64,000 nucleotides of DNA, from positions 744,001 to 808,000 of the forward strand of contig JAYWIR010000033.1 in NCBI GenBank assembly GCA_036172245.1. Direction: 5' to 3'. Of this stretch, positions 1-64,000 are shown in pieces. The stretch comes from Raillietiella orientalis (taxonomy: Eukaryota). Position numbers and translations under genes: made by a program. The notes below the pieces were generated by a model. The model saw nothing but the letters and a program-made list of their open reading frames with translations, did no database searches and was not told the DNA's origin. Position 1 is the first letter of the stretch, and each line of letters begins with the position of its first letter.

Positions 1-1060
1 ACTATTACTTCTGCGAAGGGGATGCAGGCATTTGCTATACAGCGTGTGGCACACACAAAATTCATTTTGAATAAAACAGCTCATTTCTTGAACGAAACGT
101 AAACTATTTAGGAGTTGAAGCTGACAACTACGGCTGAGAACTGAAAAAAACAGAATACTTACAGTTCTCCGAGTGTTCAGCCACCGCCTATATACTTTGC
201 GTTCGCTCCAGCTCACTCTTGGACACGACAGGATGGCCTCGAGGCGAGTTCCCAGGATCTTCAACTCGATGCCGAACCCCGCACTTTCTCCCAGCCCCGT
301 ACCTCGATGCCTCCCTTGAGCCGTCTGATCTTCTGGCACCTCGGAGGCAGCCAGTTTCCGATTCAAGTACCGCACCGGAAGGAGACCTCGTTCGAGAAAA
401 AACGAACCACAGTGAAGTCGGGTGAAAATTCGGCTTTCTCCTCCTTTGTTTTGGGTGCTGAAAACGCAGCACATTTGCCCAGACGAACCCCACTCAGACG
501 GAATCTTCACTTTGATCCGACTGCCTAACATCTTCGACTTATCTTTCCACGGGGGGTGTTTCTGCGCAACAGATCGCATTCGGTGATTGGGGTCCCAAAT
601 GCCTTTTTTGGAGAACTTTTTTATACCAGTCTTCTCGCCCATCAATGATAAAAAGGGAGCAGTTTGAAAATATCCTTACAATTAGGTTTAGCATTAGGTT
701 AATGCCTAGCCGATTGGGGAGAGTACATGAAAGTCTGTAAAACACCTCGCAGCCCTCATAAAGTCTCAACGTGAACTGCAGAACCCCACACCTCACGATG
801 CAAAATCTCCCTTTCACTTGTCGAAACCTCGGGATTCAACAGTTCTGGTTTGGGAAAATTACGAATGTACCATCGGAGAGGCGTTTCGACCGTATGTACA
901 GTGCGCACCCACTACGCACGTCGGGAACACGGCCATGAACCCAGCCAAGTCTTCATTCTGGAAAGTTCCCGGTGCACGAAACAAACAGCCATAAACGTCC
1001 CTTGAAACAGATGGAATTGCAAACTTCCAAAAAAAGGTTTTCAAAGTCTTCAGAACAAAC

Positions 1061-1066
1061 TTTATT
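1061..1066 (-). terminator. Putative polyadenylation signal of Skp1
   Basis: tttatt (AATAAA on minus) about 105 nt downstream of the Skp1 TGA. Confidence 0.55.
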
Positions 1067-1170
1067 GAACTTCAGTCAGCAATTAATTTAAACTAATAAT
1101 GAACTCCTTAAGAATTTTCCTGTATATTTGTTCTTTTCAAAAATCCGAACGCCCAACAACTTATGAAAGC

Positions 1171-3374
1171 TCATTTCTCCTCGCACCATTCATTTTCTTT
1201 ACGGACTTGCTCCTCTTCACTTGGGCTAAAGTCATTTTTGATGTTGAAAGTTTTCCTGATCTCCTCTGGAGTTTTCCCCTTTATCATATTGGCAACGGTT
1301 TTACACGTTACATCGAGCAGACCTTTAATATGCAAGTAATTTGCTGCCTAAAAGCACAACAAAATTGACACTTCCACATTGGAAAATGTACACAGCAATA
1401 TCTTAAGTGTGAACCAATGCAACAATTCAAAGATAACTTTTGAAAACTTTGGGTAGGATTCAATAAACCGTGTGATCAGAAATGGAAAAACATTCTGATC
1501 ACACGGTTTATTGGATATATTTTTTGATCAACAAAAAAAATACCAAGAACGGCTACTGAAAATTCTAAACTTGGTTGGTTTAAAATAGAATCAGTTTGTT
1601 CGAAAGTCCATCCAAACACCAACCATATCATCTGGAAAACAGGATCCATGAAAAATTACTGCTTCAAAATACGACCACTTGTAACAATCTCCATTATCCC
1701 CACTTTTACCAATAAATTCATGTTGGCGTATAATAAACACCAAATAATATTCTGGTATATGCAGGAAACAGGAAACTCAAAAACAGTTTACGAATCTTAA
1801 ATGGGGAAGGAACAGATACACGATCCATTAATCCACATATTGATGGATCAATACACATCCAAATGCTGAAGAAATATTATCCAATACCGATAAATGCGGA
1901 TAAACAGATGTACAAAAATCATAGAAGGAACAGATGTTTCGAAAAATATCAATAGATCATGTGCCTAAAAGGAAAACGAAAACATTAAGGCACAACACAA
2001 AATACATGAAGTGTTAATGGGAGGACTCTGTAAGTGTTTTTATATTTACATTACAATTCAAAAGTAAAATCCTTGTTCTTAGCTTCATTTTGATGATGAA
2101 CATGTTAAACTGGTGATTGTATTATAAAAACAAGATTACAAAAAAATCCCAAGATTAGTTCTGGAAACAAAATCTCTGCTTTGTCAAATTAAGGGGAAAT
2201 GCAAGAGATAATCTGCTTGCTCAGCATGTTCCAGTTTAAATAAAATTGAATTATAAAGAGTATTTTAGTTTTTTATATGTTTGCAATCTATGCACCCTTC
2301 ATTCTACACAATAAATGAAATATTTTTGATGCTAATAAGATAAGATATATAATTCAACATGGAATTGAAGATTACCATCTTCAATTCCATGTTGAATTTT
2401 AGTAAGGCAAACTGCTACAATGAAATAACCAAAACGAGTGCAAAATGAAAGCTAGACTACTTAACCCTGAATTTTATATATGGCATCATAAATCATTAAT
2501 CCAGGTAGAACTTACTTGAACATATCAGTAGTAAAGGAAAAATGCAAACTTTAAGGGTAAGTACGGGTGAAACTATGCACTGTGTAACTGATGTTGCTTA
2601 CCAGTATCAATTCAAAAAGGGTGCCTTGATCAACCTTGAGAAAATCAGCATCCCAGCTTGATATGTCATCTGTTCTTTTTTCCTTGTGTTCATCATCTTC
2701 AGGTAATGGAGGATCATTGATGTGATAATTGGCCCACTGAATGACCTTTTTGAGAATGGATGAATTCACATTAGGCAATGGCACTGGCTCATCATCACCT
2801 TCCTCCATGCCTAAAATTTTGCACCAAATAGCCAACATTCAGTCAATATTACAGTTAATAACAAACGTAGCGTAACCTGTGCATTTTTCACAAAGGTAAA
2901 ATGCTTTTTTACAATTAACAGAACATTTGAATCAGTGCACTGCGTTGCATTTCTTTCTATGGTACCAAAAACGGCAGTTGATACTGTTGAGTGAATAAGG
3001 CAGTTTTGGCAATTAGAATATGTAGCAACAGTGAACTAATCATTCAGTGACGATTAAACCACGACTATAAAAGGGTTCATTTGGTAATAATTCATTGGGG
3101 CCACTTCAATGCCTTCGAGCAGTCCGCCAGCTCCCCTAGCACCGCGATTTTATCTTTCTCACCATGCTGAACAGAAAACACACACACAAACAAATACGTT
3201 TACTGTGAGCAAAAGCTTTTGCGATGGGAAAACAGAAAACGGTCCGTAACCATGCCACTGCTCTTCCTAACCTAGATCTTCCAGCATCGTTTTGATCGTT
3301 ACAGAGCACTTGGCCACCTCCACGTCCACCTCAAATACATCTCCCTCGAGGCTTCTCAATTTTATGTTTGGCAT
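1171..3374 (-). CDS. Skp1: S-phase kinase-associated protein 1 (SCF adaptor), 162 aa; exons 3374-3272, 2810-2602, 1347-1171
   Basis: Spliced translation [125 protein letters not shown] introns; 103+209+177=489 nt, in frame. Confidence 0.98.
1461..1513. repeat. Perfect 21 bp inverted repeat (11 nt loop) in Skp1 intron 2
   Basis: caataaaccgtgtgatcagaa / ttctgatcacacggtttattg. Confidence 0.95.
2351..2398. repeat. Perfect 22 bp inverted repeat (4 nt loop) in Skp1 intron 2
   Basis: aattcaacatggaattgaagat-tacc-atcttcaattccatgttgaatt. Confidence 0.95.
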
Positions 3375-3651
3375 GATGGAAAGTGGGAAACGTGTCGAAG
3401 AGCAAAGAAACACCAACACTTGACACCACCTGGGCACCTGGCGACGCTCGACAACCGATTCGTGCTGCTTTCACGCCCTGGGTCGCTTGTGTGCTTTATT
3501 CCTCAGCCCGCAGCACCAAACAGTGCAAGTGGCGCCAACACAAAAGGGGACGGAGAGGGGGAAAATGAAATAATAATGAAAAAAAAATGCCTCAGTGGAG
3601 CAGGAAGAGGACGAATAATGCAGTTTGCTTTCAACAAAACATATATATATA

Positions 3652-3695
3652 TACATCAGTTCTCCTATATATATATATATAGGAGAACTGATGTA
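3652..3695. repeat. 44 bp perfect palindrome centred on (TA)8, upstream of Skp1
   Basis: tacatcagttctcc-(ta)8-ggagaactgatgta. Confidence 0.95.
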
Positions 3696-4749
3696 CAACG
3701 AACTTGCCCTTTTCGGTTGCTCGGGTCATCACGGACCCCTTTTTATTTACTGGAATGCTTTGAATTGCTCGGCTTTCATTCGAAAGCAAAAAAGCAAAAA
3801 AAAAAAAAAACATGGCTCTAAACACAAATTCACTATTAACTGCGTTTCTGCGTAGTAAATATCGCCAAATTTCGTGAAAAGGTTGCATACTGCTGCACAT
3901 AAAAACCGGTGACTCGAGTGCATGCCAGGAAACCCAACCCATAAACTAGACATCAGTTAATAAGCAACTGCAAAGTTAAATTCATTATTAACTATTGATA
4001 ACGAATTAATCTTTCGTATGCATCCTACAAACTCATTATTCGCATAAACGAAAAGCATCTCAGCCACCTGCTTGGAAAGTGGACAACGTACAGTATCAAT
4101 ACTGTACCGTCTCAGTATACAATTATTATTGCATACAATTGCAGCATACAGCTACTAGAACATCACTGAATGAAATGCTTCATTTGCACTCAAATGGGAT
4201 TCTTGAAAAAGAATGTTCCCCAAGCTTGTCCAACTTGTTTCACAGTTTTCTTATGGAGACAGATAATGAAGCGACCAAAACCACAGGCCACAACCAGCTT
4301 CAGAATGGCTTGTTAGAGTCCAGCAATGGAAGTGAGATCTTCTTTTGCCCTGTCTAGTTGTCAATACGGATGCAGGAAAATTGCCTGAAGGTGCGGATGC
4401 TTCTGAAAAGGAAGTGGACCAATCTGATTTTCTGCAGTTGGGAGAATAACCAGCTTGGAGGAACTAGTGCCGTCTGATTGCATGCAGTCCAAAAAGCAGG
4501 GTCATACCCGGAAAGATGAGAAATCTTTGAAGAAGAAACGTACTAAGAAAAGAAGTGACCACCAGTAATTTGCATTCTAGTATGTTAGAATTGTGGCTCG
4601 AACAAGACACGGTGCAGAAACTCGTTCCTCTTAAAACGAAGGCTGTTTCAAAGAAGAAATGAAAGAATAAACATAAGAGAAGTAGTAAGGGGAGTCAGAG
4701 ATCCCATGAAGATCACCCATGCAAGGACCGTTGCCAGTGTCTCGCAATG

Positions 4750-5560
4750 TTCAGTGTCTCTTACATGTTTCCACGTATGTACCATAGCAAGTGAAAGCCA
4801 CTCTTACGTACATGATTCCCAACACGTCTACTTGTGAGAAACTAGATTTCAGAATTCCAATCCCAGTTTCACAATTTCTCCAATTCGTTCCCAGACTGTT
4901 GACCACTTGGCAGGAGTTTCCCAACAGAATGAGCTGCCTTTTCAAGATACTATTAGTTGCCTCATCAATGTGGACATGGATTCTGCTTGAACCAATTACA
5001 GACCAAATAGAAGTCTTTTATCGATGTTCAAATAATTTATGAATGGAAGATTGAATTTGAATTCGTTGAATAAGACCACGTCCACCAGGAACCGTTCACC
5101 TGTGCATAGAAATTCTCGAGGTGTTGATCCAGCATCCTTCTTCACGGGATGGCTATAATCTCTTCTGTGCAACTTCCACTTCAAGATTCCAGTTTGCCGA
5201 ACAAAATACTATGCTTATCAAAAGAGGAATGTGTGGTCCAGAGATTGCAAACGAGTCTTCTTACGTTTCCCATCTTTCTAGGATCGATGAGCATGCCATT
5301 CTGCAGAAAAGAAAACTATCCATAATATGTAGACTCCACGAAGACTGCATAATAAAGAGCTTAAAGTCGATGCTTATTCTTCTGGGGGCTTCAAAGCTCA
5401 AAGGCCGTGAAAATCTCCCATACTCCATTGATGGTCACTTCAGCTCTCGTTCCATTTGTGCTGACATCAAAAAGTGTTTGATCCAGTTCAATCTTTGCAA
5501 GGGATCTTATATCTGCGTAAGCAAATCAGATCTCGCTTTACTTGCACTTACCATACAATT
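4750..5560 (-). mobile_element. Degenerate LTR-retrotransposon (Ty3/Gypsy-like) integrase relic
   Basis: Minus-strand peptides PLSFEAPRRISIDFKLFIMQSSWSLHIMDSF and DYSHPVKKDAG resemble the integrase core (P..Pw.ri.iDf...ivD.fs; yHPqsnG). Many stops. Confidence 0.45.
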
Positions 5561-5570
5561 CATGCGTGAC

Positions 5571-5616
5571 TCCACTTTGCTTTACATGGTCAACTGACCA
5601 TGTAAAGCAAAGTGGA
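5571..5616. repeat. Perfect 22 bp inverted repeat (2 nt spacer)
   Basis: tccactttgctttacatggtca-ac-tgaccatgtaaagcaaagtgga. Confidence 0.95.
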
Positions 5617-6949
5617 CTGACCCTGACTTCCAGTGAGAGTGGGTCGATACTTTGTTGCAAATGTTGCTTTTCTGGTTTCGAACCGAGGTCTATTCCACCC
5701 TGATGATCACACCGGCTTTCTCTACAATCGAATGGGTATCAGTAATGGGCTAATGTATTCGTTTGAAATAAATTGGGGATTTCGGCGCTGTAGGAAATTA
5801 TATCCTGTGATTATATCATGTGCTTTAAATGGATATGCTTGTGCGGCTACATTTCCACAAACCACTCAACTGTTGGCAATGCTGCAGATGCAAAGCCTCT
5901 CTAAGGCTAGAAAGACTATTCTAGAGCTTAAATTCAGTAACAGAAAATATCCAGAATATTCCATTCTACTCATTCTAGGCTGTTCTAGATTTTTAGTTAG
6001 ATTTCCATACATTATCATTCCTGCTTAGGTGAGAAGGAAAGTAAATACTCTCCTTGTTTCCGACCATTTCACGTCTGATCCACACTCTGCAGCAGGTGCG
6101 TGTTTTTCTTACGTCTTAACATCTTATGGCAACTTAAACACAATGGTCCGTGCAGAATACTTCCACAGCTTAGTGTTAGGGAACGGAGATGAATGGGACC
6201 GCAAGGTAAACCGAACACACTGCAGTTCTGAGAAATAGTAGGTTTCTTCAAGATTTCCTGAGTTATTACAGCATCGTCATTCCTATGCTTGCAAGATGTA
6301 AAGTTCAGATGTAAATAGCTAGGGAACAGGAAACACAGAAACTGTATAGATGTATGAACATGGAATATCTGAACCACCATCCCTCTCTGTATTCGAAGAG
6401 TAGTGAAGCATGGAAATCTTTCTAAGAGGAGTTGATAGCGAAGGAAGCCTGCTATTGAAAGCTTGGTCCTTTGGAAGGAGATTAAGAAGTGGATTCATAT
6501 TTCAGTCATTAGGTACTAGGCAGAAAAAACTCAATAGAATAATCGAGGGGACGTAGGTCACCAGTGGTGTGAAACAAAGAAACAGGATGATCAAGCACAA
6601 TGACAAAACACAAGAAGGTGAGGGAGTGAGTGTGGTTTAGTTTAGATGGGAAAAGAAAGCAACGAACCAATAACCCTTAGGCCTTGGAACATGAATCACA
6701 ACCGGAGATATGATATGAATGTGCTAAGTCGTTTATGCTTTGCATAATTGATCACAGATAATTAATTAATTAATTAAGTGATCCGATCGAGTAAGTACTC
6801 TCATCTGGATAAACTGGTGGTCAAGACTCAGTGCAGAATAAGACTGTACCAATTCTGTCAGCATTAGAAAGCTCAAAGGTAAATCAAGCAGTTATCCAGC
6901 TTGACAACGGAGTTTCTTGCAAAATCAGAATTGCAATCAAGCGACAGGA

Positions 6950-8138
6950 CAAGGTTAGGACTCAATGAGAACAACTCCGACGAGAAGTTCGGCCTTCTCC
7001 TTGGACGCACGGCCACACTGGCCAAGGAGAACGGATGGATGGTATGCAGCCCCGCCAACTCCTCTGCATGGCTGGAGGAATCTGTTGGCACGTGGGCGAA
7101 GATAAACCATCAGAGAAGTGACAACTGGAACTGCCTATGATTTAGCCCCTACGCCTGCTGCACCCTGGGGACCATTCTGGAGTGTCCCGCCAGAGGCACT
7201 TGGGCGAAGACCACCCCTTTAGCTACGGCGCTGCCCTTCCTACAAAAGGCCCTCGTCAGAGGCCGTAAGCCGAAGTGGCAAGTCCCCTGTCGGATCGCGG
7301 GCAGAGAGAAGATGTGCGGTTGGACCATGGTAAAGCTGTCGGATGCCACGACCCAGAGCGTCCTTCCGCCTGGACTTTTGCGATGGGGCGAGCTGCTCGG
7401 CATCCCGACGGATGACTTGAAGTGGCCCCAGGTATTGAATGGTTCCAGGATTCTCCCCCTCAAGTGGCACGAGTCGGCGCTCTTGTTGTTGCATTGGGTT
7501 CTACCCTGCAACGTCCGCCGCTTCCATTGGACGAGGGAGGGGTAAACTCTGAGTGCGCCAGGTGCGGGGAGCGGGAGTCCCTCCCTCACCTGATAGTTGA
7601 CTGTCCTGCCCTCCGGCCCCTGTGGGAACGTTTCGGGATGATCCTTGGGATACCGGTTGGCGGCAATCCCAGAGACATTTACCACCTTCTCTTCGTGCGG
7701 GACGCCCTGCAACCAGCCGCAGCCCTGGCAGCACTTTGCTGCATCTGTGGGATTGTGGCGGCCTGGAGTGAAGCCGAAGATGAAGACGCCAACGAAAGGG
7801 ACGTCATCCCGTATGCTGTTCGCTTCCTGCAGAGAGCTACCGGATGGTCCCAGCTAGGTGGAATGAAGAAGGACCTCGAGGGCATCCTGCAAAGCATGGA
7901 CCCTCCTCCCAGTGGTGAGTGATCAACCTTCCTGGCCCTCCAAACTCTTTTTTTTTTTTTTTTTGGTTTATTTTTCTTTTTGTTTTTTCCCCATCCCCTT
8001 CCACTGCCGAGGAGAGCCACGCTGGTCTGCGTCCCGGCAGGTCCTGTCAAATGTTGGCCGTTAGTGGGGCCTTGTACCACGTATTGTATTGACTAGAGGA
8101 AGAGTTTGAATAAACGTCCCGGCGTATCCGGGTGGCAA
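6950..8138 (+). mobile_element. L1/Tx1-like non-LTR retrotransposon 3' fragment (zf-RVT region plus 3' UTR)
   Basis: CARCGERESLPHLIVDCPALRPLW (C-terminal CCHC of L1-type ORF2), then a T-rich tract, AATAAA at 8109 and a terminal cccgg-cgtat-ccggg hairpin. Confidence 0.85.
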
Positions 8139-9471
8139 CAACGAGAAGTTCGGGTGGTAGTGTATCCTAACGGCTGGCTGAACTGCTGAGCATCCATTTT
8201 CTTCTGGCAGATGGCATGGATCTGAAATTCCGGAAGGACCAACATGAAGCGGGGAGTCCTAAATTTAGAGATGCTCAGAAAGTAACGACCAAAAACAGGT
8301 CTTTCTGGGAATGCCTTTCCTCTGACAGAGGGGCGTAGCCAACCCTCACTCTTTGGACAGTAGAAATCTGAAGCAGCTCCTTTCGTAACTGAAGGAGAGA
8401 TTCCGCGGAACTCTCATCGTGAGCGAATGAAGATGGCTGCGAATTGATGTGAAATGTGTGCGACTCTCACGAAGCTTTTGCTGCTTTTCTGGACCCCAGG
8501 AAGACTTGGCAGGGATGTTGGAACCATCAGCATTGTCATGCCACTCATTCAGAACACGTGAAACGAGAACGGGAAACTTTCGATCGCTAAAGGAAAAAAG
8601 GGAGTTTTAAGCTTTCCAGTTCGCGGGGCGAAAATCGCCAACTTCTTGCAGCCGCTTTTCGATTCCTTGTCTTTTGCAAAGTTGAATTCCCTCGGTTGAA
8701 TGGCCGAATCTCACAAGTTACTGCACAGCGTTACGGACAGAGGTTGTGGAACATTTTTCAGGAGTGCTCTTCCTTTTCCTCCTTTCCATCACCGCCCCAT
8801 CCTTCGCCGCTTTCTCCGGAAGCGTCCGCAGTCGTTCGACAAGAGCACTTCCGAGGTTGCCGCCACGACCGCAGGAGGAGCTTTCTAGGTAACGGATCGA
8901 ATCTTCCTCGAAATGCAGGTCCACGACGTGAGAGTTTTGCGGACTTTCACGGTCAAATATTCTTCCTGTCCTCTCAGATTGCCAGTCCGAGTTGGGACGC
9001 AAATCCAAGCTGAGCTACTCTTCACAGGAATTGCCAAAAATTGTGGATCTGAAGCGATGATCTGAATCTCATACTCGTTGCCATTGGCTCCGAAAATTCC
9101 AACGGGAATCAGGAGAACCGATCGATTGCGATTGCCCAGTTTGCTTTGATGGCTCCCGGAAGAGTCGTCCAGGACACATCAAGTGCCTCGCGGGACTGAA
9201 AAAAGCAGTGGGGAAGGCGAGGATGCTTCCCTTCCCTGAAAAGCAGCCGAAGAGAAACAGCAGAAGCGATGAGATGAAGACGCCCTCGCGTCAGCTTCCA
9301 TCGGCTCAGAACTAATCAAAAGATCCAAGGGCAGAGGAAGTTGAAGGCTCCTCATCAGCATTAGTTGTTTTTCTTCTTTTTTTTTTTTGGTTCGCAAATT
9401 ACTCACTAGAACCATTCGCCTCCTCAGGGAACTCACGAAGCTTTTTTAACACTTCACATAAGGGTGTCTAT

Positions 9472-10720
9472 AACACCCGGTAAGTCCGGGCGTCTATTAT
9501 AAAAATAATAAATGTACATATGTAGGGCCATCGTCGGAAAATGTTCAAAACCTGCCGAGTAACCGTCACGCAGGCCGATCAGGTGGTCGGCCTGCGTGCC
9601 GGGAAGGGGCAAACGAAAAATAAAGATAAAAGTCAATAAAAAAAAAAATTCTGGGGGACATGAGAAGGGATCGCAGTCCGCTGGAGCGAGTACGTCCCAG
9701 GTGGGGTCACCTTGCTGCGTCCGCAGGAAGCGCTCGGCGAAGCAGGTCGCGTCCCTGTCGCGTCGTCTTCCTCTCGCGTAGCTCCAGGACGCCACAACCC
9801 TGTGTAGGCAGCAGCAAAGAGCTGCTGGGGATGCACCAGGAGAAAGGGCATCGCAGGGCAGCGCTTCATCACGTCCCTGGGATTGTCCGTCGATGCACCA
9901 AGGGCCGTTGCGTAGCGCAACTACAGGGGCCGGAGGGCAACACAGTCTATGAGCAGGTGCAGGTGCTGGGACTCCCGTTTCCCGCACCTGCCACAGTTCG
10001 GTCCCACAGCCCCCGGGTCCAGCGAGATCGGAGGGAGTTGCACTGGGGGCCCCAGGGCAACAGTTGAAGATGGAAACCAATCTGGCTTACACCGATCTAA
10101 ACTCAAATCATGTAGGATTTTCAGTCGAACAGACTGCTACTATGAACCTTATTCACCTCATAGATACCTAATTCAACATCGAGGTCGCCAAAATTTCACA
10201 TCAATTAGAACTCTCCGTGAAAATTATGCTGTTATCCCTTAGGGAACTTTTTCTTCGTTTCAAGATCACTATTACTCCATATATAATTATCAAATCATGA
10301 AGATATTCATTCATTCAATTCTTCATCATCCGCCCCAGATAACATCCTTTCAAAATCTCACCTTACTATCACTCTTTCAATTTCTCTAAGACACTCGTTT
10401 TAAAGGGTCTTCTCGTCCCTTGAATTCATTATAGATTTTTCACTATAATATTAAATTCGCCACCACAAAACAAGACAGCTTTGCTCAATACAATCCGCCT
10501 CTCACCACTTCAGGGGGAGGACTCGGTTGTTCTTCAGCTCTAAGGGCCTCTCGAGCACTCCCTGCGGGATTCTCAGCAGCTCTCCCCAGCTCAATAATCC
10601 TTCCGGTGGGGCACTTGGGGTCGCCGTGTCCATTAGCTGGTCCAGCCACCTAATTCCTTGATCCTAGGTTATAGGGACCATATAAGTTCAGGTCTGGGAG
10701 GACCATCCTAGGAATCCAGG
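9472..10720 (-). mobile_element. L1/Tx1-like 3' fragment interrupted by a NUMT
   Basis: CGRCGKRESQHLHLLIDCVALRPL; homologous to the 6950-8138 copy on both sides of the 10064-10494 insert; terminal cccgg-actta-ccggg. Confidence 0.8.
10064..10494 (-). pseudogene. rrnL: NUMT: mitochondrial 16S (rrnL) rRNA 3' region fragment
   Basis: The plus strand carries reverse complements of universal mt-16S blocks in the correct order: ggcttacaccgatctaaactcaaatcatgt (16Sbr-like site), caacatcgaggtcgc, tgctgttatccct, gggtcttctcgtc. Confidence 0.93.
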
Positions 10721-23750: not shown

Positions 23751-24669
23751 CAGTAACCTACTGATGCTCAGGATTCCACAGAAAAACCGCTCAGGGTTCC
23801 CACTTGGTTCTCTTACTTGCTATGGAAACCAGGGCTTTCCACTTGGTTCTCGAGTGTCTTTTGAGTTGTTTAACGCTTTGCTATCACTTCGAATTTTGCG
23901 ATTCATTTAGAAATGAATAGGAAACTTCAGATGACTACGACTGTGAGCGGCCGGCCGTGCGCCCCGAGCAAGGGCCAATTAACGCTATTCCGCCATTTTG
24001 AAGTGGAATTCGGTCTTGCATGTCGCTTAGGTAGACCGAATCTCTATTGTCCTGAACGGCATTTCTCCATTTATTTATTTTTTTCTTTTGTGTTTATGTG
24101 AGGAGATTGTCTTTTCCATTGGGAGCACTGGCCAGGTCAAAAAATTCTTTATACAACGTCACTGATGACGGTGAATGATGCAGGGGTTAATGGAGGGAGT
24201 TTTAGAAATCGCTCCGATAAATTATTGTGCACAGTTTGCTTACAGATGGCATTCACACATTGAATTGTGCAACAACTGCTAACCTCAACCCGCAAGTGTG
24301 ATTTCCACATTTAAGGGTATACAGCGATCACGGTAATCAGCATCTAAGAATTACGAAGCTGTTGGTCCGTTAATGCCCGGATGCTATCATCCATCCTCTT
24401 CGGAATCTGCACTTTGAAACTTTGAAACGTCCAAAGGGTACAAGAAGCCTCTGCAAGAGCCTCAGCACCAACCATGGTTAATCATTGCTAACATTACTGT
24501 GCTGGAATTCCTAACACCCAAACGGTTAATTAATGGTTCGCTGGGTGGAGACTAAAATTTGTTACCTCCTCGACTTGCTGATGATGTTCAGTTCATGCCT
24601 TCAGAGTGAGGAGATTCGACAGTGATGCTGCAATTCGTGGTTGTGGGCAACGGCGATTCAGGAAGAACA

Positions 24670-24703
24670 AACGAATACTACGAAAGGAGTCGTAGTATTC
24701 GTT
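24670..24703. repeat. Perfect 14 bp inverted repeat (6 nt loop)
   Basis: aacgaatactacga-aaggag-tcgtagtattcgtt. Confidence 0.9.
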
Positions 24704-24804
24704 CGAACAGTCGAAACTGTGATATTATGAATTAATTATCTAAAGTCCGATCGACAATGTAATATAATTGTAATGTAAAGACAACTGTAGTGCAATGCAA
24801 TGTA

Positions 24805-25591
24805 CACAGTGAGGTCCGTAAGTTACAGGACTGAATTTTTCACGGCCCCACTGGTCACAACATGTACCTGGGCGTAGCGGAAATGTGTACTATAAGTCTT
24901 CCTTAAATACTGTACAAAGCGACGTGACCGTGTGTTTATTTATTTGTTGTCAAGAAAAGATGCTTCGCGCAACTCGTGCTTCTTGACCTTTCTCAAGATC
25001 TCGAGATGGACGTGAAGGAAGATCGGAGCACCGCAATAGAGTTTTGTTTTTAAAACTGATTTCACCGTCTTCGGACAGAGCGCCACCGGTCCAGAAGGCT
25101 TAGCGGAAACATAGCCCCGGGCCGTCCGAACATCTTTCACTGACCTCTCGAATGATAGTCCAAGCTCTCGGAGTACCGAAAACTGTCGCAAAGATTTAAA
25201 GGAGCGACAGCTGCGCGCACGATTCGTCCCTCATTCCCTGCCTCGAGAGCAAAGGGACACGCGAGTTGCTGCGCGCCGGGATTTGCTGGACACGATCAAG
25301 ACGGACAAGAGCTCTCCTCTCGTCCACTTCCTATTGCCCGAAATCAACTTGAAGCGGGAAAGGGGTCCGACTGGGTACCATCGATGACATTCAGATAGGC
25401 CGTGACGGAGCCTTCGAAGGAGGTCCCTGATAGGGAGTGCTCCAGCGCCATGCAGAAGTCAGAATCCCGCGCTCAGCAGCGCACAGAGCCAGGTGGATTC
25501 TATTCTGAATGAACAAAATGTAAACAGAAGTTATTCCGTTTCTTTCTTCTTTTTTTTTTTTTTAATTTTCATACTTTTGGACTGCACTGAG
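24805..25591 (+). mobile_element. Internally deleted mariner element with degenerate TIRs and TA target duplication
   Basis: TA|cacagtgaggtccgtaagtt ... acttttggactgcactgag|TA. Peptides MDVKEDRSTAIEFCF, RARFVPHSLPREQRDTRV (WVPHEL motif) and GGFYSE* (G.YFE* end). DDD domain missing. Confidence 0.8.
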
Positions 25592-25779
25592 TACGCATTT
25601 ATAACCTTTGATGGCAGATGCCCTATGGCATATTTTTTGACGTAAGGTACTTCGAGGGAAACATCTTGAAAGGAGCAGTATTCTCTTACTTCTTGTATCT
25701 CCCCAGTCCATCGTGCGGTGGGGTGGGTTGATCGAACGATCAAAAGCAATTCAGCCCACAGCGAACACTGACGTCACTC

Positions 25780-25820
25780 TTAACCCTTTGAGTGCTGCGG
25801 ACGCATCTATGCGTTTGGCA
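25780..25820 (+). mobile_element. piggyBac-like terminus
   Basis: TTAA-CCCTTTgagtgctgcgg followed by a subterminal palindrome acgcatctatgcgt. Partner end not identified. Confidence 0.5.
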
Positions 25821-26819
25821 AATGTTTTTTTTTACCTTATCCCCGCGACCCGAGTTGACACTGTCGATGTTTGAGATGGACACTTACGTTCTTGTGATTC
25901 CCTTGGCAACAACAGTAAGCAAAATTCTGTTTATATCGGCTAACTGTTCTCAATTTTTCAGGGTCAGGTCTCTCTGAGAAGCCGAGAATAATACCATAAT
26001 ATTATAGTTGCGTCGTATGTAATTTATTATATTGTACCATGCCCAAATGAATTGTTGATTTTATTGGAATTACAATAATAATTTTAAAATAAATAACATA
26101 TGTTTGGGAGAAATGAAATTATTTCATTTAATGTGGTGCAAATAAACAATTACAATAGCAACTTTAATCAGCCCTTTACAAAGTCAATTGGTACCTCTGA
26201 TAGAGCACGCGGCACGCGAAAGAGCGTTCGGTCCACGGAGGTCGCAGCTGCGACCCGCGTGCCGCGACGCAGAAGAGTTGAGCTCTGCACACCTTACTCG
26301 TCGGGTGTCTTCTCCACCTGGAAAAGGTTTGTTTCCCGTATGGAGGGGAAAAGGGGTCAGGGGACGAGCGGGATGGACTGTTCGCTGCATACGATCACTT
26401 TGCCCCCGGCGTCTTGCTGTCAGAACTGTTCTCCTGCCAGCTCCCTCGATCCTTCAGAGGGCGCAACTGATGGTCCATGCTGGCCACCCTGCCTCAGCAC
26501 CTCACATTCCAGTTTCTTTCTTCAAGAGCCCTGTCAAAAAATTTTCCTTGCAGAAGAAACCTGCAGATCCTCATCAACAGGACAAAGGGCACTGACGATG
26601 CTCCGTACGAAGAATGCCAAAAATGACCTTCAACGCGGGGTCATGGGCACAACTCGTCCGCGAAAGAGAGTCCTCGAAGGATCTCGATTCTGGGACTGTG
26701 ATGGTGGTTCCACGCCTTGTCCACTCTCCAATCTTGGGAGAGGGTTCTGCATCTGTAAAGATGGATGTTAATTTCAGTGCTCTCTCATGCGGGGCAGCCT
26801 TCGTAGCTAGAGCGACTCA

Positions 26820-28196
26820 TCGCAGGATCCGTCCGTGGTGAAACATCGAGTGGCAAACTGGTGAACCTCCAGGCTCGCTTCCTCTCGCAGTTTCCTTTGC
26901 CACCGAGCTGCATGCTCGAGAAGAGGTGAACAACCACGCCCAAGGGGCCATCCCAGTCATCGCCAGTGCAGCCAACCCCCGTCGCAGCGAGGATGGTCGT
27001 CGGGACGCGTTGACAGGGTGCAGCGGTGTTCGTGCCACCCGGTGGCCATATAGACGAGCGACGCCTCTGGTTCTTTGCGCTCTTTCCCGAGATTTCCCTG
27101 CTGGACATCTGGAAGGTGGTCGGAGGTTCCCGGTGCCCTCGGATGCGGTTGGCATTGATCCGCCGAGTGCAGGACGTGGTCTGTGGCGCGCGGTTCGCCC
27201 CTCCTCCCCAGTCAAGTAAGGTCGAGCTCTCTTCCGCCATGCACATCGCGCTCCATCAGCAAGGCGACATATGCCCTTAGAAGACACATAGGCAGCAGCT
27301 TTACGGTTAGATGGGAGGTTACTGTGGAAACCTCCGGAAGGGGGAAAGGACTGAGCGAGTGGACGACGGGCTAGCTCACCGACGCCGCGATCCCAATTGC
27401 CTGACCTCGTGGACTTTTGCCCTGGGGCGTGCTTTTGAGTATTCCGAAGGAAGACCTGCAGTAGCCCCCGGTGCTCATGAACACCCGCATCCTCCCCTTT
27501 GAGTGGAGCTGATGCTGCTGCACTGGGGCCTCCCGTATAACACTCACTAGCATCATTGGACACGGGGGGAGGGGGGGACCCGAACTGTAACAGGTACGGG
27601 GAACGGGAATCCCTCCCGCACCACCAGTGGACTGTATTTGTGTTGCCCCATGTTGCCCTTCGGCCCCTTTGGGGACGCTTTGTTGCGTCCCCGTGGATCC
27701 CCGAGGGCAACCCCAGAGACGTTTTAAAGCACCTCTTCCTGCATGACGCTTTCAAGCCGGCCGCGTCCCTAGCAGCATTTTGCTGTCCACGCGGCGGGAC
27801 CGTGGCTGGATGGAGCAACGCCAGAGGAGGTCAGAACGGCAGGGACGCCATCCATTTGCTGTCCTCCTCATGAGGACAGCGTAAAGATGGCCCCATCTGG
27901 GAGTCTTGAAACAGGGACTTGCCGGCATTCTTACGGGGATGCAGAGGACACCCTCCAGCAGCCGATGATCTCTTCCCGAACTCAACCCATTTTATGTTTT
28001 CTGTTTTCTGTTTATTTCTTTTTGTTTGTATATCCTTCCCCTGTACTGCCGAGGCGCCCCCCGCTGGCCTGCGTGCCAGTTCCCGGAAGGTTCCTTCTCG
28101 TAGTTATGAGTAACGTGGCAGGATCAAACGTCCTGCCACAGGCATGGATGTTTGTTGTTTTTATAAATAACGTGGCCTTGGCGTGACCGGGTGTCT
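26820..28196 (+). mobile_element. Internally deleted L1/Tx1-like copy (APE-like piece fused to the 3' end)
   Basis: 26820-27270 matches the 15965-16330 region; 27270-28196 matches the zf-RVT/3' UTR of the other copies. Confidence 0.8.
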
Positions 28197-29399
28197 CCCA
28201 GCACGGATCCTCGCGAAGGGCGCAACTGGCTGAGAGGGACTCCCATCCCTCCTCGTCGCTCGCGAGAGATTGCTGAGGCGTAGCGGATGCCAACTCCTCC
28301 AGATGGTCCATCAGGCCTTTTTTTTACTCGGTTTTCTAAGATCCGAGACGTACACTCGCGGAAAACCTGCATCAGAGTGAAGTGTTTTCTTTATGGTCAA
28401 GGTTTGAACGCTCACGCAGGACAGTTGCATTCAAAGTATGCAAATCGTCACGATGGTGTGCGAACTCGTGTACCCGTAGGTCCCCCGACGAATCAAGGGA
28501 CAAGGACAAGCCTTTGTCAGGTGATAAGGGTGAACACTGAAGACGTTTTAGGACCTCTTGCAGCATCTTTGAAATCCTGAATTTTAAAAGCATGGTGAAT
28601 CCTATAGGTTGCTTTTGCAATCACGTTTACCACTGTAAACGTGATTGCAAGTATATAGAAAATGTGTTGCTAGCAACTATCCTTGTGTAAACGAATACTC
28701 CATCATTCTTTCAAGAGCCGGAACGAATTAATGTGTCTCATTCGTCAGTTTGCAAACGGGAATTTCAGAAAGAAGGAGGCGTAATTGGTGTGGGAAGGGT
28801 TGGTTCTCGATCCCTCACAACCTTTCCTCGAGAAGCAAAATGTCAGTGCAAGAAATCACGAATCGATCATCACGTACATATACGAATAAGAATCGGATAA
28901 TGGATAATTCATTGTCTTTTTTTTCTTTTCATAAATACGCCTTGTGCTTGGGGAATTCATAAACGAAATAATATTATCCATTTTCTATGAGATTCCAGCT
29001 TAGAATTCGCATTATAGACAGATCAGTCAATAATGATACTTCACTGCAAAATGCATCGGATGCTCACGTAAGAATGATACAGATACACAGAGCACTGCTC
29101 CATCATATTAAAGATCTGCAATGCGGCAGTTCTGGAAAGAGCCACATTTCTCTAATTCATATTATCTGCTTGGCTGGAAGTTATATCAGCAAACTGTTAC
29201 TGCAGAGGAGAAGATTCTATTACCTTTGAAAATTCTGGAACTGACTATAAGAACGCATCAGAGGTGGAAAAAAAAGCCTTCAGAAGAATCGTTTCTGTAA
29301 AGCTTCGAGATTATTCCAAGGAATTTTGGAATTGTGAAGAGAAGAATCACAAACTCTGCCTGTGTGGAACCGTTCTGGTTTCATGACTGTAGGCTATTC

Positions 29400-29760
29400 T
29401 AGAAAATGCTTTGAAGAGGATGGAGAGAAACTTCAAAATTGCATGCCTGAGGATGTGGCCTTCTTGCATAATGAATAATAAATGCATTTTTTTCTTCTAA
29501 TGGGAAGCACAGATGCGGCATATGCAATCGGTAGATTCGTTCCTCCATCCTTCAGTGATTCCACTCTTGCACTCTGCAGGCTCACTAATAAATATGTATG
29601 TGCACTAATGATGGATCTCCAGTTCCTTAAAAGTCTCAGTGTGACGTGGGCGTTTTCTCCCGAGTCGAAGTTTAGGGAGAGTCTGAAGCAGGAGGCGGCG
29701 ATCTGGAGAGACAAACAGATCAATCCAACACTCCATGGCATCACATCACCCATAACTGTT
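29400..29760 (-). mobile_element. Ty3/Gypsy-like RNase H relic
   Basis: KDGGTNLPIAYAASVLPIRRKKCIYYSLCKKA resembles dG.erPIAYaSr.L...Ek.YS..ekE. Confidence 0.45.
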
Positions 29761-29886
29761 CAGGGTATGTGTGGATGGAGGTTCTTCTCCATGCCTGCCC
29801 GATGTTTCACATACAATCTGTACATGGAGCCATGTTGAAGGTTTCTGATGCCACGGAGAAAAGCTAATTACATTTACTTAGTCATC

Positions 29887-29923
29887 ATTTAAGGTTGCGG
29901 GGTGCTGCCCCGCAACCTTAAAT
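29887..29923. repeat. Perfect 16 bp inverted repeat (5 nt loop)
   Basis: atttaaggttgcgggg-tgctg-ccccgcaaccttaaat. Confidence 0.95.
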
Positions 29924-32395
29924 CCAGGGATGTCACAGCTTGGGGATTCCCTTTTTCTCAGGCCCTCAAACAGCCACAGCACTTGATCTGATTTTCAAGC
30001 ATTTGTTGCAACATGGGCTAAACCTTTGGATTGGTTTTTAGCCGGTTTCCTTTGACACCGATGTTCTGCCCTTACCGGAAGCACACGGCTTTGAAACACT
30101 TGACCGAGTGAAGGCTCTCTGCAAAACCTTCAACACGTCGGTGATCAATTCTGTGGGGAAAAGGCGTTTCGCGCTTGAAAAACTCAAATCACACCATTCA
30201 CTTCACGCTCATGTCAGGACTACTCAAATGATTTCTTGGAAGTGGACGAATAGCAGGATATAGAAATGTCTCGAAGGGAAGCACAGTTTGCGAATAGTAT
30301 AACGAAAAGGTTACGGATTGCTTTATGAGATCTGTGAATACACAGAGCGTGGACCCCAAACTGTTTGGACCATTTCTGTGGATGAAATAGATCAAGAGCA
30401 GATCCAGTTCGTTGCACGCCGAATCTTAAAGTACATTACGTGGCTTGGCTTTCCATGAATCTGAATACCCCACGGGAAATCGACGGATAGCAGTATTCCC
30501 AAAAATAAAATATAAAAAATCGACGTGCAAGTGATTTGTTATTTATTCGGCGAATGAGAGTTTCTGATAGAGAGCATTAAAATTAAAAAAACAAAGAACA
30601 AAAATAACAACAACAACAACGATGGTGCATGAAACAGCTGAGGAAAACACCATCGTCCAAATGGTCTTTGAAAGGAGGAAGAAAAATTCATGAATGTCCA
30701 ACAATTTTTCTCAGCTTTTACTCAGAGACTAGAGGGAAAGATGTCCACAGAGACGAGCAGTTTGCAGAAGGAACTCTTCAGTGGTACTGAAAACGTGACG
30801 TGGCAACGTGATGGATTGTGAATGATATGAATGCTGCAAAGTTAAAAGAGAAAAAAAGGCTCGAGGCTACGCTTCAGGAAAGCAGCCTAAAATTCCAAAA
30901 CGTGCATTCCTTTCTTGGATGAATTCAGTTACTGCTAGAGCTGTAGATGTAATTAAATGCCCGCCATCTACTGCATTTGTTTGTGGTAAATACAAGAAAA
31001 AATGGGAATGAGGAAAACACGTTGAACCGACCGAGAGGTGGACGAACTACACCTGGGCAAAATCACAAAGCGTCCACATTTCAAAAGTTGCTTGGATACA
31101 GCGTGTGTTTGAGCGTCAAAATAGTTGCAGCAGCTGTTGTAATTCTTGGATGGCAATTTTTCTCAAGAGATGCACCAGGAATGAAGGAACGGAAACTGCA
31201 TTTGCAATGATTCGTCGGCAAAGAGGAAACTCAGCTCTGGAAGATCTTCCTAAAGCTTATGCGGTGTAGCAGTCGCGTTGGGAACACACCGAAGAGGAAA
31301 CCATGGAAACGTGAAGGGTTGCATGCTGCAGACAGGTGGATTCTCCTTTTCGGTCGTTACCGGAGCTTCTTCTTTTTTTCAACATTCTCGTATGAAAAGC
31401 AAGGGAGGCTGCAACGGGCTCAAGCAGGGTGGTGATGAATTTCGATTCTGCAGGGATCGCGGTGGTCAGCGGACATGGAAAACCCTGGGATGCCGTCTGC
31501 ACCTGCAGCCAATTACCTGTCTTCCCATTACTTAAGTAATGCCAAACCCAAACAACACGTGGGTTGCCCCCATCCCGAAAATGCATTTTCCCCCAGCTGA
31601 AATCCCGTTGACGTTCCAACGTTAATGAAATTTTCGAGCAATTAAAAGTTTTAACTGCTATGATCAAGTCGGTAATGACTTGTGATGCCCAATGCAACCT
31701 GCAGATGACCATCTCGAGGTCGTGTGAGATTGTACAGACCGACGAAAATTGTACGGTCCATTTTTGTTAGCTCATCAGAAATATGCATTAAGCTTCACTG
31801 AGTTACTAAAGAGCTGAAAGCAAGAAAGCTTTGTGTTAGCCAAACCAAGATGAGTGTCAGCATCGAATGCAGCATCTGATTATCCATGCTGCTTACGAAA
31901 CTAACATTTAGCAGGTTTTACTTATTGAAGCTAGGTTTCGGTTTTTTTTTTTTTTGTTTTTTTTTTTTTAAAGAAGTTAAATGTAATTAGCGAGTACAGG
32001 ATCCTGTATATTGTTTACTTGCACTATCAGATGCATAACGAACTAGAAATCAGGTTAAGTTAAAACTTAGAGACCAATACAGTAACGAAAAAAGATGTGA
32101 TTGTTTTTCGTTTCAATCGATGGTTAACAACTTTTACCTGACAACTTCCACGGAAAACGATGGTTAATATCATGACGTGAAATATTTGTATTTCATTATA
32201 ACAAGTAAAATAAAAATGTCGTGATTGATGTACTTCGTGTTTTTTCTCATTGCAGTTATAATTCGGTAACTGAAGAACACTATTTTTAATCACTGGATAT
32301 AACATTGTGTTTGCTTGCAGTCTGTTTTATAGTGTTCCATGATTCTATGATTGCAAGTAGATATTTTAAAAATTGCCTGCCTGTAGCTGCATAAG

Positions 32396-35114
32396 ATGGT
32401 TATTGGAACAAATGGTAGAAATGGAACTGTTAGATTGCTGAGCAATACCCCAGCTAGAGATTTATCAGACTGGGATGATATAGCTACATCCCTTATTGTT
32501 GATCCCTATTTGGGATTCACCACTCACAAGATGAACATAAGGTAAATATTTAAGCAACACTTTTTCAAGTGCTTAAACTACAACTACACGGAACTGTATG
32601 GTCAATTTTTTACATACATGTACATTATATTTATTAGATACAAACCCCAAAAAATTGCCAAGCATGAGCTAAAGGATATCATCACTGAATTCATCAAAAA
32701 TCAGAATTATGAGTTGGCTTTTAATCGTCTCTCAATACAGGAACAAGTGAAAACTTTTTTATTGAATAAGTCAAGGGAACAGTTTTTGATGTTCAAAGAA
32801 CATGTAAGAATATTTTATTTAATCAAGCAGAGAATTTCAAATTTTGTACGGTTCACCTTCTTTCCATTTTGTTTTAATGCCTATAAAGAAGTTATTTTAA
32901 CCAAACTGTTTGATATTATTAGATTTAGGTGAATGTACTGTACAGTTTCATGTGTTTTCAAATTTACTGAACATAGTGTTTTGAAATGACGGATTTGTTT
33001 GTGTCAAAGTACATATAATAGATGCTTTTTTCTTAAAAACACGGATCGTTTTAGAATACAATATGTCTCTAAAATACATTCGTTTTTGTTTTTGTGTTTT
33101 ATAAGCAGGTTTGAATTTGTAATTTGGGCTAGATTGGAGTGTGTGATTTTCATTGAATTACTTCATATGTATGAAAAACTCTATGCATTAATTTGAAACA
33201 AAGTTTCTAAGGCTGATTCACATTTCAAGGTCTATCATTATTTGAGGATGTTTGACAAAAATGCTGGCTTTTGTATTAAACCGTGCACTCGTTATTCAAT
33301 GGAAAACAATTTAGGAGGAGAGCTTTATGCAACGAGAAAGTGGTTTGTTGTTTAATGTCTTAAAATATCTATTTAACATACATTGTCATTTTAACATTCA
33401 TGTCCTTTTTTTTTTTAGATATTAAATATGCAAGCAAAAATTCATTGTTTTCTACATTCAATAAATTATGTTAATATTTTTATTATTGCCTTCACTGAAT
33501 AAAACTGCAAACTTTAAACAGATAAGATGTAGTTCAAAACAGTTTCAAGAGTTATTTCTCTTTAGGTATAAAAATGAAAAAATATCTTATTTAGTTGGTT
33601 GCATTGCTGAACTGAGTGAAGAGGAAGAATCTCAGTTGCTGCATCCTGGTAAAAATGATTTTTCAGTGATGTATAGTTGTAGAAAAAACTGTGCCCAGCT
33701 ATGGCTGGGCCCCGGAGCATACATTAATCATGATTGCCGAGCTAATTGTAAGGTTAGTTTTTAAATAATCCTTGTGGAAGTATCTTGTAATATTTGTAAC
33801 TGTTTTAGTTTGTGGCCACTGGAAGAAACACTGCTTGTGTGAAGGTGCTCCGAAATATCGAAATTGGAGAGCAGATTACATGCTTTTATGGCGAAGATTT
33901 TTTTGGAGATGGAAATTGCTTATGTGAATGTGAAACCTGTGAACGGTACATTAATCCACATTTAAAGCTTTAAAGTTAAAGTTTCACCTGTAGAAGAGGG
34001 AAAGGAGTTTTCTCACAATATGTCAACAAGCAGTTTGTGGGAGAGAAGTGTGGTTACCATTTTAGGGAAACAGATAATCGATTGAATCGCTTGAAGTACA
34101 GGAATACCAGAATGTCTGAGAAGAAGAAATTATCTGGGTGCTGTAATTCTTCTGGTGTTCAAAATGTGGCCCCGTTGGCAGAAAAGAAAGCATCAGTTTC
34201 AATATTGTTTTCCTCCTGTGCAATTGATGGATCTCCAAAAAGTGCAGATAAAACTGAAAATTCTGAAATGAGTTCAGTATCAAAGAATTCCTTAGGAAAC
34301 ACAGAAATGGGAGATGTGAATTTAGATTGCAAAGAAATTGTGTATCCCTTGGAAAAGATGCCAGAGGTTAGTTACTGATCCAGGACCTTGTTTTGCATGG
34401 ATGTTTTAGGGCATGACTCTACGTAATCGCCATGTCAGCACCTCAGGTTCTTCTTGCCTGACCAGTCTTGTCAGGAAACCTGATATGTATGAATGGAAAT
34501 CCAGTGAGACATTTGTGGAGAAAAAGCACAAACAGTTCACTGATAAATTTGTGAATTCAAATGCAGGAAGGGATATGAAAAGAGAGATTGTGTCAGTTCC
34601 CATGGATCTTTCTCCCCCTGACGTTCAGCCCACCATCCCCTCTGTGAATCTTAAAGTTCGAAATTGTCAACATTTTGACAGAGTGTCTGTACCCCCAGAG
34701 ACTGATGTGCAACTAGACTCCTCTAGTGCACAGAACCCTGCCTCCAACTCCTCAGTTGGTGTACAGGACGTTTTGCCTCCCACAAAACCTTCAGGAAAAC
34801 GTGTTAAACTGACACTACGTATGAAAAGAGATTTTTCCGTGGACACTTTTCTGAATCATGAGATCACATCTCCTCATTATGAAATATTAAGGTTGGAAGG
34901 TGTAGATGCAGATAGAGAGGATACTGCATATCACAAAAAAATTTCGAAAAATGTTTCCGATTTTAATTCAGAGTACAAAAACAAGTCCTTCAAAATCAAA
35001 AAGTTTGATGATTGCAATACGGAAAAACATGTTTTCAAGAGACTGAAGCTAACCTTTGGAAATGAGACTCATACCATTAATTTCACCCTGCCTGTTGAAA
35101 AATTGACTTCGTGA
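32396..35114 (+). CDS. Suv4-20: Histone H4K20 methyltransferase Suv4-20 (KMT5B/C family), 608 aa; exons 32396-32541, 32638-32803, 33230-33342, 33566-33752, 33809-33945, 33994-34366, 34410-35114
   Basis: [117 protein letters not shown]. All introns GT-AG; total 1827 nt. Confidence 0.96.
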
Positions 35115-35399
35115 TGCTTATTGACACTTTGAATATAATCATATCTTGTTTATACGTCAGAAATCCATTTTTGAATACTTGTTTTATGCAATATATTAAA
35201 AAAAAAAAATTACCCATTAATGTTGATAATATTAAGAGAAGCTTCATAGATATAAGTGAATATCTTGTAATATTTATCATGTTTACTACTAAAGTTTATT
35301 TCATATTAGACTATGGTTCATGCGTCGATTCTGAAATTTATTTGTAGTAATCAAGCAATATACTCTCCACAAAAGATTGGAATGGTGTTTTCTTTATGA

Positions 35400-38300
35400 C
35401 ATTTGACCTCCATGCGGTCCTCTCTCCGCATGGAAATATTCAAAGTACTCCAGAGTGACCTCTGCCGTGTGCCGTGCCGTGACCGAACGTGCCTTGCCCC
35501 TACTACTTTGTAACTCGCTGCTTTCGTAACCTTATTCGTTATCGTATTTTGCCAACGTGGAGGAAAGAAGAAAACGAGAAAGTAGAAAGGAATCTTTCCC
35601 GTTTCGTCTTCCCGGCGTTGCAGCATCCGCGTATTGTGTTCTGGATGCCAGATAACGCAGTTTGGTTGCCTTCCTATCGATCCTTGACGAACGTGGGTGC
35701 CGCAGTTTCGGGTTTTAAGGAGAACGGCGGGTCGATCCCTGAGGAGTGCAAGCAGCGGGATTAGGAGCTGGTCACCTTCTCCGGGAAACGCACGGGTGAG
35801 ATCGAGTTTGCTTTCGAGAAAAAACAAAATCGATAAGGGGAACAGCCTCCTGCTCCGCAGCAGCCGCGTGTGTGGAAATTCAAGCAGGCAGTCTTCTGGA
35901 ATTGGTTCTTCTGGATTGCACGTGGCTGCATTGCAATCCTCTGGAGAGAGATCTTCCAGCGTACTGGAAGGAAGCAGCGCGTCACACAATGGGCACTTTC
36001 CTCCATCTCCATTTTCTTCGTAGCACATACTCTTTCCCTAGGAGGCAGACACAAAAACTTATCCAGGAAAGGATTTTTCGTACTGTGTTGCTTGCGTGAG
36101 GAGAGATGGATTCCCCGAAGATCTGTAAGGAATCGAATCCTTCTCCTCTAACTCAGTGTGGTGCCTTAATTATGCGTTTCACGAGTCTTCCTGTTCCATA
36201 AAAGAATGCAGGAAAGCGGTAACTGTTTTTAGTGGTAGGGTTTGCTTTGATGGAACCAGGTCAGATTGACTTGTTAAATCACGATGAAAGCATCCCCCCA
36301 AGGATTTTCACCAGTTGCAAATCAGAATCAGACTGTTCTTTCAATAAGAACTAAGCTCCTGCATTAACACTCTTCAGCTCGCAGAAACCGCCGAGACGCT
36401 GCAGGCTTCTTCGGATTTCTTTTGATTTTTGCCTTCTAAAAAAAACACACACACACACACACACATAAAAAAAACAACTTGGATTGAGCGCTGTGGAGCA
36501 GGAACTCGGCAGGAACACGGTCGCGAATCCGTCGAACATTCACACAACTTGCTGGGATGCGGCTTAGCATCGCTGAAGAAGAAGTCACTAGGCAAAGGCT
36601 CTTCCAAAATCGGAAACTGGCATCCGATTTTGGAGACAGACAGGCGGCAACACACATCCTCCCAAAATTTCGGCGTGGGAATTTTCGCGCATTAACATGC
36701 CATGATGAAGGAGAAAAAGAGTTTGGGAGCTCGATTCCAGTCAGCCTTTAGTAGGGAGATTAGGCAGCAGTACTCTGCTGATGACTTCTGTCGACAAAGA
36801 CGCTGAGAGACCTTGAGGAAGACGTGAGATGCAACTCCGAGATCGGAAAAAAGCACTACCCGGAAGACCTACAGAGGGTAACAAACGCTGAGACTTTGGG
36901 TATTCATCTCGAAATCAGCAGCGAAGCCTTGAAAGACACGCAAAAGTTCCTTTGAGGCAGCGTCTGGAGACAGTTCAAGAGGGGTTAAAAGTTCAACACG
37001 GGAGCCAATTTGAAAGTGGCTCCGTTCCGTGTATCCATTCTTCCGCTTTTCCTTTTGAGTAGGGCAGTGAGCTGCAGCCTCGCATCAGTTTTCCCCTCTC
37101 TACCTTTCAGCGTTTTCTCTCAGCTTCATGAGGAAGAAGCCAAAAAAGACGGATTTTCTTCAGGGAAGCTGCTGATCCCTTCGTTCCGGAAGCATAAGCC
37201 AAGGGAGAAACACGTTGCCGCGTTCCAAGAAAAGAAAGACACGTGGCTTTTTGCCCTTTCGTGATTGGGGGAGGAGGGAGGGGGAAAGGAAGATAGTCAT
37301 TTCGAATCTTCTGGCATGAATTAGAGATCTGAGGAAGGGAGGAAGAGGAGCTACCGAAGGAGGAGGGAGGAGCAGAAGTGCAGGAAAGTGGTTTCACAGT
37401 GTAGCACCAGACCAGAGAGGGACCAGGGAGGCGAATGGATGACCCTGAGACGTCCAAACTGCGAACCCCCTGAGGAATGCAGAAGCCTTGGCCACTGAGG
37501 GTAGGAAAAAAAAAACCTCGACCTCGGATGCTGGGGAACCTTGGCGAGTGACCGATCTAGAGGCTCGAGGAAGTGACGGTTGACTCGGGTAGAGCCCTGG
37601 GAATCCGGGTTTGTTCCAGCTCCTTAGGTTTGCTGAATAAGGTCCCTTACCTATCTCCCGCCGCCCCACCTTCCACTCTTCTCTACCTCATGCAGCCGAC
37701 TCGAGACGCATCGTGAGGGTGGAAGCCGTTGACTGGATACCTGGGATTGGCTCAACCTTCCCTTGGGAATGCTCCCCTCCGAGGCAGCGAGGTGGATGAG
37801 CAGCCGGGATCTAGGGAAATTCCCCTTGCTGTTGGGCTGGCATGAGAAAGCAGAGCCGTTCCTGGATCCCAGCTCTTCTAGGGATTCCCACGCAGGTGAT
37901 GATACGATGGTCTCTTCGGATCGCACCGGTGCCAAAAATAGGAGCGCCACTTTCATCTCTCCTTTGGACTGTGGCTGTGGAGCCGGGATATGTGTCGCGG
38001 AACGTCCCCAGCTTCCGAGACGGGCGTTCTGGACGGGCGACGACTCTCTACCTGTCCGTCCTCTCTTCTTCGGATAAGTTTGTCGACCTTGCGGATGGTA
38101 GGAAGTCGTCGGGGGAGGCTGACTTGCTCTGTGTCTCTATGGCAGTGGTCAGGGTGTGGAATGGCTCCTTTTCCTCCAGCCCCTCCCCTGGAAACAGACT
38201 TTTGAACTCGTCATCGGTGTCAGTGCCTCGCCATGCCGAATTCTACTGCTGATTGGCAAATCTTGGGGGCACTTGGCATTCTCAGGCTGAGTGGAACGAG

Positions 38301-38650
38301 GAATTCCTAGAGGACGAAGCTGAAAAGACTCCTGAGATGGATGACGTGCAGTCGCCAAGCTCAGATGAGATACTGCAGTTGTGTAGAAGGCTCTAAGAGA
38401 CGCCATCTTATGAGGAACCTTAATTCCGTTCGTCCACCAGCAAGGGGAAGGGAGGCGATTCCAGTTTCCCTCGACGGGTCGACATGACGAGGCTCCTCTC
38501 TACACGACCTTGAAGGATGGACGAAGCGTCCGCCTTGGGTCTCTTCCTTCAAGGAGCATCGCTATGATGCGGAATTGATCTTGTGGTCGAAGGACACACA
38601 ATCCTGAAGGCCACAATCCCGAATGTCGAAAGCATGAAAGACCAAAAATC
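35400..38650 (-). mobile_element. Degenerate DIRS-like retrotransposon relic (gag-RT-YR order)
   Basis: Cys/His gag-like HAFDIRDCGLQDC near 38600; KIRNDYLPFPLPPPP (I..GY.lpF...PP-like) near 37290; RKQHSTKNPFLDKFLC (ST...W..F..WC-like) near 36070. Confidence 0.35.
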
Positions 38651-39899
38651 GGAATTCCGACATATGAAAAAGTGTTTATTTGTACTTTTGTAGATGTTAA
38701 CTTTGAAAGAAAAAAAGGACTAGATTACGGGCACGTGCACGGAGGTAGTCGAAAAGAGCTGGCCAACTGTCCTGATCATCGACCATGTTTCGAAGTCTTG
38801 CGTCGCGATGAGTAGGAGATGCCACCACTCCCGGAAACCGCACTTCTCACCGAAAAGAAAAAAAAAAAAAGGCGATCTAAGAGGGACAGAAAGCCGGACC
38901 GGTAAGAGGTGGGTGCTCTGGCCGTTCATAGAGATCGTTCTTTGCTCGACACTGTACTGAGGGCTTTTTTTACTTTATGTTTTTTTCTCTGAAGACCACC
39001 CGGGGGTATGCGCCGGGGGTATGGAAAGTGGGATCCCCTCCGTATGGATTCCCTGGCGACCCTGCACCCTGTCCCGAAAAGCGCGGGAAGAGGCGCGCAC
39101 GAGAATCGACGCAGGAAGCGAAGCTGCGCGCCTCCCACGCGCTGCAACTTCGTAGTGACGAGAGCTCACAACACGGCCGAAGGTGTTCTTGCGGTGTTCG
39201 CTCGCCAAAAAGCTGTGATGTGTCCACCGTTCGAGGCTACTCGGTAACCAGGCAGGAAATTCTCATTCGTTTTTCTCATTCTCAGAATTCTCCGTGCTAT
39301 GTATTTCAGTTTTGCTGCACATTTCCAGCGCTCGATAAAGGAAGCCTCCTCCATAAATGATGAATTGTGCTTTCGGGATTTTGACCTCTCGGTATTCGGA
39401 ACGATGGGGTTGGGAATTGTGAGCGGAACCCGCAAGGATGATAAAGATGGCGCCGATCCTCAGCCCAACCAATTGCCAGCCATCCCACATTCCTGAATCA
39501 ACGGAGCCAAAGGCTCGCACCTGTGGAGTGACCGACCGTTAGTTTTCCGTAACCGAAGGAACGGTCAGCAGTCTCTGCGAAAGGAGAGACCTTTCGCTGG
39601 GGGGGGGGGAGGGGGAGTCTCATCTGGCCGGGGTGTTTGAAGCACGGAGTAGCGCTTCCTCCTGGATAGCAGGGGTCGCTGACGTTTTCTTTGCTTCCGC
39701 CCCCTCGAGGTGGCTTGCCGTGTCGGGACGGCGGTCTCAGCCTCCTGATTCTGGAGCAACTGGAGCCTCAGCTCCAGTTCGAGACTCTTGCCCTAGTGGC
39801 GAAGTTTTGGAACACCACTTGATGCACCCCTGCACGCCTCCTCATCACCGAGCAGGCCACCGGCAGCCCTGGACTCACGTCCTTCCTTGCCCGAGCTCC

Positions 39900-40740
39900 A
39901 CTCAGTCTCATCCACGGCGGATTGCAACCTGCGGCAGGCGGCCACGCTGACCAGGAAAAATGGATGGATCTCGTGCTGTACTGCGAACGCTAGTGTCTGG
40001 CTTCAGGAAACCGTTCTCACGTTAGCGAGGATCCAGGAGCCAAGGAAGGAAGAGGTGCGACGTTTCCTGTACGTGCGCAACAACAACTGCACGCTTGGGA
40101 GATCCTGGAAGATCCCGTGAAGAGTGCATGGGCAAGAAGAACCTCCCTCGCCGCAGCGCCACCCTCCCTTAGGGAACACATGTACCAGCAGCCTTACGGC
40201 TAGATGGCAAGTTACTGTGGAAACCTCCGGAAGGAGGAAAGGAGCATTGGACTCCGAGTATTCGATCTCGTGGACTTTTGCGCTGGGGCGTGCACTTCCA
40301 ACGGAGCATCTGCAGTGGACTCCGGTGCTCATGAATACGCGCACCCTCCCCTTAAAGCGGCAGAAATCGTTTCTGAGCCGTCTACAGCGTGTTTGCATGT
40401 AGCGACGCAAGAGGACCTAGCGACAGGGGTGCCACATCCACATCGCCTTCTGCTTCGTGAAGATGGCCCCACCTGAACAGCAATATCCGGCAAGACTTTG
40501 CCGGCATCCTACAGAGGATACAGAGGACCGCTCCCAGCAGACAGTGATTCCTTTCCGCGCACCCACCCCCGCCACAAATTATTTTATTTTTATTTTGTTT
40601 CTTTTTCTTTTTTGTTTGCCCCCCCCCCCCCCCTTCTGCTGTCGTGGTGGACCTCACCGGTCTGCGAGCCGGTAACGTGGCAGGTTAGATCTAAAAAGGA
40701 CGGGGTTGGTGCCCTTTTTAGATCTAACCTGCCGCACGTC
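39900..40740 (+). mobile_element. Internally deleted L1/Tx1-like 3' fragment
   Basis: QAATLTRKNGWISCCTANASVWLQE matches the 7010-7090 region; 40170-40360 matches 27280-27500; followed by the T-rich tract and gacc-tcacc-ggtc hairpin. Confidence 0.8.
40679..40733. repeat. Perfect 21 bp inverted repeat (13 nt loop)
   Basis: ggcaggttagatctaaaaagg / cctttttagatctaacctgcc. Confidence 0.95.
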
Positions 40741-42900
40741 GGATAGCGTGTTCCAGCCCCGGCCTACCCTGGTGAAAATCGAGGTGGCTCGCAAAGAGGG
40801 AACCATGCCGCATCCCTTCTGCTGATCCTCAAACCAGTGGTGTTTTCGAGGAGAATCCGGGAGCGTCTCGACTGCTCCTGTCCACCTCGGCATCTCGACG
40901 GACGAGGGGGCCGAAATGTTCCCCCTCGATGGTTGCCTCACTTCCCCCCGGGAATGAATTCGGAGGGATGGCGAAAAGGAGGACAGCAGTGGTGGTGGAG
41001 GTGGTGAGGAGGGAAAGGAAGCATCTGAGTCGATCGCGGCGTTCCTGCTGATCGACCCAAGGGGGCTGGAAGGAGACGTCGCCGCCGGAGCCTGCGGGGT
41101 TGAATACAGGCGAGAAGAGATGCGTGGGCTCCCCGCGGAGTCGCGGGGACACGAGGCAGTCTCTTCTGCGGGTGACCTCTCGCCCGAGGAAAGGTCTCAG
41201 GGAGGAAGGGAGGGGAGTCGTCGCATCCCTGGCGGCGTTCAGCGATGACGTACCTCGGTCGTTTGGGGAGGCAGTCGCGCGTGTCTAAAAGGCCGGCAGC
41301 AAACCGAACTTCTAGGATTGTCCAAGGAAAGAGCCGGGGGGAGGACGGTGCTGGACCACAACGGAACGCGCGCACGTGCTTCCCAAAAGCTGAGTGGGGG
41401 GGGGGGGCGCCAGCTCGTCAGCCACCGCGAAGAGAGGCGCAAGTGCCCCTGGGAGGTACCGAAACGGAGGAGGAGCAAGGGAACTTCCCGTTCACACGGT
41501 GGTAGGAGAGGAGGGAGGGAGGAGAGCCTTCACGCCTGAGAGTGTACCAGGATAGGGGCGTACCTTGAGCGCGATGTTGGTCAGGACGGGGGTCAGCTCC
41601 CCAGAGCGAAAACGCGCACAGACAGCAAGCCCCTCTACCTGTCCTAGTGGACGGACGTTCTAGAGGGAGGGGCTGCCCGTCTCTTCCGGATCTGCGGTTC
41701 CTGACGAACGGTGACTCCGCTCCCCCCTCGTTGGAAGGCTGGAGGAGCAAGAGAGATGGTGGGGACGCGCAATCTGATAACCTTGGAGGAATGAAAGATG
41801 GTGTGGAGCAAGGAAATCATGCAGCCAAAAAGGGACAGGGTCCTTCGTTTCTTCGGGGCTCTGTGAATCCCACAGGAGGGTCTCTCGGGAACACGTTTGG
41901 GGAAACTCCGGTCCCCATCCGTCCTCTCTTTTGGTTTTTGTTTTAGTCTTGACTGCGGGAGAAGAGTGGGGGATTCGAACAAGGGCATCCTCTGGCTCCG
42001 AATCGCAGGCTGCGTCCGGAATGAAAGCATTCTGGAAGGAAGGAGGATTCGGGAATGTCCACCTCTGGGACATCCGGCTTTTTTTTCCGATCGGGATTTT
42101 TGTACCTAGTCGACCTCTTTGGCGCTTCTTCTTCTTCTCTCTTTCATTTCTTCCATGTGTTCTTCTTCTGATTCTTTTGCCCTCCTCCTCCCCGTCTTTC
42201 TGCTCCGCGTGATCTGATTTTCTCTTCTTTCTTCCGTCTCACCACATTCGCGCGTTGCTGAGCAGCAACCGGATGACGGCGTGGATTTCCGCGTTGGAAA
42301 TCCCCGGAGAGCTTCGAAGGCTTCCGTCGCTTTGTGGGTCGGAAACGTTCCCTGATGCTGCCCCTTCGTGTTCTGCCTTTCCTCCGGATCGCAGTAGACT
42401 CCCGCGGATCCTACTGCCTCCGTCCCGAAGAGGAAATTTCGGGATGCAAATGGAGCGAAAATGATTCGGAAAAAAAAAATAAAAAAAAAAAAAGGCGGAC
42501 GAAAGCCCTCGTGGTTATTCGCCTCGTCGTTCCGTCCGAAAGAAGGCATCACACTTTCCGGCCTGCCATCCTTCTCGGGTGGTTTTCCCCTCCTCCCTCC
42601 GCCTGGATCTCTCCCTTCCGGTTTTTCTCAGGATTGATTTCTCAGCAGTGATTTCAAGTCCGCCCGGGACCTTTCCTCCCTCCCGAAGGGCAGTTGTCTT
42701 CCTCTCATCTGGCAGTACCAGCGGGACGGCGCTCCCTCCTTCCTCCCTTGCGGCCGTGTGCCGAATTTTGTGGGTCCGGCTTTTTAGAGTACACGAAGAT
42801 CGCGTGCGATGTTTTGCGTTTGTTCTCTCGGATCCTCGCGGTGCCTGCAGCATTCCTTTTCGCTCCATCACATCTTAGCTCGCTCTATCGCACAGCCCTC
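40740..42900 (-). mobile_element. Possible ORF1/gag-like relic of a non-LTR element
   Basis: GC-rich, Pro/Arg-rich minus frames with a decayed knuckle (RFGTSQGHLRL). No intact ORF. Confidence 0.3.
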
Positions 42901-44025
42901 GTATGCGCGGTTTTTTGTTGTTGTCTGCTCATAAGAAATAAAAGGGTCTTTTTCCTTTGAAAAACAGAAGGAAAAAAAACAGGGAATATTGTGTTGTTAA
43001 GAGCAAAGATCTGGCTCCGGTTTCCCGCAGCTCGTGATCTACACGACCAGCGTTTCCCGATAACGGAACGAATCCCGAAATTTCAACGGGATACCCTCGT
43101 TATTTCGTAGGGTGATGGGCAGACATTAATAAGGAATGAACGAAAGAGTTGAGGAAAGTATTCTTCTCAAACTTCCATGGTGCAAAGCAGAACACATGGG
43201 AATAGTAAAATCGACCAGCGTGTGCACGGCGAAATGACGTTCTTCATGACTTTGACGATGATGCTTTTTTCGGGTCTTTGAACTGCAAACCCTTTTGGTA
43301 CAGCATCAGAAAAGTTGACGCGCCAAGTAGGGGGGAGGGCGCCAGAGTTTCAAACGCGTTCCGACTTGGCGCAGCATTCGAAATGCATTCATCTTTCATA
43401 ATCTTTCGCGGAACGCTTGGTGGTGTGCCGAGGGGAACACCAGTGTTCCGGGGCAGCATAGTTCGGGAAACGCTGATCCAGGACCATCGGGGCAAGAGAA
43501 GGAGATGCATACGTCCGGACAGGACAGACGGGGGAGACAAAACGTCCAGAGCGCCCTGAGACGGATCCATTTATTTGAAAGTTCGATGGAGGCCGCGGGG
43601 AAAACCCGACCCACCGGGGACACGGAGATGCCAGAGGGGAGGGAAGGAAGGGAAAACCCTTTGCAGTCGCAGGAAGCACATCGTCTCTGGACCAGCAGCA
43701 GCATGTGGATCGCCCACGCACTGGAGTTCAGTTGAGCGCCCCGCAAACGGTCGCTTAAGAGAGAAGAGGCACCTCTCGAGGAACACCCCGCAGGGCGTCG
43801 TACTCTTCAGAAGAGGGAGCACACAGCGTTCCGAGATGATTCCCGGGCGCGCCTGTCGAACTTCCCTTCAGCGCGAGTGAAGGAAGACAGGAAAACGACG
43901 CATTTACTTAGTCGTAGATTGAAGGCGTGGATTTGTTCCTCCGGAAATAGCACGCAAGAGCCACAGCAATTGAAACAGAATTGCAAATTAAAAAGAAAAG
44001 CCATGCTAAAAATAACATCGGCCAA

Positions 44026-44026
<1 letters not shown>

Positions 44027-44056
<30 letters not shown>

Positions 44057-44069
44057 AAAAAAAAAAAAA
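44027..44069 (+). repeat. (GA)n microsatellite followed by a poly(A) tract
   Basis: About 12 GA units followed by an A run of about 17. Confidence 0.9.
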
Positions 44070-45175
44070 GGAGGAGAAAAAAAAAGGGAAAGAAAGAAAG
44101 ACGTGAATACCGCAGCAGCGATGGCAATCTCGTGGGAAACCATTCCTCGCCACGGCAGGAAGTGAGGTTACCACGGGGACGCCGACGAACGTGGAAAAAG
44201 GCCGTATCAGGAAAAAATTCCTCCGGCGAAAAGTTGGTGCTGTTATCAGTGATCATCGATGATCTCAGTCCACTGCTGGATGCGTGTGCGTGCGTTTTTT
44301 TTTTTTTTTTTTGTCGTTTCATTTCCTTTTCTCCCCCCCCCCCCCGACCACGGGAGAGCAGTGGCTCTCCCGTGGTCGTCGTCGTCCATCGGTTTCACAG
44401 ATGGTTGGGCACACTGATTCGCATGTGTGTTCCGTGCCACATCAATATCGTGCTAACGACGTGCATTTAGTCCTCCATCAGCAACGAGAGAGACACAAAA
44501 TCACTTCCAAATTTTTTTCTGCGATAAAAACACGCGTTCGCGCAAGTTGCGAGCCGATTTAATCAGCTTCACACAAGCAGGAGGAAGGAAGGAAAGGGAA
44601 AAAAAAAAAAAAAAAAAAAAAAAGAAAACGGTCTCCTGGCTCTCGAAGCACGCAGTCTTCAAAATTATCGGATTTTTTTTTTTTTTTGTTCTTTCCTTCT
44701 TCTTTTCTTTCCCTTTTTTTTTTTTTTTTTTCCTCCTTTTCCGCCTTTGCTCGAAGCATACTTCTTTTACAAACAAAACAAACAACCAATCAAAAGCCCT
44801 GCTCACATGTCCAGGTTACCCGAGCAGCATCTTCCGTGCAGTGCTGGAACCGAGCGCAAAAGTGCAAGTGGATGTGCGCGAGTGTCCCCTGGAGCCAGTC
44901 GAAAATGCCTGCTGCGGCGCGGCGGTACGCGGGCGTCGTCGCGGCGTAGCACGCGTCCCAGGGGGAACGGAAGCTTGCAAAAGTGTGTTCTGTGTGTGCG
45001 CGCCCGCGCGCGCCCGCGTGTTCCTTTCCTTTTTCTCCACTCCCCTCCCTCCCTCCCTCCCTCTCTCTCTCTCTCTCCCCTCATTCTCCCATCCCCCTCC
45101 TCCGGGGAGGCCCGTTTTCATCCCCCCTCTCTCCCCTCCCCCCAGGCGCCCCACCCACCCCCCTTGCCCGCGCCA

Positions 45176-46212
45176 ATGCGCTGCCTAGCGTTTCTCTCCG
45201 TGCTGCACGTCGTCGCCGTGGTCAGCGTCCGCGGTTTCTCGTCGGACGCCTGGGGAAACTGCGAGGTGATCAAGATCGAGATGTGCGAGAATCTCGGCTA
45301 CAACATGACCAAGATGCCCAACTTTGTGAACCACGAGAACCAGCTGGAGGCCGAGCAGCAGTTGCAGACCTTCACGCCCCTGATCCAGTACGGCTGCTCC
45401 AGCCAGCTCCAGTTTTTCCTCTGCTCCGCCTTCGTCCCCATGTGCACCGAGAAGGTCCCCAACTCCATCGGCCCGTGCCGTTCTCTCTGCAAGAACGTGC
45501 AGATGCGCTGCCTGCCCGTCCTCCAGGAATTCGGGTATTCCTGGCCGCCTTCGTTGAACTGCTCCTTGTTCCCCCCGGAGAACAACAACGAGCACATGTG
45601 CATGCAGGGCCCCGAAGAAAGGGCCGCGAACGTGCCTTACATCTCGGACTACCTCTCCAAAGTGAACCTGAACAGGTTCCAGAAACACAGCTACCCGAAC
45701 TTGCGAACCGGCGGCATCTTATCCAGCCACTACGCGAGGATCCCGGGCGCCTCGCACCCGGCGGGGTCCTGCGCCCATCTGAAATACTCCCAGAATTACC
45801 TGTACATCAACCGGACCAAAAAATGCGCCCAGAAGTGTGACGCCGACGTCATCTTCACCCGCGAGAACAAGAGCTTCGCCGAGGCGTGGTTCGCAGTGTG
45901 GTCGTCGCTGTGCTTCCTGTTCTCCCTCTTCACCACGCTGACCTTCCTCATCGACTCGTCCAGATTCTGCTATCCCGAAAGACCCGTCATATTCCTCAAC
46001 TTGTGCTTCTGCCTCCACAGCATCGGCTACATCGTCAGATTGCTCGCGGGCCGTTACGATATTTCGTGTCACTTTGAAAGTCAGCATGCGGCCCAAGTTC
46101 TTACGCAAGAAGGCCTCACCAACACCAACTGCGGGGTCGTCTTTCTTTTGCTGTACTATTTCGGAATGGCAGCCTCGATATGGTGAGAATTGTTGCTTGG
46201 ATGCTGTGGCGG

Positions 46213-46245
<33 letters not shown>

Positions 46246-49200
46246 CGTGTGGCCAAAAAAGAAAAAAACAAAAAGTAGGGGAGCGCGCGTCCGCCGGGCA
46301 TCTCAGAGCAAAACCAAACGACATCTTGGGGGACCCCCCCCCCCTCTCTCTCTCTCTCTCTGGAGTCGCTCGGCGTGGTGGGGAAAAGATGCCGAAGCAC
46401 GTTCTTTCTCCGCTCGCCTTTTGGCATCTCGATTCCCGGCTGCACCAAAGCCGTCCACAAGAGCAGCCTCGACGCGCGTCCTTTCCGTTTCCGTCCTCGC
46501 CGAGCAACCGGAAACCACCGCGGGTGGAAGGCATCTCGGGATCTGCCGACGAGCGAGACGTCCTCTTCGGCTGCTGCTGCTGCTGCCGCCGCCCGAAAAA
46601 CCGTACGGATTGCGCGTGTCCCTCCCCTTCTGCTCTCCGTCGAAGCCTTCCTTTCCCAGCAAGCAGCGTTCTGCCCATTAAGCGTTCTCGAAATTACAAT
46701 GTAAAGATATCTTCCCATCCGTGGTGAAAAACGTGTGCCATAATTCAGTGCCAATCAAGAGTGATTCGACTTGGTGGGAAAAAAAAGAAAAAAGAATGGC
46801 CCCGGTGTGTTTTCAGCACGGTGATTAAAGCAGTCGAATGTGGCAAGTATTCTCGTGTACAGTCCGGAATTAGGTGGCAGAAGACAGCACAAGAAGAATG
46901 GAACGCGTAAACGCTCGAAGAACCTTCGAAGTGATTCCGGGCGATGCTTTTCCAGCAGCCAAGGATTGTTTCTTCTTCTTCTCTTCAAGCTGGTGGGATG
47001 CGAGAGGTTCGCGCGTACCGGAATAGCAGGAGAGATCATTAAGCCGGCAGAAGAAGAGCATCTTCGCCTTGTCTTCGCTTACGCTTTGTTTGTTTTTCCT
47101 TCTGCTGAGCGTCTGTGGAAAAGGCGAGGGGGGGGCGGAGACGTCGAGCAGATGGTTTGTGTTTGCAGCAGCAGCACTTGCGCGGTGTGGGGGTGGGTGT
47201 CTGCAGGGTTTGCTCCGGTGCTCAAAGGGAATTTCGATGGGGGGGGGGAGTGCTGGAGAGCGCGCGCACGGCGGGAGTTTTTTTTTTTTTTGGGGGGGGG
47301 GGGCAAGGGGGTCTCCTCTGGGGGAAACTCGGCGAAAGGAAATGGCGATAGGGAAGCACAGTCGTTCGGGTTCGTTCCGCTGAGGCCGGCGAAAGGAAAC
47401 ACAGCCAGGGAAACACGAAGTTGTGGTGTTGGGGATATAAGGCATCCGTGTTTGTTTTCCTTTCTTCCTCGGTGTCCCTTCCTCGAAGCGAGTCGGGAGT
47501 ACCCCCAGACACCAGATGCCTTTCCGTCTCCTGGGTTGCCTTGGTTTCGGTGTGTAATGGTTCCAACGTGAGCTGCGTCGGCGCAGCCTCGCCGTCCGTT
47601 CTCTAATGAGTCTCCAATCATCTGGTGAGCGAGGGAGGCATGACCTCTTGCTCTAGAAGCTCGAGAGAAAGCATCGGGGTTCGAGGAGCAGGCAGCACCA
47701 AGCGTTCTGTGCACCGGGCACCGGAAAGTTAACATGTGAAATACCGACGCCAGCGGAGGAGAGGAGGAACACGTCGGAGGGAAGGGAGGGCAGAGGATTC
47801 AGGCGGAAAGGGGAGAGGATTCTATTTTTGCTTTTGTGTGTGTGTGTGTGTGTGTTTTCTTTCATTTTCCTCGTTTCGGCTGTCGACAGTCCGACGCGGG
47901 CGCGCGGCGACCGGATTTCGCGCGCTGTCGTTCGGTTCCCTGACAGCATCCCAAACGGCGAGGGATGCTGAGCATCGTCTCCATCGTCTCCACGTCTCCA
48001 TTCGGCTGTGGGTTGTCGAGCCTTGTAGGCGTTTGGCTCTCAAGATGGCTCAAGATTGTCTCGCGAGATCTTGCCATCAAGGGGCTGTCGTGGCCGCGCG
48101 AGCTCCGAGAGTAGGTAGGTAGGTAGGTAGGGGGGGAGGGGAGAGCGGGAACGAGGAGAGGGCCTCGACCTCGTCGACTTGCCCGTCGCGGCATCGGTCG
48201 TGGCCCCTCCGGCGGCTGCCCCGCATCCTGGCCCGGAGTGCGTGGGAAGATGAGGAGCAGCTGCCCGGCGGCAGCATCTCGCGCCCCCCCCCCCCTCAGA
48301 GGTGTTGTTGCGCCGTCGGGAATGCGAGCAGCGGGGGTGACCCGGTGCTGCTCGAGGAAGGCACGGTGCCTCGTGCTGCCGTCACACTTTCCCTTTCGCG
48401 AAGTGCACCCAAGCAGTGAAACGCATTGAGTGGTTTCGTTAGGCGGCGAACGCTTCGAGACCCCCGTGCTGCTTGTGACGAAGACGAAGAGCGGTGTCAC
48501 CCGGGTCGTTGCCAGGTGGCTGGCATGCGGACGATTTCCGAAGCAACGCGTGTCGCCGCTTTCAGCAGTAGCATGGGAAAGGGATGGCGGAAGTGGCAGC
48601 TCACCGAAAAGTGGCCAGTGGCTTTTGTTCGATCCCCGGAATTCGGGAATCCGGTGGATTTCCCTTAACGGGGTGGTCTTCTGCCCTGCCATGAGTGGTC
48701 CTGAGAGCATGTGCTTTTTACGGCCCCGGGTTTGACGTGCGGGGGCCGAACCCGTGTGATTTGTTACAGAAGCTCGGCACCGAGGTCATCGTCAATAAGA
48801 GTACGAAAGGGGAGGGAGGACATAATGAAAACTAAGGAGAGAGTGCAGTGATCGGAGGTGTTGCTTAAGTGGTCTCGCCGGTGTAGTAATTGGCGGATGT
48901 GTACACAGTGTTGCCCTGGCTTTCAGCTGCTTAGCAAGTCAGGTGGCGTGGGCCACTCGTCACGTCGTACCGTAATCGCATGCTGAATTGAATTTGATCG
49001 CGGCCCGGCGTGTTCAAAGTGGTTAACCGAAGGGTCGTCATGGGTGCGGTCTTTGTGTGGAACGCCGTCGCGAGTGCCAACCAGGGGTGGTATGCTGCCG
49101 AATCGGGAGAGCGGGTAGCCTTTTTCTTCCCCCCGTTGCTTTGTTCCGAGCTGGAGCGCGGAGCTGCCTTTTTCTGCCACGCCGTCATCCAGGATTCTGC

Positions 49201-52200
49201 TCTCCCGCTCAGGCCAGCTGCCGGGGAGGCTTCGTGCAGGTTGAGGGCCGGACACGCAGGGTGGGTCCCTGCCGGGACGCAGGGGTACGTTTTTCCGACT
49301 GGTCGGCCCCTTTTCGCCTTATCGGGAACCGCCGCCGCTGCTGCTTTTCTGTTTGATCTGCGTCGCGCCCGGCTTTGAATTCATTAACCTTGTGCTTTCT
49401 GGCGTCTCCCCGCGAGCGCCATCATTGCCCGTGTCTCACCGTCGCTTCCTCTCTTTTGTGGCTGTCTGCAGATAAAAAGTCCTCGAGAGATCGCCTATTC
49501 TCCGTCTCCAAGTCGGGAGGGAGAGAACTTCGCCCAGGAAGCGCATTCTCGCTCAGCGCCATTGATCACTTTATAATTGCTGTCTGTTTTTTTTTTTTTT
49601 TGTATGTGTGTGTGTTTTGCGGAGGGAATCCCGAGGTCGTGTCGGTCTTCTAAACGAACCGGGAGGGGTCGGAGGACCTCTTTTGTCTGGGGGAAGGGTG
49701 CAGTCGAACCGTCCGAGTGTGCTCCCCCTACTAAACCGTACGTAGGCGGTGATTCGTCGTGCACGTGAAGAAGGAAAAAAAAAAAAAAAAACATTCATAG
49801 GGTTCCTACTGGGAAGTTGCGATTCCAGTGGTCGTAAATCTTGCATGAAATGACATTTCTTTTTTTTTTTTTTTTTTTCCTTCGTCTTTCACGACCGAGA
49901 GAAATCGATTGTATTGCAATTCAGCGACTGTCCGATCGTTTTCCTATGGAAATCCGCGTCCGACGCGCGCGCGCCATTTTCGATTTTTTTTTCTGTTTCG
50001 AAACGAGTTGCCCCCCCCCCCCCTCAGTCCCCAAGAGCCTTCCATTAACTGTTTTTCCTTCCTCCTCTTCATCAGGTGGGTCATCCTGACGCTGACTTGG
50101 CTGCTGGCCTCGGGATTGAAGTGGGGGCACGAATCCATCCAGAAGCAGTCGAGCATCTTCCATTTATTGGCTTGGGGTATTCCAGCGGCGCTGACCATCT
50201 GCGTCCTTGTGCTGCAGAACGTGGACGCTGACGAACTCACAGGTAATTGTGGAAAAAGGCATCATCGATGATCTCGGCGATCGGCGTTCTTCTGCCGAGG
50301 AAGTTTTTCAATTTTTTTTCTTACGGTGCTTCTGTTTCGTGCCCAAGTGATTTCCCGCTTGTCGTGGCCGTCGCCGCGCTCCGTGGTTGCCTGGCGCCAC
50401 GAGGCAGCGCCGGTTGATGAGTGAATCTTTGGCGAGTACGAGGGCGTGACTTCTCGCTGAGTTCCTTCTCATGACCTCCAGCACACCTGGTTTCCCGCTC
50501 ATGGGGTTGATCTTGACCTCCGCGCGCGCGCGCAGTCGAACAGCAGCTTGGAGCGCAGCCACGCTATCAGTCTTTCTCGTGAAAGTCCCCTCCTTTTTTT
50601 TGGGGGGGGGGGGATGCTTCCTGAGGGTTCGTGTCCTGGAGTGTCTTGCAAATGGCACGAGGGTCGCGCGCGGCGAGGACTCTTTGCCTCTTTCCGTTTC
50701 CCGGCAACACTCGCGCTCCTGGTGCGCAGGAGAACCGCACGGTGATGCCTTCGGCGGGAACGTGGATTCCAGGGAGCAGCCGAAAGGCAAGCACCGGGAG
50801 GCGTTCGGGAGTGCTCCTGCATCCCTCTCGGCCACTCTACGTAATCTTTGTGGTCCAGGGGACTCCTGAAGGCGGACGCGGCGGCGGTATCATCTCCCGT
50901 TGGGGAGGGGGGAGCATCGAATGCGTTCGGAGGACTTCCCACTCCTTTCGTTTCCACCAGTTTAGCGCCACTCGTTCCTGTAAGTCTTTAGCCCTTCTGG
51001 GTGCTTCTCCCCGGCTCGTTCCGATCTTCAAGAGTCCGCCCGGCACGCGCTGCGTGCGTAGCCGCTTTCCAGAGACCCCAGGGAAGAATGATCCCCAGAA
51101 AAGAGGCGCGCTCGTGCCAAGGCGCCCCGAGAGAGGGCGCCAGTCTCGGCGCTCGCATAGAGACTGGCTTTCCGTTGGTGTTGGCGCACGCCCGGACCGT
51201 CGGCTGATGCTGATGCTGCTGCTAACTTTCGGGGGGAGTAGAGCTGCGAACGGCCGATCCCGAAGGCGGCGGGCGAGCAGCGCGTTGCCCCTTCCCCCCG
51301 CGACCTTCGCCAGCTGCGGCTCTCGTTGCGAGCAGCTCAAACGCTCGAGGCGGCCTCCGCCTGTCGCGCGGCGGCGGCAGCAGCAGCTGGTCTCTCCTCG
51401 TCTTCGCCCGGAAAGTGGGGAGCACTGGAGGGAGGTGCCCTCATTGTCCACGTCTCGGGGAGTTCGCAGGGGCGACGACGGGCGGCGTGTGTGGTACGGC
51501 TCGGGATGTCCTCTCTCTCTCTCTCTCTCTCTCGCGTGTGTGTCGTCCTTGGCCGGTTCCCCGCTCCGCCCTTCCTCATGCTCATTTGCCTGCGTGCCTC
51601 CCTCCCGCTTCCCTCCGCGGAATTCATCTCTGCCACCGCAAGCGTCGGTCCCATCTTCCGACGCGTCCCCGGAAAGCATTCCTCACTTTTTCAAAGGATC
51701 CCGGCCTCCTCCTTTCCTCCTCCCCCTTCGCTAGCAGTGCACCCTCCCCCTCCTCTGCAACTTGGCAGGCGCGCCCCTTCCACGCCTCCCAAGCGACTCG
51801 TTCGGGTCGAGTCGGGAGCCAGGATACGGGCGGGGTGTCCTGGGAGGCGCTGTTGCTCCCGGAGAAGCAAATCCAGCTCGCACGCCTCCACTTCGCCTCT
51901 GTCCCCCTCTCCCCCCCTCTCGGAAGGCGTTTTGACAGCAGTGTGTCCAGGTCCCCACTCCAAAACGAGGCTGCTCCCTCCCCCCGTCGCTCTCAGACAC
52001 CCCGGCCGACGCCCCCTACCTGCCTTGCGACGCGCATGTGGCTCAGAAGAGGAAACGAAGGGACCGGGAGATGTGAAGCGCCGGGGCGCGACCGGGCTGA
52101 AAGGGGCAGTCGACTCCCGGGCTGCCCTTCCGACGTGTCTTCGCAAGGAGGCCGAGATGTGGCAGTCGCACGTGCCCTCGGGAGAGGGCAAGTCCCGCGG

Positions 52201-53741
52201 AGGGAGGCTTTGCAAAAAAAAAAAAATTGCAAGAGGCAACACGCAAGCACCGGCAGGACGCGCGGAGAAGGGAGGAAGCGGAAGGAGGGTCTGTCGCGCG
52301 GGAACGGTTCCCGCGCAAGAACTGAGCAGTCCGAACGCGCCGTGCGGAGGAACTCGGGGGCTGTGCAGGAGTGCAGGGCTGCCCGCCGCCCCGGGGCTCC
52401 TCCCGGTGGTCTCCGTCCTCCAGTCCGGCTGATCCAGTCGTCCCTTCTCCGGAGTGCGTGTCATGACCCCGCCCATCGTCGTCCCTCTGGCGCTCGGCTG
52501 CGGCAGCAGCCTTTCTCCTTCGCCTCCAGCCGCTAGCCCGAGAGGGGGAGACCCGACTTCGGGATTTGACCGCAGCGCGTGGCAGGGCGGGCGCCCATCC
52601 CTCGAGAGACGCGCGGGAAGGACGCTGGAACGCGCACGCGTGGGGCGGGTGGGGTAATGAGGGTGGGGAGGAGCGCGGAGAGAGAGAGCAAGGAAAGAAC
52701 CCGTTCGTTCGCTTCGCCCCTTTTTCGCGCTGCGCGCGCGTGCGCAATCGCGTCGGTCCGTCATCTCCTCTCTCTCACTTCACCTTTTCCCCCTCACCTC
52801 CCCCCTTTGTTCCCTTTTCGGAGTTCCCGATCACGGGATCGGGGAGGAGGGGCCGAGGACGGCGCCCCTCCTGTGGTCAGCGTGAGAAGATTCAAGGGCG
52901 ACCTTTGTATGCGTGTGGAACGAGAGGGAGCGATGGGAAGCACGGACTGGATTGTTAGGCGAGTCACTTCCGGGATCTACTGTTCGCACATCCTCCCCTT
53001 CCTCTGGTGGCTTTCGATCCCGGTGGTGGCGCCCCGCGCGCGCGGAGGCGAAAGGGAAGGAGGAAAGAAAAGGTCGTGGTGTGTTACTGTCGATCCTCAG
53101 CCTCCTCCGCTCCCCTCCCACTTGGCCCACGCCAGCAACCCCCCCCCCCCTACCCGCTTCCCGCCATCACTTGTTCTCTCCCATCCGTTCCAGGCGTCTG
53201 TTACGTCGGCAACCAGAACACCAGCGCCTTGCTGTACTTCGTGCTGCTGCCCAACGTCGTGTTCCTGGTCTTCGGCACCACGTTCGTGGGTACCGGCTTC
53301 CTCTCCATGTGCCGCATCCGGAAGCAGATGAAGCACAAGGGCACGAAGATCGAAAAGCTGGAGGTGCTCATGGTCAGGCTGGGGATCTTCAGCATCCTCT
53401 ACACCGTTCCCGTGACGTGCATGATCTCCTGCCTCTTCTACGAGTACCTGTTCCGGGAGGATTGGCTCTCGAACCAGGTCCCCTCCGCCAGACCCAAGCC
53501 GGAGATTTTCGTCCTGAAGATTTTCATGAGCCTGATCGTCGGTATCACGAGCGGGATGTGGGTCTGGAGCGCCAAGACGGTCCAGTCCTGGGGGAAGCTG
53601 TTCCGGTTCTCGGACCATCGCAAGAAGCTGCAGCCGCCCGCCTTCCCGCGCGGCGCGCCTTCCGTCCAGGAGGTCCACTGCATCCGGGACAAGTCCAAGA
53701 AGCAGAAACAGTTCTGGAGGAACGGGGAAACCTGCGTGTGA
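45176..53741 (+). CDS. fz4: Frizzled-4-type Wnt receptor, 573 aa; exons 45176-46182, 50076-50242, 53194-53741
   Basis: Signal peptide; CRD with [56 protein letters not shown] (FZD4 signature); [50 protein letters not shown] (KTxxxW) and C-terminal ETCV PDZ ligand. 1007+167+548 nt. Confidence 0.97.
46215..46243 (+). repeat. (GT)n microsatellite just inside fz4 intron 1
   Basis: About 14 GT units starting about 30 nt after the donor site. Confidence 0.9.
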
Positions 53742-54072
53742 CGGCGGTTTCGCGCCTCGCGTTCCCGGAGGAAACCCGGAAGGTCCTCCGCCTCCCTCCA
53801 TTCAAGTGCAATAATAGCGTTCCCACCCACTCACCACCACGAGCGTGACCACCCTTGGAAGGAACCGCTCCGCTCCGGACGCTCGTCCCCCGTTCCCGGA
53901 TGGAACTTCTGGTGCTGCAATGTTTCATGAGCTTACCTGGAGAGGCCGTGTGCGTGGGTCGCCGGGAGCGACGTCGGCGGGAGTGCGTGCAACTCGGCAC
54001 AGGCACGGGGAGTTCCCCCGCACACTATTTATAACGAAAGGCGAGTTCGTTGTTCGAGGAAGAAAAGATGGG

Positions 54073-54097
54073 AATAAATAAAATAAGATTAAATAAA
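54073..54097 (+). terminator. Clustered polyadenylation signals of fz4
   Basis: AATAAA at 54073, 54077 and 54092, followed by a T/GT-rich stretch, about 330 nt after the stop. Confidence 0.65.
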
Positions 54098-57000
54098 AGA
54101 TCTTTTGTGCCTCCGGTTGTTCCCTGTCTGCTGTTGCCAGACGCGACTCCACTGATCCTCCACTGTCCTGCTGATTGGATCCGAACTCGCCGGCTGCCGG
54201 GAAGCACAGCAGGTCGTATCTCCGCTGCTTTTTCCTTGCTCCCCTACTCGAACGTGGTCCCGTGCCTTCCCCGTGCGGTCGGCGTCCGCTCCGGGCGCTG
54301 TGCTGCTGTTCCTTCGCGACGGCGGCCTCGCGGTGAGGAACGGCGCCGATGAGCGGGCAGCAACCGCCCTTCTTCCTTCGGTTTGCGTTTCCCTCCCGGT
54401 CGTCACGCCCATCCATCCGCTTGCAAGGACAAAACTGCTGCCGCCGCCGCGTCCCTTGTACCACCACCAGCCTGGTGCCTCTCTCCGCGTCTCGATTTCT
54501 TGCGCGGCAGCATCTTTGTTCTCGAGTGCGGTCACTCGTTTTTCCAGCCGCTTCCCTGGGGTCGGATCTCCTCCTCGCCGTCGCGCAGGGAACCCGAGTT
54601 TTGATCTTTGTCTGCGCTTTCTTCTCTCTTTCTTCTCCTCCTTCCTATTGTCATTATGATTATGTTTTTTTTTTTTTTTTGTCGCGTAATGGTCTAAACG
54701 GACACACTAGACGGGTGGTGGCATTGAGCGCAGCAAAAAAAAGAAAGGAAAAGAAGCGAAGAATGCGTGAGAAAGCTCTGCGTCTGCGCGCGCGCTTCGT
54801 ATGGTTCGATCACGTGACCTCCTCTGCGCTGCAACTCGACTCCGAACCGAAGAGTTGGCCCCATCGCCTGGGACACCGTGACGTGGGCGACGTGCTGCGC
54901 CTTGGGAGTGCAGGATTTCGTCGTCCTTGGCGCCGCTGCTGCTGCTTCCCCGCCTCCTGCACTCCAGAAGCACATCCCCTCCCCCGTGGTTCCGCAACAT
55001 TCCTGAAGAAAGCGTTCAGGAGCCGGGCACACTTTTGCATCGCAACGTGCATGGCGCTCTCGCGTGACGACTCCGCACCCCGCCCTTTGCCAAACACGGT
55101 GGAGGAGGCAGAAGGACTTCTTCCTGCATCCTTGCTGCACTGGCATTCCGTATCGCCACAGCGTGGGCGGCAGAACCCATGTGGAACGACGGAAACTCCG
55201 AGGAAGGGTAGGGAGAGAAGAAAGAAAGATTCTGCTGCCGTTGTCGAGGAGGAGTGCGAAATGCACATCGGCTGGAACACGCAGGAAGAAGTGAGCTGCC
55301 GAGCGGGCTGAAGAATCCTGGAGGCCCCCCTCCGCTCAACAAAAGCTCCAGCCCTCTGTTCCTGGTCACTTCCCGCTTCGGGATGGCAAGCTGCTCTTTC
55401 ACGAGGCGCCCACGGAGCTTCCCGGCAACCTCCGTTCCCCGCATTTCACCATCTTCCCTTTTGTATCTCGCGTTTCTAACAATTATCTCCCAGAGGGTCA
55501 GCACAATCCATCTTGGTCCTGCTTCGCCATCAGCCATAAATCTTATCCTTTAAATGAGAGTTGCTTGCAGGGTGCGCTCGGCGTCTCCTCCGAGGGCGCC
55601 GCGGTCGTGCTGTCCACATTTGCGCGAAATGTGAAAAAAAAAAAAAAAAAATCCACCAGATGCAGCGGCGAGGAAAAGCAGCAAACCGACGGAAGAGGGG
55701 AGGGGGGGGGGGAGGAAGACCATGGGGAATCGTCGTTAAACGAATGACAAGGCGTACAGAGGAGAAGAACCCTTTGCGCTTTGCTTTTTCCCACTTTCTG
55801 TTGTTTACCACGTGCAGCTACGGAGAGCTGCAGGCAGACTTATGATCAAGAAGAGGGAAAGGAAAAGAAAAGAAATAAAAAAAAAAAACGGTGCCCCGTT
55901 TGGGTGATGTAAAATTCCAGCTCCGGTGTGGTGGTGGTTCAGGCAGGCCGTGGGTGGGAATCGCGCAACCCGATCGTACGCTTGCCTGTTTCCGGGAACT
56001 GCGCTCCTGGTGGGGTGGAAAAGACTGCGCAGAAAACAGGAAGGTTTCGGGAGTCTGTTGATTCGTCTGGCTGCGGTGGTCGTGTCTCGAGGCGCTTCTT
56101 GTCACGGAGCCGAGCTGATGGCGGGACGGTTTTTTTTTTGCGTGTGTACGCGTGTGTTGGTTTGCCCAACGGAAAGGTGCTGCAGGCGTGCACTCGTGTC
56201 TGCGAAATGAGCGTCAGTCTGCGTTCGAATCGCAATACCCATTTCGTTGCAGTCGGGCCCGGGCTCAGGGAAGTGCAAGGCGGAGTCAGTCAGCCGGACG
56301 TGCGCCTTTTAGGATGCCCAGACGTGGTACCTGTAAGTGGAATGGAATGACTGGAGATTTAAAAAAAAAAAAACAAAAAAAAAACAAAAAAAAAAAAACC
56401 TCCTTCCCTCACCCGCACCTCCGATTGGATCTTTTGAGTTCCGTTTGCTTGGAAATTCGTGAAAGGCGCCATCGCGGTGGGTGACGCTGCGGAAGAAGAA
56501 CTCGAGCGCGGCGCATGGCGCTTCGCGAAAACGCTCGGGCGAGCATCCAGAGATGGAGAAGGTTGGGTTTAAGGAAGCGGCCGATGCTTCCGACCTTCGC
56601 ACCGGATGCGGGCGAGGGGCCGCTCCGGAAGTAATAGCTGCGCTCCAGCGTCGGGCGCACGCGCGCGCCTTCTGGGTCAACCGAGCGCGGCGCTACCACG
56701 TGGTTCCCGAGGAATGTGGCGAAGGGGAAGCATCATCGCCGTGCGGTGGCGCGTCGGTCCGTCTCGCCCGACCCACCGTCGTGACACACGAGGGATCGCG
56801 TGACAGGACAGGAAGTTCCAGATGTTTTAGGGGCTTCGGTCGGTTCTCCGTACCGAGGTTTTACGGCGCTCTCCGCGAAATCTATCGAGTTCAATGCAAA
56901 TATTTACTCTCTGCCCCCGTCCCCTCTCCTTCTACTTGTTTTTTCTTTTTTTTTTTCTTCTTAACCCTGGAAGGGGAAGGCTTTTCTCCCTGCTGAGCAT

Positions 57001-58199
57001 CCACATGTCGCCTGCGGCCTTCGTTTGCGGGTCCTGTTCGCCATGTCCCAGAGCGTAACGAGGCTCGCGCGCGCAGGGGGAGGGAAAGCACACTCGTGGC
57101 CTTGGAAAATTCGAGAAGTGTTTCGGGAGTACTCTGACAGATGCATCATTTTCCTTTTTTTTTCTTTTTTTGGGCCTATCGAGAAGCCCCTAGAGAGAGG
57201 CGAACCAGTCGCCGTTATTGCAGTGCCTGGACGCCTTGATCAACCTGTCTATCCTACTCGTCTTTTTGGACAGTCTTGGTTGTTTCTTACGGATGCGGTG
57301 CGCGCGACTGCTGAAGATGACCAGGGGGCAATGGTGAGTCGTGTGGCTGTTAGCCCCATGTTCGTCTTCTCTCTTTCTCTCTCTCTCTCTCTCCTGCCGA
57401 CAGCACTTCCGCTCGGGTCCTCTTGCTCCTTTTCACGGATCCTTGGGGGTGGTTTCCCACGTGAGTCGAGGGGGTACCCTTCTCGAAGTGGCACCTCGCA
57501 TTCCACAGGATGGAGACGCCATCATCAGTTGGCCGACACACCACACTGAGCTGGCGACTTGCCTTCTCCACCGGAAGCGGACTGAATCTTTTGCCTTTCC
57601 GTCCCGCGCGAGTCGCGCGCTCCTCGGTTGCCGCTGACATTTGGCCCATCTCCCAGCTGCTGCCGTTTCTCAAATGATGGACTGTTGGGCATGGGAAGAA
57701 ACGGGGTGGGGGGAGAGAGAGAGAGAAGCTGCTTATGCTCAAGCCCGCGGCGAGTCTTTTGTTCTCCCGCAAGGGGCGCTTGGAGCGCGAACTTGTGCCT
57801 GAGCAGAAAGAAAGGTGCCTTCCAAGATGAAGCTGGAAAGTTCGAGTTCAAGGAGCAGGGAGGCGGAATTCCCGGGAAACGGGATCTCGTACTGCGTTGT
57901 TCGCGATCCGAACGGCCGCGAAGACCTGGCACGTCTTCCTCCCGGTAGCAGATGCTCCGTCGCCCTGCTACAACCAGCTTAGTTCCCCCACCCCACCTTC
58001 GGCAGGAAAAAGCTGGCGGTTTGCGCTTTCGGTCGTGGGTCGAAGATGGTCGTGGATGTCGTCCTCTCCCCTACTTTGTTGCTAGCCCTACCGTAGGTGG
58101 CCACTTGGGTTTCCACCTTTCTGTACACTGGGGTGGAGCACGACGAAGATTCACCGTGGCCGTTGTTCCGTTCTTGGGCACTTTCTTGAGGAGGTGACA

Positions 58200-61100
58200 G
58201 CCTTGTTCCTCATTTGTTCATCATTTTTTCGTGATGGATACGTTTAAATTCTTGGAAGGCTTATCCCTCTTGGCTCGGGTTCTCGTTCTTGTCGTAGACC
58301 TCTGCACCGCCCAGCTGCGTGAGGGCGTCGTTCTCTGGCTCTACTCCCACTATTGGGGAGATCGTCCTCTCTACCACCTTTTTGGTTGTTTTTCATTCCC
58401 AGCTACGTTTTATTGCCAGCTTTTTATTCCCATCTGGATGGTGTTTCCATGTTTTCCCGGCTGGTTCCGCAGGGTTTGGTCTGCTTCACCTGCCGCTCGT
58501 TGTACTTGTGGCGTTCTCCTTCTTGACACGGTCCACCGTGTTGCAGAAGTGGACGGGGCTTCGAGCGTGTCACAGACACGTGGCCTTTCTGGGTACACTT
58601 GGCTCATTGACCCCGCCTGACGAGCGGCTGTCCGATCTCCGAAATCCATGCAGTCAGTTTCCCGTAGAAATCGAGCCTCCTCCGTATACAAGTTACCTGG
58701 ACTCCTTTCGAAGAGTAACCAACTCCGACGAGACTTAGGAAGTTTCGCCCCGCTGTGTAGATTCACTTTCGCATCCACCTGACTAGAGCAGACCTCTCAC
58801 AGGACTTCGTTCACGGTAGTGTCCGGAAGCGTACCTGGAAGTGCATCCGAAAGGATAACTCACCGTTGCTTTCGGTTGATGGGTGACTATTCTATAGTCA
58901 TTGCGCCCCACATTACCAGGCATATAGATTTACCTAGAGGGAGGCTAGTTGCCTTGGAGAAAAAGAATCTCGAGAGATGGTTGCCAACTCAGAGTCTGCA
59001 GGTTCTCATATCCTTCCAGGAGGCCCTCCACCGGAACGCGAGGTTTCCATGGATCCCGTCCGGCAAAACGGAAGGTAGGGAACTGCTTTCTCCAAGGAGC
59101 CCTACACGACTGACAGCCAGAATCCAGTGCCTCCTGGATTCTAGGAGGAGAGGACTGCGAGCGAGAGAAGTAGAGAAGTTTACCGGTCATATGCAAAAGA
59201 GAAGGAGGATTCGCTATAAGAATGAGCAGTCTCAACACAGGGCTTACTCTGCCGGCTGGAAGCTTAGAGAGAATCCGAAATGAAGAGTTAATTCCTTGGA
59301 GAATAAGAGAGGATCCTGGCAGGGTCATTGGAAAAGACACTGAGCTATGTCCGTCCGTGCCTCCCTGCGGATGTAGTTTAATGCATGAAGTCTCTTTTCC
59401 AAACAGAACGGAGGGGCTTAAGCGTCGGCTTGGTCTCACATGGATGCGAGAAGGCGTTTCCGGAAAGCGCAGTGCAGCAGGCTATGGGAGCGAGCAGGGA
59501 AAATCGTCTCCTGAAGATGAAGAAGAGAGATCCAACAGCGAAGGAGGAGAAAGGGTTCGATCGATGACGGGACAGCAGAATCAGCAACAGCATCTCGGCA
59601 GATCTGTGTCGTCAGCCTCTCCGTTATCCGAGGAAGTGAGATGGACTCATTCCCAACCAGATTCCTTTGCTACTTCACGTACCTTGCTCGTGCCTTCTTT
59701 CTTCCCGCCCCCGGCATCCTGGTGATCCCGCACTTTCTGTAGCGGCATCCTTAAGCTCATGAATTTCTCCAGGGAAGAACAGCAGTTCCTGGCGGAAGTC
59801 CGTCAAAGGTGCGAGTTGTTCTTCGAATGGCATATCTTCAAACCAGGTTCGGGGGACGGGTGGTGAGCTGTTGAACTACTGGAGATGTCAGACACCCTTG
59901 ACATCTCCAATAGAAGGCACTGCTTCTTCTCTTTTTATCCTTTTCTCTATCTCCGTGTTGTCCGTATGCTTTTTTTCTTACTTTGTCTCCTGCACTTCAA
60001 AACAGAGAGGGAACAGTATGCCGCCGCCCTGCAGCCTCCATAGAAGCCAGACCGACACCTTTTTTTAAGTCGCAGAATCACAGTTTGAGTGAGTGGTCTA
60101 CCGTCGAGGGACGTATCCGGTCCGGTGGATACTTCTCTCCTCTTCGAAGTCAGCGTCGACGGAAGCAGATGCGACCCGTTTCCATGCCTGGAGAAGTTCC
60201 CGCCAACATGGCTACCCTTATTGGGAACATCACCGATCCGTCCGTGAGGATGCTGCATCCATGCTCAGTGTTAACTCGAGCCTCGATGGCTAGTAAGGAA
60301 GAACAGCAACTTGCCTCTCTGCTGTCGGGCTGGTTGAGACGGATGAGAGGTTTCCATGCCATACATTACCTCCATGACTCCCTCCTCCCAGATAGTGACG
60401 TCGACAGCAAGCTGCATCCAGTTCACAGCTGTATCCCTCCTTTAGGCGAGGAGGCATGATTCTACCAGTTTCTGATGACTTCAAGATGCAAATTCTCACA
60501 GATTAAAGGTTCCATATGTTTTTTTATCAAGACACTCACTTCAGGAAGCAAAGTACAAGCTTGAGATGTAAACCTAAAAGAATCTCATCAGTCCTTCCAC
60601 GTAAGCTAATGTCTACTTTATACCTCGAAATGAAAGATGGTGGAGGACTTTCCGGAATTTTTGTTCGTTCCGTTGTTGGGAGTCGTGTTTCCGCTTTCAG
60701 CTCTGTTGCAGGCACCACAAATGCATTTCTCAGTGTCCTCACTGTCTTCCCTCTTCTGTTCTTTCGCTCCGGCTTCCTGAGATCGCGACTTGAGGAAGCT
60801 GGAAGAGTGAGCTGTTGATGAGCTTTGAAAGAAAACGACGACGATAGGTGAAAGAAGAATCCTTATTTTTTCCTTGTCCTGAACCCTTCTTTTCATGAAT
60901 TCTGGGTCATTTGCGAGTGCATTTTTTCCATCGGCCATTATTAGCATTCTCTCCATCGGTTGGAAGCGGCGGAATGGCATGTCTTGCATTTCTTCCATCA
61001 CCACTACTTGTCGCGAGGAAAGCTTCAACTGATCTCGCACCCTCAGGTTTATTGGGTGAACGAAGTTTTGAACCCATATTGGGTTAATACTACTTTCCAA

Positions 61101-61270
61101 CTGTCTATTAGTAAAACGTATCGGGTTTGCCTTCCTGCAGGAAGGCAAACCCGATACGTTTATACTAGTTTATTAATAAATCGAGTTGCATTTTTGATTT
61201 TCTCCTACTGAATGTTCTCTTTTTGAGGTTTTCTGCCTGGTCAACGTCCTTCGGAAATGTGATTTTACTA
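58200..61270 (+). mobile_element. Degenerate DIRS-like retrotransposon relic
   Basis: GWLRRMRGFHAIHYLHDSLL (LR..G.....YLDD.L-like RT motif, about 60330-60390), then HEF...SLHRLEAAEWHVLHFFHHHYL (YR C-terminal H..R...AA.W....F..HY-like, about 60895-61010). Confidence 0.45.
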
Positions 61271-61559
61271 AAAAAATAAAACGACAGAACTTGGGTCTAG
61301 GAGTGTGCTGGAGTGCTCCACGCAAGGTTTTGGATTATAAGTTGCAATTGCTTCAGTCGCTGTATTTGTATAATAATAATTTTGCTGCTTTCTGCCATTG
61401 CCTCCATATCCTAATATGGACTGTGTGTGTCTCAAGTGAAAAGTTAATTCAATCATGGAACTCACGGACGGGTCGTGGAGGATTGCAAAAAAAAAAAAAA
61501 AAAAAAGATGCATCCGATTTTCAGATCCTCCGCATGGTAATTCAATCCTAATTTTTTTT

Positions 61560-61561
<2 letters not shown>

Positions 61562-61600
<39 letters not shown>

Positions 61601-61620
61601 TTATTTATTTATTTATTTAA
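61562..61620 (+). repeat. (TA)n plus (TATT)n microsatellite
   Basis: About 17 TA units, then about 5 ATTT units. Confidence 0.9.
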
Positions 61621-61927
61621 TGACGCAGTCTGTGCTTCGGTTTATTATTTTTCGTTTCTGAGGGGGGCAGTGCATGTCGAAATGGATGGGAAGATCTTTC
61701 TGGATCGTTTGAAAATGCCGTAGGAAAATTGAATGCGGTGGGAAAAACTCCAAATAAAGCCGATGGCCACATATTTTGGGAGATGATTCTGCATACTTCT
61801 CCCCCCTCCCCCTCCAGAAGTGAGGTTTGGAACAATTTCCATCAGGAGGAAAAAAAAAAAAAAAAAAAAATACAACCAAGAAAAAGTTGCATGCAGTTGG
61901 CAGGAAGTTACTGTACTCACGTTTGTA

Positions 61928-61933
61928 ATGTGA
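61928..61933 (+). promoter_or_regulatory. Candidate start-stop uORF (ATG-TGA) in the SAMDC leader
   Basis: ATGTGA 33 nt upstream of, and in frame with, the SAMDC ATG at 61961. The TSS is not known. Confidence 0.5.
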
Positions 61934-61960
61934 ATCGGTACGGTGCCGGCAGCGCACGGC

Positions 61961-64000
61961 ATGAGAGGCAGCATGGGCAAATTCGACTTGCCGTTCTTCG
62001 AAGGAGCAGAAAAGGCTTTGGAGATTTGGTTCACCAGGAAGGACCTGCAGATCGAGAATTGTGACCTGAGAAGGATCCCGGAGTAAGACGTTCCTCCTCG
62101 GGAAATGGGGAATTTTTGCCGGGTGCTTTCAGGCGCGAGGTGCGGAACATTCTGAAATTGGTGAATTGTACTGTACTGAGCTTCTCCAAGAATGAATACA
62201 TCAATGCCTATCTCCTAAGGTACGTTCGTTTGTGTCCTCCCGCACCTAAATAAAAACGTGTTCAAGTGAAAGCAGCATGTTCATCACCAAAAGGCAGTTC
62301 ATTTTGAAAACATGTGGGATGACAACGCCGTTGCGGTGTTTGGAAACTCTGAAGGAAGTTGCCATGAAGTATTCCGGTTTTGACGAAATAGCCGTGAGTA
62401 TCAGACCCCATTCCACCCCAAGTTGACGTCGTCTTCTAGTAGCCGGAGTTCTAATTGCTACCGATTTGTTTTTCTTATTAAATGCTTCAAGTTCACGGTC
62501 TATTTTGTTGTCCCGTGATAGTTTCTAAAGACCCATTCAGTTTTGAGTATTTTCTACAATTTCTTCCCCTTTACGTACACCTTTTGCTTACAGCCCTTTT
62601 ACGTGTTCACTGGCTCGGTGCTGCATCCAAAAGTAAATGTGGTGTCTATCACGGAGTCACTCCAATCTCCTTTGTCATGTTTCTTAACATTTCTTTTTAG
62701 GACTATTTTTATTCACACAAGGGATTCATGAAACCTGAAATTCAGCCGTATCCGTACTTTGATTTCAAACTAGAAGTGGAAGTTTTAAATACAGTGTTCA
62801 ATGGTACAAGATACTGATGTGTAAAGTTAATTTATTCCGGGCTCATTTGCCCTTTTCAGATGGAAAGGCTTATTGCCTAGGACAAGAACTCAGCAACGCT
62901 TTATATCTATACAGCAGAGCACAATCAAAAAAAATTAACAAAATCAGATCCATGGAAGACTCGGATCAAACTTTGGAAATAATAATGACGGATCTAGATC
63001 CCGATGTAATGAGGATCTTTACAAAGAACGTCTCCATAACTCCAGAAATAGCCAGAAAGGTAACCTCTGGAGTTATGTCCTCTTATCACCTTGATTTGCA
63101 GGCATCAGGATTAGATGCACTAATGGGAGGTTTTCAGTGGGATGATCACCTTTTTGATCCTTGTGGATATTCATTGAATGCGATAAATAAGTCTGTAAGT
63201 TGATCTTTGTTTTCCTGTTGAACCTACACATGTTTGTATACTTGTAAATATGGTAGATGATATGAATTGTTTTTAGTTGTATTTTTAGTATGATCAATCG
63301 TTATTATTATACAATTATTGTTATGTAAATGTAATTTAGCTCAGTAAGGAGGAGAAGGGCTGGAGTAAGTATGGAGACAACTACAAGTCACTTCAACTCT
63401 TTCCTGTTATCCTCCTGAAAGGTTATTCAGATGCCTTATGAGTTATCTTATCAATACAGTTCACTGTGGAATTCTAAATTCTAGAAAGATGAACTGAATT
63501 GCTAAGGATACTCTTAAAGGCTGAACAGTGTGACTTTCATGGACTGATCTTGAGTTTGCTGTGCCTTGTTTCAGGCTTCTAGATAGACCGTCTGCTGGCT
63601 ACTAGCACATAATTGGTCAGATATAATCGAAACACAAATGGAACAAGGTGCATGCCTGATGAGCTATGCATAATGTATTCGTGGGTACCAATCTCCTTGT
63701 ATGAGAATACTACAAAAGATGCCTACTAATTTACTTAAAATCTGTTTCTTGTAACTTCTTATGCATTTTGAGCCATGTTCTGCAGAATCTTCAATGTGCT
63801 TGTGTTCTCTGAGAAGAGAGCTCCAGCAACTATTTACTGATATGTACAGAAGTATTCTGTCAGCATGAGCTAAGAACCATGTTAATTCTCCATGATATGA
63901 AATTGTTGTTGCAGTCCATATCACAATGTGTTGCAGGGCCACTACGTCACAGTACATGTTACACCTGAATCAGACTATTCCTATGCTAGCTATGAAACAA
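61961..64000 (+). CDS. AMD1: S-adenosylmethionine decarboxylase proenzyme, 3'-truncated; exons 61961-62082, 62133-62219, 62267-62393, 62701-62803, 62860-63059, 63102-63194, 63937->64000
   Basis: [23 protein letters not shown] self-cleavage/pyruvoyl site; [53 protein letters not shown]. Alternative in-frame ATG at 61973. Confidence 0.97.

Follow-up and report, generated by a model that had tools for sequence, protein, structure and literature searches.

A probable L1-superfamily LINE family in Raillietiella orientalis whose copies end at a shared 3' hairpin

Mammalian L1 is a LINE of the relaxed type, primed on poly(A), and tail length is expected to vary where reverse transcription is primed in this way. 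The UnaL2 element of eel and the ZfL2 element of zebrafish lack a poly(A) tail, and their 3' stem-loop is required for retrotransposition. Recognition of the LINE 3' stem-loop by the reverse transcriptase (RT) is described for L2-type LINEs (PMC4176376, PMC1636434), and past the stem-loop, UnaL2 and ZfL2 are reported to close with short tandem (TGTAA)n repeats (PMC3747384). Within the L1 clade, a conserved 3' hairpin that shows compensatory changes is described for LINEs of maize and sorghum and of Chlamydomonas (PMC3472496, PMC3747384; Ohshima 2012/2013). Elements of the Tx1 clade are said to insert often at particular places in other repeats, and the partner SINEs of crocodilian Tx1-Mar to have poly(A) tails (PMC4494074). 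The original prediction made for the DNA studied here set poly(A) recognition by L1 against stem-loop recognition by L2-clade elements. This contrast was overstated, since stringent L1-clade 3' hairpins are in print (PMC3472496, PMC3747384). The family described below is new, but it is of a kind already reported from plants, where L1-clade LINEs have conserved 3' hairpins (PMC3472496).

We analyzed a window of 64,000 nt from the animal R. orientalis (contig JAYWIR010000033.1, positions 744,001-808,000, forward strand), and all coordinates are those of the window. It also contains a Frizzled-4 gene, whose best matches, from an onychophoran and molluscs, are 55% identical. Searching the window with a profile of the 3' UTR alignment (nhmmer) identified nine copies with E <= 2.5e-27, the next match having E = 0.061. 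Eight of them lie in the region first noted, 7990-28196, with 3' termini where they had been predicted; the ninth (c9) ends at 40774. Every copy terminates in a 5-bp hairpin followed by TG, reduced to T in one copy (c6), and we regard these shared ends as confirmed. A scan of the window for CYYGG-N5-YCGGGTG gave six exact matches and ten with at most one mismatch; shuffled sequences gave 2.15 +/- 1.35 and reached ten in 0/100 cases. The four one-mismatch matches are a palindromic echo of the copy at 9474, c9 itself (40758-40774, plus strand), and two unrelated sequences at 27129 and 53936. Pairwise UTR identity is about 50% apart from the pair c3 and c7, and the statistics below are weak because there are only nine copies, two being near-duplicates. 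All nine are 5'-truncated: nothing N-terminal to RT residue 265 of the closest protein, P0123, is present in the window (tblastn), which holds neither a full-length copy nor an APE domain. Many internally deleted copies had been anticipated; instead, most show ordinary 5' truncation, and an internal deletion is apparent in c3 only. The nine copies, all of them dead, are the remains of one diverged LINE family.

The copies are identified as LINEs by their ORF translations, which carry an RT (YADD), a thumb and a C-X2-C-X7-H-X4-C motif. The longest copy, cM/c6 (hereafter cM), is 52.7% identical over 239 aa to P0123, whose residues 265-498 match 19471-20163 (tblastn). The best solved-structure match of P0123 is human L1 ORF2p (E 7e-40), with R2 at E 7e-17; L1 and R2 are the only LINE proteins among these matches, and so the comparison leaves CR1, Jockey, I and RTE standing. 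Further likenesses to mammalian L1 are the C-terminal Cys/His motif, the 5' truncation and target-site duplications of variable length. The difference is that the Raillietiella copies have no poly(A) tail and keep a structured end. The C-X2-C-X7-H-X4-C motif is readable in c1 and cM, where Pfam zf-RVT scores 21.2 and 17.7 bits, below the curated 27.5. The same domain is found in 7/9 full-length relatives scanned (P0123 and the APE-less P0124 left out), and distant full-length relatives, about 30% identical, combine APE (Exo_endo_phos), RVT_1 and zf-RVT. An ESM Atlas search returned generic RT clusters only. A locus search with P0123 matched seven distant RT loci at 22-61% identity over short pieces, and the UTR is absent from all seven. 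As predicted, these results support a non-LTR retrotransposon of L1-superfamily (L1/Tx1 group) type, an assignment based on one 68%-identical fragment and on the relatives at about 30%. Two long G+C-rich ORFs elsewhere in the window, 14490-15593 and 26817-27830, were rejected as genes; they have no Pfam match, and their translations are rich in R, G, P and A.

The copies differ in how much of the element they retain. On the plus strand, c1 (6993-8134) holds the C-terminal part of ORF2. Residues 549-584 of P0123 match 6991-7098 (tblastn), the CCHC motif lies near 7542-7625 (a weak Pfam zf-RVT match, E 0.0059), and the stop codon at 7920-7922 is followed by a 3' UTR of 212 nt that closes with the terminal hairpin and TG at 8118-8134. 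On the minus strand, c2 (9474-10650; terminal hairpin 9474-9490, UTR profile E 2.1e-36) is a LINE 3' part in two pieces, 9474-10082 and about 10496-10650 (self tblastn/blastp), split by a fragment resembling mitochondrial LSU rRNA (Rfam LSU_rRNA_bacteria, 9954-10448, E 1.6e-22). Also on the minus strand, c3 (16340-17375; terminal hairpin 16340-16356) covers the element from the thumb onward to its 3' end, residues 441-544 of P0123 matching 17373-17071 (tblastn). Its junction sequences place the apparent internal deletion after a W-x-x-P-A-R motif, and over 16330-17143 it is 97.3% identical (self-blastn) to c7, a 5'-truncated plus-strand copy at 27274-28193 (terminal hairpin 28177-28193; UTR profile E 2.7e-50). 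The 5'-truncated c4 (18196-18879, minus strand; terminal hairpin 18196-18212, UTR profile E 2.6e-41) is matched by pieces of the c1 ORF at 18879-18425 (tblastn).

The remaining copies include a nested set. On the plus strand, cM spans 19233-22147, with the RT at 19489-19746, the thumb near 20107-20163 and the CCHC motif at 21196-21312 (ORF translations; Pfam zf-RVT E 4.6e-4), and its terminal hairpin (22131-22147) is the one ending in T. It is interrupted by c5 (21465-21791, minus strand; terminal hairpin 21465-21481), a short 5'-truncated copy on either side of which cM sequence resumes. The copy ending at 22147, which begins near 19233 and bears the RT, is then the host of the copy ending at 21465. 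Directly downstream lies the 3' part of c8 (22148-22670, plus strand; UTR profile E 3.7e-42), whose 5' part precedes 19232; its ORF2 C-terminal part resembles c1, and in its terminal hairpin (22653-22670) the 5' arm has decayed while the 3' arm and TG are intact. Finally, c9 (39719-40774, plus strand) likewise spans the thumb through the 3' end, with residues 483-598 of P0123 matching 39718-40069 (tblastn) and one C.U mismatch in the terminal hairpin.

Mapping of the 3' junctions showed four copies to be flanked by target-site duplications of 13-15 bp, and because the duplications mark the boundary there, these copies end exactly at the hairpin. The duplication of c1 is perfect (13/13; 6980-6992 and 8141-8153), and TG is followed by the duplication with no A tail. 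The candidate for cM (13/15; 19218-19232 and 22148-22162) likewise follows the final T without an A tail. In c5 (12/14 with one indel; 21446-21459 and 21792-21804), AAAAG stands between TG and the duplication, and in c9 (13/14; 39705-39718 and 40779-40792), AAAA does. A possible duplication of c4 at 18860-18881 is uncertain since it overlaps a LINE match, and none was found for c2, c3, c7 or c8.

The terminal stem is conserved in a way that fits RNA pairing. Of its 44 cells, 41 are paired (34 Watson-Crick and 7 G.U) and 3 are unpaired. In all seven cells that differ yet still pair, a sense-strand C has become U and forms G.U, and G-to-A changes are absent, a pattern consistent with pairing of the sense RNA. 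The expectation that the stem would be kept and the loop free was borne out, column identity being 80% in the stems, 36% in the loops and 50% over the whole UTR; the loop has a fixed length and a free sequence that differs in nearly every copy. A CpG-rich stem such as this would be expected to decay faster if it were neutral. Alternatively, the CCCGG..CCGGG palindrome might act as DNA: second-strand nicking or synthesis could take place at it, for example, or a host DNA-binding factor could bind there. The antisense UTR strands do fold about as well as the sense strands, and the stem is kept as sequence, with compensatory changes in 0/5 pairs. Yet at the DNA level or on the opposite strand each of the seven tolerated changes would produce C.A, and a loop of fixed length and free sequence also argues against a DNA site, which we consider highly improbable.

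The hairpin is informative in the context of its UTR. The 26-nt pattern AATAAA-N3-CCCGG-N5-CCGGGTG matches 32 bacterial loci as the motif alone, with the UTR in none of them, and no viral contigs; the motif by itself is thus unspecific, and it is the UTR context that is specific. A search of the entire window for Rfam families (cmscan, E <= 1) left all nine UTRs without a match, and on this basis a self-cleaving ribozyme, like any other known RNA family, was rejected for the 3' end. All three predicted hairpins are present. In the middle one, 91.7% of cells are paired compared with 67% in shuffles (0/500 reach it), and 8/10 pairs are changed on both sides, a count inflated because segments were picked for folding; in c9 this hairpin is lengthened to about 23 bp. 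The upstream stem carries an invariant CUGCGU, and its hairpin is marginal, no better than shuffles (38-51/500 reach its score). The covariation proposed for the family therefore holds for the middle hairpin, is marginal upstream and fails in the terminal stem. As a whole, the UTR folds with z <= -2.4 in 6/9 copies; those of c1 (z +0.19) and c6 (z +1.39) fold no better than shuffles.

The original prediction also held that no copy has an A tail. This is true of 7/9 copies; the other two, ending at 21465 and 40774, have AAAA, and none has more than four A's. The nine copies thus lack the poly(A) tail that marks relaxed, mammalian-type L1, and their 3' end, kept across diverged copies and able to form a stem-loop, is as in LINEs of the stringent type. 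AATAAA or a near variant is usual, as proposed: 5/9 copies have the canonical form at a distance of 20-21 nt from the end, 2/9 have a form one base off (AATAGA, AAATAA), and it is missing in 2/9 (ends 22147 and 40774). The fixed spacing suggests another possibility, in which the hairpin and AAUAAA would serve RNA 3'-end formation or stability only, by placing the cleavage or protecting the end, while a non-sequence-specific RT would leave no tails since priming would take place right where a short tail begins. The AAAA in two copies with duplication-fixed ends and the terminal stem without compensatory change are in line with this explanation. In contrast, seven tailless ends and two with exactly four A's are difficult to reconcile with it, the two copies lacking AATAAA have their end at the hairpin as well, and two more structured modules are kept upstream that a cleavage signal would not need. 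We therefore judge a role confined to end formation unlikely.

Could the shared end simply reflect recent common descent, with the motif inherited unchanged, or a host repeat used as the insertion target? The near-identity of c3 and c7 and the short ORF2-like sequence found beyond three or four ends (c7, c8, c9 and perhaps c3) are compatible with this idea. Beyond c7, for instance, an ORF2-like fragment occupies 28204-28274 and is matched by cM 20190-20360 (nhmmer, E 2e-8); an older copy around c7, with its thumb upstream, was considered and discarded, nothing LINE-like being present in 26700-27270. However, the other UTRs are only about half identical, the loops differ nearly everywhere, the bacterial loci with the motif carry none of the UTR, and the duplications lie outside the hairpin with unrelated flanks. 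Descent or a target repeat without selection is, in our view, hardly plausible.

The insertion sites themselves have some structure. Two of the nine insertions are nested in same-family copies, c5 in cM and cM in c8, the region upstream of the cM duplication being a decayed zinc-finger region that belongs to c8. KCAAC begins the flank at 3/9 ends and GCAAAC at a fourth, and the 13-mer CTCGCGAAGAGGG (at most two mismatches) occurs 13-31 nt beyond three ends and once inside ORF2, in very few events; the remaining flanks are unrelated. Such nesting, together with three ends followed by the same ORF2-derived 13-mer, may hint at a Tx1-like target preference, again in very few events, and the Tx1 clade (Tx1L, Keno, Kibi, Koshi, Tx1-Mar) resembles the present family as an animal branch of the L1 superfamily. 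An rDNA-specific element was ruled out: a 28S rRNA fragment adjoins 1/9 ends only, that of c4, in opposite orientation (Rfam LSU_rRNA_eukarya, 18017-18139).

Among described systems, the LINE1-1_ZM lineage of maize and sorghum and L1-1_CR of Chlamydomonas share with this family an L1-superfamily ORF2 and a 3' hairpin read as an RT recognition signal (PMC3472496, PMC3747384). They belong to plants and green algae, whereas the host here is an animal. As portrayed in those reports, their 3' ends consist of poly(A) repeats and their tail is found in partner SINEs too, whereas the Raillietiella copies are tailless or end in A4; no partner SINE sharing the 3' tail was seen in the 64 kb, where all nine UTR matches continue into LINE coding sequence. 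Also unlike the plant and algal LINEs as described there, the Raillietiella copies have no further structure beyond the conserved hairpin, which stops 2 nt short of the end. UnaL2 and ZfL2 are alike in having a 3' stem-loop and no poly(A), and differ in belonging to the L2 clade and, as described, in ending in (TGTAA)n, where the Raillietiella family has a single TG without a repeat.

Overall, we favor, with a probability of roughly 0.6, a scenario of nine old insertions of one diverged APE-type L1-superfamily LINE family using stringent-type initiation. We infer from the DNA that the element RNA would end about 20 nt past AAUAAA, directly behind the G+C-rich 5-bp hairpin (...CCCGG-N5-CCGGG-UG), and would probably be polyadenylated at that end. 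ORF2p would recognize the structured 3' UTR, in which the upstream CUGCGU stem is followed by the middle hairpin, whose sequence is free, and then by the terminal hairpin. Its target-primed reverse transcription would begin with the last templated G rather than within the poly(A). New copies would then lack an A tail or carry at most its first four A's. The terminal hairpin most likely marks the start point of the element's own RT. A more elaborate and doubtful proposal is that the hairpin serves as a double ruler, which would both fix RNA cleavage 20 nt past AAUAAA and dock ORF2p so that the RT skips the poly(A), and that the RNA end ...CCGGGUG would guide insertion by microhomology into a look-alike, CCCTGGTG (codons P-W-C), of the family's own ORF2. 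Insertion at CCCTGGTG, if real, would explain why ORF2 sequence from just past that site lies beyond c7, c8, c9 and perhaps c3.

Apart from the tail and the boundaries, what we observe is ordinary LINE biology. The nine ends, the duplications and the nesting order give exact family boundaries for annotation. Were the double-ruler proposal true, the RNA of an L1-superfamily element would be polyadenylated and its tail left entirely uncopied. AAUAAA at a fixed 20 nt, together with copies that are tailless or end in A4, makes a simple, testable model, and the question it raises is by what means an RT that begins on polyadenylated RNA passes over the tail.

Searching the window with a profile of the LINE family's aligned 3' regions recovered exactly nine copies at E <= 2.5e-27, and the next match had E = 0.061. 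Eight of these are the repeated 3' termini of the original prediction, which are thus real; the ninth ends at 40774, beyond the 7990-28196 range considered there. The ends lie at 8134 (c1, plus strand), 9474 (c2, minus), 16340 (c3, minus), 18196 (c4, minus), 21465 (c5, minus), 22147 (c6, plus), 28193 (c7, plus), 22670 (c8, plus) and 40774 (c9, plus). The terminal motif CYYGG-N5-YCGGGTG has 6 exact occurrences in the 64-kb window and 10 at no more than one mismatch, against 2.15 +/- 1.35 in shuffles, of which 0/100 reach 10; the one-mismatch matches at 27129 and 53936 are unrelated to the family. All nine copies are 5'-truncated (~330 to ~2570 nt long); internal deletion, which had been supposed for many copies, is suggested only for c3. 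Copies c3 (16330-17143) and c7 (27387-28203) are 97.3% identical in inverted orientation, and their identity block stops where c3 appears deleted.

Translation of the RT-bearing copy, cM (~19233-22147, plus strand), gave the RT motifs GIRQDD-LSPLL and YADDLLLL at 19489-19746 and a thumb with GGLGLLTLE near 20150; a C-X2-C-X7-H-X4-C motif was translated at 7542-7625 and 21196-21312, and zf-RVT matches of the window's copies score under the Pfam cut-off. The closest of 5.8 billion proteins to the LINE ORF2, P0123, is a 619-aa fragment with 52.7% identity to the window RT over 239 aa and 68% over the thumb; its match to human L1 ORF2p has E 7e-40, and those to R2 proteins are no better than 7e-17. 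An exhaustive HMMER search returned 328 relatives at E <= 1e-30, about 30% identical apart from one short fragment, and most of them are 1100-1300 aa long with the RT beginning near residue 400. When ten relatives were scanned with Pfam, nine carried Exo_endo_phos and RVT_1, and seven of those nine zf-RVT as well; most of the further relatives listed have the same pattern. Judged from these predicted domains, the relatives have the architecture of the L1/Tx1 group. None of the nine window copies reaches the APE domain. The first ~240 nt of cM (19233-19470), from its candidate duplication to the first RT match, include an A16 run but nothing recognisable as RT.

Target-site duplications, sought by aligning the 30 nt beyond each end locally with the region around each 5' boundary, were obtained for c1, c9, c5 and cM/c6. 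That of c1 (6980-6992/8141-8153, 13/13) begins 7 nt after the TG; those 7 nt are spanned by a looser alignment that includes a 4-nt indel, and c1 therefore has no A tail. The c9 duplication (39705-39718/40779-40792, 13/14) is separated from the LINE end by AAAA, and that of c5 (21446-21459/21792-21804, 12/14 plus one indel) by AAAAG; nothing precedes the candidate duplication of cM/c6 (19218-19232/22148-22162, 13/15), whose element has T as its last base. For c1 and c9, the matches outscore all shuffles. The same alignment found no duplication for c2, c3, c7 or c8, and that proposed for c4 is uncertain. Since c5 is nested in cM, whose sequence resumes on both sides of it, it is cM itself that ends at 22147. 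In turn, the duplication of cM/c6 lies inside the ORF2 of c8, where it codes for N-K-R-L-L-W, matching A-L-R-P-L-W of c1; thus, c5 inserted into cM and cM into c8. A decayed zinc-finger region lies directly upstream of 19218. The three-level nest spans 19218-22670, with c5 on the minus strand and 13-15-bp duplications bounding c5 and cM. These duplications place the element's 3' end at the hairpin. The claim that no copy has an A tail holds for seven of the nine, which have no A after the end, but c5 and c9 have exactly four before the duplication.

In the UTR, the stop codon is followed by a T-rich tract, a CCCTTCCCC-like box, and modules A, B, and C. The proposed covariation of all three hairpins is best borne out by module B, a 9-11 bp hairpin whose sequence varies among lineages. 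In six copies aligned gap-free, 91.7% of module B cells are paired versus 67.2% in shuffles (0/500), with both-sided changes in 8/10 pairs and slid controls pairing in 25-53% of cells, counts that come from segments picked because they fold and that include the near-duplicates c3 and c7. Only the outer 4 bp remain in c1, c2 carries another short palindrome, and in c9 the stem extends to ~23 bp. Module A has an outer stem of CUGCCG…CGGCAG, UUGCC…GGCAA or, in c5/c6, GUUC…GAAC, enclosing GCAGACC-UCACC-GGUCUGC or a 6-bp hairpin with a nearly invariant CUGCGU loop. This 6-bp hairpin is paired in 84.9% of cells with both-sided changes in 4/6 pairs, but 38-51 of 500 shuffles equal it, and support is therefore marginal. 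Module C comprises AATAAA, 3 nt, CCCGG-N5-CCGGG, and TG. Although 41/44 of its stem cells are paired (34 Watson-Crick, 7 G.U), both-sided changes occur in 0/5 pairs and shuffles match its pairing; it is thus conserved, not covarying.

Free loop variation, as originally described, agrees with between-copy identities of 36% in loop columns, 80% in stem columns, and 50% over the whole UTR; stem changes do not always keep pairing, three of the 44 cells being unpaired. All seven wobbles are C-to-U on the sense strand, with zero G-to-A, and represent about five independent events, one common to c3 and c7. The 17-nt terminal hairpins of c3 and c7 differ at four positions, each a transition within or beside a CpG, which fits fast CpG decay, i.e., methylated repeats. 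Because the stem is CpG-rich and these differences are all transitions, neutral decay should erode the stem faster than the loop. The opposite is seen, a pattern that points to putative selection on active lineages before each insertion. The last 140 nt have folding energies below those of shuffles in six of nine copies (z -2.47 to -5.21), but not in c3 (-1.30), c1 (+0.19) and c6 (+1.39); antisense strands fold about as well, so folding energy does not separate the strands. No Rfam family matches any of the nine UTRs.

The most likely and simplest model would be stringent-type initiation, in which ORF2p would bind the structured UTR and target-primed reverse transcription would begin at the last templated base, the start occasionally shifting a few A's outward. 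The AAAA between TG and duplication in two copies would fit an RNA polyadenylated directly after …GGGUG. A canonical AATAAA lies 20-21 nt from the end in 5/9 copies, is one base off in 2/9 and is absent in 2/9, so that its described presence at most ends stands with these exceptions; such a spacing is typical between a poly(A) signal and its cleavage site. The main alternative would give the hairpin a role in 3'-end formation or stability only, yet this leaves unexplained both the two further conserved modules and the near absence of A's.

Sequences beyond some ends resemble the element itself. The 70-nt stretch that follows c7 (28204-28274) is similar to ORF2 just past the thumb (cM 20226-20296; nhmmer E 2e-8). 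The 13-mer CTCGCGAAGAGGG occurs at <=1 mismatch in only three window places, 20232-20244 (post-thumb ORF2), 22702-22714 (31 nt past c8) and 40788-40800 (13 nt past c9), with a roughly estimated chance expectation of ~0.08, and a two-mismatch version lies 16 nt past c7. These ORF2-derived flanks, 13-31 nt after c7, c8, and c9, have the same orientation as the copies. Directly before the 13-mer, the ORF2 site reads CCCTGGTG, near to the element end CCGGGTG; the terminal 3' arm of c9 is CCTGG. Repeated hot-spot insertion into older copies, microhomology-guided priming or template switching are possible explanations. Simple nesting fails to explain the c7 flank, since the sequence upstream of c7 is non-LINE. 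At other ends the flank, taken as the start of the duplication, opens with GCAAC after 8134, TCAAC after 16340, GCAAAC after 18196 and GCAAC, following AAAA, after 21465; such starts at four of nine ends hint at an endonuclease nick-site preference. With nine ends in all, this insertion-preference reading is only a lead.

The window is animal genome DNA. It encodes, on the plus strand, a Frizzled-4-like receptor with at least three exons (44528-46183, 49849-50268, 52959-53738) and Fz and Frizzled Pfam domains, whose best relatives in a protein collection search (onychophoran, molluscs) are only 55% identical, and an S-adenosylmethionine decarboxylase exon (62763-63200). Many sub-threshold Rfam matches to miRNA and snoRNA models at 44566-44757, a low-complexity stretch at the Frizzled ORF start, fall far under gathering scores and are most likely spurious. 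Within c2, and in its orientation, lies a mitochondrial LSU rRNA-like fragment (3' half; 9954-10448, core ~10083-10495, minus strand; Rfam LSU_rRNA_bacteria, E 1.6e-22) with contiguous LINE sequence on both sides; it is probably mitochondrial DNA that was inserted into the nuclear genome. A diverged 28S rRNA fragment from the sarcin-ricin loop region (17960-18195, plus strand; Rfam LSU_rRNA_eukarya 18017-18139, E 1.8e-12) adjoins the 3' end of c4 in opposite orientation; c4 may have inserted into it, its candidate duplication being uncertain. Tx1-clade elements are reported to favour particular places within other repeats (PMC4494074).

RT recognition of a 3' stem-loop is described as experimentally shown for L2-type LINEs (PMC4176376, PMC1636434), and as inferred from a conserved hairpin with compensatory changes for maize/sorghum and Chlamydomonas L1-clade LINEs (PMC3472496, PMC3747384). 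These plant and algal elements retain poly(A) repeats, whereas the window's family does not. On sequence grounds, this is a new family of stringent-type LINE within the L1 superfamily, a kind already known. Overall, the original observation is confirmed with corrections and its interpretation supported only in part. The family is moderately interesting as an animal, tailless example of a stringent-type L1-superfamily LINE.
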